This document shows, one piece after another, positions 1 through 64,000 of a stretch of DNA of 64,000 nucleotides. Where the stretch lies: contig CAWJQC010000007.1 in NCBI GenBank assembly GCA_963844965.1, positions 267,719 through 331,718 of the forward strand, read 5' to 3'. Within the stretch, counting starts at the first letter, position 1; the number at the start of each line of letters is the position of its first letter. This DNA is from an uncultured bacterium (GTDB lineage: Bacteria; Patescibacteriota; Minisyncoccia; UBA6257; 2-01-FULL-56-20). Made by a program: the position numbers and the translations under genes. The notes below the pieces were generated by a model, which saw only the letters and a program-made list of their open reading frames with translations, was not told the DNA's origin and did no database searches.

Positions 1-275
1 CTTTGCGCAATAACGCCGGCGAGCTCGGTTTTTGGTACACTTCAAGCACGCTTATAGAGACATCGGCGGCGCTCCGCACAGATGTCTCATCAACAATTCC
101 TTTGGAGATTGTCTCTTCCACCGCCAATGGCGGCATAACGCGCTTCGCGTCGTTCAGCGACGCGGGATCCGCCGCGGCGAAGATCGCGCTTGCCAAACAT
201 TACGGTCTCCGCGGGGTCGTTTTCTTCAAATTTGACGGCGGTTTTGACCCCTTGCTTTGGTCAAAGATGAACTGA
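1..275 (+). CDS. C-terminal fragment of a glycoside hydrolase family 18-like protein (partial, runs off the window start)
   Basis: ORF 3..275 ends ...KHYGLRGVVFFKFDGGFDPLLW, resembling the C-terminal strand/motif of GH18 chitinase-like domains. Weak, fragment only. Confidence 0.3.
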   Translation, partial: LRNNAGELGFWYTSSTLIETSAALRTDVSSTIPLEIVSSTANGGITRFASFSDAGSAAAKIALAKHYGLRGVVFFKFDGGFDPLLWSKMN

Positions 276-465
276 GGCCGGAGCTTATTTATGCTTTGCC
301 GCAAACTTCGTTTTGCTCCGCCTCAAGTTGCGCGAAATACATTTATAATCTATATTATCTTCAGTCGCCTTTTGAGATTATAGTTCGTAAGTTCGGAAAA
401 GGGGGTGCCTTACGGAAAAAATCTGCGACCTTGATTACTTTTTCGCGAGGGACGGCATCGTTTAT

Positions 466-1362
466 TTGGTGAGGGGATATTATCATCCGTCTGAGGGAGT
501 TCTCGCTTACCCCGTTTTTTGGCCAGACGAGAGTGGCGACCGTTTGCATCCTTGGCGCGGCAGATACCGGAAAGACGTTAAAGAGTTCAATGAGAAAATT
601 TTTTCGCTGCATCCGGAATATCGCCACAATTTCGTTCCGCGCAATTGTCCGCTCGTGCCTTGGAGCGATATTGATGAAGTTCTCCATCCGAGGAGCAAGA
701 CGCGGATATTTCTGGAGCGGGAGAAGCGAACGGTGTGGCACGCCATAATTCTTTACCTGGCGGAGAAACTCTCCGTTCCGCTTGAAGACATAGGAATTTT
801 CGGCTCGTACCTTGTGGACCTCAACAGGAATATGGATGGCCAGCACGTAAAAGACGTTGATATCGCCATTTACGGGTTTGATAATTTTGTCGCCGTAAAG
901 AACGGTATGGAAAAGCTGCTTCACCACTTCGGATTCGGGCATATTTCCGAAGACCATATCCGCTACCACGCGGAGAAATTCGGCAGAGAGTTTTCTCCTC
1001 GGGCTAATTCGTTCGAGAAGACGCTTGCGAACAAATGGTCGTCAATCCAGATCAGACCTGGACTTTTGAGCACGCTCCGGTTCGTGTATAAAGAAAACGA
1101 GATTCCGCCGAATCCGGTGCAAAGCGGTATCGTGGATGTTTGCAGGATCGTCGGTGAAGTTACGGATGACTCCGGTTGTAATTTCGTGCCGCGAGTTTTC
1201 AGAGTGAACGCGGGCGGGACGGAGTGCACCGTGGTTACGTATTGCTGGGCGTTCCAGGCGTGCGTGAAGAAGGGCGACCGCGTGGCAGTTACAGGAAACT
1301 TGCACGAAGATCGCCGTACCGTGAGCATTGACGCCCCCCAGCAAGGCATAAAGATCCTATGA
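466..1362 (+). CDS. nucleotidyltransferase-fold protein (Pol-beta/MNT-like) with C-terminal beta-rich domain
   Basis: 298 aa ORF. Motif GIFGSYLVDLNRNMDGQHVKDVDIAIYG matches the hG[GS]...DhDh signature of the Pol-beta-like nucleotidyltransferase superfamily. The overlapping minus-strand ORF 361..969 lacks any motif and is taken as spurious. Confidence 0.5.
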   Translation: MVRGYYHPSEGVLAYPVFWPDESGDRLHPWRGRYRKDVKEFNEKIFSLHPEYRHNFVPRNCPLVPWSDIDEVLHPRSKTRIFLEREKRTVWHAIILYLAEKLSVPLEDIGIFGSYLVDLNRNMDGQHVKDVDIAIYGFDNFVAVKNGMEKLLHHFGFGHISEDHIRYHAEKFGREFSPRANSFEKTLANKWSSIQIRPGLLSTLRFVYKENEIPPNPVQSGIVDVCRIVGEVTDDSGCNFVPRVFRVNAGGTECTVVTYCWAFQACVKKGDRVAVTGNLHEDRRTVSIDAPQQGIKIL

Positions 1363-1394
1363 GAACTTTTTCTGGAAAAAAGAACGCCACGGAG

Positions 1395-2066
1395 TTAAAC
1401 CGTGGCATTTTTTCGAACCCGTTCTTGTTTTTTGAGACAATCAACGAGATATTTTACGATCTTTTCGCAATTTTCTTCCGGAGTGGTGCTCACAAAAACT
1501 GCGACATTATGCTTCCTGGCGTCATCAATAAGGAAGTTTTGCTGTATCTTTTCAATGCGCCAGATCTTTTCGCTTAGCCAAGCCTTCTGAACGCCATGGC
1601 GCCTGTCGAATTTCTTCGCCAGAAGTTCCTTGTGGTGAGCGTGGTTTCTGGCGATAAGCAAGATGTGGAATACCCTTGCTTCCGGGATGTTTTGGTATAG
1701 GGACGGGAGAAGATGCACTCCTTCAATCATTGTGTTTTCCCCGACTCTAATGATATTTTTTCGGATAATCGCCCTGGCGCCTCTCCGCAACGCGCGGCAG
1801 TGGCCGAGAAAACCTTTCGCGAAATTGCTTTCTGTGGACTTGCCGAACAATCTCCAGCGGTTATGGCTTCTGCCTTGTATAATCGGCCGGCGGTCGTAAA
1901 GGCGCATGACGTCGCGTATTTCGTCCATGCCGATGACGGTGGCGAACCTGAGGGCAGCGGCGAGCAGCACGGCCGTTGACGATTTTCTGGTCCCGGCCAT
2001 GCCGCAGATGAGGATCAATACCGGCCTCTTTCCTTCCGTGAATTTCTTCACGAGCCATTTGTTCAT
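1395..2066 (-). CDS. P-loop kinase, 2-phosphoglycerate-kinase-like / AAA_33 family
   Basis: 223 aa. Walker A ICGMAGTRKSS followed by ...VIGMDEIRDVMR, typical of 2-PGK-like/zeta-like P-loop kinases. Last gene of a tightly packed minus-strand operon. Confidence 0.5.
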   Translation of the reverse strand: MNKWLVKKFTEGKRPVLILICGMAGTRKSSTAVLLAAALRFATVIGMDEIRDVMRLYDRRPIIQGRSHNRWRLFGKSTESNFAKGFLGHCRALRRGARAIIRKNIIRVGENTMIEGVHLLPSLYQNIPEARVFHILLIARNHAHHKELLAKKFDRRHGVQKAWLSEKIWRIEKIQQNFLIDDARKHNVAVFVSTTPEENCEKIVKYLVDCLKKQERVRKNATV

Positions 2067-2701
2067 TTATGCCTCCTTTCGCTTAGCGGTGCATCTTTTC
2101 AATTTTCGCAAGACCATCGCTAGTGCGCAATAAGCATTTACATCGGTCTTTTTCGCGAGTTCAAGGAACGCTTCCGCTTCTTTTATCCAGCGGGGAAATT
2201 TAGCGCGATTGGGATTTGATCGCGGTATGAGCGGGGCGCGCCTTATCGTGTCATACTTGTCGGCAATGCCAAGGAGTTTTATTCCCCGGCTTCCGTTGCG
2301 GACAAAATCATTGAAGAACCGCGCCTTGAGGATTTTCTTCTCGGCTTCGGTTTCGTGGGCTTCTGGCATCCGAGTTACTCCTTTAACGATATCGTGTGTT
2401 TCGGGACGAATAGGTGCTCAATCGTTTCCAGCGCAACGCCGCCGTCTTCCACGACGTCGTGCAGAAGGGCGGCGGCAAGCAGATGGTAATCGCGGACACG
2501 GAACGTTTCAAAGAGAAAATTGAACACGGCGAGCGGATGGACGAAGTACGGATATGATTCAATTCCGAATTTTTTCTGCCCCCGATGCGCCGCTTCAGCC
2601 ATGTTGTATGCCCGCCAGAGCGCCGATTGTTCGGCGCAGGTAAGTTGCCTGGCGTTCTTCATGAATCGGCGCTTTGCGGCTTTGAGCGATGGGTAACGCA
2701 T
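2067..2701 (-). CDS. HD-domain (p)ppGpp-hydrolase-like protein (SpoT/RelA hydrolase motif), split into two ORFs by an apparent 1-nt indel
   Basis: ORF 2375..2701 contains HRGQ...YPYFVHPLAV...ALLHDVVEDGG, the signature of RelA/SpoT HD hydrolase domains. The abutting ORF 2067..2369 (5 nt gap, different frame) reads KLLGIADKYDTIRRA..., matching the continuing KLADRLHNMRTL helix. Confidence 0.5.
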
Positions 2702-2722
2702 GCGGCCTCCTTTCTTTGCGGG

Positions 2723-3922
2723 CTAAAACCCGAAGTGATTTAGAAGAATTGCTTTAAGATCCATTTTCCGCAACGATTGCCAGAAAATCTTATGCGAAAG
2801 CTTTTTCTTTCTGCGGATTTTTTCTTCCTCGGTCACTTTGCCGCCCATTGAGTGCGCGAGAGTGCCGTGGCGGTCGCTATAGGGGAAGATTTTCACCTTG
2901 TTGAAGTGGAATTTATCTAAGACTGCGGAGGTCGCAAGAAAGTCCGCTTCGGTTTCGCCCGGAAATCCGACGATGATGTGGGTGTTGATCTTGAGGCGAG
3001 GATTTGCCTCCCGGATGCGCTCAAGAAGAGGGAGCACGCGTTCCATGGCATACGGCCGCTGCATCAGGTTGAGAATCCTTTGACTGCCGCTTTCAATGGG
3101 AATGGTGATGAAGATAATTTTTGGCGAGGAAAGCGCCGCGAAAAGCCGTTTTTCGTATCTAACAAGCGCGGCTGGATTGAATTCGGTGAGCACCAATCTG
3201 AAGTCCTGTTTCATCGCGAGGATTTGCTCTAGAAGATCGGCGATGCTCTCGCCGCGGTCTTGGCCGAACATTCCTACGTCATCTGCGTTGAGGGAAAAAA
3301 TACAGTATCCTTCCTCAAGACCGCACAGGAATTCACGCATAATATCCGCTGTTGGCTTTGATACCAGTTTGCCGCGGGCAAGCCGTTCGGCGCAGTAGGT
3401 ACAGGTTCCGAGGCATCCTTCTGAAATTTTGAGATGGAAGACTTTTTCCTTGTCGTAGAGATACGTAAAGTAATCGTCGCGCAGGAACACGCGGTTCAGC
3501 AGCCGCATCAATCTTCCGCCGCGAGACCACTCCCTATGCACTTTGTGACCTATCTTGCGTTCGGCACGACTGAGATTGAACATATTTATCGCTTCTTCCA
3601 GATTTCGGCCGGAGAAAAATCTCCCTTCGGCATTTATCTCGCGCAATCTTTGAGGATTGATGTCGGGCAGACAGCCGAAAACGACCACCTCCTGGTTTTT
3701 TCGTTTGGCGTTGAGGAGCTTCGTGATCTCGCTGACGGCTTTTTCTTCGGCGCTTTCCATGAACGCGCAGCTGTTGATGAGGATGATATCTGCTTCGTTC
3801 GCGCTTGGCGCTTCAATCCAGTTGTTCGCGCTGAGCAGTTCTTTCACGTCCTCTCCACAGAGCATCAGTCGGACGCACACATTCTCGTTGACCAGGTGAA
3901 ATTTCCGCGGAAGTTTGCCCAT
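2723..3922 (-). CDS. radical SAM methylthiotransferase, MiaB/RimO (MTTase) family
   Basis: 399 aa. N-terminal MTTase domain (ILINSCAF...), radical SAM cluster motif CLGTCTYC, and overall MiaB/RimO-like layout. Confidence 0.7.
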   Translation of the reverse strand: MGKLPRKFHLVNENVCVRLMLCGEDVKELLSANNWIEAPSANEADIILINSCAFMESAEEKAVSEITKLLNAKRKNQEVVVFGCLPDINPQRLREINAEGRFFSGRNLEEAINMFNLSRAERKIGHKVHREWSRGGRLMRLLNRVFLRDDYFTYLYDKEKVFHLKISEGCLGTCTYCAERLARGKLVSKPTADIMREFLCGLEEGYCIFSLNADDVGMFGQDRGESIADLLEQILAMKQDFRLVLTEFNPAALVRYEKRLFAALSSPKIIFITIPIESGSQRILNLMQRPYAMERVLPLLERIREANPRLKINTHIIVGFPGETEADFLATSAVLDKFHFNKVKIFPYSDRHGTLAHSMGGKVTEEEKIRRKKKLSHKIFWQSLRKMDLKAILLNHFGF

Positions 3923-4089
3923 TTTTCGTTTCCTTTTATGGTTAAAATTTCAACGGAACCTATAGCTACCTGATTATTAGCATAAAGTTGGGTCGTGAGT
4001 CAATTTTAAGTTTCGGATAGGCTTTGAAGTTTTCAGGGAACATATCGGTCCCAACATGCGAACCGGAAAGGTTCGCTGAACGAAATAAA

Positions 4090-4115
4090 GGGCCTGGATT
4101 CCCGGGCCCTTTTTC
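4090..4115 (+). terminator. GC-rich hairpin plus T-run (gggcctggattcccgggccc ttttt); possible 3' end of a small plus-strand RNA
   Basis: Perfect GC stem followed by TTTTT on the plus strand. It lies in the divergent intergenic region, so it cannot terminate the minus-strand gene. Confidence 0.4.
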
Positions 4116-4190
4116 TGTGTGAAAAACCGCAATTTGCTCTATATAAAACCAAAATGAAACTTTTTACCGGCACTTATCGTATGTATAAGT

Positions 4191-5132
4191 ATGAAAAACA
4201 ACAAATTGTGGTTTCTGGTGTCGGCTTTAGGGGTTGTGATGGCGGTTGGTTTCGCTTTCAGCGCGGCGCACGCTCAAATGCCGCAGGGTAATTTTGGCCA
4301 ACCGGGCCAACAGGGAGGCGGTTTTGGCCAGGGAAACCCGGCAGGAGGACCAAATTCCGCGCGTCACAACATGAAGATGCCGTTCTCCGGCGTGACCGGC
4401 ACCGTGACGGCGGTGAATGGCATGACGATAAGTGTTCAAAGCTCGCGTGCGTCAAGCACGATTTACGCCGTTGATGCGAGCAATGCGACGGTGAGGAAAA
4501 ATAACGCTACAAGTACGGTTTCCGCGATCGCGGTGGGGGACAGGGTGCTCGTCAGGGGCACGGTGAACGGCACTTCCGTTACCGCCGCGAGCATTATTGA
4601 TGGAAATTTTGGTCGCGGTTTCGCTGGGAACGGGAATCCGTTCAATGCCAGTTCGTCGGCCAACGGAATGCCATTCGGTCGCGGCAGAGGCGGCCGTCCG
4701 TTCGGCGCGGTGAGTGGAACAATGCCGTTCGTGAGCGGTACATTTCCTTTTGCGAGCGGGACATCGCCGTTCGCCAGCGGCACGCCGCCGTTCGGCAGAT
4801 TCGGCGGGCTTGGCGGAGAAAGCATCACGGGCACCGTGGCCTCGGTTGGCAATTCAACGCTAACCGTGACTGGGAATAACGGGACAACGTACACAGTGGA
4901 TATTTCAAGCGCCACGCTCGTGAAGCAGGGGAACGCGACAAGTTCGGTCTCGGCTATCAACGTCGGCGACAGTGTGCAGATCCAGGGTAACGTGAGCGGC
5001 ACTTCTGTCACCGCGAACATAATTGTTGATAATGTCAGCCAGAGTTCTTCCAATCGGGGGTTCTTCGGCACCATCGAAGGCGCTATCGGAAACCTTTTCT
5101 CCAAACTGTTTCATTTCAATTTCAGGTTCTAA
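4191..5132 (+). CDS. secreted Gly-rich repeat protein with two duplicated ~70-aa beta domains
   Basis: 313 aa, N-terminal signal/TM (LWFLVSALGVVMAVGFAFSAAHA). Internal duplication ...TGTVTAVNGMTISVQ...ATSTVSAIAVGDRVLVRGTVNGTSVTAASIID repeated as ...TGTVASVGNSTLTVTG...ATSSVSAINVGDSVQIQGNVSGTSVTANIIVD. Between them lie PFxSGT / GRG low-complexity repeats. Confidence 0.55.
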   Translation: MKNNKLWFLVSALGVVMAVGFAFSAAHAQMPQGNFGQPGQQGGGFGQGNPAGGPNSARHNMKMPFSGVTGTVTAVNGMTISVQSSRASSTIYAVDASNATVRKNNATSTVSAIAVGDRVLVRGTVNGTSVTAASIIDGNFGRGFAGNGNPFNASSSANGMPFGRGRGGRPFGAVSGTMPFVSGTFPFASGTSPFASGTPPFGRFGGLGGESITGTVASVGNSTLTVTGNNGTTYTVDISSATLVKQGNATSSVSAINVGDSVQIQGNVSGTSVTANIIVDNVSQSSSNRGFFGTIEGAIGNLFSKLFHFNFRF

Positions 5133-5160
5133 CTCCAAAAATTATCTGGCAGTCGTCAGC

Positions 5161-5190
5161 AAAGCCCCGAATGAATCGGGGCTTTGTTGA
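5161..5190. terminator. bidirectional intrinsic terminator between convergent genes
   Basis: aaagccccgaatgaatcggggcttt palindrome flanked by T/A runs, between the 4191..5132 (+) and 5268..6845 (-) gene ends. Confidence 0.5.
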
Positions 5191-5267
5191 TTGTTCTAAA
5201 ATAAAAAGCGCCGTCCGGTTGGGCGGCGCGCGCTGTAATGTGTGGTGAATAAGCCGTAATTTCTTAA

Positions 5268-6845
5268 TCAACGCAGCCCCGCAGACTTTTCGTTCGCGTA
5301 TTTTTCTATGTCGGCCAGAAAAGAACCGCCCTTCTGTTTTTTCTGCCACTGCCGGATAAGAAGATGCCCTCCGTACTTTATGAAATCCCGGAGCCAGGCG
5401 CGCTCAAAGTAGTGCTTCCACCCCTTAAAGAAATAGTGTAGATGGAAAGTTTTGAAGATGAGCTTGAAGAGGCTGAACGAGCTGTAAAACCATTTCATAA
5501 TCTCAATTGGTTTTTCCTGAAATTCCTTGAGCGTCATGTTGTCTGGAATGAAGCAGGGGTAATTCCCGTCGTAGTATCTCCAACGGACGATATTGAGCGG
5601 AAAGATTCTTCCTTCTCTATCAAGCCTCTTCCGAAGGTCTGTCCCCACCAAGGGCACGGGGTGCAGAACCTGAATGCTGTCTATTTTGGCTTCGCGAATG
5701 AACACCTTGAAGCGCCTAACCATTTCTGAAACGCTTATTTCGGATCGCTGTTCGTTTGGATAACCGAAGATAAACATTCCATGCACCCAGAAATACCGGC
5801 GCAGAGTTTTTGTCCACTCCGCCATGTTCTTGGAAAGATAACCCTTGCGCATGGCTTTAAGGTCCTCATCTATCGGTGATTCATAGCCAATGCAGACCAT
5901 ACTCACGCCGGCTTTTTTCATCGTCTCAAGAATCGGGATATTCCTCGCCGTTTCTAACCTTATCTGAACCGAGAAATCTAAGCTGTCTCTATATTTTTCG
6001 TGGATTAGCCTGAAGAATTCAACAACACCTTCAAGGTTTTCTTCCAGGCGGTCGTCCACGATGAAGAATTTTTTTGCGCCGTATTTTTCCACGAGCCATT
6101 TCACCGTATTGAACACGTGCAGGGGGCTCGCCCAGCGCGGCTTGCCTTTCACACTGCAGAATTCGCAGTTCATGGCACAGCCGCGGACGCGGCCGATGGG
6201 ATAGAGCTTGATCTTTTTCACGTGCCGCAGGAGACCGAAATCCGGGTAGGGAAGATCGCTCAAGTCCGGCAATTCAAGCATCTGTGGCGGATTAGTTGTC
6301 TGCTCGTAGTCCAATTCCCGGAACCAGAAGGAAATTCCAGGGATATCAGCAAGATTTCCACAGTTCTTGAGGGTTGTGAGAATCTGCTGAATGGCGATTT
6401 CTCCATCGCCATGGACGACAATGTCGATATTATTTTTCAATGTCTCCTCCGGGCAGTAATGGGCGTGCCAGCCGCCGGCAATGTTTATAGCTCCTTGGTC
6501 GTAGTAAAATTTGGCCAATTCAAAAACGCGATCCATAGTGGAAGAAAGTCCGCAGTAAAAACCGACAACCGAAGCCGGGTCTTCTTTTTGCAGTTTTTCG
6601 TGGTCCGGCAGACCACGTTCGTCACGTGGGCCTTTGTAATTGTTTTCGTCAATGACTTCAACTCTCCATCCCCAAACTTTATTTGCCGCGGTCGCCACGC
6701 TTATGATTCCGAGGGGCGTGGTCTGCTCGGCAATGCGCGAAAAAATGTTCACTTCCGGGAAAGCGGGGGCGATAAAGCGAATCAGGGGCCAGTCATCGCT
6801 CGTTATTAGCGGTTTCACTATTCTGCCTCCGATGAAAGTTCTCAA
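5268..6845 (-). CDS. B12-binding domain radical SAM protein (class B radical SAM)
   Basis: 525 aa. N-terminal B12-binding-like domain, radical SAM motif CAMNCEFCS, then a TIM-barrel rSAM core. Confidence 0.7.
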   Translation of the reverse strand: MRTFIGGRIVKPLITSDDWPLIRFIAPAFPEVNIFSRIAEQTTPLGIISVATAANKVWGWRVEVIDENNYKGPRDERGLPDHEKLQKEDPASVVGFYCGLSSTMDRVFELAKFYYDQGAINIAGGWHAHYCPEETLKNNIDIVVHGDGEIAIQQILTTLKNCGNLADIPGISFWFRELDYEQTTNPPQMLELPDLSDLPYPDFGLLRHVKKIKLYPIGRVRGCAMNCEFCSVKGKPRWASPLHVFNTVKWLVEKYGAKKFFIVDDRLEENLEGVVEFFRLIHEKYRDSLDFSVQIRLETARNIPILETMKKAGVSMVCIGYESPIDEDLKAMRKGYLSKNMAEWTKTLRRYFWVHGMFIFGYPNEQRSEISVSEMVRRFKVFIREAKIDSIQVLHPVPLVGTDLRKRLDREGRIFPLNIVRWRYYDGNYPCFIPDNMTLKEFQEKPIEIMKWFYSSFSLFKLIFKTFHLHYFFKGWKHYFERAWLRDFIKYGGHLLIRQWQKKQKGGSFLADIEKYANEKSAGLR

Positions 6846-6987
6846 ATAATCTAAGGATTATAGTACTATCTATTGGGCAAAAAAAACAAGACCCAGCTTG
6901 CCACGAGTCGCAGAAATTCTTACGCTCCGCCAAGCGAATAAAACAGGCCCGCTCGGCGTTTCGGTGTCTAAAAGCTGCTTCCAATAA

Positions 6988-7999
6988 CTATAATTTGAAA
7001 ACCATTCTGGCGAACGTATAAAGAATTGCGGCTATAATGGCAGCCATGGGAATGGTTAAAACCCAGACCCAGATAATTCGCAGAGTCACGCCCCATTTTA
7101 CGGCAGAAACGTGCTTGGCCGCGCCGACTCCAGAAATAGCACCGGTTATGACGTGTGTGGTTGAAACCGGCACGCCCAGATAAGTGGCGAAGAAAATGCT
7201 GATGGCGGAAGCCGACTCGGCACAGACACCGTCAATTGGTCGGAGTTTCGTGATTTTTTGGCCCATGGTTTTGACAATGCGCCAGCCGCCGGAAAGAGTG
7301 CCCATTCCAATGGCCGCGTGCGCCATAAGCACGACCCAGAGCGGAATTTTGAAAGTGCTGATAAGCCCGGCAGAAAACAAGAGGCTCGTGACAATGCCCA
7401 TGGTTTTTTGTGCGTCGTTGCTGCCGTTACCCAGGCTGTACGCCGCGGCCGAAACAAGTTGCAGGCGCCTTGACCAAATATTCACCGGTCCCGGCGAAGC
7501 TTTAGTTTTATACAAAACCCAGAGAGTAGCGCTGATAAAGATCATGCCCAGGACCATGCCGATGATCGGCGCGAGAAAAATAAATATGATCGTTTTGTTC
7601 CATCCTTGCCAGATGATTACGTTTAGTCCCGCCTTGGCTACGGCCGCGCCGGCGTAACCACCGATCAGCGCGTGTGAGGAACTAGTAGGCAACCCCAGCC
7701 GCCAAGTGATGATATTCCAGATAATTGCGCCGAGAAGCCCCACTAAAATCACATAAGGAGTTACTACGTTGATGTCTATGAGACCCTTGCCGATGGTGGA
7801 AGCGACTGTAGTGCCGAAGATAAGGAAGGCAACGAAATTAAAAAATGCCGCCCAAACTACGGCTTGGCGCGGCGAGAGCACGCGGGTGGATACGATGGTA
7901 GCAATGGAGTTGGCCGCGTCGTGCATGCCGTTCGTGAAGTCAAAGATGCACCGCTACCAAAATGATCCCTATGACGAGCAACAGGCTATAGCTCAGCAT
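6988..7999 (-). CDS. pit: inorganic phosphate transporter, PiT family (N-terminal helix in a different frame; frameshift near 7946-7953)
   Basis: ORF 6988..7926 begins MHDAANSIATIVSTRVLSP, the conserved PiT GxHDxAN motif. Upstream in another frame, 7943..7999 encodes MLSYSLLLVIGIILVAVHL (TM1), ending 8 nt from the start of the co-oriented DUF47 gene. Confidence 0.75.
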
Positions 8000-8007
8000 T
8001 CTTTTGC

Positions 8008-8631
8008 TTACGAAGATTTGACTATTATGCCCTGAATGATATCGCCTATTTGCTGAAATCTGTCCATAACGTTTTCCAGAGTTTCCAGGATGTCTTTGAG
8101 TTTAATGACCACGATGGGATCGGTGTGGTTTTGGAAAAGTTCGCCGATGGCCCGGCCGAAGATTTCATCACCCCGATCTTCCAGATGGTGCATTTTCAGT
8201 TTAATGCGGTCTAAATGTTCGGTATGCTTAAGTTTTTCCAGGCAATCCAGAAGTTCCGTTAGGCAATGGCTGGCACCGACCATGATTTCTGCGAATTCTT
8301 TAAAAGCCGGATGGTTCTGTGTCAGGCGGTAAATTTGGATATTGTGGATGACATATTCTATCCAGTCAATGACGTCATCCATTTCGCCGGCCAAACGGTA
8401 AATATCCTCGCGGTCAAAAGGAGTGATGAAAGTTTTGTTGAGCTTGTCTACGATGGCGTAGGTATCGGCATCGCCGCGGTGCTCCAGTTCTTTTGCCTTT
8501 TTGGCGTAGCCCTCAAAATCCTTGAAATTCTTTACCAACTCTTGAAATAAGCTGGTAATCTGCGTTATGTCCCGGTCTACATTTTTAAACAGCTCGTTAA
8601 AGACGGGCTGTTTTGGGGCGAAGAATCTCAT
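8008..8631 (-). CDS. DUF47 family phosphate-transport regulator (PhoU-like, PiT-associated)
   Basis: 207 aa helical protein (…ITPFDREDIYRLAGEMDDVID…) directly upstream of and co-oriented with the PiT gene. This is the conserved DUF47-PiT gene pair. Confidence 0.7.
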   Translation of the reverse strand: MRFFAPKQPVFNELFKNVDRDITQITSLFQELVKNFKDFEGYAKKAKELEHRGDADTYAIVDKLNKTFITPFDREDIYRLAGEMDDVIDWIEYVIHNIQIYRLTQNHPAFKEFAEIMVGASHCLTELLDCLEKLKHTEHLDRIKLKMHHLEDRGDEIFGRAIGELFQNHTDPIVVIKLKDILETLENVMDRFQQIGDIIQGIIVKSS

Positions 8632-8750
8632 GTTTACTTAAGTATACCATATGGCCGTAGATAACAGCTTTCTCGGTTGGCCGCCCGCCCGAAACTTTTA
8701 TCTTCAGAAAGTCGTATAATAAAGGTAATAAATAATTAATAACAAAAACC

Positions 8751-10773
8751 ATGAAGAATACTTCCTGGACGGTGGGTGTTTTGGTGGTTTGTGTTTCTGT
8801 AAGTTTGCTTGCGGCGTCAAGCGCTTACGCGGCTACGCCGACGCTTTCGCTCGCGGTGACGAGCGGGGATTCTGTGCAGATAAACGTGATCGGCGATTCG
8901 AATTTTCCGGTCGTGTTTTATTACAATGTCGGCAGTTCTTCCGGAACGAACACAACGACGCTCGGTAGTACGAACTCCAGCGGCGTTTTTTCAACAACGA
9001 TAAGCACGGGCGCGTACGCGATAAACTCCAGCTATCCGGTATATGTCGTAGTGGATGGTCAGCAGTCAGCTACACAAACCTGGCCTTACGGCGCCAGTAC
9101 TTCCTCGGGTACAAGCGGTACGCCAGTACTCAGCCAGACAAGCGTTACGGTCGGTATCGGGCAGTCAGTGACCGTGACTTCGCAGGGAGGCAGCGGCATC
9201 TATTTGGTGTCCAATTCCAATTCTTCTGTGGCCGCCGCTTACGTATCTGGGACACAGGTTGTTGTTACCGGAAGCCAGCTGGGTTCAACGACAATGACAA
9301 TCTGTTATGTGGGTACCGCTTCCAATTGCACGAATTTGTATGTGAATGTGCAGAGCGGAACCGTGCAGGCGCTCACGTTCAGCCCGAACAACATTTCCTT
9401 ATCGGTCGGTGGCAGTCAATCTGTGACCATAAGCGGCGGGAGTGGAACGTATAGTTTGTCTTCCAATTCAAACTCCAGCGCCGTTTCCGTGAATTTATCG
9501 GGAAACACGCTTACGGTGACAGCCATCGCGGCCGGGAGCGCCAATATAACGGCATGCGACACGTCGGGAAATTGTAGTGTCTTATATGTGACGGTGGGCG
9601 GAAGCTCAACAAGCGGTTCCTTGTCTTTCAGCCAGACGAATCCGTCTATAGCGGTCGGACAGGTTATAAGCGTGAGTGTTTACGGCGGAAGCGGCTATTA
9701 CGTGTCCGCTAACACGAACTCCGGCATCGCCTCGCAAACGCTGAATGGCAACACACTCTCAATCTCTGGTCTGGCAGCCGGAGCGACGACGATCACCGTA
9801 TGTTCGGCGGTGAACGGCTGCGGCTACCTTTATGTCACCGTCGGTTCGTCATCCGGCACGAGCCAGACAATTACTTTTAGCCAGACGAATCCGTCCATAG
9901 CGGTCGGACAGGTTATAAGCGTGAGTGTTTACGGCGGGAGCGGGTATTACGTAACGGGCAACACGAATTCCAGTGTCGCTTCGCAAGCCCTTAATGGGAG
10001 CATACTTTCCATCTCCGGATTGGCAAGTGGCGCCACGACTATCACGGTATGTTCCGTGGCTAATGGCTGTGGTTCGATTTACGTCACGGTCGGTTCGTCG
10101 TCGGGCTCGAGTATGGCCATCACCTTTGGCACGACCAATCCCACTATTACAACGGGGCAAAGTATGAACATCTCGCTTTCTGGCGGTTCCGGTTATTTCG
10201 TTTCGTCTAATCCAAGTACGAATATTGCGCAGGCAAGCGTTACGGGCAATACGCTTGCGCTCTATGGCGTGGGCGTCGGCTCCGATTCGCTTACGATTTG
10301 CGCGAGTTCCGGCGGCTGCAACACGCTTTACGTCACAGCTGACAAGCGTGACGACCGTTCCGACCACCACGCAGACACAGCAAACAGTTGTTTCGAGCGC
10401 TTGGATAACCGAGATCCAGACAATGCAGACCCAGCTCACAAATATCCTCGCCCAAATCCAAACTTTACAAAGTAACCTTGCAAATCTTCTTACGCAAGTT
10501 ACCGCCGGCGCGCAAAGTCCAAGCGTAAGTGGCACGACGACCGCGCAATCCAGCGGCTATAAATTCTACAGCCCGCTCTCGCTTGGCTCGAGCGGCGCAG
10601 ACGTCACGGCATTGCAGACCCTCTTGGCCGCGAAGGGATATTACACTGGTTCCATAACCGGTTACTACGGTACGGCGACGATGGACGCGGTGATGGAATA
10701 CCAGACGGCTCATGGTATCACGCCGCTCGGCAACGTGGGTCCCGCCACCCGCGCGGCGCTGAACGCGGAATAA
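8751..10773 (+). CDS. cell-surface protein with tandem BIG2-like Ig repeats and a C-terminal peptidoglycan-binding domain (frameshift near 10330)
   Basis: ORF 8751..10475 has a signal peptide, S/T/G-rich sequence and at least 5 tandem ~80-aa repeats (…SQTNPSIAVGQVISVSVYGGSGYY…ATTITVCS..NGCG.LYVTV). Overlapping ORF 10225..10773 in another frame continues the sequence and ends in a PG_binding_1 motif (LSLGSSGADVTALQTLLAAKGYYTGSITGYYGTATMDAVMEYQ). Confidence 0.65.
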
Positions 10774-10808
10774 CAGTGGTATTTGTTTTTGAACCAAAAA
10801 CTCTACAA

Positions 10809-10845
10809 ACTGCCCCGACTGTGTAGTCGGAGCAGTTTTTATTTT
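10809..10845 (+). terminator. intrinsic terminator after the surface-protein gene
   Basis: ctgccccgactgtgtagtcggagcag hairpin followed by tttttatttt. Confidence 0.5.
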
Positions 10846-10879
10846 GGCGGTAGGTGGCGCTATAATTAAATTGCTTACA

Positions 10880-11974
10880 ATGATCAAATATTTATCAAGA
10901 ACAAATCCCAGACTTCTTCAAGGCACGGCGCTCCTGCGGCTTGACTTCAACACGGAAGACGACTGGCGGATGCGGGCGGTTTTGCTGACAGTCCGCTTTT
11001 TATTAAAATACGCCTCAAAGATTATTATCGTAAGCCACAGGGGGCGGCCAAAGGGCCGCGACAAGAAATTCAGCCTGAAAGGAAGCGGTTTGCGCCTGCA
11101 AAAACTTCTGGGCCGCCGGGTTAAGTTCGTGCCGGACTTAAACTTCGCTTATATTAAGAAGGCAGTCGCTGATTCGCCGCACGGCTCCATTGTTCTTTTG
11201 GAGAATTTGAGATTTTGGAAGGGGGAGGAGGCGAATGATTCGAAGTTCGCGAAACAATTGGCGTTGCTTGCCGATTATTTTGTGAACGACGCGTTCGCGG
11301 TTTCGCATCGGGCGAACGCTTCGGTCGCGGCAATCACGAAATTCCTGCCGAGTTATGCCGGGCTTGAATTGGAAAGGGAGATCAAGTTCCTCGGGGGCGT
11401 GATGCGCCATCCACGCCATCCGTTTGTTTTTGTCGTAGGCGGGGCGAAAGCAAGCGACAAGCTCGGAGTTATGAAATATTTCAGAAGCAAGGTCGATTGG
11501 TTCCTTGTCGGCGGCGCTGCGGGAAATACGGTTCTCGCCCTTAAAGGAATGGGTATGAAAAAATCTCTTAGGGACAAGGACAAAAAAGATTTAAAAGGAC
11601 TACGCGGGATTCTGAGGTATGAGAATGTTATATTGCCTGTGGATTTGAAATGGCATAACGGCGCCGCGCTTGATATCGGTCCGAGGACAATCGGAGCGTT
11701 CACCGGGAAAATCCGCCGCGCGAGAACTATAATTTGGAGCGGTCCGGTCGGCTATTTTGAGAAGCGCGGTTTTGACAAGGGGAATCTTGCGGTAGCGCGC
11801 GCGATAGCGGCGAACCGCAAGGCGTTCAAGCTCACCGGTGGCGGCGAAACGGTGATGTTCCTAAAGAAACACCATTTAGATAAGAAGTTTAGTTTTATTT
11901 CAACCGGCGGGGGAGCAATGCTTGATTTTTTAGCCGGAAAAAAACTTCCTGGGATAGAGGCATTAAGTAAATGA
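10880..11974 (+). CDS. pgk: phosphoglycerate kinase
   Basis: Motifs LLRLDFN, IIVSHRGRPKG, LLENLRFWKGEE, VNDAFAVSHRANAS and WSGPVGYFE match PGK. The ORF track starts at 10844; the internal Met at 10880 (MIKYLSR) fits the usual PGK N-terminus better. Confidence 0.9.
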   Translation: MIKYLSRTNPRLLQGTALLRLDFNTEDDWRMRAVLLTVRFLLKYASKIIIVSHRGRPKGRDKKFSLKGSGLRLQKLLGRRVKFVPDLNFAYIKKAVADSPHGSIVLLENLRFWKGEEANDSKFAKQLALLADYFVNDAFAVSHRANASVAAITKFLPSYAGLELEREIKFLGGVMRHPRHPFVFVVGGAKASDKLGVMKYFRSKVDWFLVGGAAGNTVLALKGMGMKKSLRDKDKKDLKGLRGILRYENVILPVDLKWHNGAALDIGPRTIGAFTGKIRRARTIIWSGPVGYFEKRGFDKGNLAVARAIAANRKAFKLTGGGETVMFLKKHHLDKKFSFISTGGGAMLDFLAGKKLPGIEALSK

Positions 11975-12705
11975 AAAGTTTATATAAAAAAGTGGCATTG
12001 GAATTAGCGGAAAAGGCGGGTAAAACTATGCTTGCTTATTTTACATTGGGGATGAAAAAGAATTGGAAAGAAGACAACACCCCCGTTACCGCAGCCGACA
12101 TTGAAATTAACAAACTCGTTATCAAAACCATCCGCAAGAATTTTCCTGATCACGACGTGCTTGGCGAAGAGTTGAGCGATATGAAAAGAGGAAGCGAGAT
12201 GGTGTGGGTGTGCGATCCGATTGACGGCACAATCCCGTTTTCTCATGGGATTCCAACGAGCACCTTCTCGCTTGCGCTTGTTTGGCGCGGGAAGCCGATT
12301 ATGGGCGTTGTTTATGACCCATTTCTCAAAAGAATGTTTTTTGCAGAGAAAGGCGGAGGCGCATTTCTCTGTAGCAAGAGAATATACGTGAATTCGAAAA
12401 AAGAATTGCGGAGCTCTCTCGTAGGTATGGAGGTATGGAGGGAGGCACAATTCAATTTATCCCCGCTTCAGATAGCCATGAAGAACGAGGGCGCAAAAAT
12501 AATCATTCCTTGCTCGACGGCGTATATGGGAATGCTTGTTGCGTGTGGCGAAGCCTCGGCAAGCATTTTTCCGGGATCTACCGCGCACGATGGCGCCGTG
12601 AAAAGGACCCTTTTCTTTAGACAGTCATTCGACGATTTTTTCGCCGATTTTTTTCACTTTACCACGCCGCTAACTGCTCGGCAAACACGACTGGCGGCAT
12701 CTTGA
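11971..12705 (+). CDS. inositol monophosphatase / FBPase family protein, 3' end interrupted by an IS3-family insertion at ~12605
   Basis: DPIDGT motif, WVCDPIDGTIPFSHGIPTSTFSLAL and the VYDPF region are typical of the IMPase/SuhB family. The ORF runs into IS-derived sequence after ...STAHDGAVK (nt ~12604) and lacks the usual C-terminal ~35 aa. Confidence 0.6.
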   Translation: MKSLYKKVALELAEKAGKTMLAYFTLGMKKNWKEDNTPVTAADIEINKLVIKTIRKNFPDHDVLGEELSDMKRGSEMVWVCDPIDGTIPFSHGIPTSTFSLALVWRGKPIMGVVYDPFLKRMFFAEKGGGAFLCSKRIYVNSKKELRSSLVGMEVWREAQFNLSPLQIAMKNEGAKIIIPCSTAYMGMLVACGEASASIFPGSTAHDGAVKRTLFFRQSFDDFFADFFHFTTPLTARQTRLAAS

Positions 12706-13444
12706 GGGCGGAGTGGATCCGCGTGTGGTTGTACTGCCACAAGGTGCTGTAGATCTCCGCCACGAGCTCGCCGAAGGTCCCGAACCGGTTGGGATCACCG
12801 AGGTCAATCTTGAACTTGTCATAGAACGATTCCTGGTAGCCGTTTTCCCATGGGGCACCGGGCCGCGACCGCGAGATCGTGATGCCACAGTCCCCCAGTG
12901 TATCGGTGAACGCTCGTGCCTTGTACTCGCTGCCGTTGTCCGAATGGAAGATGACCGGATGCGGATGGTGGAAAAGCGCGTTGGCCAGGGTCTGTATCGT
13001 GAGGGGCGATCCTTTCCGCAACGCCACATGGACGCCCATCAATCGTCTCGTGAAAAGATCGAGTATCGTGGACACGTACACTTTCTTGCCGCGATACAGG
13101 AACTCCGTGAAATCGGTTGCCCAGACGTGGTTCGCGTACGAGGGCATGATGGCAAGTAAGAGGTTCGGAAAGGCCCGCGATGCCTTTGATTTCCGGTATT
13201 TCCTGCCTCGCCTCCGGTACGGCCTTATGCCGAAGATTCGCATGACGCGCTGCGCTCGCGGACGGCTCACGCCCAGAGCTTGTCCCAAGCGCCGGGAACC
13301 GTATGCCGGATGGCGCTGCAATTCTTCTTCCATGCGGATCTTGAGCGCCCAATCTTTCTTGTCCTGCCGTGATACGTAGTAGAGCGATGCCCGCGAGACG
13401 CCCATGGCCCGCGCCATGGCGGACTTGTTCCGCTTTTCCGTCAA
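12659..13444 (-). CDS. IS3-family transposase OrfB (DDE integrase catalytic domain)
   Basis: …WATDFTEF…IFHSDNGSEYKA…SRPGAPWENGYQESFYDKFK… is the rve/DDE motif block of IS3 OrfB. Confidence 0.85.
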   Translation of the reverse strand: MTEKRNKSAMARAMGVSRASLYYVSRQDKKDWALKIRMEEELQRHPAYGSRRLGQALGVSRPRAQRVMRIFGIRPYRRRGRKYRKSKASRAFPNLLLAIMPSYANHVWATDFTEFLYRGKKVYVSTILDLFTRRLMGVHVALRKGSPLTIQTLANALFHHPHPVIFHSDNGSEYKARAFTDTLGDCGITISRSRPGAPWENGYQESFYDKFKIDLGDPNRFGTFGELVAEIYSTLWQYNHTRIHSALKMPPVVFAEQLAAW

Positions 13445-13704
13445 TTCTTTTTTTGGGCCTGGGAGAGCTTCACGGTGAGCTCGCCCACCACTTCAAACAG
13501 CTCCCTGTTCTGCTTCTGGAGACGGCTGAACTCGCCCCAGGAAGGGACGCCCGATGCTCCTGCGCCTAGCCAATTGTAGATGGTGGACTCGTGCAAACCG
13601 TGGTCCTTCGCAGCCTGCGCTACGGGGACTCCTTCTTCCTTCACCCGGCGGAGGATGTCCGCCTTCACTTCCTTCGCAATCCGATGCCCTTTTTTGTTGC
13701 TCAT
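13441..13704 (-). CDS. IS3-family transposase OrfA (HTH DNA-binding)
   Basis: 87 aa, HTH (VAQAAKDHGLHESTIYNWL) plus leucine-zipper-like C-terminus. It ends QKKN* within the A AAA AAG slippery site. Confidence 0.8.
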   Translation of the reverse strand: MSNKKGHRIAKEVKADILRRVKEEGVPVAQAAKDHGLHESTIYNWLGAGASGVPSWGEFSRLQKQNRELFEVVGELTVKLSQAQKKN

Positions 13705-13718
13705 GACACAATGGTAGT

Positions 13719-14051
13719 TTGTTTCGACCTTTGTGTCTAAATTACGGGGTCCGGGTCAAAACAAAAGAGGTCGTCAGAGTCCTCTCGAAGGCCGGCTTCA
13801 CGCAACAGGAGATACTTGATGCCATCTGGAACGCCGACTTTGTAAAAGATGAGAACGGCGGAGCCGTCGTGAACGCCATGTACGAAGCAAAGATTCCGGT
13901 CGCCGATATCGTCGGAGTGCTTATGAGGGAAAAGATCGATCCCGACGACCTCGACGGCGAAATGGGCGGAGAAGAAGTTGACACGCGCACCCGCGTTGAG
14001 ATTCTCCATTCGCTCTTTGAGGCGATTGACGGCGAGAAAGAGACAGCTTAA
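13719..14051 (+). CDS. hypothetical protein (start overlaps IS end; true start uncertain)
   Basis: 110 aa acidic ORF with a TTG start inside the IS terminal repeat. It does not resemble the missing IMPase C-terminus. Confidence 0.25.
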   Translation: MFRPLCLNYGVRVKTKEVVRVLSKAGFTQQEILDAIWNADFVKDENGGAVVNAMYEAKIPVADIVGVLMREKIDPDDLDGEMGGEEVDTRTRVEILHSLFEAIDGEKETA

Positions 14052-14140
14052 TTTTTCCACGATTACCACCAGGCCGCATATTCATATCTGCGGCCATTTT
14101 CTTTTGGTTTGAATCAGAAGTCGCTTCTCTTTCTTTATTC

Positions 14141-14220
14141 TCCGCGGAGCCATTTTTCATTTTCCGCCCGCACTGCCTACCTTCTCTAATTTTTGCCAAA
14201 GGCGGACAAGCCTGCCTGCC
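14141..14220. repeat. ~80-bp intergenic repeat, copy A (upstream of the metallopeptidase gene)
   Basis: tccgcggagccatttttcattttccgcccgcactgcctaccttctctaatttttgccaaaggcggacaagcctgcctgcc is ~88% identical to copy B at 14757..14836. It is followed by TAGAAT 8 nt before the ATG. Confidence 0.6.
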
Positions 14221-14246
14221 TCCGGCGGGAATGGTAGAATAAGCTT

Positions 14247-14651
14247 ATGCTGAAATTGGGGCGGGATGAATTTGAGAAAATCGTAGAGGAAGGAATACAT
14301 GCGGTTCCGGAAAAGTTTTTACAGAAGTTGGATAACGTGGCGATCGTGATCGACGAGGAACCGACGCCGGCCCAGAAAAAGAAGCTGAATATCCATCCAA
14401 ACTGGACACTCTTCGGCTTATACGAAGGCGTGCCGCAGGTATCGCGAGGGGCGAACTATACCGCTGTGCTTCCCGATAAAATAACTATTTTCCAAAAGCC
14501 GATCGAAGACGAGGCCGTGGATAAGGAAGACATTAAAAAGATGGTGAGGGATACGGTTTGGCATGAAATTGCCCACCATTTTGGCATGGACGAATCCCGC
14601 GTGCGTGAAGCCGAAGCCAGAAGGCGAAAGCTCCGCGGCAGCGCGAAATAG
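14247..14651 (+). CDS. zincin-like metallopeptidase family protein (DUF1025-type, HExxH)
   Basis: 134 aa. HEIAHHFG motif and the N-terminal LGRDEFEKIVEEGIHAVPEKF…NVAIVIDE pattern match the small Zn-metallopeptidase (Zincin_1/DUF1025) family. Confidence 0.55.
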   Translation: MLKLGRDEFEKIVEEGIHAVPEKFLQKLDNVAIVIDEEPTPAQKKKLNIHPNWTLFGLYEGVPQVSRGANYTAVLPDKITIFQKPIEDEAVDKEDIKKMVRDTVWHEIAHHFGMDESRVREAEARRRKLRGSAK

Positions 14652-14756
14652 GCGAATGGAGGAAACCGGTCAACCCCGAACAACCCCGCCAAATAAACCA
14701 TTCCAACATTCTGCAGAATGTTGGAATGATGTTTTTCAGCCCCGCCCTCCTGCCCC

Positions 14757-14836
14757 TCCGCGGAGCCGTTTTCATTTTCCGCTCATGCCGTTTACCTTCT
14801 CTAATTTCCGTCAAAGGCGGACAAGTCTGCCTGCCC
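14757..14836. repeat. ~80-bp intergenic repeat, copy B (upstream of the small membrane ORF/cyclophilin)
   Basis: See copy A. Followed ~70 nt later by TAAAAT immediately before the ATG at 14914. Confidence 0.6.
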
Positions 14837-14913
14837 TTGGCATGGCCTCTGGAGGGAGCCACATCGTCTTGGCTTGTCTTTTTTCCCCGCGACGAGAGTG
14901 GTAAAATAGTTCT

Positions 14914-15111
14914 ATGAAAAAATCATCACTTATAGCGGTGGTCGCGGTTGCCGTCGTTGCCGTCATCTCCGCCGTTCTCATGTTCAGGAACGCGCCGGCT
15001 CCGCCGGAGACCTCGCCGGTCGCGCCACAGAATCTTCAGCCCGCAACCGCGCCATCCGCGCCTTCGTCGAGCGCGGATCGCAAACCCAAACGCAAAACAT
15101 GGAACATTTAA
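14914..15111 (+). CDS. small membrane-anchored Pro/Ala-rich protein (possibly the N-terminal anchor of the downstream cyclophilin if an indel is present)
   Basis: 65 aa: TM helix (LIAVVAVAVVAVISAVLMF) then a PAPPETSPVAPQNLQP linker. Ends 12 nt into the cyclophilin ORF in another frame, next to a short A-run. Confidence 0.3.
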   Translation: MKKSSLIAVVAVAVVAVISAVLMFRNAPAPPETSPVAPQNLQPATAPSAPSSSADRKPKRKTWNI

Positions 15112-15578
15112 TTACGCTCAGAACCACCATGGGCGATATCCAATTCGGGACCTACGACTCGGACGCTCCGAATACGGTGAACAACTTCATCACGCTCGCG
15201 CAAAAAGGATTTTATAACAACGTCATTTTTCACCGCGTCATCAAGGGATTTATGATACAAGGCGGCGACCCTACGGGAACCGGCACGGGAGGTCCGGGGT
15301 ACTCCTTTGCGGACGAACTCAATCCCGCGACGCCTTCTTACCAGGCGGGATACAAGAAGGGCGTGGTCGCGATGGCGAACGCCGGACCGAACACGAACGG
15401 CAGCCAATTTTTCATCATGCTTGCCGATTATCCGCTGGACCATAACTATACGATCTTCGGCAAGGTGGTGGCCGGACAGGGCGTCGTGGACGCGATCGGC
15501 GATCTTCCGACCGACGCGAACGACAGGCCTCTGCAACCGCCGGCGATAAAGAGCGTTGTCGTGGAAGTTGCGAAGTAG
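15099..15578 (+). CDS. ppiB: peptidyl-prolyl cis-trans isomerase, cyclophilin type
   Basis: 159 aa with FHRVIKGFMIQGGDPTGTGTGGPGYSF, MANAGPNTNGSQFFI and the rest of the cyclophilin signature. Confidence 0.85.
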   Translation: MEHLITLRTTMGDIQFGTYDSDAPNTVNNFITLAQKGFYNNVIFHRVIKGFMIQGGDPTGTGTGGPGYSFADELNPATPSYQAGYKKGVVAMANAGPNTNGSQFFIMLADYPLDHNYTIFGKVVAGQGVVDAIGDLPTDANDRPLQPPAIKSVVVEVAK

Positions 15579-15745
15579 GGGACATCCTCTTTTCGTTTTG
15601 AGTCGGTCGTAAGCAATCAGAAATTCAAAACTATCTCTCTACCCCTCGTGCCGGCCAGGTCTGCCTGTCGGTAGGCGGGCACAGAATTGAGGTTGTTATA
15701 CTCGTATGGTATGTTTAATTCATATAAATTAAACCCCATACATAC

Positions 15746-16147
15746 ATGCTTAAAGAGTTCAAACAGTTTTTGCTTCGGGGAAATGTCGTTGATCTGGCGG
15801 TCGGAGTCGTCGTCGGCGCGGCTTTTGGCACGGTCGTTACCGCTCTTGTTTCGGACCTCCTAACCCCGTTCATCGCGGCCATCATCAAGGTACCGGATTT
15901 TAGCGGCCTTGCGTTTACGATCAACGGCAGTAAGTTCATGTACGGCCATCTTATAAACGCCGTCATCTCGTTCATGCTTGTCGCGGCCGCCATTTTTTTC
16001 TTCGTGGTCAAACCGATAAATGTGCTCATCGCCCGATCCCGCAAAGAGCCTCCGGCGGATCCCACCACGAAAAAATGCAAAGAATGTCTGAGTGAGATCC
16101 CTATTGAAGCCAAACGCTGTTCGCACTGCGCGCAGTTGGTTGTCTAA
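15746..16147 (+). CDS. mscL: large-conductance mechanosensitive channel MscL with C-terminal CxxC...CxxC zinc-ribbon tail
   Basis: N-terminal FKQFLLRGNVVDLAVGVVVGAAFGTVVTALVSDLLTPFI is the MscL signature. The C-terminus is KKCKECLSEIPIEAKRCSHCAQLVV. Confidence 0.85.
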   Translation: MLKEFKQFLLRGNVVDLAVGVVVGAAFGTVVTALVSDLLTPFIAAIIKVPDFSGLAFTINGSKFMYGHLINAVISFMLVAAAIFFFVVKPINVLIARSRKEPPADPTTKKCKECLSEIPIEAKRCSHCAQLVV

Positions 16148-16253
16148 ATAAGAACCTGAAATTTTTTCTCCGCCCTTCGCGCCGAAACAAGCGGCGCTCG
16201 CGCTGGGAAGGGAACTTGAACTTCTGAATCCAGCGTAGCGCGATAGGCTCATA

Positions 16254-16282
16254 GGCCGGGACTTTGTGTTCCGGCTTTTTTA
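16254..16282 (+). terminator. intrinsic terminator downstream of mscL
   Basis: ggccgggactttgtgttccggc followed by tttttt. Confidence 0.45.
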
Positions 16283-16294
16283 TATTGCGCAGCC

Positions 16295-17419
16295 CTAATC
16301 TATTGTCTGTGTTTCTAAAGGCGGCTCCGTTTGGCTTTGGACGACATCAAACCTCAGCTGGCCGATGACGCCGCCGTCCGGCGTTTCCACGTTCACGCGC
16401 CACTCACCGGGTGTTACATATGATATCGTAGAGAAGGTCCGGTAGCCGCGCTCGTTTCCGCCGACGACGGAGAGCGCAATGCGGCTGCGGGTTGACCAGA
16501 TGCCTTTCGCCTGGTCGTAGTACTGCCACTCGTGGACGATATCCGTGTTCAGAGCGGTCGGAGAGAACACGGCAGTATAGGCGTAAAGCGCGTCGCCCGC
16601 GACAATATGCGTCGTTTGATCCCAGTTGAGGAGACCGAACAGATCAAAGCCGTGCTTTTCGCTGGTCACCGTGTAATTGCCGGGTCCGTTCGCGACGAGA
16701 GAGTGATAGACAGCCCCGTCTTCCAAAGAAAGCGGCAGGGGCGGAATGAGATTCAGGAAGTAAAGCGTGTTCACCCCTGCGAGGATGAATACTATCGCGG
16801 CGACGGCCAGACGTCTGCTTCTTGCCGTGAAATTTTCGCGCAAGATGATGCGGAAGATGAAGAAGAGGACGCGGATAGCCGCCACGCTAACAACACCGCT
16901 CAAGATAAATATCCAGGGACCGATCCTGTGGAGTAGGATTGGCACGAGGTATATCGCGAAAGCATAATAGGCGAGGAAGAGCAGTGAGATCTGGAAGGAA
17001 ATGCGGGCGTAGTGGCGCTTGAGCGATTCGTTGGCCACGAAGGCGGCCGCGAGGAGCAGAAGGAACGGCCAGCTCGCGGTTATCGCGGAGCTGCGGAAAT
17101 AAAAAACCAGGTATGTTGAGAGAATGCCGCCGAAAAAGAATTGCATCACGTTCACGAGCCAGAAGCGCAGCTTCTGCGGGTTTGCCTCGGGGCGCACGCC
17201 GCTCTCGTCGGCAGTATCGTCCAAAATATTTAGCCAAATGGCGCAGACGGTGACGATGGTTAGGTGCGCGACGACCCAGAAATTTTCCCAGAACATGTCC
17301 ACGCGGTGTAGCGTCAGGGCGTCAAAGACGAATCCGCCTATGAGCGAAAAGGAAGAGAGCGGCCGTTCGTAGCGTCCGTACCAGCTCCTTGCGCGCGCAA
17401 AAATGGATCCAGCCGACAT
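16295..17419 (-). CDS. polytopic membrane protein with C-terminal extracytoplasmic beta-rich domain (DUF2914-like)
   Basis: 374 aa, ~7 predicted TM helices then a ~130-aa soluble C-terminal domain (…GEWRVNVETPDGGVIGQLRFDV). The family assignment is tentative. Confidence 0.4.
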   Translation of the reverse strand: MSAGSIFARARSWYGRYERPLSSFSLIGGFVFDALTLHRVDMFWENFWVVAHLTIVTVCAIWLNILDDTADESGVRPEANPQKLRFWLVNVMQFFFGGILSTYLVFYFRSSAITASWPFLLLLAAAFVANESLKRHYARISFQISLLFLAYYAFAIYLVPILLHRIGPWIFILSGVVSVAAIRVLFFIFRIILRENFTARSRRLAVAAIVFILAGVNTLYFLNLIPPLPLSLEDGAVYHSLVANGPGNYTVTSEKHGFDLFGLLNWDQTTHIVAGDALYAYTAVFSPTALNTDIVHEWQYYDQAKGIWSTRSRIALSVVGGNERGYRTFSTISYVTPGEWRVNVETPDGGVIGQLRFDVVQSQTEPPLETQTID

Positions 17420-17490
17420 TGCAATTTGTATTTTAACATTATTCGGAGATATGATTAATGGTGGTGAAATAAATTAATACATAAAAACAA

Positions 17491-17949
17491 ATGCGTAAAT
17501 TTTATTGGAGCGAGGAATACGCCGTTGGTATCAGGATATTGGACGAACAACACAGACGCTTTTTTGAGATTGCGGACAAAATTATAGATCTAGAGTCAAA
17601 ACAGAATACTACCATGGACGAATTGCTCGCCGTCGCCGAACAGAATGCTACCAGGAACAAATTGCTCGCCGCTGCCAAGGAGCTTGAAGCGCATGCCGCG
17701 GGTCACCTGAAAACCGAGGAGGATTATTTTGACTCCCTTAATTATCCGAGCGCCCAACTTCACGTTGAGGCCCATAATTTGTTCCGGAAGAGAGTTGATA
17801 ATTTTCTCGCGATGATAGCGGACGAGAATATCCATGGCGAAGATATCGCCGAAGAAATGGCTTCCTACTGCATTTTCTGGCTATCCGACCACATCTTGCT
17901 CATGGATAAAAAGTACACCGTGTTTTTCAGGGAACACGGCCTTAAATGA
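17491..17949 (+). CDS. hemerythrin-like metal-binding protein (bacteriohemerythrin)
   Basis: W..EYAVGIRILDEQHRRFF…H...EEDYF…HVEAHNLF…H (H/E/D ligand pattern of the hemerythrin HHE domain). Internal duplication ELLAVAEQNATRNKLLAAAKEL. Confidence 0.65.
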   Translation: MRKFYWSEEYAVGIRILDEQHRRFFEIADKIIDLESKQNTTMDELLAVAEQNATRNKLLAAAKELEAHAAGHLKTEEDYFDSLNYPSAQLHVEAHNLFRKRVDNFLAMIADENIHGEDIAEEMASYCIFWLSDHILLMDKKYTVFFREHGLK

Positions 17950-18039
17950 CTTTCTGCCGCCTGATGCCGGCTGGAAATAAAAATTTCACCGAAAGTTCAC
18001 GAACTTAGTTGGTTAATTAAAATGAGGTTTAAGAATTAA

Positions 18040-18654
18040 ATGCCCAAGCAGACATCGCCGGTAAAAATAAAAATCATTGTCGGCAGCACGCGCGAGGGCC
18101 GCTTCAGCGAGAAGCCGGCTCGTTGGATTTTTGAAGAAGCGAAAAAGAAAAACGATGTTGACGCCGAACTTCTGGACCTGCGCGACTACCCGATGCCTTT
18201 CTTTAACGATCCTGTGTCTCCCTCAATGAATAAGGGGAATTATTCAAATGAGGTCGTCGCCGCGTGGGCGAGGAAGATCGCCGAAGCGGACGCCTACATT
18301 ATCGTTACGCCTGAGTATAATCACGGCTACCCAGCCGTGCTCAAGAACGCCATGGATTTTGTGTATTATGAATGGAACAGGAAACCCATTGGTTTCGTGA
18401 GCTACGGCGGCGTCGGCGGAGCGCGTTCCGTGGAACAGCTCCGGCAAGTTGCGATTGAGCTCCAAATGGCGCCCGTGAGGAACGCCATCCATATTCCGTG
18501 GCAGGTTTATATGACGATTGTGAACGAGAAGGGGATGGTGAAACCGGAACTTTTTGAGCCGCTCAAAGATTCAAAAGACAACTTTCTGAATCAGCTTGTT
18601 TGGTGGGCCAAGGCGCTGAAAACAGCGCGTGAAGAAGACGGTAATAGGTTATAG
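18040..18654 (+). CDS. NAD(P)H-dependent FMN reductase family oxidoreductase (flavodoxin-like fold)
   Basis: KIKIIVGSTREGRFSEKPARW…ADAYIIVTPEYNHGYPAVLKNAMDF matches NADPH-dependent FMN reductase (SsuE/YieF/ArsH-like). Confidence 0.7.
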   Translation: MPKQTSPVKIKIIVGSTREGRFSEKPARWIFEEAKKKNDVDAELLDLRDYPMPFFNDPVSPSMNKGNYSNEVVAAWARKIAEADAYIIVTPEYNHGYPAVLKNAMDFVYYEWNRKPIGFVSYGGVGGARSVEQLRQVAIELQMAPVRNAIHIPWQVYMTIVNEKGMVKPELFEPLKDSKDNFLNQLVWWAKALKTAREEDGNRL

Positions 18655-19608
18655 ATCGCGGCCGTAACCGCGCACCATCCCGCCTCTGGTTTCCTGCCGA
18701 TATGCTCCTAGATGTGAGCCGCGCCCGGGCAGGAAATTGAATGTTCCTGAAGCCGAACCGCGCGTGTGGCGGCTATAGCCGCTGATGCCGACGCCGATTC
18801 TCCAGCTCCTTCCTCTCGTGACAAAATATCTGCTGGTTCCGGACGGAGCCGCGGCCACGCTCGTGCGCGTGACGGTGAAGCTCTCGCCGTCGCCTCCCAA
18901 GGACGATGGCGAAGCCAATATCTGTCCGTTTCCGTTCGTCATTGAAAGTGGCTGTGCTCCGGAGCCCGCGATTGTTACCGTGTTTCCGTTCATGACGGCG
19001 GTGCCGCCCGCGAACGAAACCGAGCCGAAGTTATCCAGGGGAACGAGACCGCTGGCGCTACTCGGCATTTCTTCTATCCACTCGGCGGAAGAATGCGAAG
19101 ACGCGTACTCAACGGAAGTTTGATAGGTTTGGTTGGTCGTGTTGTCCTTGAAAGAAATTTGCCAGTTATTGGAAGATACCTCGGTTAAAGAAACGGTAAC
19201 GGAGTCCCCGGCGGAAATTGTCAAAGGAATTTGCGCCGTTGCCTGCGGCAATATTTCGTACCATGCTTCATAGGTAACGCCGCCAGAGCCGTTCGTTACC
19301 GCTTGTGTCCCAACCTGTATCAGGTCGCTTTTCGTGACCCCGCCTATCCCGACCCAGGTGACGTCGGCCTCAGTAGAACTTGCGGCGGCGACGGTTGGAA
19401 CTATCCACGTGCTGCCGACCGAAGTGAAGGTTCCCTCGTCGGCAACGTAGCCGGCCCAGTTGAGCGAGGTGTTCGCGCCGGACGGCGAATTGACCGCCGG
19501 ATTGCCGATGGAATTCACCGCCACGGAACGATGTGCCGGAGAAAAGAACGAGAACGGAAGAGAAATTGTGAAAACGCCGATAGCGAATAGCTTTTTTAAT
19601 TGCAACAT
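18649..19608 (-). CDS. secreted peptidase G1 (eqolisin / scytalidoglutamic peptidase, Peptidase_A4) family protein with Arg/Gly-rich C-terminal tail
   Basis: Signal peptide. NWAGYV…STWIVP…WVGIGG…LIQVG…YEAWYE is the G1/A4 family motif block. The C-terminal ~60 aa is RG-rich low complexity. Confidence 0.55.
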   Translation of the reverse strand: MLQLKKLFAIGVFTISLPFSFFSPAHRSVAVNSIGNPAVNSPSGANTSLNWAGYVADEGTFTSVGSTWIVPTVAAASSTEADVTWVGIGGVTKSDLIQVGTQAVTNGSGGVTYEAWYEILPQATAQIPLTISAGDSVTVSLTEVSSNNWQISFKDNTTNQTYQTSVEYASSHSSAEWIEEMPSSASGLVPLDNFGSVSFAGGTAVMNGNTVTIAGSGAQPLSMTNGNGQILASPSSLGGDGESFTVTRTSVAAAPSGTSRYFVTRGRSWRIGVGISGYSRHTRGSASGTFNFLPGRGSHLGAYRQETRGGMVRGYGRDL

Positions 19609-19852
19609 TTTGGTTTATAATTACTGTTAATAATATGTGGAATAGTCGGCTTTCGTTACTCGCGCGCCGGTTTACCCAAAGTGAACGAACCGGCTTTGCG
19701 CTACCTGAACTACGATGCACCGGCCGATTATGGTGCGTTTTTGACGAAAAGGCGGAGATGCACCAAAAGATCTCATGAAATCGTATCAATATTGTATGCG
19801 CAAAGCGCCAACAACGTTGTAAAGGTCGCTTGTTTATTAATTCATAAAAACA

Positions 19853-20209
19853 GTGTTCAATAAAATGGAGGAGCAAAAACCGCAGGGACATCCGGAAGGA
19901 TGCCGTTGTTTTCAGTGTAGGTGTGGAACCGATTGCAAGTGCGGTCACGGTTGGCATGGTCACAGACACTTCCTGCTCAGGTTCCTTGTCGGCATCATCA
20001 TTCTCGTCATCGTTTTCGCGGTTGGTGTGAAGCTAGGCGAACTTAAAAGCAGTTTCGGCCACGGACACTATAGTGGCGGAAGGCACTACATGATGCAGCC
20101 GTATGGCACGATGCCGCAGTTTTACTATTATGGGGGATACGGGCAAGCCTATCCGCCGATGATGCAGCGTGGAGTTGGTACGAGCACGAGTCCCGTTGCA
20201 CCGAAATAG
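19853..20209 (+). CDS. small Cys/His-rich membrane protein (putative metal-binding)
   Basis: 118 aa: CRCFQCRCGTDCKCGHGWHGHRH, one TM helix, then a GHGHYSGGRHY and Tyr/Gly/Met-rich tail. Confidence 0.35.
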   Translation: MFNKMEEQKPQGHPEGCRCFQCRCGTDCKCGHGWHGHRHFLLRFLVGIIILVIVFAVGVKLGELKSSFGHGHYSGGRHYMMQPYGTMPQFYYYGGYGQAYPPMMQRGVGTSTSPVAPK

Positions 20210-20273
20210 CAATAGCGGCACCGCTGATCTGTTTTAACTGTAAAAAAGTCGGCACTTTTAAAGCGCCGGCTTT

Positions 20274-20810
20274 TTGGTTAGGATTTTAGTTGTCATGCAG
20301 ATGGTCGGATTTTTCCTCATATATTTAGTAGGTGCGGTTATCCTTTACCTGCTTCTTCGGCCGGTGACTCGCGGCGCGCCGTATTTTACGACGAAGCCGG
20401 GGAGCGTGGACGCCATACTGCGCCTCGCTCACGCGGGACCGCACAATAAGGTCGCCGATCTCGGTTCCGGCGACGGGCGCATATTGATCGCCTTTGCGGA
20501 GCGGGGAGTTGAGTCGCACGGTTTTGAGATCAACCCGCTTCTCGTTTGGCTCTCGCGCCGCAGGATAAGCAGAGCCGGTCTCGCGGGGAAAGCCTTCGTC
20601 CACTGGGAAAGTTTTTGGAAAGCGGATTTAAGCGGGTTTGACATTGTCGTCGTTTACGGCATCACGCATATCATGAAAAAACTGGAGGAAAAATTAGAGA
20701 AGGAACTCAAGCCGGGCGCAGAAAGTAATTTCCAACATTTACCGATTCCCCGGGTTGAGGTGCGTTGCGGAAGAGGGAAGGGTGTATTTATATCAGAAAT
20801 AGCCGGCTAC
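20274..20810 (+). CDS. class I SAM-dependent methyltransferase with N-terminal TM helix (frameshift near 20720; true C-terminus ...VYLYQK in another frame)
   Basis: VADLGSGDGRILIAFAERGVESHGFEINP (motif I), DIVVVYG. After ~20720 the alternative frame gives …RFPGLRCVAEEGRVYLYQK*, the expected family C-terminus. Confidence 0.55.
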
Positions 20811-20844
20811 CATTTTTATTTACAAATCCATTATAATTTTACAT

Positions 20845-21888
20845 ATGAAGCACCTCATTTCGCTTAAAGAGCAGTCGCGCGAGGATATTCTTCAGATTTT
20901 GGAACTGGCGCGGAAGCTCAAGGAAAAGCGCGCGAAAGGCGAACTTACCGAATATCTCAAGGACAAGACGCTCATAATGCTTTTCCAAAAGACGTCCACG
21001 CGGACGAGGCTTTCGTTCGAGGCGGCGATGACGGAACTCGGCGGGCATGCCATATTTCTGGACGCGCGGACTTCCCAGCTTGGCCTTGCCGACTTCGGCG
21101 ACGAAATTCGCGCCATCATGCGTTTCGGGCAGGTTCTCATGTTCCGCGCGCTCAAAGTCGCGGACGTGCTCACAGCCGCTTCATTCAATCAGATTCCGGT
21201 GATTGACGCCTGCAGCGAAAAATATCATCCGGCACAATCGCTCGGCGATATGCTAACGATGATTGAACACAGCTCCCCGCGTCATCCTGAGCGCAGCGAA
21301 GGATCTCCATGCTCCCCAGCGGAATTTGCCGAGGGATTAAAAAATATCAAAAAAGTCGTCTGGCTCGGAATTGAAAATAATGTTTCAAATACCCTGAAGC
21401 TTGTTTGCGTGAAGCTTGGCGTCAGGTTTGTGATCGCCGCGCCGGAAGTGGACGCGGCGAGCGTTGATGAGGAGTTGAACAGAATGGCCGAGGCCACCGG
21501 ACTTATTTCACGGACGCTGAATCTGAAAGAAGCTCTCGCCGGAGCGGATTATGTTCACACCGATACCTGGCTCAACATGGAGTTTTTCGACACGACGGTG
21601 TCGACCCTGAGCGAAGTCGAACGGGTTCATGGAAGCCGCGTGAAGCCGCAATTCGCGGAAGAATTGGAACGCAGGAAGAAAATTTTCATGCCTTACCAGC
21701 TGAATGCCAAGCTGATTGATACCTATGCCCCGAAGGCGAAGATAATGCATTGTCTTCCCGCGCACGTCGGCTATGAAATTTCCCGCGATGCCATTGACCA
21801 CAAGAATTCCGTTATTTTTGACCAAGCCGAGAACCGCCTGCACATCCAAAAAGCCGTAATTATGTGGCTCTTGGGGAAGGGGACATAG
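20845..21888 (+). CDS. argF: ornithine carbamoyltransferase with an in-frame ~20-aa repeat-element-derived insertion
   Basis: STRTRLSFE carbamoyl-phosphate motif, HCLPAHVG, and a C-terminus similar to OTCases. Insertion SSPRHPERSEGSPCSPAEFAEG is encoded by the palindromic repeat unit at 21281-21307. Confidence 0.8.
   Translation: MKHLISLKEQSREDILQILELARKLKEKRAKGELTEYLKDKTLIMLFQKTSTRTRLSFEAAMTELGGHAIFLDARTSQLGLADFGDEIRAIMRFGQVLMFRALKVADVLTAASFNQIPVIDACSEKYHPAQSLGDMLTMIEHSSPRHPERSEGSPCSPAEFAEGLKNIKKVVWLGIENNVSNTLKLVCVKLGVRFVIAAPEVDAASVDEELNRMAEATGLISRTLNLKEALAGADYVHTDTWLNMEFFDTTVSTLSEVERVHGSRVKPQFAEELERRKKIFMPYQLNAKLIDTYAPKAKIMHCLPAHVGYEISRDAIDHKNSVIFDQAENRLHIQKAVIMWLLGKGT
21281..21307. repeat. 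palindromic repeat unit GTCATCCTGAGCGCAGCGAAGGATCTC (single arm, in-frame inside argF)
   Basis: Near-identical to both arms of the inverted pair at 59294..59365. It encodes ...RHPERSEGS... in the argF frame. Confidence 0.6.
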
Positions 21889-22015
21889 TTTGCTATTTTG
21901 TCTGAAAAATAGGCCCTGACTCAAAGTCGAGGTTTTTATTTGTTGTCGGCGGGACATTTTGGATTTTTCCAGTAGTAAATGCTAAACTAAATCTACAACT
22001 TAATATGCCTAAACC

Positions 22016-22129
22016 GCCGAAATTTCGGTAACATGGCGTAAAAATCCCATCCCTGATACTAAGCTCCTCGCTTAGCTACTCAGGGATGGGTCGCGTCTCG
22101 AAAGAGGCGTGGGTAACCGAAAGGTTGCC
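22016..22129 (+). promoter_or_regulatory. highly structured palindromic leader upstream of the MTase-nuclease gene (nested perfect hairpins, GNRA-type loops, repeated CCCATCCCTG motif)
   Basis: ccgaaatttcgg; cccatccctga[tactaagctcctcgcttagcta]tcagggatggg (11-bp perfect stem with inner stem); gcgtctcgaaagaggcg; ggtaaccgaaaggttgcc. CCCATCCCTG recurs at 22176, 4 nt before the ATG. Confidence 0.35.
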
Positions 22130-22188
22130 ATGCTAGCGGGGAGCTTCGTGTTTTCCGTTAGCGGCATAGATTAAAACCCATCCCTGCT

Positions 22189-23787
22189 ATGCCCAACAAG
22201 CTTTACTTCGGAGATAATCTTGATATCCTCCGCGACAAAATCGCCGACAATTCGGTTGATTTGATTTACCTTGACCCACCGTTCAACTCCAATCGCAACT
22301 ACAACGTACTTTTTAAAGAGGGATTGCAGGATAGTCCAGCACAAGTTCAAGCATTTGAGGATAGCTGGCACTGGACGCGCGAAGCGCAGGCGACTTTTGA
22401 GGAACTAATGGGTGTGCGGCCATCAAAGACAAAAATCAACGCCGACATCGTTAATTTAGCGCAGGCGTTAGAGAAGCTAGTCGGCCATAACGATATGCTG
22501 GCTTATCTCACAATGATGACGATTCGCTTAATCGAACTAAGGCGTGTTCTGAAGCCAACCGGAAGTATTTACCTTCATTGCGACCCAACCGCCAGCCATT
22601 ATTTGAAAGTTGTGTTGGACACCGTTTTTGGGAAACAAAATTTTTTGAATGAAGTCATTTGGAGATACGAAGGACCTCAATCGCCAAGCTTAATTAAATT
22701 TGCGACGAAGCACGATATCGTTCTTCGTTATGCGAGTGATATAAAATCTTGCAAAGCCGTCGAATTATATTATTTTGAAAAGATATCAGTTGAAGATGCA
22801 AATTTTAAGCAGGATGAGAATGGGCGTTATTTCTATACTCTACCCAAAGGAGACTATACCGAAGAAAGCATAAAAAGATTAGAACAAGAAGGTCGTATAT
22901 TCAGGACCTCTAAGGGAACAGTGCGTATAAAGTATTTTGTAGAAAAAACTTCGGATGGGAACTTTTTGCGTAAAAAGAAAATACCAGACGTTTGGGACGA
23001 CATACCTTCGCTTGGGCTTACTGCCCAATCGAAAGAAGTTCTTGGTTATCCGACCCAAAAACCCGAAGCACTTTTGGAAAGAATAATCAGAGCATCTTCA
23101 AAAGAAGGCGACTTAGTTCTTGACCCATTCTGCGGTTGTGGCACGACGGTCTCCGTCGCTGAGCGGCTAAAAAGGAATTGGGTTGGTATTGATATTACGA
23201 TGCTTGCTATTAATTTGATTCGCCATCGCCTCGCGAAACAATATCCGAACATAGAAATTTTAGTGGATGGCAGGCCAAAAGATATTCCCGCAGCCGGGGC
23301 GCTTTTCAAAAAAGACCCGTTTGAATTTGAATACTGGGCACTGGATTTAGTTGACGCTGTTCCTGCTCAAAGCAAAACCAAAGAAAATATGCGTGGCGCA
23401 GACAAGGGGATTGACGGCGTGATTAACTTTGTCAGAGACATAAAAAATGGCGAGCAAGTTTACGGTAAGTTGGTTGTTCAGGTGAAGGGTGGTGCGGTTC
23501 ACCGCGACCAAATTGCTACGCTTAAGGGTGATATAGAGCGTGAGCGGGCCGACGGCGGAATTTTTGTGACGCTCGAGAAGCCAACCCAGCCAATGAAAGA
23601 AGAGGCAGTAAGCACCGGAAGTTATAAGGTGGGTTTTGGCAAAGGAGAATACCCGAAAATTCAGATAGTAACCATAGAGGATTTATTAGATAATAAGAAG
23701 CCTGAAGTTCCTATTGCCGCCCTGCCTTATTATAAAGAGGCCAAAGTTGCTAAATCCGAAAACAGGTCAAAAAAATTAGGAATATAG
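22189..23787 (+). CDS. DNA methyltransferase (N6A/N4C, beta-class) fused to a C-terminal Mrr-type restriction endonuclease catalytic domain
   Basis: DLIYLDPPFNSNRNYN (motif IV), then LVLDPFCGCGTTVSVAERL…WVGIDI (motif I). The C-terminal ~180 aa (GADKGIDGVINF…GKLVVQVKGG…ADGGIFVTLEKPTQPMKEEA) matches the Mrr_cat PD-(D/E)xK block. Confidence 0.75.
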   Translation: MPNKLYFGDNLDILRDKIADNSVDLIYLDPPFNSNRNYNVLFKEGLQDSPAQVQAFEDSWHWTREAQATFEELMGVRPSKTKINADIVNLAQALEKLVGHNDMLAYLTMMTIRLIELRRVLKPTGSIYLHCDPTASHYLKVVLDTVFGKQNFLNEVIWRYEGPQSPSLIKFATKHDIVLRYASDIKSCKAVELYYFEKISVEDANFKQDENGRYFYTLPKGDYTEESIKRLEQEGRIFRTSKGTVRIKYFVEKTSDGNFLRKKKIPDVWDDIPSLGLTAQSKEVLGYPTQKPEALLERIIRASSKEGDLVLDPFCGCGTTVSVAERLKRNWVGIDITMLAINLIRHRLAKQYPNIEILVDGRPKDIPAAGALFKKDPFEFEYWALDLVDAVPAQSKTKENMRGADKGIDGVINFVRDIKNGEQVYGKLVVQVKGGAVHRDQIATLKGDIERERADGGIFVTLEKPTQPMKEEAVSTGSYKVGFGKGEYPKIQIVTIEDLLDNKKPEVPIAALPYYKEAKVAKSENRSKKLGI

Positions 23788-23889
23788 GCGGTACTTGACA
23801 CCGTTATCCACTCGTATATACTTAAACTATTCCAAAGACCGCAGGGCATCCGCCGATGAGGCGGCATAGGACCCGCGATAGGAATCGTT

Positions 23890-23971
23890 GGAGTAATCGC
23901 TAATAATGCGAATATCGGCAAATAATGCAAATAAAATTCGCATTATTTGAAAAAGATTAGCATTATTCGCG
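23890..23971. repeat. ~85-bp repeat family copy 1 (arrays of GCGAATAATGC-like sub-repeats in direct and inverted orientation), within the rplJ leader
   Basis: ~85% identical to 28967..29048. Internal inverted repeats aataaaattcgcattatt / attagcattattcgcg. Confidence 0.6.
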
Positions 23972-24018
23972 GACACTCCTCGATGGCGGCCTTTGGAGAA
24001 AAGGTCGTTTTTTATTCC

Positions 24019-24102
24019 TTACGAAAATACGAAAACATACGAAATTACGAAAAAGAGGTTTGAGCCCTTTCGTACGTTCGTACAATTTCGTACTTTCGTA
24101 AG
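24019..24102 (+). promoter_or_regulatory. rplJ leader: inverted array of heptamer repeats (4x TACGAAA ... 4x TTTCGTA) forming a long imperfect hairpin
   Basis: cttacgaaaatacgaaaacatacgaaattacgaaaaag…ctttcgtacgttcgtacaatttcgtactttcgtaag, ending 9 nt before the rplJ ATG. Preceded at ~23806 by TTGACA-N16-TATACT. Confidence 0.5.
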
Positions 24103-24110
24103 AGTTAGCG

Positions 24111-24635
24111 ATGAAATCGCGAACGCAAAAACAGGAAGAGTTAAAAAGGGGGAAAGAGCTTTTAGACAAGTCGCAAGTTTTGGTTTTCACGGACTTCACC
24201 AAAGTCAAAGCCGAGGACTTGCGGCGGATGCGGCGCGAACTCAATAAGGTGGGAGCGAATTTTCTTGTCATCAAGAAGCGGCTCTTGGCGCTGCTTCTCA
24301 AGGAGCGGAAGGTGGACTTTGACACGAAGCAGTTCAAGTTGTCCATCGGCACAATTTTTTCGGAAGGGGACATGGAAAAAATCAGCGGGCCGGTCTATAA
24401 GTTCTTCTCGGCATTGGAAATTTCCGAGGGCAAGGAGAAAGACATGTGGATAAAGCATATTCTCGGCGGTTATGATCTCAAGAATAAAAACTTGATAGAC
24501 GCGCTGGAGGTCGTTACCATCGGCAAACTGCCGCCGCGCGAAGTGCTTCTCGGCCAGCTGTTGGGCACGCTCGTCGCGCCGCTAAGGTCGTTCATGTATA
24601 TCTTGAGCGAGAAATCCAAAGTAGCGGCAAAATAA
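24111..24635 (+). CDS. rplJ: 50S ribosomal protein L10
   Basis: 174 aa with a typical L10 N-terminus (…KQEELKRGKELLDKSQVLVFTDFTKVKAEDLRRMRREL…) directly upstream of rplL. Confidence 0.85.
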   Translation: MKSRTQKQEELKRGKELLDKSQVLVFTDFTKVKAEDLRRMRRELNKVGANFLVIKKRLLALLLKERKVDFDTKQFKLSIGTIFSEGDMEKISGPVYKFFSALEISEGKEKDMWIKHILGGYDLKNKNLIDALEVVTIGKLPPREVLLGQLLGTLVAPLRSFMYILSEKSKVAAK

Positions 24636-24712
24636 TAAGTCTCCAGATGTGAGAAGCTGCATAGCCCCGTTTGGTGTGGGGGAAAGGTCGTAAGAATCAA
24701 AGACAACATAAC

Positions 24713-25075
24713 ATGGCAAAATTTGACGAATTAATATCTAAAATAGAAAAATTAACCGTGAGCGAGCTCGCGGAACTGGTGAAAGAACTTGAAACAAAGT
24801 TTGGCATTACGGCCGCCGCTCCGGTCGCGGCTGGCGGAGCAGCGGCCGCTCCCGCGGAAGAGAAAACGAGTTTCAGCGTTCTTCTCAAAGCCGCCGGAGC
24901 GCAGAAGCTCAACGTCATCAAAGCGGTCCGCGAAGTGACAACGCTTGGCCTTAAGGAAGCGAAAGATTTGGTTGAAGGCGCGCCGAAAATGGTGAAAGAG
25001 AACGTCAAGAAAGAGGAAGCGGACGAAGCAAAAAAGAAACTGGAAGCCGCAGGCGCAACCGTGGAGATTCAATAG
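24713..25075 (+). CDS. rplL: 50S ribosomal protein L7/L12
   Basis: [31 protein letters not shown]…Ala-rich hinge…[23 protein letters not shown]…GATVEIQ, the canonical L7/L12. The ORF track starts at 24671; the internal Met at 24713 is the conserved start. Confidence 0.9.
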
Positions 25076-25128
25076 AAGGTGGAAGTCACAGACACAATTT
25101 TGGGATTCAATGGAGATAGACCCCGACC

Positions 25129-25680
25129 TTGCGTCGGGGTCTAAGGTTTTTGAGAAACCTTGCCAGCCGACATTTTATCTGCTACCCTGGTTTTAGTTCT
25201 TCTTTGGCACGTATATTCGGTCGGAGGTATAGCATGAAAGGACCATATTCGCCGGTTGACAGAGCGTCTGTCGTTTCTTTGTTGATATTGAATAATATCT
25301 ACCGCAATCAATGCGAGGAGAACACGATACGAAAAATTTCCGGTATTTTGCACGATCTTCGAGAGAAGGGTGTGCACATTACAGACCTGGGGCTTGATAG
25401 AAGGATTGGGGGTGACTATTACTCCGAATTTGTGGATTCTACTGTTTACCTCCTCAATTGGAAGCGTTCCACGACGAGCGTGAGCGGTTTCAACCTGAAC
25501 CAGGAAGGAATTAAGTTCTGCGGCAGCAATGTGCTTGATGAATTGAATGGTCCGCACAAAGCAGAATTTCTGGAAATCGCGAGAATGCTCAAAATTGACA
25601 TGCCGGAGTTGCTCAAAAACTTGCGCAATTCAACGGCCGAGCAGGAGGAATTATTTCCCAAAAACGTGCCCCGAGGTTGA
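25129..25680 (+). CDS. hypothetical protein
   Basis: 183 aa ORF (probable start at the internal Met ~25234) with no recognisable motif. Confidence 0.3.
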   Translation: MRRGLRFLRNLASRHFICYPGFSSSLARIFGRRYSMKGPYSPVDRASVVSLLILNNIYRNQCEENTIRKISGILHDLREKGVHITDLGLDRRIGGDYYSEFVDSTVYLLNWKRSTTSVSGFNLNQEGIKFCGSNVLDELNGPHKAEFLEIARMLKIDMPELLKNLRNSTAEQEELFPKNVPRG

Positions 25681-25759
25681 ATCCGGGGCATTTTTGTTTT
25701 AGAATGTTCCCGTAGGCGCGTTTAGGGCCGATGTCGGCCAATAAATTAATAATAAACAA

Positions 25760-25831
25760 GGGCGTTTAGCTCAGTGGTAGAGCGTTCGCTTCACATGCGA
25801 AAGGCCGCTGGTCCGATCCCAGCAACGCCCA
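25760..25831 (+). tRNA. tRNA-Val (anticodon CAC)
   Basis: Cloverleaf: acceptor GGGCGTT/AACGCCC, D arm GCTC-AGTGGTA-GAGC, anticodon stem TTCGC/GCGAA with loop TTCACAT, T arm GCTGG-TCCGATC-CCAGC. CCA is not encoded. Confidence 0.8.
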
Positions 25832-26000
25832 CATTGGTTGAGCATCAAATTTTTTTATAATCGGTTTTTTTTTGGGTTCGTTACCGGAATTTTTAACCGA
25901 ATGGACGGTGGCCGGCTGAAATTTTCCGTTTCGGAAGTTTTCCGAGTTATGCACAGAATTCACTTTTTATTTTTGAAAATACTTTTATAATTATTTGTAA

Positions 26001-27319
26001 ATGGCAAACTCTGCGAATCACAACGGAGAAAATTATAAAAAAAAGTTTTTATTTGTGTCTTTGGAAAGTTTGAGCGGGGACCTGGCGTGGAACGTTTTGA
26101 AAGAAGGAAACCAGGTCAAAATTTATATAGAGAGAAAAGAGGATGTTGACGTCTACAATGGTTTTCTGGAAAAAGTTGACGACTGGAAGAAATTCGTTGA
26201 CTGGGCGGACGTGGTCGTTTTTGACGATGTTGAGTTCGGCGGGTTCGCCGACAAGCTGAGGCAAAAAGGTAAGCTGGTCATCGGCGGCTCGGAATACACC
26301 GACCGTCTTGAGATTGATAGGGAGTTCGGGCAGACGGAACTCAAAAAATACGGAGTGAGCACCCTGCCGAGCTGGCAATTTTCCGATTACGACGAGGCGA
26401 TAAAATTCATACGCCAGAATCGCGACAGGTACGTTTTCAAACCGAGCGGAAATACGCCGAGCGACGGGAAAGGTTTGCTTTTTCTCGGGCAGGACGAGGA
26501 CGGCCACGACATGATAGAACTTCTGGAGGGGAACAAGGACGTCTGGAAAAAGAAAGCGCCAGTGTTCCTTCTGCAGAAATTCATTTCTGGAGTTGAAGTC
26601 GCGGTCGGCGCGTTCTTCAACGGCTCGGATTTTATCTATCCGATAAATATCAATTTTGAACACAAGCGGGTTTTTCCCGGGAACATCGGTCCCTTTGCCG
26701 GCGAGATGGGAACTTTAATGTTCTGGGATTCGCCGAACGTGCTTTTCCACGAGACGCTTGAAAAATTATTGCCGGCTCTAAAGGAATCAAAGTACGTGGG
26801 GTATGCGGATATCAATTGCATCGTGAACGGCCGCGGCATTTATCCTTTGGAATGGACGTGCCGTTTCGGTACCCGACGATCCAGATACAGTCGGAGGGGA
26901 TCTTAATGCCGGCGAGCGAGTGGTTGTGGCGCCTCACGAAGGGCGAGAATTTTGAACTTAAAACGAAGCGAGGTTTTCAGGTGGGAATGAGAATTCTCGT
27001 GCCCACGTATCTCACACGCGACAACGATCCGGAAGTTGAGGTCTACAGGGACCTCGCCGTGGCTTTCAAAAACCCGGAAAATCGCGAAGGCATTCATATT
27101 GAGGACATAAAGAACGACAAAGGAGTGTGGCGTATCGCCGGAACGAGCGGCTGCGTGCTTGTAGTGACCGGAACCGGGACAACCGTGGAAGAAGCGAGAA
27201 GGGTTATGTACAACAGAGCGAAGAATATAATGATACCCGGTATGTTTTACAGGACAGATATCGGTTTAAGCTGGGGCTCGGACAGCGATAAACTTCAAAC
27301 CTGGAGGTATTTGGATTGA
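26001..27319 (+). CDS. PurD-like ATP-grasp protein (frameshift near 26870), immediately upstream of mraZ
   Basis: ORF 26001..26906: …FEHKRVFPGNIGPFAGEMGTLMFWDSP… matches PurD DHKR..GD.GPNTGGMGAY. ORF 26816..27319 in another frame gives RFGYPTIQ… and GIHIEDIKNDKGVWRIAGTSGCVLVVTGTGTTVEEARRVMYNRAKNIMIPGMFYRTDIG, a PurD-like C-domain. The N-terminal ~150 aa is atypical. Confidence 0.55.
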
Positions 27320-27526
27320 TAAAAGCTTGATAGTTGATAATCTGTGGATATCTGACGGCCTCGCTTGATGATTTGTCTTGTAAAATAAGGATTCTTTCGC
27401 CGCTTCGGCGGCGATTTTTTGTTTTTGACACGCTTCGGCGGTGGTGTATCGTTAAATGAAAGTGGTGAATTGTGGATAAAGCTGGGGATAAATGCCACTT
27501 TCTGTGCAGAACTTTCCTTCAAACCA

Positions 27527-27958
27527 ATGCTACTCGGCGAATATCAACACAATTTGGATTCCAAAGGTCGGGTGGCAGTTCCGGCCAAATTCAAAGAAAA
27601 ACTTGCGGCCGGCGCCATCATTACGCGCGGGTTGGATAACTGCCTGTTTGTTTTCGCGTCCAAGGAGTGGGATGTCTTGGCGCAGAAATTGGTGGCTTTG
27701 CCTCTCGCTCAGGCGAATTCGCGGGCGTTCGTGCGGCTGATGCTCGCGGGCGCGATGGACGCGACGCTGGACAATCAGGGCCGCATATTGATCCCGGATT
27801 ACTTGCGGAAGTACGCCGACCTTAAGAAGCAGGTGATAATCGCGGGTTTATACAACCGCGTGGAGGTTTGGGACGCCGAGAAGTGGAGCGAGTATAAGAA
27901 GAAAACGGAGGGAGCGTCCGAGGAAATAGCGGAAAAGCTGGGTGAGCTCGGTATATAA
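27527..27958 (+). CDS. mraZ: transcriptional regulator MraZ
   Basis: MLLGEYQHNLDSKGRVAVPAKF… and a second SpoVT/AbrB-like half (…LDNQGRILIPDYLRKYADL…). Start taken at the internal Met of ORF 27419..27958. Confidence 0.85.
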   Translation: MLLGEYQHNLDSKGRVAVPAKFKEKLAAGAIITRGLDNCLFVFASKEWDVLAQKLVALPLAQANSRAFVRLMLAGAMDATLDNQGRILIPDYLRKYADLKKQVIIAGLYNRVEVWDAEKWSEYKKKTEGASEEIAEKLGELGI

Positions 27959-27960
27959 AT

Positions 27961-28054
27961 TTCTAATTCCTAATTATTCTAATTGACCTAAGGAATGACC
28001 AATGAATAAATTTTTGAAAATTGGGAGTTTTTTAGAAATTAGAAATTAGATCAA
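27961..28054. promoter_or_regulatory. mraZ-rsmH intergenic inverted array of octamer repeats (3x TTCTAATT ... 4x AATTAGAA)
   Basis: ttctaattcctaattattctaattgacc…tagaaattagaaattagatcaattagaaattc, ending 10 nt before the rsmH ATG. Confidence 0.45.
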
Positions 28055-28064
28055 TTAGAAATTC

Positions 28065-28973
28065 ATGCACCACCATCCGGTTCTTTTAAAAGAAATCATA
28101 AAATTTTTAGATCCGAAACCCGGCGAATTCATTGTTGACGGCACGGTTGACGGAGGAGGACACGGCGCCGAAATTTTTGAAAAGATTTTACCGAATGGAA
28201 GACTTTTGGGCGTAGACCTGGATGCCGATCTCCTGGAAAAAGCTTCGCGGGCAGTTTCCGCGAAAGTCAAAAGCCGGAAATCAAATATCAACAGCAATTT
28301 GATTTTGGTTCGGGGCAACTACGCCGACCTACCGGATATTTTGGAAGAAAAAAAGTTGCCGAAGGCCGACGGTTTGCTTCTGGATCTGGGATTTTCCTCC
28401 GAACAATTGGAGAACGCCGAAAAAAGGGGATTCAGCTTTGAAAAAAATGAGCCGCTTTTGATGACCTACAGCGCCGGGCGGAAGCCCGTCAAAGAAATTC
28501 TCACGGAACTTGACGCCAAGGAGCTTGCGAAAATCATCTTTGAACTGAGCGGTGAGAAGTTCGCGATGCGGATAGCGCGGGCGATAAAAGAACGGGGGCG
28601 GACGAGAGCAGTAGAGACAAGCGGTGAGCTCGCGGAAGCGGTCCGGGGCGCGGTGCCCAAAAATTATGAGCGCGGCCGCATTGATCCCGCGACGAGAACT
28701 TTTCAGGCGCTGCGGATTTACGCGAACGACGAACTAGGGAATCTTAAAAAAGTTTTGGACAGATTGGGAGAAATTCTGGAACCGGGCGGGAGAGTGGTGA
28801 TTATAAGTTTCCATTCGCTTGAGGATCGAATAGTGAAGGATAATTTTCGGAAGCTGGAGGAATCCGGAGAACTCCGGATTTTGACGAAGAAGCCGGTTCG
28901 CCCCGCGGAAGAGGAAATTTTGAAAAATCCGCGCAGCCGCTCAGCTAAACTGCGCGCCGCTATCATGGAGTAA
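28065..28973 (+). CDS. rsmH: 16S rRNA (cytosine1402-N4)-methyltransferase RsmH (MraW)
   Basis: HHPVLLKEII…DGTVDGGGHG…DLGFSSEQL…SFHSLEDRIVK, the conserved MraW motifs. It sits in the dcw cluster. Confidence 0.9.
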   Translation: MHHHPVLLKEIIKFLDPKPGEFIVDGTVDGGGHGAEIFEKILPNGRLLGVDLDADLLEKASRAVSAKVKSRKSNINSNLILVRGNYADLPDILEEKKLPKADGLLLDLGFSSEQLENAEKRGFSFEKNEPLLMTYSAGRKPVKEILTELDAKELAKIIFELSGEKFAMRIARAIKERGRTRAVETSGELAEAVRGAVPKNYERGRIDPATRTFQALRIYANDELGNLKKVLDRLGEILEPGGRVVIISFHSLEDRIVKDNFRKLEESGELRILTKKPVRPAEEEILKNPRSRSAKLRAAIME

Positions 28974-29048
28974 TCGCGAATAACGCGAATGATAGCAAAT
29001 AACGCGAATAAAATTCGCATTATTCAATAAAAATTAGCATTATTCGCG
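28967..29048. repeat. ~85-bp repeat family copy 2 (GCGAATAATGC sub-repeat array), rsmH-ftsL intergenic
   Basis: See copy 1 at 23890..23971. It begins at the rsmH stop codon. Confidence 0.6.
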
Positions 29049-29057
29049 AATACTCTA

Positions 29058-29393
29058 ATGACCTTTATCCAACCAAACAAAAACAGCGGCATTTTAAATA
29101 AAATTTTGGCTGTCCTTGTGATCTGCTCGGTTTTTAGTGGCGCGGCGCTAGTTGTGTTGTATAATAGGATAGTCAATTTTGACCACGGCCTTGATAAGGC
29201 GAAAGCCGAGCTGGCTAGCCTGCAATCGCAGAACGCCGACGCTAAAGATAAAATCTTTGAATTGCTTGATACCGACAAGGATTCGGCGGCATTGAAGGAT
29301 TACGGTCTGGTTGAAGATAAAAATCCGCAATATTTAGAAATTTCCTCCAAAGACGAGAATTCACAACAATGGTCATACGCTTCTGGACGTTGA
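29058..29393 (+). CDS. FtsL-like cell division membrane protein
   Basis: 111 aa, single TM (ILAVLVICSVFSGAALVVLY) then a coiled coil. Position between rsmH and ftsI is conserved for ftsL. Confidence 0.45.
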   Translation: MTFIQPNKNSGILNKILAVLVICSVFSGAALVVLYNRIVNFDHGLDKAKAELASLQSQNADAKDKIFELLDTDKDSAALKDYGLVEDKNPQYLEISSKDENSQQWSYASGR

Positions 29394-31004
29394 TTTTGGG
29401 CTTAACCGCGGCCTATTCTTTGCTTTTATTTCGTCTTTACGATCTGCAAGTAGTTAAGGGCGATTATTATCATGCGCGCTCCGAATCGCAATATGTCGCC
29501 CAGGATGCCGCCTCCTCGAACCGAGGCGTTATTTATTTTACGGACAAAAATAACAGCGAAATTCCGGCAACCCTGAACAAGGATTTCCCGATCATATACG
29601 CGGTGCCTAAGGATGTTGAAGATCCATCGGAGGCCGCGAACACTCTTGCCGGGATCCTGAATAAGCCGGTAAGCGATCTCGCCGCGACTCTGTCCAAAAC
29701 CAATGATTCTTACGAAGTTTTACTAAGGAAGGCGGATGCCGACACGGCAAAAGCCGTGGACGATTTGAAAATTAATGGGATTTACGTTGATACTGAAGTC
29801 AGGCGCTATTATCCGTTTAACGACATGGCGTCGCAGGTTTTGGGCTACGTCGGGCCGAAGAGCGACGGTTCGGGGAATAAGGGCTACTATGGCGTGGAAG
29901 GATTTTATGATTCCGAACTCGCGGGCGGGGACGCCGTTGAGGTTGACGGCGCGAGTGGACCTAAATCCGGCGCCGATATCACCCTTACGATTGATCCGAA
30001 CATACAGAGTGAAGCGGAAAAAATTTTAGAGAATTTACTTTCAACTTATAACGCGAGCGGCGGCAGTTTTGTTGTTGAAGATCCGCAAACTGGGAAAATT
30101 TTAGCGATGGGCGGCCTTCCCGATTTTGACCCGAACAACTACGGCAGTGCTCCGATGGCCGATTTTCTGAATCCAACGGTGCAACAGATCTACGAACCAG
30201 GTCTCTGTTTTCAAGGTCATTACGATGGCGACTGGTATTGATTCCGGGAAGATTACTCCGGACACGACTTACTTTGACACGGGCAGCGTTACCCTGAACG
30301 GCAGGACGATACAGAATTACGACCTGAAAACTCATGGTCCTTACGGCAAAGCGACGATGACGAACGTGATAGAGCACTCTATAAACACCGGCGCGGTTTT
30401 CGCGGAGAGGCAAATTGGCAGGGATATTTTTACCGAGTATCTGAACAATTTCGGTTTTGCCGAAAAGACGGGCATAGATTTACCGGGGGAACTAAAGGGA
30501 GATTTAAGGCAACTGTCTCCACAGGCGCGGGATATTGCTTTCGCGACGGCTTCCTATGGCCAAGGAGTAGCCGTGACGCCCATTGAACTCGTGAATGCGT
30601 TCGCGGCCGTCGCGAACGGCGGCAATCTGATGAGGCCATACGTGAACGCCGCCCTGGAACCAAAAGTTATAAGGCGCATAATAACCGAGAGTACTGCGCA
30701 AGCCGTGACCGGAATGATGATTTCCGCGGTGGACAAAGCCGGCATCGCCAGTATCGCGAACTATTCTGTCGCCGGAAAAACGGGTAGTGCCTACATTCCG
30801 GATTTCAAGAATGGCGGCTACACAAATAAACTTATTGACAGCTACGCCGGCTTCGGGCCCACGAGCAACCCGAGGTTCGTTATACTCTTTAAGGTGGATG
30901 ATCTGGACGAATCTCAGCTTGCGGCCACCATCATTGTTCCGGCTTTCCGCGAGATGGCGCAATTTATGTTGAATTACTACAACATAGCGCCGGACAGATT
31001 ATGA
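29369..31004 (+). CDS. ftsI: peptidoglycan D,D-transpeptidase FtsI / PBP (1-nt insertion near 30203 splits the gene at the SXXK active-site region)
   Basis: ORF 29369..30241: TM, PBP dimerisation domain, RRYYPFNDMASQVLGYVG, …IYEPG then garbled. ORF 30225..31004: MATGIDSGKITPD…HSINTG (SxN)…AGKTGSA (KTG). Removing the c in ggtCtctg restores EPGSVFKVITMATGID. Confidence 0.8.
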
Positions 31005-31048
31005 AATGAAGTGGACATTTTGATATTTAAATTTTACATTTAAATCAT

Positions 31049-32336
31049 ATGTCGGATACGAGCTTGCAAACATTGCGCTGGCTTCTGAAAAAATTGGCGC
31101 AACTTACGATTTGGCGCTACCAGCCGGGCGTCATCGGTATTACCGGAAGCGTCGGCAAGACGTCCACGAAACTTGCTCTTAGGGCGGTGCTGGAAAAAGA
31201 GCGGCGCATGCGGGCGTCTTCGGGCAACTTGAACAACGACCTTGGTTTGCCGCTCGCCGTTTTGGGCGGCTGGAGCCAGTCGGACTTGAGGCTGGTGAGC
31301 CGCGAACAGCCGCCACACACGGCGCGCGTCAGTAAGGCGTTTTTTTGGCTGAAGGTTGTTTTGGTTTCGGTTTGGCGGCTGGTTTTCGTGAACAGAAGAA
31401 GCTATCCCGAAATCCTGGTCTTGGAGTACGGTGCCGACCGGCCGGGAGATCTGAAACAGCTTCTTGAGATAGCGCGTCCGAACATAAGCATTATCACCGC
31501 TATCGGCGAGACACCGGTACACGTGGAATTTTTTGCCGGACCGGAAGAGGTCGCGCGGGAAAAAGCGCGGCTGATAGAATGCTTGCCGGTGGCCGGCTTC
31601 GCTGTTCTCAATTATGATGACGAAACGGTTATGGAGTTGAAGGACAGGACGCGCGCGCATATCGCGACATTCGGTTTCGCGAGAGGAGCCGGAGTGCAGG
31701 TCACGCGGTTTGAGAACCGTTCCGAGGGCGGGCGGCCCCTTGGCATCTCTTTCAAACTTGAATATGGAGGAAATTTCGTTCCGGTGAGGATTGACGGCGT
31801 TTTCGGCAAATCGCAGGCCTATGCGGCCGCAGCCGCCGCTTCCATCGGTTTGATTTTCGGCATGAATCTCGTTAAAATTTCCGAAGCACTCAGGGACTAC
31901 AAGCCGGCCGATTCGCGCATGCAGCTTCTCCCAGGCGTTAAGTACGCCTACATTATTGATGACGCTTACAACGCGAGCCCGCTCTCCATGCACGCCGCGC
32001 TTGATGTTCTCCGCGGTCTGCCGGCAAAAAGGAAAATAGCGGTTCTCGGCGACATGCTGGATATTCGGCAAGTACGCTATTGAAGCACATGAGCGGGTGG
32101 GGCGTCTCGTCGCCGGATTCGCGGATATTTTGGTGACCGTGGGACCGAGGGCGAAGTTCATAGCCGAAGCCGCGCGCGAGGCAGGCATGCGCAAGAACAA
32201 TATTTATTCGTTTGACACGGCTGACGAAGCTACGAAGCCAGTTCAGGATTTTATAAGAAAAGGGGATTTGATTTTGGTGAAAGGCTCGCACGCGATGGAG
32301 CTTGAAAAGGTAGTGGAGGAGATTAAGGCCTTCTAG
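31049..32336 (+). CDS. murF: UDP-N-acetylmuramoyl-tripeptide--D-alanyl-D-alanine ligase MurF (1-nt insertion near 32062)
   Basis: GITGSVGKTSTK (Mur ligase P-loop), NLNNDLGLPLAVL, DDAYNASPLSM. Deleting one a in gatatt restores LGDMLDFGKYAIEAHERVGRLVAGFADILVTVG… in frame with ORF 32097..32336. Confidence 0.8.
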
Positions 32337-32438
32337 GTAGTGTAAAGTTTAAAAATCAAAATTTAAAATGACAATGTAAAATTTAAAAATTTAACTGCAA
32401 TTTTACATTTTGATATTTGCATTTTAAATTTTTGCGAT

Positions 32439-32510
32439 GGCGCATTCGTCTAGTGGCCAGGACAGGTGGTTCTCATCCACCAAACAGGGGTTCGATTCCC
32501 CTATGCGCTA
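32439..32510 (+). tRNA. tRNA-Glu (anticodon CUC)
   Basis: Acceptor GGCGCAT/ATGCGCT, D arm TTCGTCTAGTGGCCAGGACA nearly identical to E. coli tRNA-Glu, anticodon stem GGTGG/CCACC with loop TTCTCAT, T arm AGGGG-TTCGATT-CCCCT. An AT-rich palindrome sits upstream (32337-32438). Confidence 0.8.
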
Positions 32511-32641
32511 CATTCAGCTTTCGTTATCGAGGAGACGCGGTTGCGTCCATTTGTGCTACATTTTCCAAAGATGTTGGCAAGTAAATTAGAAGAGAGTAGG
32601 CTATATTGCGGATAGTAAAATAGCTGTTTCGATACAAAAGC

Positions 32642-34782
32642 ATGCTAGAAAAGATAACCTCAATCAAAAATGTGGGTCGGTTCCGCAACAGTCCTGCTAC
32701 TGGTGACGTGACTTTCCGTCGCCACACAATGATATTCGCCGAGAACGGGAGGGGTAAAACAACTCTTTGTGCCATCCTACGCTCGCTGTCCACCAACACA
32801 CCCGCCTTCATCATCGGGCGCAAGACGTATCGGCGGCAACGGTCAGCCGGAAGTCCAACTACTTCTCAACGGCGACTCCGTAACATTTCATGATGGAGTT
32901 GGAGTGCTCCGTTCCCGAACGTGGCGATCTTTGATGGGACCTACGTCAGCGAAAATGTGTTTGCGGGTGACGTGGTTGATACCGAAAACCGACGTAACCT
33001 TTACCGCGTTATTATTGGTGCTCAAGGCGTGGCTCATGCTGGCCGACTCAATGATCTCGATAACCAGATCAGGACTAAAAATAATGAAATCAGGGATGTC
33101 AGAGCGCGGATGCAACCTCATATGCCGCCAGGTACAACAGTTGAAGATTTCATCGCCTTACCCGAAGATGCGACAATCAGTGAGAAGATTTTGGCGAAAG
33201 AACAGGAACTTCAAGCGGTACAACGTGCTGCTCAGTTACAGCAAAAACAGGGTCTAACAGCAGCTGCGGTACCGACCTTTCCCGCATCATTTGCTGAGAC
33301 TCTTGGCAAAACTCTTGAGAATCTTGGGGCAGGCGCCGAGAAGCTTGTCGCCGATCACATTTCACAGCATCAAATGCGAACGCATGGGGAGACTTGGCTG
33401 AGGGATGGCCTCCCTTTTGTGGTCGATGAGTCATGTCCATTCTGCGGGCAATCGCTTGTAGGCGTCGATTTGATTCAGGTATACAAAACTTTTTTCAGCA
33501 ATGAGTACCACGCGCTGCGTAGTGAAGTGATGAAACTAAGTGCGCAGGTTGAGGGTGTGCTCGCGGAGCGTGTATCTGCGGCAATTGAACAAACGCTTTT
33601 ACAGAACAGCAACAACGCCGAGTTCTGGCAACAATATTGTGATTTCGTGCCGCCCGTTCTGCCGGGAGCGGAAAGGCTTGGAGAAATTATCACCGCGCTC
33701 CGGCAATCCGCTCAGTCTCTTTTACAAATAAAGTCGGGGGCACCGCTTGACGCAGTGCCACCGGACGAGGGATTCACTAAATCACTTGTCGCATTCGAGG
33801 CCTTACGCACCTCCCTAGCCAACTATAATGCCGCAGTCGCCGCAGTAAACGTCACAATTGAAGCCAGAAAGCGTGCTACGCAGGCAACGAATGTGCGCGA
33901 AGTTGAAAATGCGGTCGCCAAACTGAAGGGGCAAAAGAATCGCTATACAGTGGGCGTGCAGGAACTTTGCGCGACCGAGACGCGTCTACAGGGTGAAAAG
34001 AAAATTCTCGAAAACGAAAAAGCGCTGGTGCGAGGTCAACTGGACACTCATACGGGACAGGTAATCACCCAATATGGCCAAATCATCAACCGTTTTCTGG
34101 AGCGGATAAATGCGGGATTCAGAATCACTGTGCCATCACACAACTACCGTGGAGGAACGCCGAGTACGAGCTACCAGATTCTTATCAATCAAAATGCGAT
34201 TGATTCTTGGAGACGCAGCGACGCCGACAGACAGACCGAGCTTCAAGAACACTTTGAGTGCTGGCGACAAAAGCACATTGGCTCTCGCATTTTTTCTGGC
34301 ACAACTTGAGCAGGATTCGGATCGTGCTCAAAAAATAGTCGTTTTCGACGATCCTTTCAGCAGTATGGATAGTTTTCGAAGAAATCATACGATCCATCAG
34401 ATATCCAAATGCGGGGAAACATGCGTTCAAGTAGTCCTTCTTTCGCACGAACCATCATTTCTAAAATTGCTGTGGATCGTGGGCACCGGCAGACCGGAAA
34501 ACGCTCCAGCTGGCACGTGTAGGAGAAGAGAACACCGTCATCATTGAATGGGATATCGAGAAAGCGGTCCAGGCACGTTATCGGGCCGATATAGAAGCGT
34601 TGCAAGGATTTTTTTCATTGGGCAAAGGCGATCAGCGGGAGGTGATTCAGAAGCTACGACTGGTGCTTGAGGCGTATTGCCGAACACTCTATCCAACGCT
34701 CATCGGTGAGGATACATTAGGTGTCATTGTAGAAAATCGGCCACGGCAGCTACACAATTCCCCTCCATCTATCGCGGGATGA
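32642..34782 (+). pseudogene. AAA_13-family (ABC/SMC-like, PrrC/RloC-type) ATPase, ~710 aa reading broken by at least 4 frameshifts
   Basis: Walker A FAENGRGKTTLCAILRSL, then (other frames) GGNGQPEVQLLLNGDSVTFHDGVGVL and VAIFDGTYVSENV. Long coiled-coil middle; ABC signature LSAGDKSTLALAFFLAQL; Walker B KIVVFDDPFSSMD; C-terminal ~150 aa continues through ORF 34600..34782. Pseudogene versus indel errors is unresolved. Confidence 0.55.
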
Positions 34783-34789
34783 TCCTCCA

Positions 34790-36239
34790 ATCAATATATT
34801 TATTGCCGTCGCTGTATCATGGTGAAAGCCCCGCTGCTGCGACCGATATATCGACGATGCAGAGCTCCAAGGATATGTCGCACGCACTCTGAAACTCGTT
34901 GGATGTCTTTAGCGCAAACTCCTATTGATAGCATCATACAAAAACTTGCCGGATTATCCGTTCCGAAGCTAGTGAACTTTTATTCGGCCTTCAAGCTTAT
35001 GACCTTATCTCTCACCACAAACTTGCTCTTGATGAGCGAGAGTAATTCTCGTTTCTCGGTGGGATTACCGTCATTTAGTACATATGCTGCGTATCATCTC
35101 GCGTCGAATTCGGCATCATCCTGCTTTATCGCTCTCACACCTAGGAATGATTTCTGGAATTTGGCGACGCGTTTTGTTTCCTCGATAAAACGCTGTTTGA
35201 TATCGGACTCGTTAATATCCAATTTGCCAATTAATCGATAAGCTGTTTAGTGAGCTCATCTTCGCGCATATATTTGTTCTAACAGAACGTATCTCGCGAC
35301 CGACAGCAACCGTAGTAGACGTACTTGGTCGTCGTACCGTCTTTAAGCTTCTTGAATTTCTCCTGTGCGCTAATGGTCGACCCGCAGAGGCCGCAGGTGA
35401 ATAGTTTCGTAAAGGCGAATTCCTTGACCTCAGCATTTCTGAAAAGACTATCTTGCTTTAGTTGTTCCTGGGTTGCTTCGAATATTTCTCTTGTGATGAG
35501 TGCCTGATGTTTCCCGGTGTACCAGTTACCGCTCCCTACGGGGTATTCGAATACACCGTAATAAAAGGTGTTTTGGAGCAGCCGATAAAGATTGCCCAGT
35601 GCCAGATGTTTGTTGCCTGAATTTGTTCGGAAATTAACTTCAAATTTGAGCCAATGAAATAGCTTCCTGCCGCTCCAGCCATTGGCCACCTTCTCAAACA
35701 TCTGTTTAACGACCGGGGCGCGTGCGGGGTCGATTATGACGCTACCTTTACGATCGACACGTTTCTCGGTCAGATATCCAGTAGGAGCCTGCGCGGGCCA
35801 CAGCCCCATTTCGCAGCGCATCCGCAGTCCTCGCTTCACGTTTACACTCTTATTGTCGTTTTCAAGCTTCGCCTGAGAGCATAGGATCATTAGCAAGAAC
35901 TTTTCGTTCGGTGAGTTGGCAAATCTTTGTCCGTAAGTTCGGATCTCATGAGTAACTTCTGATCCATGAGATCCACGAGGATCTGAGGTCGCCCGCGTTC
36001 CTACTTAACCGATCCGGTGCCCATGTGAGAATTCCTGTATATCGGCCGCTTCTAATATCCTTCAAAATTTCCAGAAACACCGACCGCTCGCCTGAGCTTT
36101 TTGCCGAGTGGGATTCCCGCCGGATGTCGACAATTTCCAATGCTTCGCGTTCGGCGATAAGAAGCATCTCCTTAATTTGCGAATCAATGGAGAGAATCTG
36201 TTTTTCTTCCGACTCAGTGCTCTTTCTCGCATAAAGCAC
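34790..36239 (-). pseudogene. decayed large serine recombinase (homolog of the intact copy at 45417..47345)
   Basis: ORF 35946..36239 is the resolvase catalytic N-terminus (MLYARKSTESEEKQILSIDSQ…ILTWAPDRLSRNAGDL). ORF 35279..35896 is the middle (…MILCSQAKLENDNKSVNVKRGLR…KYVYYGC). The C-terminus is recognisable only in shifted frames at 34790-35278. It is divergent from the intact copy and out of frame. Confidence 0.6.
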
Positions 36240-36433
36240 GTATTTGACCTTTACCTCGGGCGGGATTGTTGTAGGGTCCCGCTCCCTGCGCCCCCGTGGT
36301 TTGGGTGGTCATACCACAATGGATGACGCAACCTCGCCAGAGAGTCCAGACCCCCTGAAAGACCCCAAAAGCCCTACCTAAGGCGAGCGCTAAATCGCTA
36401 TAAAAATCGTCTAAATTAAGCTAAAATGGTGCT

Positions 36434-39225
36434 ATGGCACTGAGCTGGAACGAATTCGATCACGAGCTACTGGCTTCGCAAAAGAGTATGAATCGGCGAA
36501 ACGCCGAGATACAAGATTACGCCGATTTTTCGACAGATTTTTTTAATATCTTTGGCGTCCGGCGTCGTTCGGTTTCTATCTATCAAAAAGCGGTCCAAAA
36601 GATAAATGGCAACACGGGATTTATTAATCTTTTTTGGCCGAGTGTATTGCTCGTTGAACATAAGTCGAAAGGAGAAAACCTCGACAGCGCCTTTCTCCAG
36701 GCAAGCGATTACATCTTAGGACTCCCCGAGGAGGAAAGGCCCCGCTACGTAATTGTCTCTGATTTTGAGCAATTCGTTTATATGATCTCGAAACGGAAAG
36801 TGAAAAAACTGAAATTCACGATATCGCGTTATCAAAACTCGCGTCGCATATACGCCTCTTTGGATTTATAGCTGGCTATAAAGTACGTAAATATAAAGAG
36901 GAAGACCCCGTCAATAAAAAGGCGGTGCGTTTGGTCGTGCAGCTATATCAGGCGCTGTCCGATGGAAATTACCCGAAGGAATATCTCGCGCGTCTTATGG
37001 TCCGTTTCGTGTTTCTCTTTCTTCGCAGACGATGCGGGTATTTTCCCAAAACGTGATATTTTCCGTGATTATATGCTTTATCTCACCAAGGAAAATGGTG
37101 AGGATCTCGGTGGGCACTACATCAAATTTTCGAGATTTTGAATACCCGGAGGATAAGCGCCAGCAGGCCCTTTCTGACGATCTAAAAGACTTTCCCGTAT
37201 GTGAATGGGACTCTTTTTAAGGATCCCTTACCGCTGCCGTTTTTCAATAAGGAAATGCGGAGCGAAATTATCCGCGCAGCGCAATTCGATTGGGGCGCTG
37301 TGTCGCCTGCGATCTTCGGTTCGATGTTCCAATTCGTGATGGATGTTGAGGACAACGATATACGGCACGACTTTGGGGCGCATTATACTTCAGAAAAAAA
37401 TATCTTGAAGGTTGTGGACGGCCTCTTTTTGGACGATATAAAAAATGATCTTGAGGCCGCGGGTCAGAATCGGGCAAAACTGAATGCTCTGTGGGAAAAG
37501 ATCGCCGAGATGCGGCTTCTCGACCCCGCCTGTGGTTGTGGGAACTTCCTTGTCGTTGCCTATCGAGAACTCAGGGTTGTCGAGCTTGAAATCATCACAC
37601 GCCTGTTTCGAGATGAGTTAAAGCGGCTAGAGCAACCAACGCTTGGTATCAAAACCGATGTCTCAAAAATCTCTAAGCTTACTCTCGAGCACATGTTTGG
37701 CATAGAGATTCTTTCGTTCCCGGCGGAGATCGCCCGTCTATCGTTGTGGCTCATTGATCATCAGATGAACGTTATGCTTGGAAGTCTATTCGGGGAATAT
37801 TTCGCGAAGCTTCCTCTTAAAGAGCAACCCCATATTTTTCACGGAGATGCGCTTGCTGTTGATTGGGCGCGACTTGCGCCACAAGGAGATAATTTTTCTT
37901 ATATCCTTGGCAATCCACCCTTCATCGCGAAGCAAGATAAAGTCCTGATCAAAAAGCTGATATGCATAGAATATTTGGCGACTTGAAAGGCGCGGGCGAA
38001 TTAGATTATGTAACGGCATGGTATGCAAAGGCGGCCGATTTCATTCAAGGGACCGGAATCCATTGCGCCTTTGTTTCAACCAACTCGATTACCCAGGGAG
38101 AACAAGCTGGAATTTTATGGCCACTATTGCTCCAGAAAGGAGTCCATATCAATTTCGCGCACAGAAACATTTCGTTGGACAAATGAAGCCCCTGGGCGAG
38201 CTGGTGTGCATTGTGTCATCGTCGGTTTCTCGCTTGAAAAATCGGCTAAGCCGCTTTTATGGGACTACGACGATCCAGCCGGAAATCCCCATCTTGTAAA
38301 AGCAAAAAACATTAATCCATATCTTGTCGATGCTGATGATATTGTCGTTTTACCCCGACGGAAGCCGCTCGCCGATGTCCCGGAAGCGCAATTCGGGAGC
38401 ATGCCGAACGACAGCGGATTTTTACTCTTTGATGACGGGGCCAAAAAGGAAGAGTTTTTACTTCAGGAGCCGGGAGCTGAAAAGTTTATCCGCCCGCTCC
38501 TTTCCGCAAAGGAATATCTAAATGGATCTCTGCGATATTGTTTGTGGCTTAAAGAGGCAACACCTCAAGAATTGCGTTCAATGCCGTACCTCATGCGTCG
38601 CGTTGAAGCCGTACGAACGTATCGCGATCTTTCTTCCCGAGCGGCAACTCGCAAACTTGCCCGAACACCCTACCTTTTTGGAGAAGATCGACAACCAGAA
38701 GGTAATTACGTTCTGATCCCTCGGGTGAGTTCTGAAAGGAGGAGATACATTCCATTTTCGTTTTTTGGGCCGGAGTATATCGCTGGTGATACCTGTATCA
38801 TAGTTCCAAATGCCGCTCCTTATCATTTTGGCGTCCTCCAATCCGTAATGCATATGACATGGATGCGTGCAGTGTGTGGACGCCTCGAATCTCGATATCG
38901 CTATTCAAACGAATTAGTTTATAACAATTTTCCGTGGCCGAAGGATGTTTCTAATGAACAACGGGCGTCGATAGAAAAAGCGGTGCAAAATTTATTGGAC
39001 GTTCGCAAGGGATGTCGCGGAACACTTGCGGATCTGTACGATCCAAACGTGATGCCGCGAGAGCTTCTCGAAGCCCATTCGGCACTCGATAAAGCAGTCG
39101 ATAACGCCTATGGCATGTTCCGTGGCTTCCCCTCGGAAGCTGAGCGATTGAAATTTCTGTTTAAATTGTATGAAGACTACCTCCGTGCGGAGCCTACCCA
39201 ATTCGAGCGTAAGGTTAAGAAATGA
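36434..39225 (+). pseudogene. MmeI-family Type IIL restriction-modification enzyme (N-terminal PD-ExK nuclease + gamma-class N6A MTase + TRD), reading broken across at least 5 frames
   Basis: ORF 36434..36871 MALSWNEF…LFWPSVLLVEHKSKGENLD…QASDY is the conserved MmeI N-terminal endonuclease motif. ORF 37201..37986 has AHYTSE, LDPACGCGNFLVVAYRELR, FGIEILSFPAEIARLSLWLIDHQMN, ILGNPPF. ORF 37962..38186 has CAFVSTNSITQGEQ. ORF 38023..39225 has GRLESRYRYSNELVYNNFPWP and the C-terminal LYDPN…LDKAVDNAYG. Error versus decay is unresolved. Confidence 0.75.
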
Positions 39226-39246
39226 CGGCACCAAATTCAAAAAATA

Positions 39247-42112
39247 ATGGAGTACGTCATCCTCGATATCGAAACTACTGGCCTAGATAAGGAACATTCT
39301 TCTATTATCGAGATAGCTGCTATCCTCGTAGAAAAAGGAGGTGTCAAAAATAGTTATAGCTCTTTTGTTCATTATGATGGCGTTCTCTCGGAAACCGTAA
39401 AGCGGCTAACTGGCATCCAAGAAGAAGATACTCAAAAAAGCTCCACTAATAGCTGCTGTCATTTCTGAGTTGAAAAATTTTATTCAGAAGCGACCCGTTG
39501 TTGCTCATAATGGATATTCCTTCGATTTCTTTTTTCTTGAACGGGAGGGGCTGAAACTGGAAGAAAAATATGACTCTATGGAATTTGCCTTTTTTGTCAT
39601 GCCCACGAACGCTCCTGGCCATTCGATCCCTGCGCTCGCGGAACAATTTAAGTTAGGCGAAGCTCCGCATCGGGCGCTCGGGGATTGCAAGCTCGAACTC
39701 ACAATAATCAATCGTCTTCAAAAGGAATATGGAAAGAGAAAGAAATCAAAACGAGAAGTTCTTGCTCATGCCGCAGGAACGACAGGATGGTGGTGGTCCA
39801 ATTTCCTCTCGGGAGAGAAAGCTCCTACTGATCGAATTTCAAGCCTCATTGAGGCTTATGAGCCATACCGCAAAGAATATCGCGGGGCAGAAATGCTGGG
39901 ATTTCAAACAGAAGTGATCGATATTGCAGAGGTTGAAAAATATTTTCAACCAGCGGTAAAAGCGGGCGAGAAAAACGGAGAGGATGATTACTCGGAAGAT
40001 CGACCCGAACAACGAGAGATGGCGAAAATGGTAGCCACGGCGTTTAACAAGCATAAGCATGCGGTCATAGAAGCCGGTACAGGCACCGGAAAATCAAAAG
40101 CATATCTCGTGCCGTCGCTCCTTTTTGGACTCAAGAACCGCATACCGATGATCATATCGACCCATACCAAAGCACTCCAAGATCAGTTATCCCTCAAAGA
40201 AATACCGCACATAAAGAATCTCATTCGGCCCGATCTGCGCGTTGCTGTTCTCAAGGGAAAACAAAATTACGTCTGCTTGGCAAAATTCGAGATTTTTGCC
40301 GAAGAAACTGTGAAGGAGCTTTCGCAACGATCCTTGTATGAGTTTGGTGAATCGGAAACTCGGTATTCAACACGCCTCGCTTATTTATTGCTCTTCTCGT
40401 GGATTCTTGAAGCTGAGTATGGCGATTGGGACGAGCTGCCATACTGGATCAAAGAGCGGATTCCCAAATATATACAAGCCGAAATCTGCAATATCGATGA
40501 GCTTTGCGGCAATGGGACTTGCGACATCTATGACGCAGAAAAATGTTTCCTTGCTAAGGCCAGGCTTCGCGCACGTGATGCCGATCTTGTGATTGTAAAT
40601 CACGCGCTTGCTCTTATGGGCATCATTATTGAGGATAAGACTCCCGAAATACCCAGTGAGCCAGGCGTCGATGTGCCTCCGAGTAAAATGTATAGTCATA
40701 CGGTCTTTCCTAACGAGTCGAAATTCATCGTATTCGACGAGGCCCAACATCTTGAGGACGACGCAACTTCGGCATGGGAGCATGTGCTCTCCCAGAGTTT
40801 CCTACAACTAATTCTCCAGCAACTTTATGGTAAGCGAGGCGTCCAGCAGCTTGTAAAATCTATCGCCAGCAAAAAAACTGATGAACGACTCACGCGGCTT
40901 GCAGCAAATTTTGAGAGTGGCGAAGGCAACATAAAAATCGGCGTCGAGGCGCTTTTTAAAAATATCTTACCGCACCTCGTTTCCGAAAGTGATACACGGG
41001 AAACTTATACTATGCTCGATGAAATTCCCGATACCTCTCCGGAGCGGAAAGCGCTATTCTCTGAGCTACGGAGCTTGCGGCAACGATTTCTTGATATTGC
41101 AAGAATATTAAGTGAATTTTCGGAAGAAACCGAAGTTCCAAGGATGCGCAAAACCCTTTCCGTCCGCTACAACACTCTTCAACGGATCGTGCGCTCATTC
41201 GATGCCATTCTAGAAAACGATAACGTATATGTGAGATACCTCCAGCGATTCGGTTCAAGCGTTGAAATTAAAGCTGCTCCACTCTCGGTCGGTCCATACC
41301 TGAAAGATTATGTCTACGATAATTTTGCTTCGGTAGTTATGACCTCGGCGACACTCACTGTCGGCAAACGGTTCAATTTCTTCGCGAGCCGCTGTGGGAC
41401 ATTATTAGTCGACAAAGAAAAGATTGGGTACAGACTTTTCCATTCCTCCTTCAACTACGAGAAGCAAGTTAAATTTTTTGTTCCGAAAGGAATTAACTAT
41501 AAAGAAGATCGCGAAACCCATCTTGCGAAAAGCACTGAGTTTCTTAAAAAAGCGATTGTCGCCTCCGGCGGAGGCGCGCTCGTGCTTTGCTCAAGCCACG
41601 ATCAGGTCGGAGAACTTTACCAAGGGCTCTCAAAGACACTTTCTGAAAACAATATTTGGCTTCTCCGGCAGCAGAAAGGCATATCAGTAAGCTCCGTCAT
41701 CAGAGATTTTAGAAGGGACGTCGATTCGGTGCTTATTGGCACCGAGACCCTCTGGCAGGGCATCGATGTTCCCGGGGAATCGCTCCGCAGCCTTTTTATT
41801 TATAAGATTCCATATCGAATGCCTGGCCTTCCTCTCATCAAAGCCCGCCGGAAAGAGATTGAAGATAACGAGCGGGATAGCTTTGCCGAATATTATGAAC
41901 CGCTTGCCGCTCTAATTCTCAAGCAGGGATTCGGGCGGTTGATCCGCAAATCCACTGACATCGGTATCGCCGTACTTCTCGATGAAAACTTTCTTAAAAA
42001 GCCGAGCCTTATGAACTCCCTTCCGGAAGGCGTCCACCCTCAAGCTGCCGAGCCGGAAGCTATTTGCGAAGAACTTCATAAATTACACTTGTTGCGACTG
42101 AAGGAGAGTTAG
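39247..42112 (+). CDS. dinG: bifunctional DnaQ-like 3'-5' exonuclease / DinG-family (Rad3-like) ATP-dependent helicase (frameshift in an A6 run at ~39448)
   Basis: ORF 39247..39468 YVILDIETTGL (Exo I). After an A-run the alternative frame gives …VVAHNGYSFDFFFL (Exo II) and HRALGDCK (Exo III) in ORF 39470..42112. Helicase motifs VIEAGTGTGKSKAYLVPSL, VFDEAQHL (DEAH-like), and C-terminal QGFGRLIR. Confidence 0.8.
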
Positions 42113-42144
42113 CCACAAGCCAGAAAATCAGCTATGCTTTTTCA

Positions 42145-42615
42145 ATGGACGCAACATTCGTAAAAGACCTCATCAAGGGGAAGATTGCCGAAATTATATT
42201 CGAGCAGATGTTTCGTGAGTCCGGCGAGTATACAATTCTCCATTCTGGCTATGAATATACCCTGCCCGAACTCGCGCAGTATCAACATCTCACCGAGATA
42301 AAAGCAGTGATTGAGAACATAAGGAATGCGCCAGATTTCGTTTTAATTTCGCAAGATAAAAAACGGGTTTATCTCGTGGAGGTGAAATATCGGCGCAACC
42401 GCAATCCGCGCGAGCTAAAAAAAATTTGTGAAAATACCCTTCAGATCTGGAATCCTTCGTGGCTTTTTGTAGCATCTCCTGATGGATTTTTCTTTGAGCC
42501 CTGCAACGATGTGGTCAACAAAAATGATGGGCAGATTGGACCCCTCTACGATAAGTGGGTAAAAAACGATGTTCAATCGGAATATCTGAAACTCCTGAAT
42601 CAGTTTGAGCTTTAA
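42145..42615 (+). CDS. small PD-(D/E)xK nuclease-fold protein (Hjc/restriction-endonuclease-like)
   Basis: 156 aa: …APDFVLISQDKKRVYLVEVKYR… gives a D…E-V-K arrangement with flanking strands consistent with a PD-(D/E)xK core. Confidence 0.4.
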   Translation: MDATFVKDLIKGKIAEIIFEQMFRESGEYTILHSGYEYTLPELAQYQHLTEIKAVIENIRNAPDFVLISQDKKRVYLVEVKYRRNRNPRELKKICENTLQIWNPSWLFVASPDGFFFEPCNDVVNKNDGQIGPLYDKWVKNDVQSEYLKLLNQFEL

Positions 42616-42622
42616 ATTGAGA

Positions 42623-44081
42623 TTAACCAATCTCTTTTTCCAAGTTCTCCAATATGCGTACCATCGCCATCGTGTCGAGGCCACAATAGAGCAGCATGTC
42701 CCGCTTGAGTTTTTCCTTTTCAGCTAGTGGCGTCTTGGAATCCGTAAGCCGCGGCCAGCTGACAGACGCCGTGCTCCCTTCCTGAATGGCGAGATTCTGA
42801 TACGAAAGTTCGGGCACGAGGACCGGGAGAATCGCCTTGATGGACGCGCTCCCATGGAAACCTTGCATCCACGAACATCTTTTTCTTAAATATAAGCATC
42901 AGGTCGTAGACGCGGTTGTTCACCGCCTCCATGAAATCGGCATATTCTGGATATTGCTCTCCGATCTCCTTATTCCTTGGCACTTCGAATGGAGCGAACC
43001 ATACGATGACAGTTCCTTTCGTGCCGATATCCGTTTTGAGTTGCGCCACCATCTCCGGAATGGGATTTGCGTCCTTCACCGCCAAAAACTCCTTTTGCTC
43101 CGCCTCGGCCTTGGGCGTTTTCTTAATGTGAAGTGAGTATTGAAAAACTATCTTCTGCCACGGACGCGTGCCGTCATAGGGTGGTATGGGTGAGGCAAAC
43201 GTTTCATAATCCAAAAAGTAGATTGGGTAAACGAGCGCCGCGAGTTCCTTTTTTATCATCGCGGCATCCATCGTTTTTTCCACTGGCGTATACCCAAGGC
43301 CACGCAGAAATACCGCAGAGAGCGAATTCGCGTCAAGAGTTCCTTTTTTCAACAAGCTGAGGGTGAAGGCTGGTGGCCAGTTCTTGACATCCAATTTTTT
43401 TGCCGGGGCCTTGGAGAGGTAAAATTCCAAGTGGTCGCACGAACCAGTCTTCGACTTGCACGAAAGGATAACGCGATTGTCCGGGAAGTCCTCGATGGCG
43501 AGGAGGGCGAGGGAATCTGCTATGCTTGTTTTAATCTCAGGCACAAGATCACGCGCCTCATCAGTCACATCCTCAGTTATAAAAAACTTCTTGGGCTCTA
43601 CGTTCCCTTTCCGTACATATTCATTGTTTACATGAATAATGAAAGTTTTCCCCACTTTGATGCCAGCTTCTTCAAAACAAATGAGCTGGAACGCAACATC
43701 GCGTAAGTCCTCCGGCCGAACCTTTGTTGCACTCTTCACCTCGCGGATATCGTAAGCATCCGCCGTTTGATCATAGGTCACAATATCTGCGCGGCAGGTC
43801 AATCCGGTCTTTGTGACGACGGTCGGCTGGAAAATAACTTTTTGTTTTTCGTCAAAGAGTGTTTTGCTTTTGCGCCAACCTTCCTCGTTAAAATCAAAAA
43901 GTTCTATGCCATCCTTATAGAGCTGCTTTGCGAGTATATCCACCTTTTCACCTTCCTGTTGATGGAAGATCTCTGATGCCGAGGGAAGCGGCATAAGATG
44001 TTTGCCTTTTCTCGCCATCCAAAGGTAACAACCGCATTCGAGAAAGTTCTTGTAGTCGGTCTTCGTGAACAGTTTAGCCAT
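42623..44081 (-). CDS. DUF2779 family protein (PD-(D/E)xK/Cas4-related nuclease superfamily), frameshift near 42870
   Basis: MAKLFTKTDYKNFLECGCYLWMA…, YFLDYETF, and a C-terminal block in ORF 42623..42868 (…GSASIKAILPVLVPELSYQNLAIQEGSTAS…YCGLDTMAMVRI) matching DUF2779 termini. Two ORFs overlap in different frames. Confidence 0.55.
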
Positions 44082-44377
44082 AGTTAGTTCTTCATTTCTA
44101 TCACGTTGAGCAGCTTTTCGCAAAAGATGAAGGGACGTCAGGAACCCTCAAAAAATATTGTCAAACTGGCTCCAAACGTGATACCTTTTAGGTAATTGAA
44201 TATCAGATAGATCGCCTAAACCACGCATTTTGCATGGCATGGCATTACGCAGAATCTCCCTTCCAGATACCAAACGCCACGTTTGGCGACTTCTGGAAGG
44301 GAGTCACTCCGAAAGGGGTGGGGCCGCAAGGCCCAAGCCAGCGTGGCGTTTTGTGTTCTCTATTTTAAAACAAACCC

Positions 44378-45289
44378 ATGGCCTTATTCTCCATCTCAAA
44401 CGGCAGCACGAAGAAAATATCATCCGTGAAAATCGGGCTTGAAAAAGACGTCCAAAAACTCTTCGAGAAAAACCTTGAGGAGATTTTGAATATCACATTC
44501 CTAGCATCAGAGTATTCAACGAGCTTCGGCGGACGAATCGATACGCTGGGTATGGATCATAACGGAGCGCCAGTGATCATTGAATATAAGCGGTCGCAAA
44601 ATGATAGCGTCATCAACCAAGGCCTGTCATACCTCCGATGGCTTCTTGATCACAAAGCGGATTTTGAAGCGCTGGCGCACCGATTAAAAATTGAGATTGA
44701 AATTGATTGGGCTTCTCCGCGCGTTATCTGCGTGGCCGAGAGTTACAATAAATTTGACCTCGATACCGCCGATCTTCTGCCGATGAACATAGAACTGTTA
44801 CGCTACAAGATTTATGAACAAAACATTCTTCTCGTTGAACCAGAAGTGCAACGCAAAATAAAAATATCCACGTCGGAAGTATTCGAGAAAACAACGCGGG
44901 AGAGGCACGAGTTTAAAGAACAGATCAAACACACCATCGAAGATCATTTGAAATCAGCAAATCCCGCCATCCGCGATCTTTTTGCCGCCATGAAAGAGAA
45001 AGTTCTTGCGCTTGACGAATCAATCAGCGAGGAGCCGAAAGCGCATTACATTGCCTACAAACTGGTGAATAATTTTGTGGATGTTGCGGTGCAAAAGGAC
45101 GCCTTAAAAATTTTCCTCAACATCACGAGCGGCGCGTTAAATGATCCGACATCTCTGGCCCGCGACCTTACTAAGCCGAAACCCGTTGGCCACTGGGGTA
45201 ACGGCGACTACGAACTCAAGCTTGATCAACGGGAAAATCTCAATGCTGTGATGGCGCTCATCAAGCAAAGTTACGAATACAACAAGTAA
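44378..45289 (+). CDS. NucS/DUF91-like PD-(D/E)xK nuclease-domain protein with uncharacterised C-terminal domain
   Basis: 303 aa: …GGRIDTLGMDHNGAPVIIEYKRSQND… resembles the NucS/EndoMS-type nuclease motif. It is preceded by a long perfect hairpin at ~44262-44330. Confidence 0.4.
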   Translation: MALFSISNGSTKKISSVKIGLEKDVQKLFEKNLEEILNITFLASEYSTSFGGRIDTLGMDHNGAPVIIEYKRSQNDSVINQGLSYLRWLLDHKADFEALAHRLKIEIEIDWASPRVICVAESYNKFDLDTADLLPMNIELLRYKIYEQNILLVEPEVQRKIKISTSEVFEKTTRERHEFKEQIKHTIEDHLKSANPAIRDLFAAMKEKVLALDESISEEPKAHYIAYKLVNNFVDVAVQKDALKIFLNITSGALNDPTSLARDLTKPKPVGHWGNGDYELKLDQRENLNAVMALIKQSYEYNK

Positions 45290-45416
45290 AGCCCTTGTTC
45301 AGAAATACTGAAAATCCCCGCTGTAAACCAGAGGAGGTTTTCGGTTTCTTTTTCCATCCGCCCTAAAATAGCGCGGCGATTTTTCGTGTTCAAAAATAAA
45401 CTAATTTATCATCACT

Positions 45417-47345
45417 ATGGCAAAACGAGGAAGACCGCCGAAAAATCAATTGACGGTCGCGCAACCAAAAACCGAATGTGCTCCGGACATGAGTAGTCTC
45501 AATAAGATGCCGAAGTATTGTTTGTACGCGAGGAAGTCATCGGAGAGCGAAGAACGGCAGGCACTCTCCATCGACTCACAGGTCAAGGAGATGTATAAGA
45601 TCGCGGAGCGCGATCATCTCTCGGTCGTTGAAGTACTGACCGAATCACACTCTGCAAAAAGCACCGGATGCCGACCGATCTTTAACCAGATGGTTATAGG
45701 TGTTAAGGATGGCCGCTTTGAGGGCATTCTTACCTGGGCACCGGATCGTCTGAGTCGCAACGCAGGCGACTTGGGCCAGCTGGTCGATCTTATGGACAAC
45801 GGCCATCTTGCGGAAATCCGCACGTTCGGGCAGATATTCAAAAATTCGCCCAACGAAAAATTCTTGCTTATGATTCTCTGCTCACAGGCGAAACTCGAAA
45901 ATGATAACAAGAGCGAGAACGTGAAGCGAGGTCTCCGTGCTGCCGCCGAGCGAGGATATCGCCCAGGCGTCGCACTTGTGGGATACACGAACAGTTATCG
46001 CAGGGATCATCCCGGCGAAGTGGTAATTGATAAACTGCGAGCCCCAATCATAAAGCTTATGTTTGAGAAAGCCGCAAATGGATGGTCAGCGCGGAAGTTG
46101 GTGGTCTGGCTTCGCGGTATCAACTTTACGACGCGCAACGGAACATATCTCTATCTAAGCAGTGTTCATACGCTGTTGCAGAACCACTTTTACTACGGCA
46201 CGTTCGAATACCCTCGGGGCAGCGGCGCATGGCACAAAGGAAATCATAAACCGCTCATTACCAAGGATATGTTCGACCGTGTTCAAGCGCAGATTGAACG
46301 ACGGCGCACCTCGCGCCGCTCGGAGCGGAAATCTTTTGGATTCACCCAGCTCATGCATTGCGGCATCTGTGGCTCCGGCGTTTCCGCCGAAGAAAAATTT
46401 AAGAAACTGGTAGACGGTTCACAGGCCCGCTATGTCTACTACGGATGCAATCGTTCCAAGGGGGTGAAGTGTACCAATACTTACATCCGTGAGGATTTTC
46501 TGGTCCGGCAGTTTGTGAACATCATCGACGAGATATCGCTCGACGAGCTTGGCATACGAAAACTTCTCGGCGAGGAAACTGAGCGTGTCTTTCGGTTTCA
46601 CAATGATGTCATGGGCGATCCTAACGCTTCGGAAACTCAAGAGAAAAAAGATATCGACATTAAAACCTACGCTAAATATCTACTCGCAAGAGGCAACGCC
46701 GAAGAAAAAAGATTACTACTATGCAACATTCAGAACCGACTGATCCTTCGGGATAAAGCCGTATATCTGGAAGAAGTAGGCGGTCTTACCTGGAAGGACT
46801 ATATTGGCCATATGAGAAAGTGCGCGAACTGCGGATCAAAAAACGTGAACGAGAGCGGACCGTATGCGAACTGGAAATTCGGCGATACGCCAATCGACGA
46901 CACGCCGCGGATCGTGTATTTCGCTTGTCTCGACTGTGAGCAATCGTGGAAGCAGGTCAACGAGAATATCTTGCGATTAATGCGCGAGTATGTGGTGGTG
47001 CCAGAGGGAAACGGGGCGTGGATTAAAACACCTGGCGGCTCGGAGTTTTTCGCGACGCCGTCTTTCGCCGCGCGGTTCAGAGACACGGTGGAGATAGACG
47101 GCAAAAAAGTGCCACCGAAAAAAATTCTCGGGGAAATGCTGTACTGGCCAGACAGGAACGCTTACGAGACGACGATCGAATATGACGACGGAAGCGAACG
47201 GACATTTGATATCCCAAGTCTTCGTGGCAGGAACAATACAGAAGAAGGCATGAAGCCGATCAGCAATAAGGATGGTCTTATGGAGTACAAAGAAGGTAAG
47301 ATGCAAACTTATTTCGGTCGCGGTCTCCAATATGACGGCCGATAA
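45417..47345 (+). CDS. large serine recombinase (phage-type serine integrase), intact
   Basis: 642 aa: resolvase domain (LYARKSSESEERQALSIDSQ…ILTWAPDRLSRNAGDL), recombinase domain, zinc ribbon (CGICGS…YYGCNRSKGVKC), coiled coil and a second C4 motif. Confidence 0.85.
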   Translation: MAKRGRPPKNQLTVAQPKTECAPDMSSLNKMPKYCLYARKSSESEERQALSIDSQVKEMYKIAERDHLSVVEVLTESHSAKSTGCRPIFNQMVIGVKDGRFEGILTWAPDRLSRNAGDLGQLVDLMDNGHLAEIRTFGQIFKNSPNEKFLLMILCSQAKLENDNKSENVKRGLRAAAERGYRPGVALVGYTNSYRRDHPGEVVIDKLRAPIIKLMFEKAANGWSARKLVVWLRGINFTTRNGTYLYLSSVHTLLQNHFYYGTFEYPRGSGAWHKGNHKPLITKDMFDRVQAQIERRRTSRRSERKSFGFTQLMHCGICGSGVSAEEKFKKLVDGSQARYVYYGCNRSKGVKCTNTYIREDFLVRQFVNIIDEISLDELGIRKLLGEETERVFRFHNDVMGDPNASETQEKKDIDIKTYAKYLLARGNAEEKRLLLCNIQNRLILRDKAVYLEEVGGLTWKDYIGHMRKCANCGSKNVNESGPYANWKFGDTPIDDTPRIVYFACLDCEQSWKQVNENILRLMREYVVVPEGNGAWIKTPGGSEFFATPSFAARFRDTVEIDGKKVPPKKILGEMLYWPDRNAYETTIEYDDGSERTFDIPSLRGRNNTEEGMKPISNKDGLMEYKEGKMQTYFGRGLQYDGR

Positions 47346-49127
47346 GCGTTGCCAGATGGCAAAATAACATCGCCGCTTCCGGAGGAATTGCTTGGAGTAG
47401 GGCTTGGCGGTGCACTTGCCGATGGAGATCCGTCGCTGGTCTCGGATGGTCCATTTCGCGGAGATGGTCCCAACGCCGCAGGCCGATGAGTACTGTCTGC
47501 GGAATTGTCGCCAGTGTTCGGCGGCGGTGGCGTAGAACGCGGAGCAAGACCCCATACTTGTAAATTGCCGAGGAGATCGGGGAGATTAACGCTGTAGCTG
47601 TCCGTGGGCAATGGCTCGGTATTTCTGCTGCGGCCCATGATCTCCACCTTGCCCGTATCCAGGTTAAGCCGCCCAATCACTGGCAACTGGCCATTCTCTC
47701 CAATCACGCTGTTCGCCATGAGGGTAAATGCGTCACAGAGGTCATCGAACCGCTCTATGCCAAATCCAATGAGCTGTTGCTTCAGGTGTGAATTCTCCGG
47801 GTCCGGCGCGAAGAGTATTGTGCCATTCTGAATAAGAGCGCTTGCGGTCATAAGCCGGGCGTGTTTGTCGGTGGCGATCTTTACGCCGATCACCCTGCAA
47901 TGTTTGGATTTTTCGAGGTACTCGATGGCCGACCGTTGATAGGCCACATCCTCGATCCGTATCTCGACCGCGCCGCAAAGCTTCGTGTACATATCATGGA
48001 GTTCCTTGAGGAGCTCCATCGTTTCAAGGAACGCCATCCTGCGGTTAATCGTCTTGATGACATACCCGTGGAAGTCCTTGCCGAATCCGGCGAAGAGGCC
48101 TACGACGATGCCCGTGTAATCAGCGGTTTCTTTTTCCGAGATCGCGAGGTCGACCCCGATGACCACCTTTTTGATTTTCTCTTTCGGCAATACTACCCAG
48201 TGCTTGATCCATTCCGCTTGGATCACGCGCTCGTCGCTCGTGACCGTTTGGAGTAAAAATTCCCTGCGCCACGTAGTGTCGTCACCGATCTTCCGTTTGA
48301 ACGCCTCAAGTGCCTCGGGCGTCTTGAACTTCTCTGGCCACTGGCATACGCCTTCATCGTCAACGAGCGGATACCGCCGAAAGACACCACCACGCTCGCC
48401 TTTTTTGATTTGCTCGATAACGCGGCCGAGCAGGGAAAATTCGTGCAAGAAATTCCCGATGAGAAAGATCTTTGTCTTTGTCGTGCCCAACGGAATTATT
48501 TCCGATACGAACCAGCTATAGATGCGATCGCGGTTTTCTTTTGTCCGCGTCCCTTGCAGATCTTGCGGATCGTCTACGATCACATAGTCCGGGCGGTATT
48601 GCTTGTAGCGCAGACCGCGCACTGCCTGTTGGGACGAGATCGCAATTATTTTTGCATCGAATTTCCTGAGGGTCATGCCGAACGCGCCGCTCTCGTCGCC
48701 CTCCATATCGATCGGTCCGAAATCATTTCTGAGGAGGGGCGATTCAAGCGCCTTGCGGATGTTGGAGAAATGCGTCCGCACCTGATGGAGCGTATCGGAC
48801 GCGATCACGATAAAGTGGGCGCGACCGCTGAGGATCAGACCACAGAGAGAATGACGTATTGAGAATCGCGCTCTTCCCGGAATTTCTGAATCCGGCGATC
48901 ACATAGAGATCATTGTCGTTCGACTCGGTAAGGCGAAACATATCTCGGTGAAAGTCCGCCATCGGGTCTTGGAGGTAGTCCGCAAGATAGATGTTAAAAA
49001 ACATCGCGTGCGACCACTGGCCAAGCTTGCGCCGCAGGAGGCGGCTCTTGCGGATGATGTCGATGAAGAAATTGAACTTATCGGCATTGTTACTGTTGTC
49101 ACTACTAGGAATTGGTAGGTTGTCCAT
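47309..49127 (-). CDS. phage terminase large subunit (frameshift near 48810-48850)
   Basis: ORF 48744..49127 has the ATPase Walker A GFRNSGKSAILNT. ORF 47309..48808 has VIVDDPQD (Walker B-like) and the RNaseH-like nuclease domain VIGVDLAISEKETADYTGIVV. The C-terminal ~90 aa is Pro/Ser-rich. Confidence 0.7.
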
Positions 49128-49503
49128 TTTTGTTTTGATTAAAGAGGTTTATATAATCTGCGGGGAACCCTGCGAGGCGGAGGGCTTCGCGGAGGAGTTC
49201 GACCTCCTCATCGGTCAGCTCTTCGCGCAGATTGACGGTTCCCGAAAGCTCAAGCCTGCTGCGATACTCATCCTTGTTATTCTTGAGCCAGAAGATCGCC
49301 GCTTGCAGCTTGCCTTGCTTGATCGCCGTAATGACCTGACTTTCCGCAACATCCGAAATGAGGCCTTTGCCGTCGATCATCGCTTGGTCCACCGCTTTTG
49401 CGAAGGCAGGGTCGTCCTGTTTGTATCGGTAGAACGTTGTCCTGCCAACGCCCGCCTTCGCTGCGGCTACTTCCACGAATCGGCGTTTTCTTGAGCGACT
49501 CAA
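49105..49503 (-). CDS. phage terminase small subunit (HTH)
   Basis: 132 aa, N-terminal HTH (AAAKAGVGRTTFYRYKQ), overlapping the terminase large-subunit start. Confidence 0.5.
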   Translation of the reverse strand: MSRSRKRRFVEVAAAKAGVGRTTFYRYKQDDPAFAKAVDQAMIDGKGLISDVAESQVITAIKQGKLQAAIFWLKNNKDEYRSRLELSGTVNLREELTDEEVELLREALRLAGFPADYINLFNQNKNGQPTNS

Positions 49504-49533
49504 GAATAACGTTTTTCTTTTCTTCTTGTGTCA

Positions 49534-50861
49534 TTAGATCTTTTGAGGCTTGATGCCTGTTATGCGCTCGACTCTTTTTAGGATCACGGTGAGGTACACC
49601 GGAGATTTCTCCATCAGATAACAGCGGCGTTGCATTTTTAATGCAGCAGCCCATGTGGATCCGCTGCCCCCGAATGGCTCAAGGACGAGGTCGTTGCGCC
49701 TCGTAAGCACCTTGATATAGGGAACCAGGATCTCCACGGGCTTCGTGCCGAAAATGACGCCCTGCCCGGAATTCTTTTCGTCCGAGGCGACATGCTCGAT
49801 GAAGTCCGTAGGGCAAAACTTTTTTCCTTTTTCGTAGGACTCCCATTGCGGTTTCCCCGAGGTGGCAAACAACGCGTTTTCGTACTCGTTCTGGAGCAGC
49901 TCATCGCCCTCGTCGTCAAGGTTCAGCACCACTTCACCGCCGGTTCCCACAAGCGCGATGTCGTGCTTGTTGAAGAATTTGTATTTCGCTGCAAAACCGG
50001 AGACACGATTCGGAAGATGCCACGTGATCGTGTTCCGATATTTCCAATGTTGTTCTAGGGCGTTCCATATAGTCCGTAGATTCTTCGGATTTTCGAACAC
50101 AATGATGGAGAAGTCTGGCTTTTGCACCTTGGCTACATTCGCCATCCAGAGATCCGTAAAATTCTCCGGCAGTGATTCCGTCTCGAGATACCTGCGATCG
50201 CGCTTCAAACCGAACCCCTCCGTCGCTTTGCCGTTGCGCTTCTTGCCGTGGAGGTAATCCAAAAGGTAAGGGGGGTCGGTGAAACAGAGATTCGCCCGCT
50301 CGCCGTTCATGAGTTTCATGATGTCGGCCTCTACTGTGCTGTCCCCACACATCGCCCGGCTGCCGTTCAGCTCGAACACGTCGCCCTTTTGAATCTCTAT
50401 CTTGTCGATCTGGAGCTTCTGCAACTCCTTCGCGAGGTCAAATTCTTCTGGCGTTTCATCGAGCGCGAAGATTTTATCCAACTCTTCGCTTGAGAACCCA
50501 ATATCTTTCAAGATGGATTCATCGAACTCTGCGAGGGCCGCGATATCAAATTCGCCCGTGTTTTTGTTCAGCCGAATTATGATCTCGGCCTCCTTCTCTG
50601 GATCAGGAACGTTGATACGAACGACAGGCACCGTCTCTACACCCATCTCGATCAGTACCTTTGCGCGGAAGTTACCGCCGAGGATCACGCCTTCGCGGCC
50701 CGGCGCACTGTTAATGACTAATGGATCGATTATGCCGTGGCGCTCGAGACTCGCGCAGTTGAGTGTTTGCCTCCTTGGTCCATAGGCGAGGGTTCCTTTC
50801 GGGATGGCGTAGCGAAGCGAGAGGAACGTAATCGATCTTCAACTTTTCTTGTATGTCTTGG
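49534..50861 (-). CDS. ParB-like nuclease domain / DNA methyltransferase fusion (phage-type), frameshift near 50760
   Basis: In a shifted frame upstream of ORF 49534..50688: MDQDIQEKLKIDYVPLASLRHPERNPR (ParB N-terminal motif). Then …LERHGIIDPLVINSAPGREGVILGGNFRAKVLIEMGVETVPV. MTase motifs CFTDPPY (IV) and LVLEPFGGSGSTWAAA (I). Confidence 0.7.
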
Positions 50862-50996
50862 TCCATGTTTTTATTAATTTATTTGTACGACTATATAAGT
50901 ATTGTTTCACTGAACTTCAGTGCTTTTAACTGCTTTTAGTTGCTTCCCTAGTCAAAAAGAATAGAAAAAATGAGCCGCGCAGAGCGGCCCAATCAG

Positions 50997-51623
50997 TTAC
51001 TCACAAGCAGACGGAAGAAAATTACTTTTGGAGCGGGTTTGTGAAAATAAACCCGTTGCGAGCCTTTTATTAATCACGGGTAGGCCGTCGGGGGTCTTCA
51101 TCGGAAATCCGCGTTTCTGGGACATCGGTTTATGCTGTAAGTGAGCGAGGGCATTTGTGATGCGCTTCCGCCTCTCATCCTTATTTGTGATGGAATTCTT
51201 TTTGCCCTCTTTCACAAAGTATCTATCGATCTTCTCATCAGACATAAAACCTTTCTCGTCCGCCTCGAAAAAAAGCGCTTTTACCAGGAGAACGTAAAAC
51301 GCTTCTTGGTCGAGAAAATCTATGACGTTGCCATTAGTGTAAAAGTTATTTTCCCAGTACTCAATGAGTCGTTTTTCTCCACGGCTACCGTTGGCACCGC
51401 CACCTCGCTCTTTTTGTTTCACAAGATCGGCAATTTCCTTCATGGTGGCATGGTCAAGATGTACCGGGCGCGAAAGAGGAGGGGCAATAAATAGCTGTGG
51501 CTCGAACATTTTAGCCACAGTTTCCATTAAGGGACGCCCTATTCTTTCTAACTCCGCCCTGCCCTCTGGGGTTTTACGTAACTCGCGGACCGTCATTTGT
51601 GACATATCTTTTTTTGTTCCCAT
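50997..51623 (-). CDS. hypothetical protein (prophage region)
   Basis: 208 aa basic protein with no recognisable motif. Confidence 0.3.
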   Translation of the reverse strand: MGTKKDMSQMTVRELRKTPEGRAELERIGRPLMETVAKMFEPQLFIAPPLSRPVHLDHATMKEIADLVKQKERGGGANGSRGEKRLIEYWENNFYTNGNVIDFLDQEAFYVLLVKALFFEADEKGFMSDEKIDRYFVKEGKKNSITNKDERRKRITNALAHLQHKPMSQKRGFPMKTPDGLPVINKRLATGLFSQTRSKSNFLPSACE

Positions 51624-51887
51624 ATCTCTATTCTAAAGGATTAGCGAGCAAATCTCAAAACCAAACAGGCAAAACCGACCCCCTTCAGTCCTAAGTAGAT
51701 GTTTCCGCGGGATAAGATATAATTCAATTTATGGCTAAAAAACCGGTTTCGTTTATCGCTACCAAATATAAGGACAAGCCTGTTAGGGTCAGTTTTTACA
51801 CAAAGAAGGGCGAACGGGTGAGTTTTGCAGCTGAAAAAAAAGTTCCCGTAAAAGTGCAGGTACGGTTCAAGGCTCGCAAAAAGTAGA

Positions 51888-52331
51888 ATGGCGAGCACTT
51901 TTGATTACCAATTTGGGCTGACGGAAATTGTTCCATCAAAACAAGCAGACGCAAAAGAAGGACAGAAAGTTGCCGCCTTCAAACAATTGGTTGATGAGCG
52001 AATAACGTCAGGGCTTCCCGGAGGGTTCCCATCAAAGAACGAAATCTTTATCGCCATATTACAGTTTTTTTCTGGCATAAAAGAATATCAAAGGCGTGAT
52101 ATCGATAATATCAGCAAAACGATTCTTGATTCCCTAAAGGGCAAGATTTATCACGACGATAGCCAGGTAAGGACGTTACTTATAAGCAAGAAGGTTTCTT
52201 CTCGCGTCCCAGTAAATTTTGTTTTCGTTGGCATCAGGGAACTGCACGGCGAAACCGACGTCGAAATCGTTCGGGCCACCATGATGGAACAGGCAGTTAC
52301 CCTGTATCAGACATCGGCAAAAGGACGCTAG
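51888..52331 (+). CDS. rusA: RusA-family Holliday junction resolvase (phage)
   Basis: 147 aa: …RRDIDNISKTILDSLKGKIYHDDSQV… matches the RusA DxDNxxKxxlDaL…DD motif. Confidence 0.55.
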   Translation: MASTFDYQFGLTEIVPSKQADAKEGQKVAAFKQLVDERITSGLPGGFPSKNEIFIAILQFFSGIKEYQRRDIDNISKTILDSLKGKIYHDDSQVRTLLISKKVSSRVPVNFVFVGIRELHGETDVEIVRATMMEQAVTLYQTSAKGR

Positions 52332-52344
52332 AGGTGGGCTTTCT

Positions 52345-52803
52345 TTACTGAAAGATTTCAGTGATGGGGATCAATGTGATTTCTCCTCCTTGCTCGATGT
52401 GTCCGCCGAATATCTTATTATCATTTTTATCAAAAACGCTTATATACACCCCGTCAGAAATTTTTCTCCTATCACCGCATTCAATTTCAAAAACTTCACG
52501 CACTGCGTCTTCGACGAACGCATTGGTGATTGTCGACATCTCTTTTGTTGTGGGCGTCGCCATAGCCCAAAAAGAACCTGAAATCCTCGAGTCCGGACCA
52601 ATCTCCGAGAGGAACACCTTTATGACTTTCGCCACACTAAATATCGGCTCATTGGAATTGAGAACTCTCTTGCACCTGTCGCATCTGAACTGAGCCAGGA
52701 TTATGCCAGGCCCAATCTTGCTACGATCTCCGACAAGCGCTTTGGCTTTTATGGTATCCGATTCTTCCAGGCAATTTCTACAAACCATATATTTTGCCTC
52801 CAT
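52345..52803 (-). CDS. hypothetical zinc-ribbon protein
   Basis: CRNC…CDRC near the N-terminus, no other motif. Start taken at the internal Met. Confidence 0.3.
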   Translation of the reverse strand: MEAKYMVCRNCLEESDTIKAKALVGDRSKIGPGIILAQFRCDRCKRVLNSNEPIFSVAKVIKVFLSEIGPDSRISGSFWAMATPTTKEMSTITNAFVEDAVREVFEIECGDRRKISDGVYISVFDKNDNKIFGGHIEQGGEITLIPITEIFQ

Positions 52804-53807
52804 TATAGCAGGATTTTTGCCTGGACTGGAACAGTGGGAATGGAACACGAAAAATCGACCCCCTCAGTCCCATTTGTTCCATTTTCTCCCCAAGGCCCCC
52901 CCCGACTCCCTTGCGTCGTTGGGCCTCCTAGGTCATCCTTAAAGGATCCTTATGGGGCTCTCACTGCGGTGGGTACCCCATGCGAGAGGCCTACAGATAC
53001 TCAAATAAAAATCCCCGAGGATGAAAAATGGTGTCATAGAAAAATTAAACGCCCATATATCCGGCGGTCTTCATTCTGAAGCTGATGTAGTATATGTGAT
53101 GGTGGAAATCAGAAAGTTATTGGAGCATCTAAGAATAAAGGGTAGGGATTATTCAGTGCTTGCTTTCTATTGCGACTGGGTATTGCACACTAGTCTAGAC
53201 AGATACGCCGGCTCAGATTGTATTAAAAAAAATAGAAAATAGTCTAAGTAAGAAAAATTATAGAAACGATGATCTTTTTTTGTTAGTTTCATTAGAAGAG
53301 TTGCAAAAAGAATTAAAAGTTTTTTCTGAGAAATATGGCCTTTGTCAAATTATTATTGGCACGGAGTGGAGGACTTTTCAAAAGTTTATGATCAATATTA
53401 TACAGGATGCGCCATTGGTTCGCTCAAGTTCGGATGGCTTAATTAAAGAATTCTCTATAACAAAGGCAACGTTTGGTTCTGGTAATAGTATTAATTGGAG
53501 TATAACCACAAGAAATGGAACGGTTATCACTGGGTGTTACGCCCTGACAAACATTCCTTTGTATCCTGATTTAAAATATAGATTTTACGCTCTTACGGCC
53601 GCAATTACAATAGCTTTTGCGTTATTACTATTAAAAATACTTTCTTTGTATTTATATCAACCCCACCTATAAAATCGTTCGCACATCACCTGCGATCACC
53701 AAGCAAAAAACTTTAAAACAAATGCTCTGCAAAAATCCCTCCCTTGCGCTAATATAATTTCAGTTATATAAGAGTAATAGACATATCTTTAGCGGAAGGA
53801 GTTCTAT

Positions 53808-54041
53808 ATGCCGTCAGTCGTTGTCTGGAATGGATTCGTAAAGCAGATTAGGATGGGTCTTGCGGTCGGCTGTCATATATGCGCGCGGGAGAATCCGAAG
53901 AAGAAGTGGACGCGCGACGATTTTAGCGCTCATTGCGCCGGTTGCAAGGAGGCTTACTGCAGGGAGCATGCCTCCGAGCGCGACGTTCGTTTTTGCGTCG
54001 CTTGCCGCCCGAATGGCGATTCTAAAGCCGGTTCCGGGTGA
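53808..54041 (+). CDS. small Cys-rich hypothetical protein
   Basis: 77 aa with CHIC…HCAGC…CREH…CVAC, located after an AT-rich segment (53000-53700). Confidence 0.25.
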   Translation: MPSVVVWNGFVKQIRMGLAVGCHICARENPKKKWTRDDFSAHCAGCKEAYCREHASERDVRFCVACRPNGDSKAGSG

Positions 54042-54125
54042 TAATACGAAAGATTTGGTTCCGCCGCGGTTTTGCCGCGGCTTTTTTGTTTTGCGACATT
54101 TGATTTAATAAAAAACCCGCCAGAA

Positions 54126-54608
54126 TCATGTAGATAGGCGGGCTAATCGTACCGCGCGCTTGAGGCTTATGTGTCTGCCGGCCGGTCTTTGGGCAAAATT
54201 TATTTTTATGTTTTTGCCATTTTTGTCGTATACGCCGAAATGGAGGTGGGGGTACCAGGCGTAACCGGTTTGGCCGCTCCGCGCAATCATTTGGCCGCGG
54301 CGCACCTTCTCTCCGACGCGAACCTTAACAGAATGATATTCAATGTGCGCGTAAAACGATTCCTCGCCGTCGGTATGTAGTATGACAATGGCGTTGCCCT
54401 TGTCGGCATCTTTTTCGGACACGAACGTCTTGCTGTATCTTGATTCTCGGAATGTCATGATTCCGGTCCGCGCGGCAATTATTGGTATGCCTTTCGGCAG
54501 GAAGAAATCTACACAGTGCTTGTAATCCGGGCTGGTTTTATGAAACGGAGCTGTTACTGTTATGACAGGTTTGCCGCGGAACGGCAAGGAATATTTTCTT
54601 CCGCTCAT
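54126..54608 (-). CDS. M23 family metallopeptidase (LytM domain; possible phage lysin)
   Basis: HTDGEESFYAHIEYHSVKVRVGEKVRRGQMIARSGQTGYAWYPHLHFGVY contains the HxxxD…HxH M23 signature. Confidence 0.65.
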   Translation of the reverse strand: MSGRKYSLPFRGKPVITVTAPFHKTSPDYKHCVDFFLPKGIPIIAARTGIMTFRESRYSKTFVSEKDADKGNAIVILHTDGEESFYAHIEYHSVKVRVGEKVRRGQMIARSGQTGYAWYPHLHFGVYDKNGKNIKINFAQRPAGRHISLKRAVRLARLST

Positions 54609-54707
54609 ACGCTTCTCCTGTGAAACTTTCTGCGAACATTATTGCATGAGAACACTGCGGCCGTCAATATTCTTTATTTACTTAATTCCGTGTGTTAAAA
54701 TAAGAGC

Positions 54708-55466
54708 GTGAAGAAATTGCTTGTGGCTAACTGGAAACTAAATCCTCCGGGAGTCAGTGAGGCCGTTAGACTTGCCAAGATGGCCGATAGAAACGGCGTT
54801 GTGATTTGTCCGCCGTTTGTTTTTCTGTCGCGAATCAAAAAAGTTTTGAGGCGCGCCGCTTTGGGAGCGCAGGATGTCTTCTGGGAGGAGGGTGGCGCTT
54901 ACACTGGTGAGGTTTCGCCGATGATGCTGAAGAATCTCGGCACTAAATATGTCATAATTGGACATTCCGAGCGCCGCAGGTGGCTCAACGAAACCGATGA
55001 AATGGTTAATAAAAAAATTAAAGCCGCGCTTCATGTCGGATTAAAAGTTATTCTCTGCGTCGGCGAACCGCTTGCCGTGCGTCGCAGGGGTCTTGCCGCC
55101 GCCAAGAATTTCGTAAAGAGCCAGCTGTTAAAAGACTTAGCCGACATTCAAAAATCAAAAATCAAAAATTTAAAATTGAAAATCGTAGTGACTTACGAAC
55201 CTATTTGGGCGATAAGCGGTGGCCAGTACGGGCACATAACAGACAAGCCGGAAGACGTTGTTGAGATGGCTAGGTTTATAAAAAACTTTCTCCTTGTCTC
55301 TTGTCGCTTGTCCCATGTCGCTGTTTTGTACGGCGGCTCCGTGAATGGCAAAAACGCGGAAAGTTTTCTACAATACAATGAAATAGATGGCGCTCTTGTC
55401 GGGGGCGCAAGTCTGAAGGTTGGTGAATTTAAGAAAATAATTAAAATTGTTTCCAACTATGGATAG
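54708..55466 (+). CDS. tpiA: triosephosphate isomerase (with an in-frame AT-rich tandem-repeat insertion at ~55141-55190)
   Basis: VANWKLN…IIGHSERR…LCVGE…YEPIWAI…GGSV motifs. Insertion DIQKSKIKNLKLK is encoded by (caaaaat)x3-like repeats. Confidence 0.9.
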   Translation: MKKLLVANWKLNPPGVSEAVRLAKMADRNGVVICPPFVFLSRIKKVLRRAALGAQDVFWEEGGAYTGEVSPMMLKNLGTKYVIIGHSERRRWLNETDEMVNKKIKAALHVGLKVILCVGEPLAVRRRGLAAAKNFVKSQLLKDLADIQKSKIKNLKLKIVVTYEPIWAISGGQYGHITDKPEDVVEMARFIKNFLLVSCRLSHVAVLYGGSVNGKNAESFLQYNEIDGALVGGASLKVGEFKKIIKIVSNYG

Positions 55467-56217
55467 AGCAAAAGTTTGTTTTTGGGTCTTGTTAGACGTT
55501 CTTATTGTTGGAATAATCGTAAATTTGGTCTTTTTCGTCATACCGGCGATCGGGAGGTATGGCAATTCTGTCATGCCCGCGCGCACGATGAGCGTTTCGG
55601 CGGAAGGAAAGACAACGGTCACACCGGATCTCGCCGAGTCGTCGTTCACAGTTCTTTCCCGCGGCAAAAACCCGACGGATTTGGCGGATACAAACGACAA
55701 AGAAATGTCCGCGGTGATAGGGTTTTTGAAGTCCGAGGGCCTCGCGGATAAGGACATAAATACCACGGCCTATGATTTGTCGCCCGACTACCAATACAAC
55801 CCGAAAACCGGGAGTAGCTCTATCGCGGGCTATACGCTCACGCAGACAGTTTCGGTTAAAATGAGGGACTTCAAGAAAGTTCCGGAAATAATCGGCGGGC
55901 TTACTCCCTTGGGCGTGAACGAGATTGGTGGCATAAGCTTTACGGTTGAAGATCCGGAGAAATTTTTGGCCGTAGCCCGCGCCGATGCCTTCGGGAAGGC
56001 GCGTGCCAAGGCGGCCGAAATGGCCGCGGAGAATGGCGTCAAGTTGGGCAGGATAGTGAACGTGTCCGAATCGCAAAACGTGCCGGTTCCGTATTACAGC
56101 ACGATGTCGGCTATGGGGGGCGAGGCGTTGTCCATCCCGGCGGTTGCCACGCCGACGATAGAACCGGGCTCGCAGGAGCTAACTGCCGATGTTTCGTTAA
56201 CCTACGAGCTGGAGTAA
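55459..56217 (+). CDS. SIMPL domain (DUF541) protein
   Basis: N-terminal TM, then …VSAEGKTTVTPDLAESSFTVLSRGKN…AGYTLTQTVSVKMRDFKKVPEII…ISFTVEDPEKFLAVARADAFGKARAKAAEMAAENGVKLGRIVNVSE, the SIMPL/DUF541 pattern. Confidence 0.6.
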   Translation: MDRAKVCFWVLLDVLIVGIIVNLVFFVIPAIGRYGNSVMPARTMSVSAEGKTTVTPDLAESSFTVLSRGKNPTDLADTNDKEMSAVIGFLKSEGLADKDINTTAYDLSPDYQYNPKTGSSSIAGYTLTQTVSVKMRDFKKVPEIIGGLTPLGVNEIGGISFTVEDPEKFLAVARADAFGKARAKAAEMAAENGVKLGRIVNVSESQNVPVPYYSTMSAMGGEALSIPAVATPTIEPGSQELTADVSLTYELE

Positions 56218-56360
56218 GATTCTATAAGATTCTAACGGAATGAATCCCGTTAGAAATCGCGGACGCTTTTTGCCAATGGCATATTTACTGAACGGTCAAG
56301 ATATGGCAAACAATAAAGATAGGCGCGGATTTTTTTCGTCCGCGTCCTATTTCTAACGGG

Positions 56361-57014
56361 ATGAAGAAGACGGACCTGAAAGCGGCCCTAGTCATCGGAG
56401 CCGGTGTTGGGCTTCTAATTCAGCCGATTATTGAGAACATTATGAGGGGATCGGCAGCGCTCGTTTTTCTTTTCGGGACGGGAGCGTTGGGATTGCCGAC
56501 GCGCCTGATTATTCTGATTTTTTTCGCTGTTCTCGCACCGCTCGCGCTCTTTGTCGGTTATTTGCTGGGAAAGATATTGCCGGTGATATATCAGTTTACT
56601 AAATTCGCGGCCGTCGGTACTCTGAATTCTTTCATCAACGTGGGTGTTCTGAACCTCTTGTCGCTTTTGACCGGTGTGGCGAGTGGTATCTGGATACCGG
56701 TTTTCGCCACCGTGGCGTTCTTGGCTGCTACGACAAACAGCTTTTTCTGGAATAAATACTGGACTTTTGGTACTCACGGAGGTCCGAAAGCCGGCGAGAC
56801 CGTCAAGTTCTATGTTATAGCCGGCGTCGGCTGGATCCTGAACACATCCGCGATCTCCGTGGTAGTCAACTATTTGCGCCCGCAGAGCGTTTCTCCCGAG
56901 CTTTGGCTTAATATCGGAGCATTAGCGGGCATCGTGGTGTCCTTCCTATGGGACTTTTTTGGCTATAAATACCTGGTTTTTAAAGAAACGGGAGAAGTAA
57001 AAATTGGTTCCTGA
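56361..57014 (+). CDS. GtrA-family membrane protein (extra N-terminal TM helices)
   Basis: …YQFTKFAAVGTLNSFINVGVLNLLS…NSFFWNKYWTF… matches GtrA (F..VG…N……N..W.F), with 4-5 TM helices. Confidence 0.55.
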   Translation: MKKTDLKAALVIGAGVGLLIQPIIENIMRGSAALVFLFGTGALGLPTRLIILIFFAVLAPLALFVGYLLGKILPVIYQFTKFAAVGTLNSFINVGVLNLLSLLTGVASGIWIPVFATVAFLAATTNSFFWNKYWTFGTHGGPKAGETVKFYVIAGVGWILNTSAISVVVNYLRPQSVSPELWLNIGALAGIVVSFLWDFFGYKYLVFKETGEVKIGS

Positions 57015-57095
57015 AGGATTGTTTTATACAGCCCTTTTTGCAGCATAAAAGCGCCCCCTATTGCTTTTTTGGGCGGCATTTGCTATAATGCTATT

Positions 57096-57327
57096 GGATG
57101 AGTGTGAGTATACCTCGGCGACGACGTCGATCGAGGCATGCCCCATCAATCTGTTTGGCCAAAGACCCCGCAAGGGGTTTTTGGTTTTTCACCAAAACCC
57201 CCTTGCGGGTGAAAGGGGTCGGGGAAACGGGGGTTTCCGCGTGGCGGAAACATTGAAACCGCTGGGTTTCAAGGAGCGAGTTGCTGTCTAGCGACTCGCG
57301 ACCCGCACGGGGTTTTGGTTTTTTTAT
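57096..57327 (+). ncRNA. candidate structured small RNA / leader (TATAAT promoter, multiple GNRA hairpins, two terminator-like hairpins)
   Basis: TATAAT at 57084-57089. Palindrome ccccgcaaggggtttttggtttttcaccaaaacccccttgcggg; hairpins ggaaacgggggtttcc, gcggaaacattgaaaccgc, gcgagttgctgtctagcgactcgc; final cccgcacggggttttggttttttt. The only ORF (57061..57291) has no coding signal. Confidence 0.3.
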
Positions 57328-57402
57328 TTGACAATTTGACTCGGGGTTATGTAAGCTGGAAAAAGCGTTAACGAAAAGAGCGTTAATGAAGGAGGAAAAA
57401 CG

Positions 57403-57603
57403 ATGGCAACTGGAAAAGGGGTGGACTATAAAAAAGAAGTGGCCGAAGCGCAGGCCAACCTAGAGAGGAGAGCTTTTGTGATGAAGACGGGGGTGGAAAT
57501 TCAGCCGGGGCAGAAAATTCGTCTAATCGAGCGTCTCGGCGCGCAAGGCGGTAAATACCGGTTTAGAGCCGTGCTTGAACGTCTCGAGGACTATTGGTAT
57601 TGA
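57403..57603 (+). CDS. hypothetical small protein
   Basis: 66 aa ORF with a good RBS (gaaggaggaaaaacgATG). No motif recognised. Confidence 0.3.
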   Translation: MATGKGVDYKKEVAEAQANLERRAFVMKTGVEIQPGQKIRLIERLGAQGGKYRFRAVLERLEDYWY

Positions 57604-57934
57604 TGCGCCTTTTCAAGCTGGGCATCCCCGTAGGGCATCCCTTTTGTTTTTGACAACGCTGTGCGGTTTATGTAGTGTCAAAGAAGTTGTGTTAATAGGA
57701 ACAAGGCTGATGAGGGGCATTATGGTAATTGGCTTGGAAGTAACGAGAGAAGAACTCAAAGAAGTTGATGCTATAAAAGAGATGGCAGGCTACGCAACTA
57801 GAAAAGAATTGTTTATCTCAGCTTCGCGTAGATTCCGAGAGATTATTGAGGCGATAAGAGAGGGCAAATCCGTAGTGGTTATCGGTCCTGACGACAAGAC
57901 GGAGAAGGTGATAGCGGCTCCGGGCTGTTGGTAA
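57575..57934 (+). CDS. hypothetical small protein (possible start at internal Met ~57713)
   Basis: C-terminal part …MVIGLEVTREELKEVDAIKEMAGYATRKELFISASRRFREIIEAIREGKSVVVIG… is vaguely antitoxin-like, but not assignable. Confidence 0.25.
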   Translation: MNVSRTIGIDAPFQAGHPRRASLLFLTTLCGLCSVKEVVLIGTRLMRGIMVIGLEVTREELKEVDAIKEMAGYATRKELFISASRRFREIIEAIREGKSVVVIGPDDKTEKVIAAPGCW

Positions 57935-57998
57935 TTAGCGGGGTGTGTTCTGGCACACCTCCTTTTGTTTTTAGCCAAGATATTCTATCATATTAAGT

Positions 57999-58334
57999 GG
58001 AGCCGGCTGTAGAGCACTCAAACAATTCCCCTTTGGGTGGTTGCCAGTAGAGCACTCATTCATAACAAACAGAATTGGAGGTCACCACTGGCAACCACCC
58101 AGGGCAGAATTGTCCCGCAACTCTCTGCGAGCCGCCAAGGTGAGCAGCTAGAGTTGGCGCGATCCCGCTTAATCTCCGATGCATGCAGACAACTGGTTTT
58201 CATCGCAGAGAGAACGGGATCTACGCCAATCTAACCTCAGGACTTTGTCCTTCGGAGATTGGGCGGGAGAGGTCACCACAGCCGCTCCGCCGAGAACCTT
58301 TCTGGGTTCTGGGCGGAGCGGCTGTTCGTGTTTC
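57999..58334 (+). ncRNA. candidate structured RNA / long structured leader upstream of murB
   Basis: Perfect 14-bp stem gggtggttgccagt/actggcaaccaccc; perfect 13-bp stem cagccgctccgcc/ggcggagcggctg ending 15 nt before the murB ATG; long-range complement aactctctgcgag/ctcgcagagag; direct repeat gtagagcactca x2. No credible ORF. Confidence 0.3.
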
Positions 58335-59261
58335 ATGGAGTTCAAAAAAGACGTCAATTTAGCGGAATACAGCAACTATAAAATCGGCGGGCCGGCCAAG
58401 TTTTTTTTTGAAGTGAAAAGCGTTGAAGAGACAGAATGGGCGGTCAAGGAGGCGAAGAGGCGCGGACTTAAAATTTTCGTTTTGGGAGGCGGAACGAATC
58501 TTTTGATTAGCGACGAAGGTTACGATGGCTTGGTTCTGAAACCGGCCGTGAGATTTTTGAAGTGCGACGGAACGGCAATAACAGCCGGGGCAGGGACTTT
58601 AATGTCCGAACTTTTGGATTTCGCGGCGGAAAAAGGATTAAGTGGCCTTGAGTGGGCCGGCGGACTGCCGGGGACTTTGGGCGGCGCTATCCGCGGCAAC
58701 GCCGGCGCTTTCGGCGGCGAGATTAAGGATTCCGTTGGCTCGGTAATGAGCTTGAGGATCGGCGACTTGAAGCAAGTGACAAGGGACAAGAATGAATGCA
58801 AATTTGGATACAGAGCGAGCATCTTCAAGGAGAGCAGCGGCGAAGAAATAATTTTAAGCGCCACATTGCGTTTAAATAACGGCGAGGCGGCGGAAATCAA
58901 AAAAATTATCCGGGAAAAAATTGATTATCGCTTAAGCCGCCAGCCGCTGGAGTACCCCAATATCGGAAGCATTTTCAAGAATGTTCCAGTTGAACTCGTA
59001 CCGAAAGACGTTCTTCCAAAATGCGCCGATGCTATAAAACAGGACCCATTCCCGATAGTTCCGGCGGCCCGTCTCATCGGACTTACCGGCCTCAAAGGCG
59101 CAAAACACGGCGGCGCGATGATATCGCCCAAGCACGGCAATTTCATTGTGAACGTCGGGGATGCCAAGGCGGCGGATGTCAAAAATCTTATAAACCTAAT
59201 TAAAGAGGAGGTCCGCAAAAAGTTCGGTATCAAATTGGAAGAGGAAATAATGGAATTGTAG
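58335..59261 (+). CDS. murB: UDP-N-acetylenolpyruvoylglucosamine reductase
   Basis: MEFKKDVNLAEYSNYKIGGPAKFFFEV…FVLGGGTNLLISDEG… (FAD-binding) and C-terminal MurB motifs. Start at the internal Met of ORF 58179..59261. Confidence 0.85.
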   Translation: MEFKKDVNLAEYSNYKIGGPAKFFFEVKSVEETEWAVKEAKRRGLKIFVLGGGTNLLISDEGYDGLVLKPAVRFLKCDGTAITAGAGTLMSELLDFAAEKGLSGLEWAGGLPGTLGGAIRGNAGAFGGEIKDSVGSVMSLRIGDLKQVTRDKNECKFGYRASIFKESSGEEIILSATLRLNNGEAAEIKKIIREKIDYRLSRQPLEYPNIGSIFKNVPVELVPKDVLPKCADAIKQDPFPIVPAARLIGLTGLKGAKHGGAMISPKHGNFIVNVGDAKAADVKNLINLIKEEVRKKFGIKLEEEIMEL

Positions 59262-59293
59262 AAATAAAAAGCGAGGAGGGCAACATTTCCTCT

Positions 59294-59365
59294 GTCATGC
59301 TGAGCGGAGCGAAGCATCTCATAGCCGCACATAACATGGAGATCCTTCGCAAAGCTCAGGATGAC
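59294..59365. repeat. inverted pair of the GTCATCCTGAGCG.AGCGAAG.ATCTC repeat unit (two arms separated by 18 bp), murB-hpf intergenic
   Basis: gtcatgctgagcggagcgaagcatctc …18 nt… gagatccttcgcaaagctcaggatgac. Both arms match the single unit inside argF at 21281-21307. Confidence 0.6.
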
Positions 59366-59431
59366 CGGACGAAATTTTCGAGTAGCCTCAACAACCTTTG
59401 CGGAAAATTTATTTGCAGTATAATACCTTCT

Positions 59432-59770
59432 ATGGAACTTAATATCATCGGTAAAAATTTGGATTTGACGCCAAGCATAAAGGCCTTTGCGGAGAAAAAG
59501 TTACTGCCCCTCGCGAAGTTTTTGAAACGATTTGAGGAAGAAGGCAGCGTCTCGGTGCGGCTGGAATTAGCTCGCATTACGCAGCATCATAGGCGCGGCA
59601 ATGTTTTCTGGGCGGCGGCCGACCTCAAATTACCGGGCAAGCTTTTGCGGGCGGAAACGGAAGCGGGCGACGCGCGAGCCGCGATAGACGGCATAAAGGA
59701 CGAGCTACGCATAGAGATAGAAAAATATAAAACGAAGTTTTTGAAGCCGCAAAGAGGTGCAGGGAAATAA
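59432..59770 (+). CDS. hpf: ribosome hibernation promoting factor (HPF/RaiA, sigma-54 modulation protein family)
   Basis: MELNIIGKNLDLTPSIKAFAEKKL…VSVRLE…GNVFWAAADLKLPGKLLRAETEAGDARAAIDGIKDELRIEIEKYK is the HPF short-form pattern. The upstream part of ORF 59297..59770 is repeat-derived. Confidence 0.8.
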   Translation: MELNIIGKNLDLTPSIKAFAEKKLLPLAKFLKRFEEEGSVSVRLELARITQHHRRGNVFWAAADLKLPGKLLRAETEAGDARAAIDGIKDELRIEIEKYKTKFLKPQRGAGK

Positions 59771-59799
59771 AAAAGGGGCCGTCTGATGGGACGGCCTCG

Positions 59800-60340
59800 A
59801 GGGAACTGGAACTGGGACAAGTACTGGCATAGCCGGAGTCGTGAGCAGAGATTTCAGCCATTCCCACGCCTTGGATTTGGCGTAGGGCGGCCTGTCTATG
59901 CTGACGAGGTACGATTCCACTAAAACGGCCAGCGCGAATGGCTGAAAGATAAGCCATTGGCCAAGCGCAAATGGCTTATAAGATGCGTCCCACCAAAGCG
60001 TAAGTGTCAGGGAAAATGGGCAAAAAACGACAAGGGACCATGAAAACCGGCGATCTCTTCGCAGGCGTATGTCCAGTTGTAAATTTTTCGCGCCTCTTTG
60101 CTGTTCCGCCGACTTTTTGTGTTCTATGTCGCTGATCCTGTAAAAAGCTGCCCACGTAAACAGCGCGACCATGGGGTTTACAAAACCTATAATCGCGTAC
60201 CAGCGGCTATTGACGGCGAGGATTATCAGTGCAACCGCCGCGTAAGCGCAAAATAACTTCCAGATTCCGCGTGCCATCTGAAAATTGTCTTTGCCCGTGA
60301 GCCAGTCGAACCACTTGCTTGCGCGCTCTGCGAGCCGCAA
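59800..60340 (-). CDS. hypothetical membrane protein
   Basis: Four hydrophobic helices. The 3' end of the ORF overlaps hpf, so the true stop is uncertain. Confidence 0.3.
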
Positions 60341-60507
60341 GCAAGCCCGAATCTAATTTGTCAAACATAAGTCACCTTCCTTATTTCGATAGAGATAGGG
60401 GACTTTACCTGAGTGTATTATAGCATTAAATAAATTAATTTGTCAAGTTCAAAAAAGAGCCATTTTTTCTGGATTTATCGCACAAAAACCGTTATACTAC
60501 GGAATAC

Positions 60508-63128
60508 ATGTTCGATTTTATCAAGCAATATTTTCATAAGCGCTCGCTCGCGGCGCTGGAGGAAAAAGTTCTGGAAATCAACGAACTTGAACCGGAAATA
60601 CAGAAACTGACCGACGAAGAACTCAAGGCGGCGAGTTTGGATTTGAAGTCAAAAATCCGCGAGGGGATGACGCTTGACGAAGCCCTGCCGCGGGCTTTTG
60701 CTTTGGTCCGCGAAGCGGCGAAGCGTACGCTCGGCCAGCGGCCGTTTGACGTCCAGTTATTGGGCGGCATGGTGTTGCATCAGGGAGCGATCGCCGAAAT
60801 GGTGACGGGTGAAGGGAAAACACTTGCCGCCGTCGCGCCCGCTTATTTGAACGCCTTAAGCGGGAACGGCACGCACGTTGTCACTGTTAACGAATATCTT
60901 GCCCGCCGCGACGCAGTGTGGATGGGGCAGATATACCGCGCGCTCGGTCTCACGGTCGCGTGCCTCGTGCCGAACGCGGCGTTCATGTACGATCCCGAGT
61001 GGAAAATTCCCGAGGGCGCGGAAGATACTTATAGACAAAGAGCGCGATACGACGGGAGCGTTTTTGGTCCAGCAGGAGTTTTTGAAACCTGTATCGCGCC
61101 GCGAGGCGTATCTCGCCGACATTACTTACGGCACGAACCACGAATTCGGCTTCGATTATTTGAGGGATAATCTGGCTTACCGGTTTGAAGATTGCGTTCA
61201 GCGCGAGCTTAACTACGCCATCGTTGACGAGGTGGACAGCATTCTAATAGACGAGGCGCGGACGCCGCTTATCATCGCGGCGCCGGATGTGCAGTCAAGC
61301 GATTATTACAAGGCCTTCGCGAGAATCGCGACAAAATTTGGAGAAGGAGAAGGACTATGCCATTGACGAAAAATTGAAAACAGCAAGCATCACGGAAAAC
61401 GGCATTGACAAGGTGGAGAAAATAATCGGCGTGAAAAATCTTTACGCGCCGGAAAACATCCGTCTCGTCCATTATTTGGAGGAAAGTTTGAAAGCGAAAG
61501 CCCTTTTCCAGCGCGACAAGGATTATGTAGTGAAGAACGGAGAGGTCATCATCGTTGACGAATTTACGGGACGCATGCTTCACGGCCGGCGCTATCAGGG
61601 CGGCCTGCATCAGGCGATCGAGGCTAAAGAAGGAGTTCTCGTCAAGGAGGAATCGCGGACTTACGCGAAAATTTCAATCCAGAACTATTTCAGGATGTAT
61701 AAAAAAATCGCCGGCATGACCGGCACGGCGCAGACATCCGCGGAGGAATTTTTCAAGGTTTACAAACTGGAAGTCGTCAGCATCCCGACGAACAAGCCGT
61801 TAGTACGGGAAAGATTTGAACGACCTCGATATATAAGAAGTTTCAAAGCAAAATTCGAGGCGGTGGTCAAGCGAAGTGGCGGAGCGGCAGAAAATCGGCC
61901 AGCCGGTGCTTTTGGGAACGACCTCGATCGCAAAGAACGAGATGTTTTCCGCGGCGCTTTCGAGCGCGGGCGTCGAAGCACGAGGTTTTGAACGCGAAGA
62001 ACAACGAGCGCGAGGGCGCGATCATTGCGCAGGCGGGGCGTCCCGGCGCCGTGACGGTTGCGACGAATATGGCGGGCCGCGGCGTGGACATAATCCTGGC
62101 GGCAACCCGCCGGAACCCGAGGAAGCCGGAAAGGTGCGAGAAGCGGGGGGACTGCACGTTATCGGCACCGAACGGCACGAAGCGCGCCGCATTGATAATC
62201 AGCTTCGCGGCCGCGCCGGGCGGCAGGGCGATCCGGGCTCCTCGCAATTTTTCCTTTCGCTTGAGGACGATCTTCTGCGGATATTCGGCGGCGACCGGGT
62301 TAAAAATCTGATGGAGCGGTTTGATCTGCCGGATGACGAGCCGATCACAGTTCGGATTTATTTCAAAGGCCGTCGCGCAGGCGCAGGCAAAAGTGGAAGG
62401 CGCGAATTTTGACCTGCGGAAACATTTGCTGGAATACGACGATGTGTTGAACAAGCAGCGGACGGCGGTTTACAAGAGGCGGCTGCAGATTTTGCAGAGT
62501 ATGAATAAGGAAGTTTTGGCCGGGATCGTTTATGAAGCGGCGTCGGCCTGCTTGGACAATATTTTGAGCCAGGGTGCGGCGGAGTTGCCGCCGGATGCCG
62601 AGGGTAACGCGCCCAAGGCTCCGGATATCAAAAAAATGTTTGAGGAAACCGGGATTGTAAATAAAAATTTCCAATTTCCAATTTCCAATTTTCAAGACGC
62701 AACGTCGGAGGACTTGAAGGAATTTCTGAAAAAACGCAGTGCTGACGTCGCCGAAGACCCACAGACGCTGAATCGTGCTCTCGGCATTTTGGATATGCTT
62801 TGGATGAACCATTTGGAGGATTTGGAGGCGCTAAGCGAGTCGGTTGGACTCCGCGCTTACGGCCAAAAGGACCCGCTTGTGGAGTATCGCCACGAGGCGC
62901 ACCACCTTTTCAAGAATTTTTGGGACAATTTCAACGGCTGGATTTTTTCCAATATTTTCCGCCTTGCGGGAAATACGCAAACAACCGTGAAAGCGGGAAA
63001 TACTTCGCAGAATTTCGCGAAAGTATCAGCAGTTTCGCAAGGTTCTTGCGCCGACCGATAAGGTCGGGCGGAATGACCCCTGCCCGTGCGGTAGCGGAAA
63101 GAAATACAAGAAATGTCACGGGGCGTGA
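60508..63128 (+). CDS. secA: preprotein translocase ATPase SecA (reading broken by at least 6 single-base indels; C-terminal zinc-finger present)
   Basis: Consecutive SecA blocks in shifting frames: [38 protein letters not shown]; [23 protein letters not shown]…[20 protein letters not shown]; EKDYAIDEK…[12 protein letters not shown]…[15 protein letters not shown]; [10 protein letters not shown]…[23 protein letters not shown]…[35 protein letters not shown]; [19 protein letters not shown]; terminal [21 protein letters not shown]. Contains a (tttccaat)x3 in-frame repeat. Confidence 0.85.
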
Positions 63129-63189
63129 GGGTAAGAAAAATGCCGCTGGGTAAACCATGCGGCGGAAATAATCTTGTGCTACAGGATCG

Positions 63190-63444
63190 CTAACGAGAGA
63201 CGCTAACCGCTTCCGGAACTTTCTTGGCCTCTTCTACGGGCCAGGAACCAGGCGAAGGGGTTTCGTGAGCGTGCAATGGGCATCCAAGTGCTTTGATATT
63301 CGGATACGCTGGACAGACGCAGTCGAACTGAAGCTTGAGGTGACCGAAAGAAAGAACTATTTTCCGTGCAAAACCCAAAGAATTAACTTCCGTATCTGAT
63401 AAATGAAAGCCAAGCGGTTGAAGTTCTTTTTCAGCATATGTCAT
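63190..63444 (-). CDS. hypothetical protein
   Basis: 84 aa ORF with no motif. Confidence 0.2.
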   Translation of the reverse strand: MTYAEKELQPLGFHLSDTEVNSLGFARKIVLSFGHLKLQFDCVCPAYPNIKALGCPLHAHETPSPGSWPVEEAKKVPEAVSVSR

Positions 63445-63583
63445 TTCTTACCTCTCGTGATAAGGTTAATTCAAAAAGAATAGTACCAAAGCCATATGCG
63501 GTAGTCAATAATCCTTATATACGCAGAAGTCAATCAAAAAATGTCCCGATTTGCTTTAATGCCGAAAAAAGATTTAAACAATA

Positions 63584-63911
63584 ATCATATGACCATAGAT
63601 GATTTTGACAAAATTGAGCTGCGGGTCGCGTAAGGTTCTCGCGGCGGAGCGCATAGCTGGATCGGAAAAGTTGCTTAAACTCCAGATAAGTTTGGGCGAC
63701 GAGACGCGGCAGCTTGTTGCCGGCGTGGGCAAAGTTTACGAGCCGGAGGCGCTGGTTGGAAAGGAAATCGCAATCGTGGCGAACATGGGAACCGCGCGCG
63801 CTGATGGGTCTGGAATCGAATGGTATGCTGCTCGCGGCGCACGATGAAGACGGCAAGCCCGCGGTTCTGACGGTTGAACGGGAAGTTCCTCCCGGCTCGC
63901 GGATAACATGA
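63584..63911 (+). CDS. csaA: tRNA-binding domain protein (CsaA/Trbp111-like), with a 1-nt insertion at ~63631 and another shift near 63800
   Basis: MTIDDFDKIELRVA then (shifted) KVLAAERIAGSEKLLKLQISLGDETRQLVAGVGKVYEPEALVGKEIAIVANMG… then (shifted) ESNGMLLAAHDEDGKPAVLTV. Together these form the complete Trbp111/CsaA tRNA-binding OB domain. Confidence 0.7.
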
Positions 63912-64000
63912 AGCGGCGCGGATAAGTATTAATAGGTATCTTCATAATAAAAACATGAGCATAGTGAGAATAGTGATTTTCATTGTCATTGTGGCTGCTC

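What the first reader, a model, noticed from the sequence alone, without database searches (positions are those of the whole stretch)
36434..39225. MmeI-family Type IIL restriction-modification enzyme present but split across at least 5 reading frames
The N-terminal MALSWNEF…LLVEHKSKG…QASDY nuclease motif, the gamma-class MTase motifs (AHYTSE, LDPACGCGNF, NPPF), CAFVSTNSITQGEQ and the GRLESRYRYS C-terminal region are all unmistakably MmeI-like. The reading switches frame around 36870-37200, ~37960-37990, ~38020 and ~38190. Essential genes in this window show the same indel density, so this could be an intact single-polypeptide RM system masked by sequencing errors rather than a dead gene. If intact, it predicts an MmeI-like 6-7 bp asymmetric m6A methylation motif for this organism.
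Basis: partly seen in the sequence, partly recalled or inferred. Interest (0 to 1): 0.55.

Follow-up and report, generated by a model that had tools for sequence, protein, structure and literature searches.

The report
Frameshifted MmeI-type restriction-methylase gene, probably sequencing errors
A complete MmeI-family restriction-modification gene from a Patescibacteria-like genome is broken by nine single-base frameshifts, and these are most likely assembly errors because the essential secA gene in the same window is broken just as densely; it is an ordinary new member of a well-known enzyme family.

Summary
Window 36434-39225 (+) encodes a full-length, collinear MmeI-family (Type IIL) enzyme of about 930 aa. 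It carries all five MmeI Pfam domains, matches MmeI (PDB 5HR4) at E 1e-267, and is 78-80% identical to intact homologues from uncultured Patescibacteria.

After frame correction there is no in-frame stop. The protein departs from the family at only 2 of 162 near-invariant columns, which is normal for intact homologues. This argues against an old pseudogene.

- secA has 7 frameshifts in 2.6 kb.
- ftsI (at its active-site SxxK), a Mur ligase and purD each have one.
- Most housekeeping genes are intact.

Indels cluster in two stretches, 34.25-39.44 kb (14 shifts in four genes on both strands) and about 61.0-63.1 kb.

Best reading, at about 0.6: assembly artefacts masking a gene that is under selection.

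Two additions:
- The catalytic Asp of the PD-ExK nuclease motif is Asn here (115 of 115 homologues have Asp), so restriction activity is doubtful.
- The TRD residues predict a CAGRAC-like m6A motif.

No independent copy or read data could be found.

The parts
36434..39225 (+). Whole MmeI-family (Type IIL) restriction-modification gene. It gives about 930 codons once nine 1-nt frameshifts are bridged.
36466..36963 (+). N-terminal PD-ExK nuclease domain (Pfam MmeI_N, residues 12-177 of the corrected protein). It contains frameshifts 2 and 3; frameshift 1 lies just upstream near 36452.
   Evidence: segment map.
36626..36628 (+). Codon AAT (Asn65) at the position of MmeI catalytic Asp70. E75 (36656-36658) and K77 (36662-36664) are retained.
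   Evidence: 115 of 115 homologues have D. D70, E80 and K82 are essential for cleavage in MmeI (PMC4833311; PMC2731913).
36530..36532 (+). Codon TCG (Ser33) where 115 of 115 homologues have Trp.
36985..37218 (+). Helical spacer domain (Pfam MmeI_hel, residues 185-262). It contains frameshifts 4 to 7.
37450..38259 (+). Gamma-class N6-adenine methyltransferase domain (Pfam MmeI_Mtase, residues 340-609). Motif I is DPACGCGNF and motif IV is NPPF at 37912-37923. It contains frameshifts 8 and 9.
38332..38943 (+). Target recognition domain (Pfam MmeI_TRD, residues 634-837), with no frameshift. Specificity residues: F654, M657, R736, E751, R764, D786, T787, E819, R821, R823.
   Evidence: rules from PMC2731914 and PMC4833311.
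38950..39180 (+). C-terminal domain (Pfam MmeI_C, residues 840-916).
36452..36456 (+). Frameshift 1: 1-nt deletion (GAACG-AATTCG; probably AAA to AA).
36502..36508 (+). Frameshift 2: 1-nt insertion. Frame 0 resumes here; the ~50 nt between shifts 1 and 2 match the homologues only in another frame.
36762..36771 (+). Frameshift 3: 1-nt deletion (probably CAAATT to CAATT). As sequenced, translation from 36434 ends at the stop at 36869-36871.
37017..37021 (+). Frameshift 4: 1-nt insertion in CTCTTTCTTC.
37116..37119 (+). Frameshift 5: 1-nt deletion (GGGCA-CTACAT).
37143..37145 (+). Frameshift 6: 1-nt deletion (AATAC-CCGGAG).
37194..37197 (+). Frameshift 7: 1-nt insertion (TTTCCC[G]TATGTG), not in a homopolymer.
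37937..37940 (+). Frameshift 8: 1-nt deletion (probably GATAAAAGT to GATAAAGT).
38165..38169 (+). Frameshift 9: 1-nt insertion (AGA[A]ACA).
34989..36245 (-). Neighbouring large serine recombinase gene with 3 frameshifts (near 35980, 35948 and 35235) and no stops. It lies in the same indel-dense stretch.
   Evidence: alignment to the intact paralogue at 45417-47342.
32894..34544 (+). AAA_13 ATPase gene, split at about 34250 (Pfam profile 206-486 | 497-577). This marks the start of the indel-dense stretch.
39247..42112 (+). DnaQ-exonuclease/DinG helicase fusion gene starting 21 nt downstream. It has one insertion in an A6 run near 39434-39439, and the next 2.67 kb are clean. This marks the end of the indel-dense stretch.
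60508..63137 (+). Control: the essential secA gene with 7 frameshifts (near 61040, 61340, 61860, 61973, 62115, 62347, and between 62980 and 63060).

Best explanation
The locus is a complete, single-polypeptide MmeI-family (Type IIL) restriction-modification gene in a Patescibacteria-like genome. Its domain order is an N-terminal PD-ExK nuclease, a helical spacer, a gamma-class N6-adenine methyltransferase, a target recognition domain (TRD) and a C-terminal domain.

The nine +/-1 frameshifts are most likely errors of the assembled sequence. They belong to a 5.2-kb indel-dense stretch (34.25-39.44 kb) that also breaks three neighbouring genes on both strands. A second stretch of the same kind breaks the essential secA gene seven times. 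The real gene is therefore probably an open 930-codon frame under purifying selection.

By homology to MmeI it would bind an asymmetric 6-bp site, flip out the adenine at position 5 and methylate it on one strand only. If nuclease-competent, it would cut about 20/18 nt downstream. This mechanism is inferred, not shown.

From the published residue-to-base rules, its TRD predicts 5'-CAGRAC-3' (possibly CAGGAC).

The catalytic Asp of the nuclease motif reads Asn. If that base is real, the protein is a restriction-deficient methyltransferase.
For: Identity:
- The corrected protein matches MmeI 5HR4 over residues 1-927 versus 1-913, at E 1e-267.
- All five MmeI Pfam domains score above their cut-offs.
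- Intact 917-930 aa homologues are 78-80% identical over their full length.

No sign of decay:
- There are no in-frame stops after frame correction.
- Only 2 of 162 columns that are at least 98% conserved deviate. Intact homologues deviate at 1.5 +/- 1.6, and 42 of 115 homologues deviate at least as much.
- If nine real indels had come with 5-20 neutral substitutions each, one would expect 1.9-7.5 stops and 6-24 extra deviations at conserved columns. The probability of seeing 2 or fewer deviations is 0.02 or less. The substitution-to-indel ratio used is my assumption.

Error process shown in essential genes:
- secA has 7 shifts in 2.6 kb, while its invariant motifs are intact.
- ftsI is shifted inside YEPG|SVFK, and a Mur ligase and purD have one shift each.
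- The densities in the MmeI gene and in secA do not differ (p = 0.8).

The shifts are regional, not gene-specific:
- AAA_13 has 1, the recombinase 3, the MmeI gene 9 and the start of dinG 1.
- They include both insertions and deletions and mostly lie outside long homopolymers.

Specificity:
- R736/E751 predict C at position 1, and F654/M657 predict A at position 2.
- R764/D786 predict G at position 3, and T787/R823 predict a purine at position 4.
- E819/R821 predict C at position 6.
- The rules are from PMC2731914 and PMC4833311.
Against: - There are no reads and no independent copy. The closest sequences in every collection searched are at most 80% identical, so the frameshifts cannot be checked directly.
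- Indel density here is about 30 times the window background (about 3 versus about 0.1 per kb). It stops abruptly at dinG: the chance of 0 shifts in the next 2.67 kb at the local rate is 7e-4.
- Three of the four affected genes in this stretch are accessory (ATPase, recombinase, RM gene). A decaying island would look the same.
- MmeI-family genes are known to be genuinely disrupted in sequenced strains. NmeAIII, DraRI and ApyPI are examples, though each has a single lesion (PMC2731913).
- The two changes at invariant residues (W33S, D65N) both fall in the nuclease domain (p = 0.011). This hints at real loss of nuclease function.
- The specificity prediction rests on covariation rules derived from about 20 enzymes. 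Position 1 proved resistant to engineering (PMC4833311).
Confidence: 0.6

Rival explanations
1. Genuine pseudogene: the gene is dead. It belongs to a decaying accessory island (AAA_13 ATPase, serine recombinase, MmeI-type gene) that has accumulated real small indels. The shifts in secA, ftsI and murE are a separate phenomenon (assembly errors).
For: - 14 shifts sit in 5.2 kb of mostly accessory genes, then stop abruptly in dinG.
- The island lies just after tRNA-Glu.
- The catalytic D65N and the W33S change both lie in the nuclease domain.
- Natural disruption of MmeI-family genes is documented (PMC2731913).
- Truncated or split homologues exist in other contigs, L020 and L026.
Against: - It needs two independent explanations for the same kind of lesion in one window, because secA shows the same density and type of +/-1 indels.
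- There are no nonsense codons in the corrected 930-codon MmeI frame or the 413 aligned recombinase codons.
- There is no excess of substitutions at conserved columns.
- Documented natural lesions in this family are single, not ninefold.
Confidence: 0.3
2. The artefact arises from a mixed-strain consensus. The stretch is polymorphic in the sampled population, and the assembler or polisher produced a mosaic consensus with unbalanced indels. No single real molecule carries this sequence.
For: - Indels are clustered in stretches rather than spread evenly.
- Signs alternate in 7 of 8 successive pairs in the MmeI gene (- + - + - - + - +), as expected from local misalignment.
- Close homologues differ at specificity residues (KD versus ER at the position-6 pair), so alleles could plausibly co-exist.
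Against: - secA is a core gene and unlikely to be strongly polymorphic, and its shifts are 6 insertions to 1 deletion.
- No substitution mosaic is visible. Identity to P0001 is even along the gene.
- This cannot be told apart from plain low-coverage error without reads.
Confidence: 0.08
3. The frameshifts are real and are decoded by ribosomal frameshifting or transcriptional slippage, so full-length proteins are still made.
For: Only that essential genes (secA, ftsI, a Mur ligase) carry shifts while their sequences remain conserved.
Against: - Both +1 and -1 corrections would be needed at more than 20 sites.
- The sites share no slippery motif and mostly lie outside homopolymer runs.
- Long A/T runs in the gene have the correct length.
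- Most genes need no correction.
Confidence: 0.01

Closest known systems
MmeI (Methylophilus methylotrophus; PDB 5HR4), the founding Type IIL enzyme, which recognises TCCRAC and cuts at 20/18
   Same: - Collinear full-length match, 1-927 versus 1-913, at E 1e-267.
- The same five domains.
- E80 and K82 equivalents, motif I, NPPF, and an identical ESRYR segment (MmeI 806-810).
- No adjacent companion methyltransferase gene.
   Different: - Asn replaces the catalytic Asp70.
- The contact residues for positions 1 to 3 differ: R/E versus A/Y, F/M versus Y/K, and R/D versus E/N. The predicted site is therefore CAGRAC-like, not TCCRAC.
- As sequenced, the gene is split by nine frameshifts.
Uncharacterised intact homologues P0001 (930 aa; eight ~4-6 kb ENA metagenome contigs, next to smpB) and P0002 (917 aa; Candidatus Paceibacterota MAG)
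   Same: - 78-80% amino-acid identity over the full length, and 72% nucleotide identity.
- P0002, P0004 and P0006 share the same ten-residue specificity signature, REFMRDTRER.
   Different: - They are uninterrupted ORFs with Asp at the catalytic position and Trp at position 33.
- P0001 and P0003 carry K/D at the position-6 pair, which predicts G there.
- Their gene neighbourhoods differ from this window.
SdeAI (Sulfurimonas denitrificans), an MmeI-family enzyme that recognises CAGRAG and cuts at 21/19 (PMC2731913)
   Same: The predicted site matches SdeAI's at positions 1 to 5 (CAGRA).
   Different: - Position 6 is predicted to be C (E/R pair) rather than G.
- I did not align the SdeAI sequence here, so the comparison covers recognition sites only.
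YeeA/DnmA group: MmeI homologues that lack the nuclease motif and act as methyltransferases (PMC2731913; PMC9973331)
   Same: - It may be restriction-deficient.
- A helicase gene lies immediately downstream.
   Different: - The N-terminal domain here is a normal MmeI_N domain with E and K retained. Only the Asp is changed.
- The downstream helicase is a DnaQ-DinG fusion, not YeeB/YeeC.
- That helicase is not linked to the MmeI homologue in related loci.
NmeAIII, DraRI and ApyPI: MmeI-family genes naturally disrupted in the sequenced strain (PMC2731913)
   Same: - A family member whose ORF is interrupted although the rest of the sequence is well conserved.
- The reading frame can be repaired by comparison with homologues.
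   Different: - Those genes have one confirmed lesion each (a stop codon or a 2-nt slip in a GC repeat).
- Here there are nine +/-1 indels, in a sequence whose essential genes are also shifted.

Membership tests
MmeI family (Type IIL RM enzymes) | Similarity along the whole length of MmeI: nuclease, helical spacer, MTase, TRD and C-terminal domain in one polypeptide | tested here: met
   1-927 versus 1-913, E 1e-267. MmeI_N, MmeI_hel, MmeI_Mtase, MmeI_TRD and MmeI_C all score above their curated cut-offs.
MmeI family (Type IIL RM enzymes) | PD-ExK endonuclease residues aligned with MmeI D70, E80 and K82. Morgan et al. 2009 used this as their selection criterion. | tested here: not met
   E75 and K77 are present, but the D70 equivalent is Asn65 (AAT at 36626-36628). 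All 115 homologues have Asp. Whether this base is real cannot be checked without reads.
MmeI family (Type IIL RM enzymes) | Gamma-class N6-adenine methyltransferase motifs (motif I, FxGxG-like; motif IV, NPPF/Y) | tested here: met
   DPACGCGNF at residue 364 and NPPF at residue 494. MmeI_Mtase profile covered 1-257 of 259.
MmeI family (Type IIL RM enzymes) | Single uninterrupted ORF of about 900-1200 codons | tested here: inconclusive
   As sequenced, nine frameshifts break the ORF. secA in the same window is broken 7 times, so the sequence is not reliable on this point.
MmeI family (Type IIL RM enzymes) | No companion methyltransferase gene flanking the enzyme | tested here: met
   The neighbours are a serine recombinase (-) and a DnaQ-DinG fusion (+). 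The nearest other MTase genes lie 12.6 kb upstream (22162-23784) and 10.3 kb downstream (49537-50838).
MmeI family (Type IIL RM enzymes) | AdoMet-dependent cleavage about 20/18 nt 3' of an asymmetric site, with m6A on one strand only | not testable with these tools
   This is a biochemical property. Only a site prediction (CAGRAC-like) could be made.
YeeA/DnmA-type MmeI homologues (methyltransferase only) | First ~100 residues unlike MmeI, no PD-ExK motif, and flanking YeeB-like helicase and YeeC-like genes | tested here: not met
   The N-terminus aligns with MmeI from residue 1 and hits MmeI_N. The flanking genes are a recombinase and a DnaQ-DinG fusion.

The most novel reading that the evidence does not exclude
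The frameshifts are artefacts but the Asp-to-Asn change at the nuclease active site is real. This would be a natural MmeI-type enzyme caught turning into a restriction-dead, solitary m6A methyltransferase (predicted site CAGRAC) in a Patescibacteria genome. Its methyltransferase and recognition domains would still be under selection, a route to orphan methylases distinct from the YeeA/DnmA group.
Probability: 0.3. Interest if true: 0.3.

Novelty: new member of a known kind. Interest (0 to 1): 0.15.

Why it matters
- For annotation, the gene should be called a frameshifted MmeI-family RM or methyltransferase gene of uncertain integrity, not a set of five small ORFs and not a confirmed pseudogene.
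- The main practical lesson concerns the assembly. It contains kilobase-scale stretches with about 3 indels per kb that break secA, ftsI and a Mur ligase. Any pseudogene call from this genome needs read support.
- If the gene is open in vivo, it gives a testable methylome prediction: m6A at the A of CAGRAC, on one strand. That could help bin or host-link contigs of this uncultured lineage in long-read metagenomes.
- The D-to-N active-site change, if real, would be a small but clear example of an RM enzyme losing restriction while keeping methylation.

Tried and rejected
- Plain tblastn of P0001 against the window ran one gapped alignment through all frames and hid the shifts. I replaced it with my own frameshift-aware dynamic programme and a DNA alignment.
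- I searched for the source genome or an independent copy in three ways: a genome-contig scan with the DinG protein (best hit 60%, Patescibacteria MAGs), exact-product look-ups of three window ORFs (none on record), and a metagenome scan with the corrected protein (best hit 80%). No read-like check was possible.
- I tested whether the predicted site is depleted in the window. CAGRAC had z = -1.7, but the unrelated TCCRAC had z = -2.0, so the test is uninformative at 64 kb.
- The promoter and terminator scan of 36.0-39.6 kb gave promoter-like counts at shuffle level and weak terminator-like hits, all but one inside the gene and none at its ends.
- The search for tRNA-derived direct repeats (att sites) over 32-55 kb found none.
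- I tested whether substitutions are concentrated in the nuclease domain. The signal is weak: p = 0.03 at the 90% threshold, and 12 of 115 homologues are as extreme. It fades at lower thresholds, so I do not claim domain-wide relaxation.
- I considered homopolymer-type (454, Ion Torrent or nanopore) error as the cause. Most indels lie in runs of 1-4 bases, while an A7 run in the gene is correct, so the error type cannot be named.
- I considered recoding or slippage and rejected it (see rivals).
- I searched the literature for the LOOT RNA and found nothing usable in the main texts.
Full report
**What is there.** Window 36434-39225 (+) contains four larger ORF fragments (36434-36871, 37201-37986, 37962-38186, 38023-39225) and some small ones. 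Translating all three frames shows MmeI-like sequence passing from frame to frame. I assembled a conceptual protein and used it as a query. It found thousands of full-length relatives that carry the Pfam set MmeI_N, MmeI_hel, MmeI_Mtase, MmeI_TRD and MmeI_C. The best are P0001 (930 aa, 78% identity, 100% coverage) and P0002 (917 aa, from a Candidatus Paceibacterota MAG). The corrected protein aligns with MmeI itself (PDB 5HR4) over residues 1-927 versus 1-913 at E 1e-267. It hits all five MmeI Pfam domains above their curated cut-offs.

**How many frameshifts, and where.** Ordinary tblastn ran through the frames and was misleading. A frameshift-aware protein-to-DNA alignment against P0001, P0002 and P0003 found the same nine events each time and no in-frame stop on the corrected path. 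Identity to P0001 was 734 of 920 residues. A nucleotide alignment with the P0001 gene (L006:1180-3972, 72% identity) independently shows exactly nine 1-nt gaps plus two 3-nt in-frame indels near the 3' end. The five deletions lie near 36452, 36765, 37116, 37145 and 37937. The four insertions lie near 36504, 37017, 37197 and 38165. As sequenced, translation from 36434 would stop at 36869-36871. The contexts are short runs (A2-A4, C2-C3) or no run at all (for example TTTCCC[G]TATG). An A7 run inside the gene has the correct length.

**Is the gene decaying?** I built the 930-aa corrected protein and aligned it with 115 full-length homologues. It deviates at 2 of 162 columns that are at least 98% conserved. 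Intact homologues deviate at 1.5 +/- 1.6 such columns, and 42 of 115 deviate at least as often. There is no nonsense codon. Suppose nine real indels had been accompanied by neutral substitutions at 5-20 per indel (my assumption for bacterial pseudogenes). One would then expect 1.9-7.5 stops and 6-24 extra hits at conserved columns, and the probability of the observed 2 or fewer deviations is 0.02 or less. An old pseudogene is therefore unlikely. The lesions are essentially only indels.

**Controls in the rest of the window.** I mapped coding frames with a simple codon-usage Viterbi and scanned about 70 ORFs against Pfam.
- Most housekeeping genes are intact: PHO4, PhoU-like, PGK, IMPase, cyclophilin, MscL, OTCase, L10, L7/L12, MraZ, MraW, TIM and MurB.
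- Several are split with consecutive profile coordinates. These are purD (near 26840), ftsI (Transpeptidase 1-43 | 44-286), a Mur ligase (Mur_ligase_C 2-50 | 42-127), an AAA_13 ATPase (near 34250) and the DnaQ-DinG fusion (RNase_T 1-67 | 62-160).
- The ftsI insertion sits inside the active-site motif, YEPG|SVFK.
- secA is the decisive control. Its three-frame translation, aligned to Thermotoga SecA (3DIN), switches frame 0>1>2>0>1>0>1, and the zinc-finger tail is in frame 2. That is 7 shifts in about 2.6 kb, with the invariant SecA motifs intact.
- The densities in the MmeI gene (3.2 per kb) and in secA (2.6 per kb) do not differ (p = 0.8).
- A viable bacterium cannot have a secA broken seven times, so the sequence itself carries indel errors.

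**Errors are clustered.**
- Using the intact paralogue (45417-47342) as a guide, the serine recombinase upstream of the MmeI gene (34989-36245, minus strand) has 3 shifts and no stop.
- Using three relatives as guides, dinG has a single insertion, in an A6 run near 39434-39439, and is then clean for 2.67 kb.
- So 14 shifts lie between 34.25 and 39.44 kb, in four genes on both strands, and 7 lie between about 61.0 and 63.1 kb. The rest of the window runs at about 0.1 per kb.
- Both insertions and deletions occur.

**Interpretation.** The simplest account is one error process with regionally poor consensus, and that is my best explanation (0.6). The rival is a truly decaying accessory island, with the secA errors a separate matter. 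It keeps weight (0.3) for four reasons. The stretch covers mostly accessory genes and ends abruptly. MmeI-family genes are known to be genuinely disrupted in sequenced strains, although NmeAIII, DraRI and ApyPI each have a single lesion (PMC2731913). Truncated homologues exist elsewhere (L020, L026). No reads or closer copies were available.

**The nuclease site.** The two deviations at invariant columns are W33S and D65N, and 115 of 115 homologues have W and D there. D65 aligns with MmeI D70. D70 is the Asp of V69-D70...E80-M81-K82, and its mutation abolishes cleavage (PMC4833311; PMC2731913). Both changes fall among the 17 conserved columns of the nuclease domain, out of 162 in total (p = 0.011). 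A broader test of domain-specific relaxation is weak. The invariant secA motifs show no substitution errors despite seven indels, so I lean towards D65N being real. The enzyme would then methylate but not cut. This is inference.

**Predicted specificity.** The alignment to MmeI has no gaps across residues 703-805, with a constant offset of +13. The published contact positions map as follows.
- Position 1: A723/Y738 map to R736/E751. Arg or Lys together with Glu goes with C:G.
- Position 2: Y642/K645 map to F654/M657. K645M shifts MmeI to A.
- Position 3: E751/N773 map to R764/D786. The E751R+N773D mutant recognises G.
- Position 4: A774/R810 map to T787/R823. Arg gives a purine, and a small residue at 774 gives R while a bulky one gives G.
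- Position 6: E806/R808 map to E819/R821, which gives C.

The rules come from PMC2731914 and PMC4833311. The prediction is 5'-CAGRAC-3' (or CAGGAC), with the A at position 5 methylated. P0002, P0004 and P0006 share this signature. P0001 and P0003 have K/D at the position-6 pair, which predicts CAGRAG, the site of SdeAI. A depletion test in 64 kb was uninformative.

**Context.** The nearest relatives of the neighbouring DinG protein are Saccharibacteria, Paceibacterota and Kaiserbacteria MAGs, so the window is from a Patescibacteria-like genome. The gene lies in an accessory region that follows tRNA-Glu (32439-32511). A broken serine recombinase lies 190 nt upstream in divergent orientation, and dinG starts 21 nt downstream. 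In homologue loci the neighbours differ (smpB upstream), so no conserved partner gene is implied. This agrees with the single-polypeptide nature of the family.

**Verdict.**
- The gene is a new member of a thoroughly characterised family.
- Its apparent fragmentation says more about the assembly than about biology.
- Interest is low (0.15). The only mildly novel possibility is a natural restriction-dead D-to-N variant.

Noticed in passing
window 60508-63137 (+): The essential secA gene is split by 7 single-base frameshifts although its invariant motifs are conserved. With the stretch at 34.25-39.44 kb it marks kilobase-scale, indel-dense segments in an otherwise fairly clean sequence.
   Followed up: yes
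window ~30203 (ftsI), ~32065 (Mur ligase), ~26840 (purD), ~10345 (Big_2/PG_binding protein): Isolated single frameshifts occur in cell-wall and purine genes. The ftsI insertion lies inside the SxxK active-site motif (YEPG|SVFK). The shift near 10345 is inferred only from overlapping ORFs.
   Followed up: partly
window 22006-22129 (+) and 44213-44334 (+): There are two LOOT RNA (RF03000) matches, at 84 and 58 bits. One lies directly upstream of a DNA methylase-Mrr_cat fusion ORF (22162-23784). The other lies directly upstream of a DUF5655 ORF (44369-45286) followed by a large serine recombinase. This may link the RNA to DNA-modification or mobile genes.
   Followed up: no
window 34989-36245 (-) and 45417-47342 (+): Two paralogous large serine recombinase genes lie in inverted orientation (55% amino-acid identity; 77% nucleotide identity over 125 + 60 nt). 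They bracket about 9.2 kb that holds the MmeI-type gene, dinG, a DUF2779 gene, a LOOT RNA and a DUF5655 gene. The upstream copy is frameshifted 3 times.
   Followed up: partly
L020:6001-8719; L005:10001-12139; L026:5998-7620: In other metagenome contigs a close MmeI homologue (80% identity) ends at residue 392 and is followed within 250 nt by a related serine recombinase gene. A DinG homologue ends at residue 489 and is followed by a recombinase fragment. A more distant MmeI homologue is truncated at about residue 350 and split. Serine-recombinase elements may insert into these genes.
   Followed up: partly
window 22162-23784 (+) and 49537-50838 (-): There are two further DNA methyltransferase genes of the N6_N4_Mtase family. 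The first is fused to an Mrr_cat / inactive-REase-like C-terminal domain. Both appear intact.
   Followed up: no
window 32358-32432, just upstream of tRNA-Glu(ctc) at 32439-32511: An AT-rich inverted repeat (two 34-nt arms, 79% complementary, 7 nt apart) immediately precedes the tRNA that opens the accessory region.
   Followed up: no
window 51625-54150: A 2.5-kb stretch with low GC (about 0.43) has no clear coding frame in my frame map and no Rfam match. It could be non-coding, foreign, or another error-dense segment.
   Followed up: no
window 12662-13755 (-): An IS3-type transposase shows the usual orfA (HTH) and orfB (rve) arrangement in two overlapping frames. This is a natural programmed -1 frameshift and should not be counted as an error.
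   Followed up: no
window 36530-36532: The W33S change hits the same conserved Trp whose codon is a TAG stop in the naturally inactive NmeAIII gene (position 32; PMC2731913). This is probably a coincidence.
   Followed up: no

What the first reader, a model, noticed from the sequence alone, without database searches (positions are those of the whole stretch)
45417..54650. Prophage-like or satellite-like remnant: serine integrase, TerS/TerL, ParB-nuclease/MTase fusion, RusA, M23 peptidase, AT-rich segment, and no structural genes
Phage hallmark genes are present: integrase, both terminase subunits, a ParB-MTase fusion, a RusA resolvase and a LytM-type lysin. Capsid, portal and tail genes are absent, and the terminase and ParB-MTase genes carry frame disruptions. 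The segment sits between the defense island and the core gene tpiA. The 53.0-53.7 kb stretch is markedly AT-rich with only tiny ORFs. It could be a decaying prophage or a phage-satellite-type element that keeps packaging genes but borrows structural proteins.
Basis: partly seen in the sequence, partly recalled or inferred. Interest (0 to 1): 0.55.

Follow-up and report, generated by a model that had tools for sequence, protein, structure and literature searches.

The report
Capsid-less terminase island in Patescibacteria
The flagged genes are not a rotting prophage but one copy of a widespread, apparently undescribed mobile island of ultra-small (CPR) bacteria that always carries a complete DNA-packaging enzyme and a serine recombinase, never any virus-particle genes, and ferries anti-phage defence genes, so it probably rides in the capsids of other phages.

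Summary
All the reported genes are present: serine integrase, TerS, TerL, ParB-MTase, RusA, M23 peptidase, an AT-rich stretch, and no virion genes. The interpretation needs revision.

- **Frameshifts:** They are not evidence of decay. The same 1-nt shifts break essential core genes (secA at least 6 times, ftsI, murF), so they look like assembly errors.
- **Recurrent core:** ParB-MTase–TerS–TerL plus a large serine recombinase recurs collinearly in about 250 fetched loci, mostly Patescibacteria. None carries a portal or capsid gene cluster. Ka/Ks is 0.01–0.14, and the TerLs form a clade separate from portal-linked phage TerLs. Near-identical copies sit in unrelated flanks and end at tRNA genes.
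- **Boundaries:** The window's island is larger than flagged, about 32.5–52.9 kb. The upstream "defence island" is its cargo, and a second, canonical recombinase (36275–34992) and tRNA-Glu close it.
- **Recombinase layout:** The convergent 642-aa recombinase recurs in four independent relatives.
- **Genes outside the family:** RusA, the AT-rich gene and M23 are not family genes.

My best reading (about 0.5) is a new family of satellite-like integrative islands that bring their own full terminase and borrow capsids. Transfer itself is inferred, not shown.

The parts
32439..32511 (+). tRNA-Glu(ctc). Its 3' end faces the island, so it is the probable integration-site flank.
   Evidence: ARAGORN and Rfam. 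Relatives show the same geometry: a tRNA with its 3' end facing the recombinase, 0.14-6 kb beyond it. Of the 19 tRNA-bearing loci among the 60 scanned, 12 carry tRNA-Ser and 4 carry tRNA-Glu.
32921..34547 (+). Cargo: AAA_13/PDC-S06-like ATPase, a candidate defence gene, read in two frames.
   Evidence: PADLOC PDC-S06 1e-30 and 1.6e-14 on the two pieces. The frame change is seen.
34992..36275 (-). SR2: canonical family-type large serine recombinase, co-directional with TerL at the far end of the cargo. It is interrupted by at least 3 frame changes and 2 in-frame stops.
   Evidence: ORFs; sequence. tblastn gives 65-81% identity to the island recombinases, covering aa 14-443 of the L002 recombinase.
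36434..39225 (+). Cargo: MmeI-like type IIG restriction-modification enzyme, in three or more frame pieces.
   Evidence: PADLOC REase_MTase_IIG profile positions 3-136, 259-494 and 571-908 of 912 fall on three ORFs. Homologs occur in the cargo of L054, L083, L096 and L236.
39247..42112 (+). Cargo: DnaQ-like exonuclease plus DinG-like helicase. The exonuclease piece is in a separate frame.
   Evidence: PADLOC typeIV_DinG 8e-98. phrog_192 exonuclease 1.3e-13 on 39247-39468.
42145..42615 (+). Cargo: 156-aa protein of unknown function.
   Evidence: Homologs at 44-46% identity next to the islands in L040/L196 and L210.
42623..44123 (-). Cargo: DUF2779/Cas4-like nuclease. Its C-terminus is in another frame.
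   Evidence: PF11074 6.7e-35. Weak PADLOC Cas4 hit. Frame change. Homologs occur in 8 related loci.
44213..44334 (+). LOOT RNA motif, directly upstream of the PDC-S18 gene.
   Evidence: Rfam RF03000, 58.4 bits against a gathering score of 46.4.
44378..45289 (+). Cargo: PDC-S18 candidate defence protein (NucS-like N-terminus plus DUF5655).
   Evidence: PADLOC PDC-S18 3.9e-97. Pfam DUF5655. Homolog in L210.
45417..47345 (+). SR1: intact long-form (642 aa) large serine recombinase, convergent with TerL. The core is aa 22-451, followed by a conserved 190-aa C-terminal extension.
   Evidence: Pfam and PHROG hits. It is 52-55% identical to the canonical island recombinases. It is 68-75% identical over 92-97% of its length to the 590-628-aa relatives P0121-P0127. 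Those relatives sit in the same convergent position in L166/L167, L249 and L250.
47309..49127 (-). TerL (large terminase). There is a 1-nt shift near 48843. Homology ends at about 47519, and the tail to 47309 is probably read-through.
   Evidence: phrog_38 3e-55. 60% identity to P0002 over aa 1-536. tblastn mapping. It keeps 52 of 53 family-invariant residues; the exception is E188Q. It lies inside the island TerL clade.
49105..49534 (-). TerS (small terminase, HTH). There is a 1-nt shift near 49480, and its ATG overlaps the ParB-MTase stop codon.
   Evidence: phrog_309 2.6e-08. 72% identity to the L002 TerS. Sequence.
49534..50866 (-). ParB_N plus N6/N4 DNA methyltransferase fusion, with a 1-nt shift near 50745.
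   Evidence: Pfam and PHROG hits. 69% identity to the L002 protein and 71% to the L166 protein.
50997..51623 (-). 208-aa protein in the family's hypervariable slot just upstream of ParB-MTase. It is a possible regulator.
   Evidence: The only homolog (37%) sits in the same position in L002-L004. It has no family hits. The slot is hypervariable between otherwise 91-99% identical elements.
51641..52848 (.). Left-arm accessory genes: an 85-aa gene (-), RusA resolvase (+, 51888-52331) and a 167-aa Zn-ribbon protein (-). They probably belong to the island but are not family core.
   Evidence: RusA PF05866 1.1e-11. None has a homolog in about 247 related loci. The composition break at about 52.86-53.0 kb follows them.
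53021..53672 (+). AT-rich orphan gene (about 217 aa after joining two frames; C-terminal TM). Whether it belongs to the island is undetermined.
   Evidence: GC 0.33-0.39. Three-frame reading. No Pfam, PHROG or PADLOC hit.
54126..54608 (-). M23 peptidase, most likely a host cell-wall endopeptidase and not part of the island.
   Evidence: PF01551. Its nearest NCBIfam models are the cellular enzymes MepM, ShyA and DipM. It has no homolog near any related island. It is adjacent to tpiA.

Best explanation
The segment is the packaging and recombination core of an integrative genomic island of about 20 kb (roughly 32.5-52.9 kb), lying between tRNA-Glu and the tpiA neighbourhood.

**Shown: membership of a large family**
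- The island belongs to a large family found mainly in Patescibacteria.
- The family has an invariant collinear core: a variable small protein, ParB_N/N6_N4-MTase, an optional second MTase, TerS, TerL, 0-10 kb of cargo, and a large serine recombinase.
- A divergently transcribed LexA/S24-type or small HTH repressor is often present.
- The element usually abuts the 3' end of a tRNA gene.
- It never carries portal, capsid, tail or lysis genes.
- The window's copy is of the 'long-recombinase' subtype. Here a recombinase of about 600-640 aa lies convergent with TerL, defence cargo lies beyond it, and a canonical recombinase of about 440 aa closes the element.

**Inferred: how it works**
- The element is a helper-dependent, satellite-like mobile island.
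- On induction, through loss of the repressor, a serine recombinase excises it.
- Its own TerS/TerL holoenzyme recognises the element's DNA and packages it, probably as concatemers by headful, into procapsids supplied by a co-infecting tailed phage. Portal-linked TerLs up to about 48% identical to island TerLs exist.
- After injection, the recombinase integrates it next to a tRNA gene.
- The ParB-MTase self-methylates the DNA or assists packaging.
- The cargo slot carries restriction and other defence systems, which pay for the element's keep.

**Unresolved**
Whether this particular copy is still active cannot be told. The assembly is riddled with single-base indels.
For: **Recurrence and synteny**
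- In the 84 genome loci analysed, 79 have ParB-MTase directly upstream. 58 have a C2-family recombinase downstream, and all 58 are on the TerL strand. The median TerL-to-recombinase gap is 1.0 kb, and 24 gaps are 300 nt or less. None carries a structural-gene cluster.
- An independent set of 80 metagenome loci gives 72 ParB-MTase, 77 TerS, 44 of 44 recombinases co-directional, and 0 structural.
- 18 IMG/VR 'viral' contigs have the same layout. Contigs with more distant TerLs have TerL followed by portal- and capsid-like clusters that are absent from every island locus.

**Separate lineage**
- In an NJ tree, 90 of 91 island TerLs, including the window's, fall in one clade with 0 of 44 portal-linked TerLs.

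**Functional, not decaying**
- Ka/Ks is 0.024-0.067 for TerL, 0.05-0.09 for TerS, 0.05-0.14 for the MTases and 0.012-0.08 for the recombinase.
- Walker A, Walker B and nuclease residues are invariant across the family.
- The window's TerL keeps 52 of 53 invariant residues.

**Discrete mobile unit**
- L041 and L043 share a 7.6-kb block with 92-100% protein identity. It runs from a 65-aa HTH gene to the 3' end of tRNA-Ser. The two tRNAs have different anticodons, and there are no homologous flanking genes.
- L024 and L026 share 7.9 kb at 92% identity, running exactly from the ParB-MTase start to the recombinase end.
- The modules are mosaic: in L011 against L043, the recombinase is 96% identical but TerL only 61%.

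**The window's layout is a recurrent subtype**
- L166/L167, L249 and L250 all show ParB-MTase-TerS-TerL convergent with a long recombinase, followed by defence cargo.
- L166 additionally ends with a canonical 446-aa recombinase.

**Cargo and regulation**
- The window's cargo is type IIG R-M, a DinG-like helicase, PDC-S18, PDC-S06 and a Cas4-like nuclease. Several of these recur beside other islands.
- A LexA_DNA_bind plus Peptidase_S24 repressor lies upstream in 21 of 79 island-type genome loci and in 14 of the 80 metagenome loci.

**Possible helpers**
- Portal-encoding contigs have TerLs up to 48% identical to island TerLs.

**Literature**
- Searches found no description of such an element.
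Against: - There is no direct evidence of excision, packaging or transfer. None of about 50 whole contigs, nor any of the 80 metagenome loci, has terminal repeats indicating a circle or concatemer.
- No replication module (primase or replicase) was recognised.
- No att sites were identified. No repeat of the tRNA 3' end was found.
- No helper phage is identified, and the hosts of the portal-linked relatives are unknown.
- Known satellites that lack capsid genes carry TerS only. A satellite with TerL but no capsid has no experimentally verified precedent that I could find.
- In this copy the canonical recombinase carries about 5 lesions, and TerL has Q in place of an otherwise invariant E just after Walker B. 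The copy may therefore be inert.
- 18 of the 80 genome loci are labelled as non-Patescibacteria MAGs. I could not verify those labels.
Confidence: 0.5

Rival explanations
1. The element is a recombinase-mobilised defence or cargo cassette comparable to SCCmec. The terminase module is not used for the element's own transfer. Instead it acts against invading phages, for example by hijacking or cutting their concatemers or by occupying their procapsids. Under this reading the island is chiefly a packaging-interference defence island.
For: - The core is always linked to defence cargo.
- The nearest curated model for SR1 is the SCCmec recombinase CcrB, at 1.3e-36 but below its cut-off. The window has two serine recombinases, as SCC elements do.
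- No replication genes and no circular forms were seen.
- Packaging interference is a known activity of satellites and of some prophage defences (titles and abstracts).
Against: - A full TerS plus TerL with conserved ATPase and nuclease residues, under Ka/Ks of about 0.03, is more machinery than interference needs.
- Minimal elements of about 6 kb carry no defence cargo at all: MT-TerS-TerL-SR only, for example L021, L025 and L028.
- Near-identical copies in unrelated flanks show that the unit itself moves.
Confidence: 0.15
2. The element is an integrative element that spreads without phage particles, for example by natural transformation, which Patescibacteria perform. TerS/TerL and ParB-MTase would serve in excision, processing or protection of the DNA rather than in encapsidation.
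For: - No capsid genes, no identified helper and no circular contigs.
- CPR bacteria are naturally competent (Wang et al. 2023, cited in PMC12366544).
- ComEC and DprA genes lie near some loci, which may be coincidence.
Against: - Terminases are known only as capsid-packaging motors.
- The island TerLs are as close as 48% to portal-linked phage TerLs.
- They retain the complete ATPase and nuclease architecture.
Confidence: 0.12
3. This is the first reader's main reading: a decaying or cryptic prophage that has lost its structural genes by deletion.
For: - Phage hallmark genes are present without virion genes.
- Several frame disruptions are seen.
- SR2 carries about 5 lesions.
- TerL has the E188Q substitution.
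Against: - The same minimal gene set and order occur in about 250 loci, with 0 structural clusters.
- The core genes are under purifying selection.
- The island TerLs form a monophyletic clade.
- The mobile units are discrete, at 6-8 kb.
- Frameshifts are equally dense in essential secA, ftsI and murF.
Confidence: 0.05
4. The element is one half of a split, GTA-like or domesticated system, with the head and tail genes lying elsewhere in the same genomes.
For: Only 10 kb on each side of each locus was examined.
Against: - Distribution is patchy and mosaic, the elements sit next to tRNAs, and near-identical copies lie in unrelated flanks. All of this indicates a mobile element, not a fixed host system.
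- An integrase is an invariant core gene.
- In this window the island is bounded by core genes on both sides.
Confidence: 0.06

Closest known systems
Phage-inducible chromosomal islands (PICI/SaPI)
   Same: They are small integrative islands (median 9.5 kb) with an integrase, a repressor-type regulator and their own TerS to redirect packaging. They carry no tail or lysis genes, have accessory or defence cargo at fixed slots, and depend on a helper phage (PMC10085698).
   Different: - PICIs use tyrosine integrases, carry a primase-replicase module and often a capsid-morphogenesis gene, and rely on the helper's TerL.
- Here the integrase is a large serine recombinase, often present twice.
- No replication or capsid-remodelling gene is recognisable.
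- TerL and a ParB-MTase are invariant core genes.
Capsid-forming PICIs (cfPICI)
   Same: They are the only described satellites that encode both TerS and TerL (PMC10085698; 10.1101/2022.09.08.507074).
   Different: cfPICIs also encode capsid, protease, portal and head-tail adaptor or connector proteins, for 11 core components, and steal only tails. None of these is present in any of about 250 loci.
SCCmec-type cassettes mobilised by Ccr large serine recombinases
   Same: They carry cargo, are excised and integrated by large serine recombinases (often two) at a specific chromosomal site, and have no transfer machinery of their own. The best curated match for SR1 is CcrB.
   Different: SCC elements carry no terminase or ParB-MTase module and are confined to staphylococci. 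The CcrB match is far below the model cut-off (126 bits against 900).
Temperate tailed phages with serine integrases (phiC31, Bxb1, A118 type) and their cryptic remnants
   Same: They share the large serine recombinase, the TerS/TerL of the Terminase_6/psiM2_ORF9 type, the MTase upstream of the terminase, the S24 repressor and RusA.
   Different: They have complete virion, lysis and replication modules. Remnants are idiosyncratic, not a conserved 4-gene core under selection. The closest GenBank phage TerL is at most 26% identical.
Minimal marine satellites and tRNA-targeting cargo elements (PICMI, VEIMEs, tycheposons); comparison from my own knowledge, not tested here
   Same: They are very small integrative elements with few core genes, flexible cargo and tRNA-adjacent integration, and are presumed to be packaged as concatemers in helper capsids.
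   Different: As far as I recall, none has a TerS-TerL-ParB-MTase core with a serine recombinase, and none is reported from Patescibacteria.

Membership tests
ParB-MTase-TerS-TerL-serine-recombinase island family (defined here) | Collinear ParB_N/N6_N4-MTase, TerS and TerL on one strand | tested here: met
   Window 50866 to about 47490 on the minus strand. The proteins are 69%, 72% and 57-75% identical to the syntenic L002 proteins. 79 of 84 genome loci and 72 of 80 metagenome loci have the same arrangement.
ParB-MTase-TerS-TerL-serine-recombinase island family (defined here) | C2-family large serine recombinase downstream of TerL, on the same strand, after a cargo slot | tested here: met
   SR2 at 36275-34992 is co-directional with TerL and 65-81% identical to the family recombinases. 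It is interrupted by about 5 lesions of uncertain reality.
ParB-MTase-TerS-TerL-serine-recombinase island family (defined here) | TerL belongs to the island TerL clade | tested here: met
   The window's TerL lies inside the clade holding 90 of 91 island TerLs and 0 of 44 portal-linked TerLs.
ParB-MTase-TerS-TerL-serine-recombinase island family (defined here) | No portal, capsid, tail or lysis genes in the element | tested here: met
   There are no such hits between 32.5 and 54.1 kb. The island is bounded by the dcw cluster and tRNA-Glu on one side and tpiA on the other.
ParB-MTase-TerS-TerL-serine-recombinase island family (defined here) | Long-recombinase subtype: a recombinase of 590-640 aa convergent with TerL, with cargo beyond it | tested here: met
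   SR1 is 68-75% identical to P0121-P0127. The same layout occurs in L166/L167, L249 and L250.
Temperate tailed prophage (intact or remnant) | Virion module (portal, major capsid, tail) contiguous with the terminase | tested here: not met
   It is absent in the window and in about 250 relatives. It is present only in the more distant TerL relatives.
Temperate tailed prophage (intact or remnant) | Remnants are idiosyncratic and under relaxed selection | tested here: not met
   Synteny is conserved, and Ka/Ks is 0.01-0.14 for all four core genes.
PICI | Integrase plus regulator (Stl/AlpA/MerR-like) | tested here: inconclusive
   An integrase is present but of the serine type. LexA/S24 or small HTH regulators occur in relatives, but none was recognised in the window.
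PICI | Primase-replicase module | tested here: not met
   No primase or replicase hit was found in the window island or in the conserved clusters.
PICI | TerS only; the helper supplies TerL | tested here: not met
   TerL is an invariant core gene.
cfPICI | Own capsid, protease, portal and head-tail adaptor or connector in addition to terS and terL | tested here: not met
   There are no such genes. The definition is taken from PMC10085698.
Large serine recombinase (integrase) family | Resolvase catalytic domain, Recombinase domain and zinc beta-ribbon | tested here: met
   SR1 matches all three Pfam domains above their cut-offs. SR2 aligns over the same domains.
Large serine recombinase (integrase) family | Defined attL/attR pair and demonstrated excision | not testable with these tools
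   No att sites could be identified. The inverted repeat at 45370-45391 and 52843-52864 (15-nt perfect core) is at chance level, with about 0.2 expected, and has no partner in L166. No reads are available.
Gene transfer agent | Head-tail structural cluster, no integrase, vertical inheritance | tested here: not met
   There is no structural cluster. An integrase is core. Distribution is mosaic and mobile. Unlinked structural loci could not be excluded.

The most novel reading that the evidence does not exclude
These islands would be a new, phylum-wide family of phage satellites in Patescibacteria, best described as 'terminase-only' satellites. Such a satellite brings a complete TerS/TerL packaging enzyme and a serine integrase, steals whole procapsids and tails from helper phages, and serves as the main vehicle that moves restriction and other defence systems between these ultra-small bacteria. 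This would be the first satellite system in the CPR and a hijacking strategy intermediate between PICI and cfPICI.
Probability: 0.4. Interest if true: 0.85.

Novelty: new variant of a known kind. Interest (0 to 1): 0.7.

Why it matters
Almost nothing is known about the phages, satellites and gene flow of Patescibacteria. [quoted passage not shown]

- **A tractable handle.** A conserved four-gene core that is easy to recognise and present in hundreds of genomes gives a way to study how defence systems and other cargo move in this phylum.
- **A source of misannotation.** Automated tools call 'prophages' or 'viral contigs' in CPR genomes from a lone terminase. Eighteen IMG/VR contigs examined here are in fact these islands.
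- **A testable packaging strategy.** If the satellite reading holds, it adds a new packaging-hijack strategy: the element's own complete terminase combined with borrowed capsids. This can be tested in the few cultivable Saccharibacteria.
- **New recombinases.** The family also supplies two new clades of large serine recombinases, some with tRNA-adjacent targets, which may be useful as genome-engineering tools.

Tried and rejected
- **Source-contig look-ups.** Exact-protein look-ups of the window's SR1, RusA, P0001 and P0241 found nothing. Only tpiA gave a hit, a 3.2-kb short-read contig (L001) that is 99.87% identical to 53206-56360. It starts inside the AT-rich gene, so it does not resolve the boundary or the frameshifts.\n- **att search.** Direct and inverted repeats over 33-55 kb gave only chance-level pairs. 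The suggestive inverted repeat upstream of SR1 and after the 167-aa gene is not conserved in other loci and has no partner in L166. A k-mer search downstream of the recombinases found only tRNA T-loops. No second copy of the tRNA 3' end occurs in 17 loci. The tRNA-Glu-side ends of 5 loci do not align.\n- **Circular or excised forms.** There are no terminal repeats in 49 whole contigs or in the 80 metagenome loci.\n- **First frame-switch detector.** My first codon-usage detector reported nothing because of its segment filters. I replaced it with an open-frame/Kadane version.\n- **The 208-aa protein.** The homolog search returned only the protein itself, so I did not attempt a structure prediction.\n- **The GC-rich spacer 52860-53009.** It is not a convincing structured RNA (z -1.8 and -0.75; no Rfam hit).\n- **Rejected: a rearranged or inverted one-off copy.** I considered this because SR1 is convergent with TerL. 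The layout recurs in L166/L167, L249 and L250.\n- **Dropped: SR2 as a definite pseudogene.** Its lesion density, about 3.8 per kb, is matched by essential secA at about 3 per kb.\n- **Literature.** Six full-text searches and five papers gave no description of this element.

Full report
**1. The observation**

- The 642-aa ORF at 45417-47345 has the three domains of a large serine recombinase and matches phrog_95 (integrase) at 3.4e-65.
- On the minus strand lie TerL, TerS and a ParB-like/N6_N4 methyltransferase fusion. TerL matches phrog_38 at 3e-55 and the TIGR01630 domain above its cut-off. TerS matches phrog_309 at 2.6e-08.
- RusA is at 51888-52331 and an M23 peptidase at 54608-54126.
- GC drops to 0.33-0.39 at 53.0-53.75 kb.
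- No ORF between 32.5 and 54.1 kb hits any portal, capsid, tail or holin family.

Reading the three frames shows one extra base in each of three genes. The rebuilt TerL aligns end to end with an intact relative, 60% over 536 aa. tblastn with intact relatives maps all three genes across the shifts. The 'tiny ORFs' of the AT-rich stretch join into one orphan gene of about 217 aa.

**2. The frameshifts are not evidence of decay**

The same kind of single-base shift splits essential genes in the window.
- The transpeptidase domain of FtsI is divided between two ORFs. Pfam positions 1-43 fall on one and 51-286 on the other, and the shift lies inside the SxxK motif.
- The C-terminal domain of MurF is divided the same way, positions 2-50 and 56-127.
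- A codon-usage segmentation and the three-frame translation show SecA (60.44-63.1 kb) running through at least six frame changes.
- The cargo genes (type IIG R-M, the DinG-like helicase, DUF2779, PDC-S06) are split too.

A cell cannot live with these lesions, so they are most simply assembly errors. They cannot be used to call the terminase or methylase genes pseudogenes. The second recombinase (see section 4) has about 5 lesions in 1.3 kb, including two in-frame stops. SecA shows a similar density, so even that call is unsafe.

**3. The same module elsewhere**

The closest TerL (P0002, 60%) and another relative (P0008) lie on Patescibacteria contigs of 320-350 kb. In both, the order is small protein, ParB-MTase, TerS, TerL. 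Serine recombinases and restriction-modification genes are nearby, and there is no portal.

I scanned species-representative genomes with a TerL alignment. The scan found more than 479 relatives, and 80 loci were fetched with 10-kb flanks. After ORF calling and all-against-all clustering, the 84 genome loci analysed (these 80 plus L002-L005 from the look-ups) gave:
- 79 of 84 loci with ParB-MTase directly upstream of TerL, and about half with a second 257-aa MTase.
- 58 loci with a recombinase of one family about 440 aa long downstream. All 58 are on the TerL strand, after a variable slot with a median of 1.0 kb, and the recombinase is directly adjacent in 24.
- 13 of the 21 loci without a downstream recombinase simply end too early.
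- 21 loci with a divergently transcribed LexA_DNA_bind/Peptidase_S24 repressor upstream.
- No cluster resembling structural genes.

A scan of IMG/VR split cleanly. Contigs whose TerL is at least about 35% identical have the island layout. Contigs with more distant TerLs have TerL followed by a portal-like protein of about 700 aa and capsid-like clusters, which occur in 0 island loci.

A third, independent scan of metagenome contigs gave 80 more loci with 72 ParB-MTase, 77 TerS, 44 of 44 co-directional recombinases and no structural hits.

In an NJ tree the island TerLs form one clade: 90 of 91, including the window's, with none of the 44 portal-linked TerLs. GenBank phage TerLs are at most 26% identical.

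**4. The window re-read in this light**

Upstream of the flagged region, on the TerL strand, lies a second recombinase (36275-34992). It is 65-81% identical to the family's canonical enzyme and sits in the canonical position.

They are a type IIG R-M enzyme, an exonuclease/DinG-like helicase, a Cas4-like DUF2779 nuclease, a PDC-S18 protein and, beyond the recombinase, a PDC-S06 ATPase. Several have homologs beside other islands.

A tRNA-Glu lies 2.5 kb beyond the recombinase with its 3' end facing it. This is the geometry seen in relatives, mostly with tRNA-Ser and also with tRNA-Glu. The island therefore runs from about 32.5 kb to at least 51.6 kb. It probably extends to the composition break at about 52.9 kb.

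The 642-aa recombinase inside the flagged region (SR1) is only 52-55% identical to the canonical type and is convergent with TerL. No locus in the first 160 shows that arrangement. It is nevertheless a genuine subtype.
- Relatives of 590-628 aa share the 190-aa C-terminal extension at 68-75% identity.
- In four of five contexts examined (L166, its near-duplicate L167, L249 and L250) they sit convergent with TerL of a ParB-MTase-TerS-TerL module, with defence cargo beyond.
- L166 also ends with a canonical 446-aa recombinase, exactly as in the window.
- In the fifth context, L168, the long recombinase ends the LexA-led left operon.

RusA, the 85-aa and 167-aa genes, the AT-rich gene, the 77-aa gene and M23 have no homolog in any of about 247 related loci. 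The first three are plausibly accessory genes of the island's left arm. M23 resembles cellular endopeptidases and adjoins tpiA.

**5. Is the family alive and mobile?**

*Selection.* Pairs of related elements give Ka/Ks of 0.024-0.067 for TerL and 0.01-0.14 for the other core genes. The Walker A, Walker B and nuclease residues are invariant. The window's TerL keeps 52 of 53 invariant positions. The exception is E188Q, just after the Walker B DD, which may be a real inactivating change or another base error.

*Discrete units in unrelated flanks.*
- L041 and L043 share a 7.6-kb block at 91% nucleotide identity. It starts at the 3' end of a 65-aa HTH gene and ends in the 3' part of tRNA-Ser genes with different anticodons. 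No other gene in the flanks is homologous.
- L024 and L026 share 7.9 kb at 92%, running exactly from the ParB-MTase start to the recombinase stop.

*Mosaicism and the hypervariable slot.* In L011 against L043 the recombinase is 96% identical but TerL only 61%. In both pairs above, the single gene just upstream of ParB-MTase is only 26-40% identical while everything else is 91-100%. The window's 208-aa protein occupies that slot, and its only homolog sits in the same slot in L002.

**6. Mechanism**

What is shown:
- The element is integrative, tRNA-adjacent and recombinase-bearing.
- It has a conserved and selected complete terminase, a methylase, often an SOS-type repressor, and a cargo slot.
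- It has no virion, lysis or recognisable replication genes.

What I infer is that it behaves like a phage satellite.
1. Derepression occurs.
2. A serine recombinase excises the element.
3. The element's own TerS/TerL packages it into a helper phage's procapsids.
4. After injection it reintegrates.

Portal-encoding contigs with TerLs up to 48% identical to island TerLs exist, so compatible portals are plausible.

The weak points are these:
- No circular or concatemeric contigs were found.
- No att sites were found.
- No replication gene and no identified helper are known.
- No precedent exists for a capsid-less satellite that carries TerL.

I give the satellite mechanism about 0.5. The rivals are a packaging-interference or SCC-like defence cassette, particle-independent spread, a split GTA-like system, and a decaying prophage, in that order.

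**7. Comparison with known systems**
- The element works most like a PICI. It fails PICI's defining tests on the replication module, on TerS-only packaging and on the tyrosine integrase.
- It shares TerS plus TerL with cfPICI but lacks all of their capsid, portal and connector genes (definitions from PMC10085698).
- It resembles SCC cassettes in being a cargo unit driven by serine recombinases.
- Full-text searches found no paper describing a ParB-MTase-TerS-TerL-serine-recombinase island in Patescibacteria. The library is incomplete, so prior description cannot be excluded.

**8. Verdict**
- The 'decaying prophage' reading is not supported.
- I rate it a new variant of a known kind (satellite-like integrative islands), with interest 0.7.

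Noticed in passing
window 60440-63100 (secA); 29369-31004 (ftsI); 31049-32336 (murF); candidates at about 26845 and about 10350: Single-base frame changes are pervasive in essential core genes. SecA alone changes frame at least six times. The contig appears to be an unpolished or low-coverage assembly, so any pseudogene call in this window is unsafe.
   Followed up: yes
window 22006-22129 (+) and 44213-44334 (+): There are two copies of the LOOT RNA motif (RF03000; 84 and 58 bits). The second lies directly upstream of the PDC-S18 defence-candidate gene inside the island cargo. The first lies upstream of a 532-aa ORF (22189-23787) in a lower-GC stretch.
   Followed up: no
L024 6151-9344; L026 9899-13092; also L037, L048, L094: Some islands carry two tandem TerL paralogs (about 537 and 520 aa). 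Both are under strong purifying selection, with Ka/Ks 0.024 each.
   Followed up: partly
L041 6494-7457 vs L043 6542-7450; L024 2402-3589 vs L026 6214-7347; window 50997-51623: The gene immediately upstream of ParB-MTase is hypervariable. It is 26-40% identical between elements whose other genes are 91-100% identical. Some versions end in a weak OmpR-type winged helix. This recalls the divergent helper-sensing regulators of other satellites.
   Followed up: partly
window about 48565 (TerL residue 188): The window's TerL has Gln where all 25 aligned relatives have Glu, two residues after the Walker B Asp-Asp. This is either a real ATPase-inactivating change or a base error.
   Followed up: partly
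window 45370-45391 and 52843-52864: An inverted repeat with a 15-nt perfect core (CGATTTTTCGTGTTC) lies just upstream of SR1 and just beyond the 167-aa gene, bracketing SR1 through RusA. It is at chance level statistically. The left arm overlaps a stretch conserved upstream of the long recombinase in L166, which may be a promoter or operator.
   Followed up: partly
L086-L101, L103, L120 (IMG/VR UViGs): Eighteen contigs catalogued as viral genomes have the island layout (MTase-TerS-TerL-cargo-recombinase) and no virion genes. They are probably these islands, misclassified because of the terminase.
   Followed up: yes
L005 3722-6117; L071, L083, L022; L168 4868-11779: The LexA-like repressor leads a leftward operon in many islands. 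It contains metallo-beta-lactamase-fold proteins, a multi-pass membrane protein and a Zn-ribbon protein of about 360 aa. In L168 it instead contains DUF2188, DUF8370/8371, a large helicase and the long recombinase. The function is unknown.
   Followed up: partly
L010, L012-L015, L023, L027, L028, L041, L043, L058, L063, L066, L067, L076, L077, L079, L083: Eighteen of the 80 genome loci come from MAGs labelled Gammaproteobacteria, Bdellovibrionales and similar, mostly from one co-assembly project. Their islands are up to 77-85% identical in nucleotides to islands in Patescibacteria-labelled MAGs. The cause may be mislabelling or mis-binning, or a wider host range.
   Followed up: no
window 53021-53672: This AT-rich orphan gene is about 217 aa after joining two frames. 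It has a C-terminal transmembrane helix and no match in Pfam, PHROGs or PADLOC. It lies between the island's left arm and the host M23/tpiA genes.
   Followed up: partly
L013, L039, L053, L058, L070, L081 cargo: Besides defence systems, several islands carry a CsoR-type metal repressor with a large P-type-ATPase-sized protein and a DUF305-like protein. This looks like metal-resistance cargo.
   Followed up: no

What the first reader, a model, noticed from the sequence alone, without database searches (positions are those of the whole stretch)
57096..57327. Candidate ~230-nt structured RNA between gtrA-like and a small ORF, with TATAAT promoter, GNRA hairpins and tandem terminator-like hairpins
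TATAAT at 57084-57089 is followed by a near-perfect 45-nt palindrome built from ccccgcaagggg hairpins with U-tracts and three further GNRA-type hairpins. The element ends in cccgcacggggttttggttttttt. The only ORF here has no coding signal. It could be an sRNA or a riboswitch/attenuator controlling the downstream 66-aa ORF.
Basis: seen in the sequence. Interest (0 to 1): 0.5.

Follow-up and report, generated by a model that had tools for sequence, protein, structure and literature searches.

The report
Small RNA targeting the murB leader
The flagged stretch holds a real, deeply conserved ~95-base small RNA gene of uncultured Paceibacteria whose two ends base-pair with the control region of the cell-wall gene murB 860 bases downstream, fused to a second structured RNA of unknown function; neither is in Rfam 15 or in the papers searched.

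Summary
The sequence features are real, but the 232-nt "element" is two RNAs. (A) 57096-57190 is a ~95-nt small RNA. It has a conserved promoter (TTGCTT-N17-TGCTATAAT-N6-+1), a covarying central hairpin and an intrinsic terminator. I found it in 26 of 29 Paceibacteria loci that carry a conserved murB leader, always upstream on the same strand. Its first 10 nt (S1) and the 9-12 nt before its terminator (S2) are complementary to two adjacent segments (T1, T2) in the apical hairpin of that leader (window 58052-58077). S2:T2 shows compensatory changes: cognate duplexes average -13.3 against -9.7 kcal/mol for non-cognate ones (p=5e-5). In many loci, and in the window's outer layer, the leader has an antiterminator/terminator alternative. 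The sRNA therefore most likely controls murB(-hpf) expression by remodelling the leader. The direction of control is unresolved. (B) 57191-57327 is a four-helix module of a second unclassified RNA family, present at this site only here and in one relative. Its closing stem is an inverted plus a direct copy of the sRNA terminator. Relatives elsewhere copy the 3' end of tRNA-Gln instead, and some form tandem arrays. Neither RNA matches Rfam 15. The idea of a riboswitch for the 66-aa ORF is not supported: that ORF has its own promoter and is absent from every other sRNA locus.

The parts
57061..57089 (+). sRNA promoter: -35 TTGCTT (57061-66), 17-nt spacer, extended -10 TGCTATAAT (57081-89)
   Evidence: Sequence. 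The same layout, TTGACw/TTGCnt-N17-TGCTATAAT-N6-GAATG, is kept in most of the 24 loci listed, with a degenerate -10 or changed spacing in a few.
57096..57190 (+). ~95-nt small RNA (module A)
   Evidence: nhmmer and blastn find it at 73-87% nt identity next to gtrA/murB in loci whose GtrA is only 43-55% identical. Single copy in the window. No Rfam hit at E<=10.
57096..57105 (+). Seed S1 (GGAUGAGUGU), at the predicted 5' end of the sRNA; pairs with T1
   Evidence: 8 Watson-Crick + 2 G-U pairs with 58052-58061. 93% of cells paired over 23 loci. Duplex about -15 kcal/mol in every locus. Unpaired in the consensus fold.
57108..57141 (+). Central hairpin of the sRNA (CCUCG/CGAGG + CGAC-GAC-GUCG)
   Evidence: 11 of 13 pairs show compensatory changes. 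RNAalifold: 12 of 15 pairs.
57147..57157 (+). Seed S2 (CAAUCUGUUUG); pairs with T2
   Evidence: 11 bp + 1 bulge with 58066-58077. Covaries across loci (L140 UUCUUUUUG/CAAAAAGAA; L023 UUCUAUUUG/CAAAUAGAA; L016, L020, L187, L105).
57158..57189 (+). Intrinsic terminator of the sRNA (GCCAAAGACCCC-GCAA-GGGGUUUUUGGU + U tract)
   Evidence: A hairpin plus U tract stands at this position in the orthologues examined.
57191..57327 (+). Module B: four-helix structured RNA. P1 57191-210/57301-319; core GAAAGGGGUCGGGGAAAC 57211-28; P2 57221-28/57233-40; P3 57254-71; P4 57276-99
   Evidence: Folds as a closed multibranch domain. Related copies in L004, L188, L023, L010, L033, L050, L118. No Rfam hit.
57301..57326 (+). 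3' strand of P1 (a direct copy of the sRNA terminator, 87% over 23 nt) + U7 = second terminator
   Evidence: Direct repeat D1 and inverted repeats I1/I2/I4.
57999..58334 (+). murB leader, nested. Outer P1 57999-58009/58279-88; inner long helix 58035-47/58088-58100 capped by the conserved apical motif
   Evidence: z = -9.65. Leader HMM hit at 58049-58088, E=1.6e-13. P1 covaries in 12 of 12 pairs. No Rfam hit at E<=10.
58052..58061 (+). T1 (GCACUCAUUC), target of S1; 5' strand of the apical helix
58066..58077 (+). T2 (CAAACAGAAUUG), target of S2; loop and 3' strand of the apical helix
58077..58087 (+). Invariant GGAGGUCACCA (Shine-Dalgarno-like). Paired with the T1 strand in the free leader; would be freed by sRNA binding. 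A second copy lies at 58267-78
   Evidence: GAGGTCACC is invariant in the 9 GtrA-selected loci plus the window, none of them chosen by this pattern. Apical helix 94% paired, pair 140:158 AU12/GC7.
58279..58334 (+). Leader terminator (CAGCCGCUCCGCCGAGAACC-UUUCU-GGGUUCUGGGCGGAGCGGCUG + U-rich tail). Its 5' arm is the 3' strand of outer P1
   Evidence: Same logic in L023, L018, L013, L014, L140, L015, L105, L183.
58335..59261 (+). murB (UDP-N-acetylenolpyruvoylglucosamine reductase), the regulated gene; hpf follows
   Evidence: Pfam MurB_C 5.3e-28 and FAD_binding_4 4.4e-18. Synteny gtrA-sRNA-leader-murB-hpf.

Best explanation
The flagged stretch holds two juxtaposed non-coding RNAs read from one strong sigma-70-type promoter.

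Module A (57096-57190) is a ~95-nt trans-acting small RNA. Its 5'-terminal 10 nt (S1) and the 9-12 nt just before its terminator (S2) pair with two adjacent segments (T1, T2) in the apical hairpin of the separately promoted murB leader. That leader is 860 nt downstream here and 22-1250 nt downstream in relatives.

In the free leader, T1 and the 3' part of T2 pair with each other. This helix also occupies an invariant GGAGGUCACCA, and the loop presents the core of T2. sRNA binding has to open this helix. In many loci, and in the window's outer layer, the helix sits on a P1 stem whose 3' strand is also the 5' arm of an intrinsic terminator. The sRNA therefore most likely sets murB(-hpf) expression by remodelling the leader, either by changing the antiterminator/terminator choice or by exposing the Shine-Dalgarno-like GGAGG for a gene that has no proximal Shine-Dalgarno sequence.

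Shown: the gene anatomy, the conservation, the co-occurrence and the covarying complementarity. Inferred: that pairing occurs in vivo, that it regulates, and in which direction.

Module B (57191-57327) is a separate structured RNA of an unclassified family. Here it can only be reached by read-through of the sRNA terminator. Its closing stem plus U tract acts as a second terminator.
For: - sRNA gene: the promoter, +1 spacing and terminator are conserved across the loci listed. The central hairpin has 11/13 compensatory pairs, and both seed regions are unpaired in the consensus fold.
- Co-occurrence: among GtrA-selected genome loci, 9 have both the sRNA and the leader and none has only one. Of 29 loci with a true leader, 26 have the sRNA upstream on the same strand.
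- Pairing: S1:T1 is 93% paired at about -15 kcal/mol everywhere. S2:T2 is 85% paired, with 4 pairs changed on both sides. The structure as a whole is 87% paired against 34-43% when slid and 77.5% when shuffled (0/500).
- Cognate S2:T2 duplexes average -13.3 against -9.7 kcal/mol for non-cognate ones, permutation p=5e-5. Cross-controls give -2.3 and -4.5.
- Leader: P1 covaries in 12/12 pairs. The apical helix is 94% paired with an AU/GC covarying pair. The full-length MFE is the terminator. Blocking T1-T2 removes 6-8 kcal/mol from the P1-capped hairpin.
- The leader has its own -10 (TATACT/TATAAT/TATCAT) about 7 nt before P1.
- murB identity and synteny.
- Precedent: the sRNA PmaR activates murB through its 5'UTR in Agrobacterium (PMC6234868).
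Against: - There is no expression data, so the transcript ends are predictions.
- S1:T1 shows no two-sided changes, only G-U wobbles. It is supported by conservation, not by covariation.
- Some nucleotides of T1 and T2 covary at least as well with each other as with the sRNA, so part of the signal is shared between two exclusive structures.
- The S1:T1 and S2:T2 arrangement is crossed (5' with 5', 3' with 3'). It cannot be modelled by cofolding, and both helices may not form at once.
- Many leaders (type 2) have no obvious terminator overlapping P1, so one mechanism may not fit all.
- Three leaders lack a recognisable sRNA in the DNA held (L118, L171, L127).
- 14 of the 24 paired loci were retrieved with a leader pattern. 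For those, the invariance of GAGGTCACC and GCACTC is partly by construction.
Confidence: 0.75

Rival explanations
1. The whole stretch is only a pile of intrinsic terminators (a back-to-back or bidirectional terminator for the flanking genes) with no RNA product of its own.
For: Two hairpin + U-tract terminators on the + strand (57158-89, 57301-26). The palindrome also reads as a terminator on the - strand. The region lies 80 nt after the gtrA stop.
Against: - The best-conserved parts are not the terminators. They are the promoter, the 5' 60 nt and the seed before the terminator.
- All neighbouring genes are on the + strand, so nothing needs a minus-strand terminator.
- The seeds covary with a distant target.
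Confidence: 0.03
2. A riboswitch or attenuator in the 5' leader of the 66-aa ORF (57403-57603).
For: Alternative pairings exist (A:A' against A':A''), and each A copy can form a terminator hairpin. The ORF follows on the same strand.
Against: - No Rfam aptamer at E<=10.
- The ORF has its own TTGACA-N18-TAAGCT promoter after the U7 tract and its own AAGGAGG.
- The ORF has no Pfam family, and tblastn finds it in none of the GtrA-selected loci. Nine of those keep the sRNA, and L004 also keeps module B.
Confidence: 0.04
3. Module A is not a separate sRNA. It is the 5' part of one long murB leader, and S1:T1 and S2:T2 form in cis as a long-range pseudoknot after read-through of the first terminator.
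For: Same strand and always upstream. In several loci the gap is only 22-85 nt. The crossed topology is that of an H-type pseudoknot.
Against: - A strong terminator follows the sRNA in the orthologues examined, and a conserved -10 box stands about 7 nt before leader P1.
- The gap reaches 632-1250 nt in five loci: L148, L185, the window, L120 and L105. In the window it holds two ORFs, each with promoter-like and terminator-like sites, so the link is not kept in cis.
Confidence: 0.12
4. The region encodes a small protein (the 52-aa ORF 57098-57256 or the 76-aa ORF 57061-57291).
For: The ORFs exist.
Against: The reading frame is broken by TGA at codon 9 in most orthologues. Substitutions are compensatory in stems rather than three-periodic. 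No Shine-Dalgarno sequence lies between the -10 box and the ATG.
Confidence: 0.01
5. Module B is a degenerate insertion or duplication product: an element that lands behind RNA genes and copies their 3' hairpin. It has no function of its own here beyond acting as a spare terminator.
For: - It sits at this site only in the window and L004, while other sRNA loci have an 'empty' site.
- It is flanked by a 23-nt direct repeat of the sRNA terminator plus an inverted copy.
- In L033 and L050 the same layout uses the 3' end of the adjacent tRNA-Gln. In other Moranbacteria loci, related units form tandem arrays.
Against: - The core GAAAGGGGUCGGGRAAAC is identical across distant lineages, apart from L010 and L118.
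- P2 and P3 change in a compensatory way (GGGG/CCCC against GGGA/UCCC; GAAACC/GGUUUC against GAGAACC/GGUUCUC). That argues for selection on the RNA.
- In L033, and probably in L188, it looks like a free-standing gene, with a -10-like box upstream and (L033) a hairpin + U tract downstream.
Confidence: 0.35

Closest known systems
T-box riboswitch (tRNA-sensing transcription antitermination; Rfam RF00230)
   Same: A separately encoded RNA binds an mRNA leader by base pairing at two sites. In many loci the leader has mutually exclusive antiterminator (P1) and terminator helices, and the terminator is the thermodynamic default.
   Different: The effector is a dedicated 95-nt sRNA, not a tRNA (ARAGORN finds none here). 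The pairing is 10 + 9-12 bp inside one apical hairpin, rather than a codon-anticodon contact plus NCCA with a T-box bulge. No Stem I or T-box sequence is present, and there is no Rfam hit at E<=10. Whether binding stabilises the antiterminator is unknown.
Antisense-RNA-mediated transcription attenuation of plasmid rep genes (pT181 RNAI/II, pIP501 RNAIII, pAMbeta1) - from my own knowledge
   Same: A small RNA meets a hairpin loop in a nascent leader, and the leader then chooses between a pre-emptor helix and a terminator.
   Different: Those RNAs are cis-encoded on the opposite strand and fully complementary. Here the sRNA is on the same strand, does not overlap the leader, has two short seeds, and controls a chromosomal housekeeping gene.
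Anti-antisense activation by trans sRNAs (DsrA/RprA-rpoS, GlmZ-glmS, RNAIII-hla - own knowledge); PmaR-murB in Agrobacterium (PMC6234868)
   Same: The sRNA pairs with the strand that occludes a Shine-Dalgarno-like sequence, which would free it. PmaR shows that murB can be activated by an sRNA through its 5'UTR.
   Different: There is no sequence relationship. The GGAGG lies about 45 to 250 nt or more upstream of the murB AUG, so it would act as a standby site or split ribosome-binding site at best. The sRNA gene is syntenic with its target. Two seeds clamp one hairpin.
Rfam families found elsewhere in the window (LOOT RNA, RF03000)
   Same: Also a structured RNA of unknown function in this genome.
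   Different: There is no similarity. Neither module A, module B nor the leader matches LOOT or any of the 4227 Rfam models.

Membership tests
Trans-encoded base-pairing sRNA | Own promoter and defined 5' end | tested here: met
   TTGACw/TTGCnt-N17-TGCTATAAT-N6-GAATG is kept in most of the 24 loci listed, with a degenerate -10 or changed spacing in a few. This is a prediction; no transcript data exist.
Trans-encoded base-pairing sRNA | Rho-independent terminator at the 3' end | tested here: met
   Hairpin + U tract at 57158-57189 and at the same position in the orthologues examined.
Trans-encoded base-pairing sRNA | Conserved single-stranded seed complementary to a target, with covariation | tested here: met
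   S2:T2 has 4 pairs with two-sided changes; cognate against non-cognate p=5e-5. S1:T1 is 93% paired but only conserved, not covarying.
Trans-encoded base-pairing sRNA | Detectable transcript and a regulatory effect on the target | not testable with these tools
   No RNA-seq or experimental tool is available. The organism is an uncultured Paceibacteria MAG.
T-box riboswitch | Stem I with specifier loop, T-box sequence and antiterminator bulge (matches RF00230) | tested here: not met
   No T-box hit at E<=10 in 57950-58420, nor at gathering score anywhere in the window.
T-box riboswitch | The effector is a tRNA | tested here: not met
   The partner is the 95-nt sRNA. ARAGORN and Rfam find no tRNA at 57096-57327.
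T-box riboswitch | Mutually exclusive terminator and antiterminator | tested here: met
   The 3' strand of P1 is the 5' arm of the terminator in the window (58279-88) and in L023, L018, L013, L014, L140, L015, L105, L183.
Cis-antisense attenuation (pT181/pIP501 type) | Regulator transcribed from the strand opposite the leader and overlapping it | tested here: not met
   The sRNA is on the same strand, 22-1250 nt upstream.
Metabolite riboswitch (any Rfam class) for module A, module B or the leader | Match to a curated aptamer model | tested here: not met
   Only chance miRNA-like hits on the palindromes.
Plain intrinsic terminators only | Nothing but hairpin + U tract is conserved, serving converging genes | tested here: not met
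   The promoter, seeds and central hairpin are conserved. No minus-strand gene is present.
tRNA / tmRNA (considered for module B because of its T-arm-like closing stems in relatives) | Cloverleaf or tmRNA tRNA-like domain detectable by ARAGORN or Rfam | tested here: not met
   Only the neighbouring tRNA-Gln genes are called.

The most novel reading that the evidence does not exclude
Paceibacteria control the essential cell-wall gene murB with an RNA-sensing leader: a T-box-like switch whose effector is a dedicated, syntenic small RNA that clamps the apical hairpin with both of its ends. In addition, the attached module B would belong to a previously undescribed class of structured RNA units that build their closing stem by copying the 3'-terminal hairpin of the RNA gene they follow. 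Here that hairpin is the sRNA terminator. In Moranbacteria it is the T-arm and acceptor end of tRNA-Gln, where the units form tandem arrays. That pattern suggests a new RNA-gene-targeting mobile or duplicative element.
Probability: 0.3. Interest if true: 0.8.

Novelty: new variant of a known kind. Interest (0 to 1): 0.62.

Why it matters
My searches of the paper library found no base-pairing sRNA or sRNA target described for Patescibacteria/CPR.

This sRNA keeps 73-87% nucleotide identity where the neighbouring GtrA protein keeps only 43-55%. From my own knowledge that is unusual for an sRNA, and it points to an important role.

The target is murB, an essential peptidoglycan gene, followed by the hibernation factor gene hpf. 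The pair could therefore be a growth or cell-envelope control point in ultrasmall bacteria.

Mechanistically, it offers a natural case of one RNA reading another through two seeds at a terminator/antiterminator leader, and it can be tested in vitro.

Module B and the tRNA-Gln-linked arrays add a second RNA family that does not match Rfam 15.

Tried and rejected
- Rfam over the whole window at gathering score, and in E-value mode over the region, the leader and 18 related loci: nothing but tRNAs, LOOT elsewhere, and chance miRNA-like hits on the palindromes.
- ARAGORN for tRNA/tmRNA in the window and in module-B loci: none at these elements.
- Exact look-up of GtrA: not on record. The look-up of the 66-aa protein gave only an identical 1.2-kb contig (L001), which is uninformative.
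- The consensus promoter scan missed the sRNA promoter, because its -35 matches only 3/6.
- My first tblastn with MurB used a wrong frame (58336). The correct start is 58335.
- The metagenome pattern scan returned mostly chance hits. Only about 19 of the 120 loci it returned are true leaders, so I filtered them with HMMs.
- A naive window-wide search for further sRNA targets by duplex energy was dominated by G-rich flanks and is uninformative.
- A viral-contig scan with the module-B core gave one chance match, L194.
- The automatic search for a repeat of the P1 strand downstream was too crude and crashed. I classified the leaders by eye instead.
- Ideas considered from memory and dropped, with no supporting match: RNase P, SRP, 6S, H/ACA-like guide (wrong strand topology), terminal inverted repeats of a transposon (the order T1-T2 is not that of a simple inverted repeat), and group I intron (PMC13011429 concerns anticodon-loop introns).

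Full report
**Observation**

- TATAAT at 57084-89 is part of a perfect extended -10 (TGCTATAAT), with TTGCTT 17 nt upstream.
- A 43-nt palindrome lies at 57167-85 / 57191-209: 19-nt arms, 95% complementary.
- The stretch ends in CCCGCACGGGG plus a U tract (57302-26).
- The 19-mer CCCGCAAGGGGTTTTTGGT occurs three times, as A (+), A' (inverted) and A'' (+), against 0.03 expected.
- The region folds far better than shuffles: z = -6.5 on the + strand and -7.2 on the - strand.
- The 'three GNRA hairpins' are not GNRA. Their loops are GUG, GCUG and GUCU.

**Context**

All genes here are on the + strand: tpiA, a SIMPL-domain gene, gtrA (56361-57014), the flagged region, two orphan ORFs of 66 and 70 aa (no Pfam family), then murB (58335-59261) and hpf. 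Related loci come from Candidatus Paceibacterota/Parcubacteria MAGs. The closest GtrA is only 55% identical.

**The stretch is composite**

I compared 57040-57400 with 72 GtrA-selected genome loci.
- Only the 5' part (promoter plus about 95 nt, ending at the first terminator) is conserved, at 73-87% nucleotide identity. It lies right after gtrA in eight loci and about 1.5 kb downstream of it in L004.
- The 3' 137 nt recur at this position only in L004.
- A metagenome scan with a leader pattern, filtered with HMMs, added 14 loci that carry the sRNA.

**Module A is an sRNA gene**

- Most of the 24 loci listed keep TTGACw/TTGCnt-N17-TGCTATAAT-N6-GAATG, so the transcript should begin with GAAUG.
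- Each orthologue examined ends in a hairpin plus U tract.
- The central hairpin has compensatory changes in 11 of 13 pairs (RNAalifold 12 of 15).
- The first ~13 nt and the ~18 nt before the terminator are conserved but unpaired in the consensus fold.
- The 52-aa ORF is interrupted by TGA at codon 9 in most orthologues.
- There is no Rfam match at E<=10 and no second copy in the window.

**The target**

In the other loci the sRNA is followed, after 22-170 nt in most and up to 1250 nt, by a second conserved element with its own -10 box. This element is a stem P1 enclosing ..AGAGCACUCRUUCAAnACAAACAGAAYYGGAGGUCACCA.., and murB lies downstream of it. The window has this element at 57999-58334, nested inside a larger, very stable leader (z = -9.65).
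- The sRNA 5' end (S1, GAAUGAGUGY) is the complement of GCACUCRUUC (T1).
- The segment before the sRNA terminator (S2, ..UUCUGUUUG..) is the complement of CAAACAGAA.. (T2).
- Where T2 differs, S2 differs to match: L140 UUCUUUUUG/CAAAAAGAA; L023, L148 and L183 UUCUAUUUG/CAAAUAGAA; L016 AUUAUGUUUG/CAAACAUAAU; L020 GCUUUGUUU/AAACAAAGC; L187 AGCUAUUUGUA/UACAAAUAGC; L105 has a one-base deletion in both.
- Quantified over 24 loci, cognate S2:T2 duplexes average -13.3 kcal/mol against -9.7 for non-cognate pairs (permutation p = 5e-5).
- S1:T1 is about -15 kcal/mol in all combinations, so it is conserved rather than covarying. The crossed controls are -2.3 and -4.5.
- On a 23-locus alignment, the four helices together are 87% paired. 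That compares with 77.5% after shuffling (0/500) and 34-43% when slid. S2:T2 has four pairs with two-sided changes, and leader P1 covaries in 12 of 12 pairs.
- Co-occurrence is near complete. Nine GtrA-selected loci have both elements and none has one alone. Of 29 loci with a true leader, 26 have the sRNA upstream on the same strand.
- In the window, S1 (57096-105) pairs with 58052-61 by 8 Watson-Crick and 2 G-U pairs. S2 (57147-57) pairs with 58066-77 by 11 bp and one bulge.

**How it may work**

- Folding partial leaders shows P1 capped by an irregular apical helix. In that helix the 3' part of T1 (RUUC) pairs with the 3' part of T2 (GAAY), and GAGCAC lies opposite GGAGGUC. The 10-nt loop presents the core of T2.
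- This helix is 94% paired, and its R:Y pair covaries (AU 12, GC 7).
- sRNA binding, with S2 on the loop and 3' strand and S1 on the 5' strand, is therefore exclusive with the apical helix. It would free the invariant GGAGGUCACCA.
- In the window's outer layer and in at least eight other loci, the 3' strand of P1 is also the 5' arm of a long intrinsic terminator. The terminator is the full-length MFE.
- murB lacks a proximal Shine-Dalgarno sequence in the loci read.

Three readings remain open:
- T-box-like stabilisation of the antiterminator.
- pT181-like promotion of termination. Blocking T1-T2 removes 6-8 kcal/mol from the antiterminator hairpin.
- Exposure of a standby or split ribosome-binding site.

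I commit to 'the sRNA remodels the murB leader and thereby sets murB expression'. I give about 0.5 to an effect on termination, slightly favouring activation. This is inference; nothing here shows expression or regulation.

**Module B (57191-57327)**

Module B folds as a closed four-helix domain.
- Its P1 is A' with A'', followed by a U7 tract, so it forms a second terminator.
- It has no promoter of its own here, so it would be made only by read-through.
- Related copies share the core GAAAGGGGUCGGGRAAAC, the motif CCCGUGUAGG, a P3 hairpin and the motif CAAGGAGCGA..GCGAC. P2 and P3 vary in a compensatory way. The copies are in L004, L188, L023 (just upstream of tpiA), L010, L118, L033 and L050.
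- No copy matches Rfam, tRNA or tmRNA models.

Unexplained pattern: P1 is always made from the 3'-terminal hairpin of the RNA gene upstream.
- In the window, L004 and L118 that hairpin is the sRNA terminator.
- In L033 and L050 it is the T-loop, T-stem and acceptor end of the adjacent tRNA-Gln, together with a duplicated terminator.
- In six other Moranbacteria loci, tRNA-Gln is followed by related 150-183-nt units. Most are in tandem; TRF finds 2.2-2.4 copies per row in L043 and L035. In five of these loci the first 22 nt of each unit are the exact antisense of the tRNA 3' end. In L022 a shorter match changes along with its tRNA.

This could mark a duplicative or mobile RNA element, or mimicry of processing and termination signals. 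I could not resolve which.

**Comparison and novelty**

The closest analogues by mechanism are the T-box, plasmid antisense attenuation and anti-antisense sRNA activation. PmaR-murB in Agrobacterium is a functional precedent (PMC6234868).
- Membership in the T-box family fails on every sequence-defined feature.
- Membership in the generic class 'trans-encoded base-pairing sRNA' is met on all features that can be tested by computation.
- Literature searches found nothing on sRNAs in Patescibacteria or on a murB RNA motif.

I rate it a new variant of a known kind, of above-average interest. The reasons are its deep conservation, the essential target, the two-seed clamp on a terminator/antiterminator leader, and the unclassified second RNA family.

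**Caveats**

- 14 of the 24 paired loci were retrieved with a pattern that fixes GCACTC and GAGGTCACC.
- Relatedness among sequences inflates shuffle statistics.
- The crossed two-helix complex cannot be energy-modelled with the tools at hand.
- Module B rests on only about eight sequences.

Noticed in passing
window 22006-22129 and 44213-44334 (+): Two LOOT RNAs (Rfam RF03000), at 84.1 and 58.4 bits against a gathering score of 46.4. They are the only non-tRNA Rfam hits in the window.
   Followed up: no
L035 5538-6250, L043 5720-6049; also L036, L040, L041, L022, just after tRNA-Gln: Arrays of 150-183-nt structured units, mostly tandem. In five of these loci the first 22 nt of each unit are the exact antisense of the adjacent tRNA-Gln 3' end; in L022 a shorter match changes along with its tRNA. 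The 3' end of each unit copies the T-stem and acceptor strand. The units share end motifs with module B and have no Rfam match.
   Followed up: partly
window 57328-57978: Two orphan ORFs (66 aa at 57403-57603; 70 aa at 57722-57934). Each has a TTGACA-N18-TAnnnT promoter-like site directly after the preceding terminator hairpin, its own Shine-Dalgarno sequence and its own terminator. Neither has a Pfam family. Both sit between the sRNA and the murB leader, and tblastn finds them in no related locus except the identical contig L001.
   Followed up: partly
window 58335 and orthologues (L023, L011, L153, L074, L014, L188, L078): murB start codons have no recognisable Shine-Dalgarno sequence within 15 nt. 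The only strong GGAGG lies in the apical motif of the leader, from about 45 to more than 250 nt upstream.
   Followed up: partly
window 57999-58334; L004, L086: The murB leader is nested. An outer half-motif (UAGAGCACUC at 58010-58019 ... GAGAGGUCACCA at 58267-78, closed by P1 and the terminator) encloses a complete inner motif on an 18-bp helix, plus about 170 nt of further helices. It looks as if one copy was inserted into another.
   Followed up: partly
L118 1330-1540: This murB leader carries three tandem copies of the T1-like segment (GAGCACTCATTTACATTATTGTG...). Its upstream sRNA looks degenerate: an S2-like segment and a terminator remain, but there is no S1, and module B follows.
   Followed up: no
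L095 ~1880-1990; L087 ~2040-2160: Divergent sRNA orthologues missed by the HMM. They have the same S1, a short (L095) or different (L087) central region, and an S2 that matches its own leader.
   Followed up: partly
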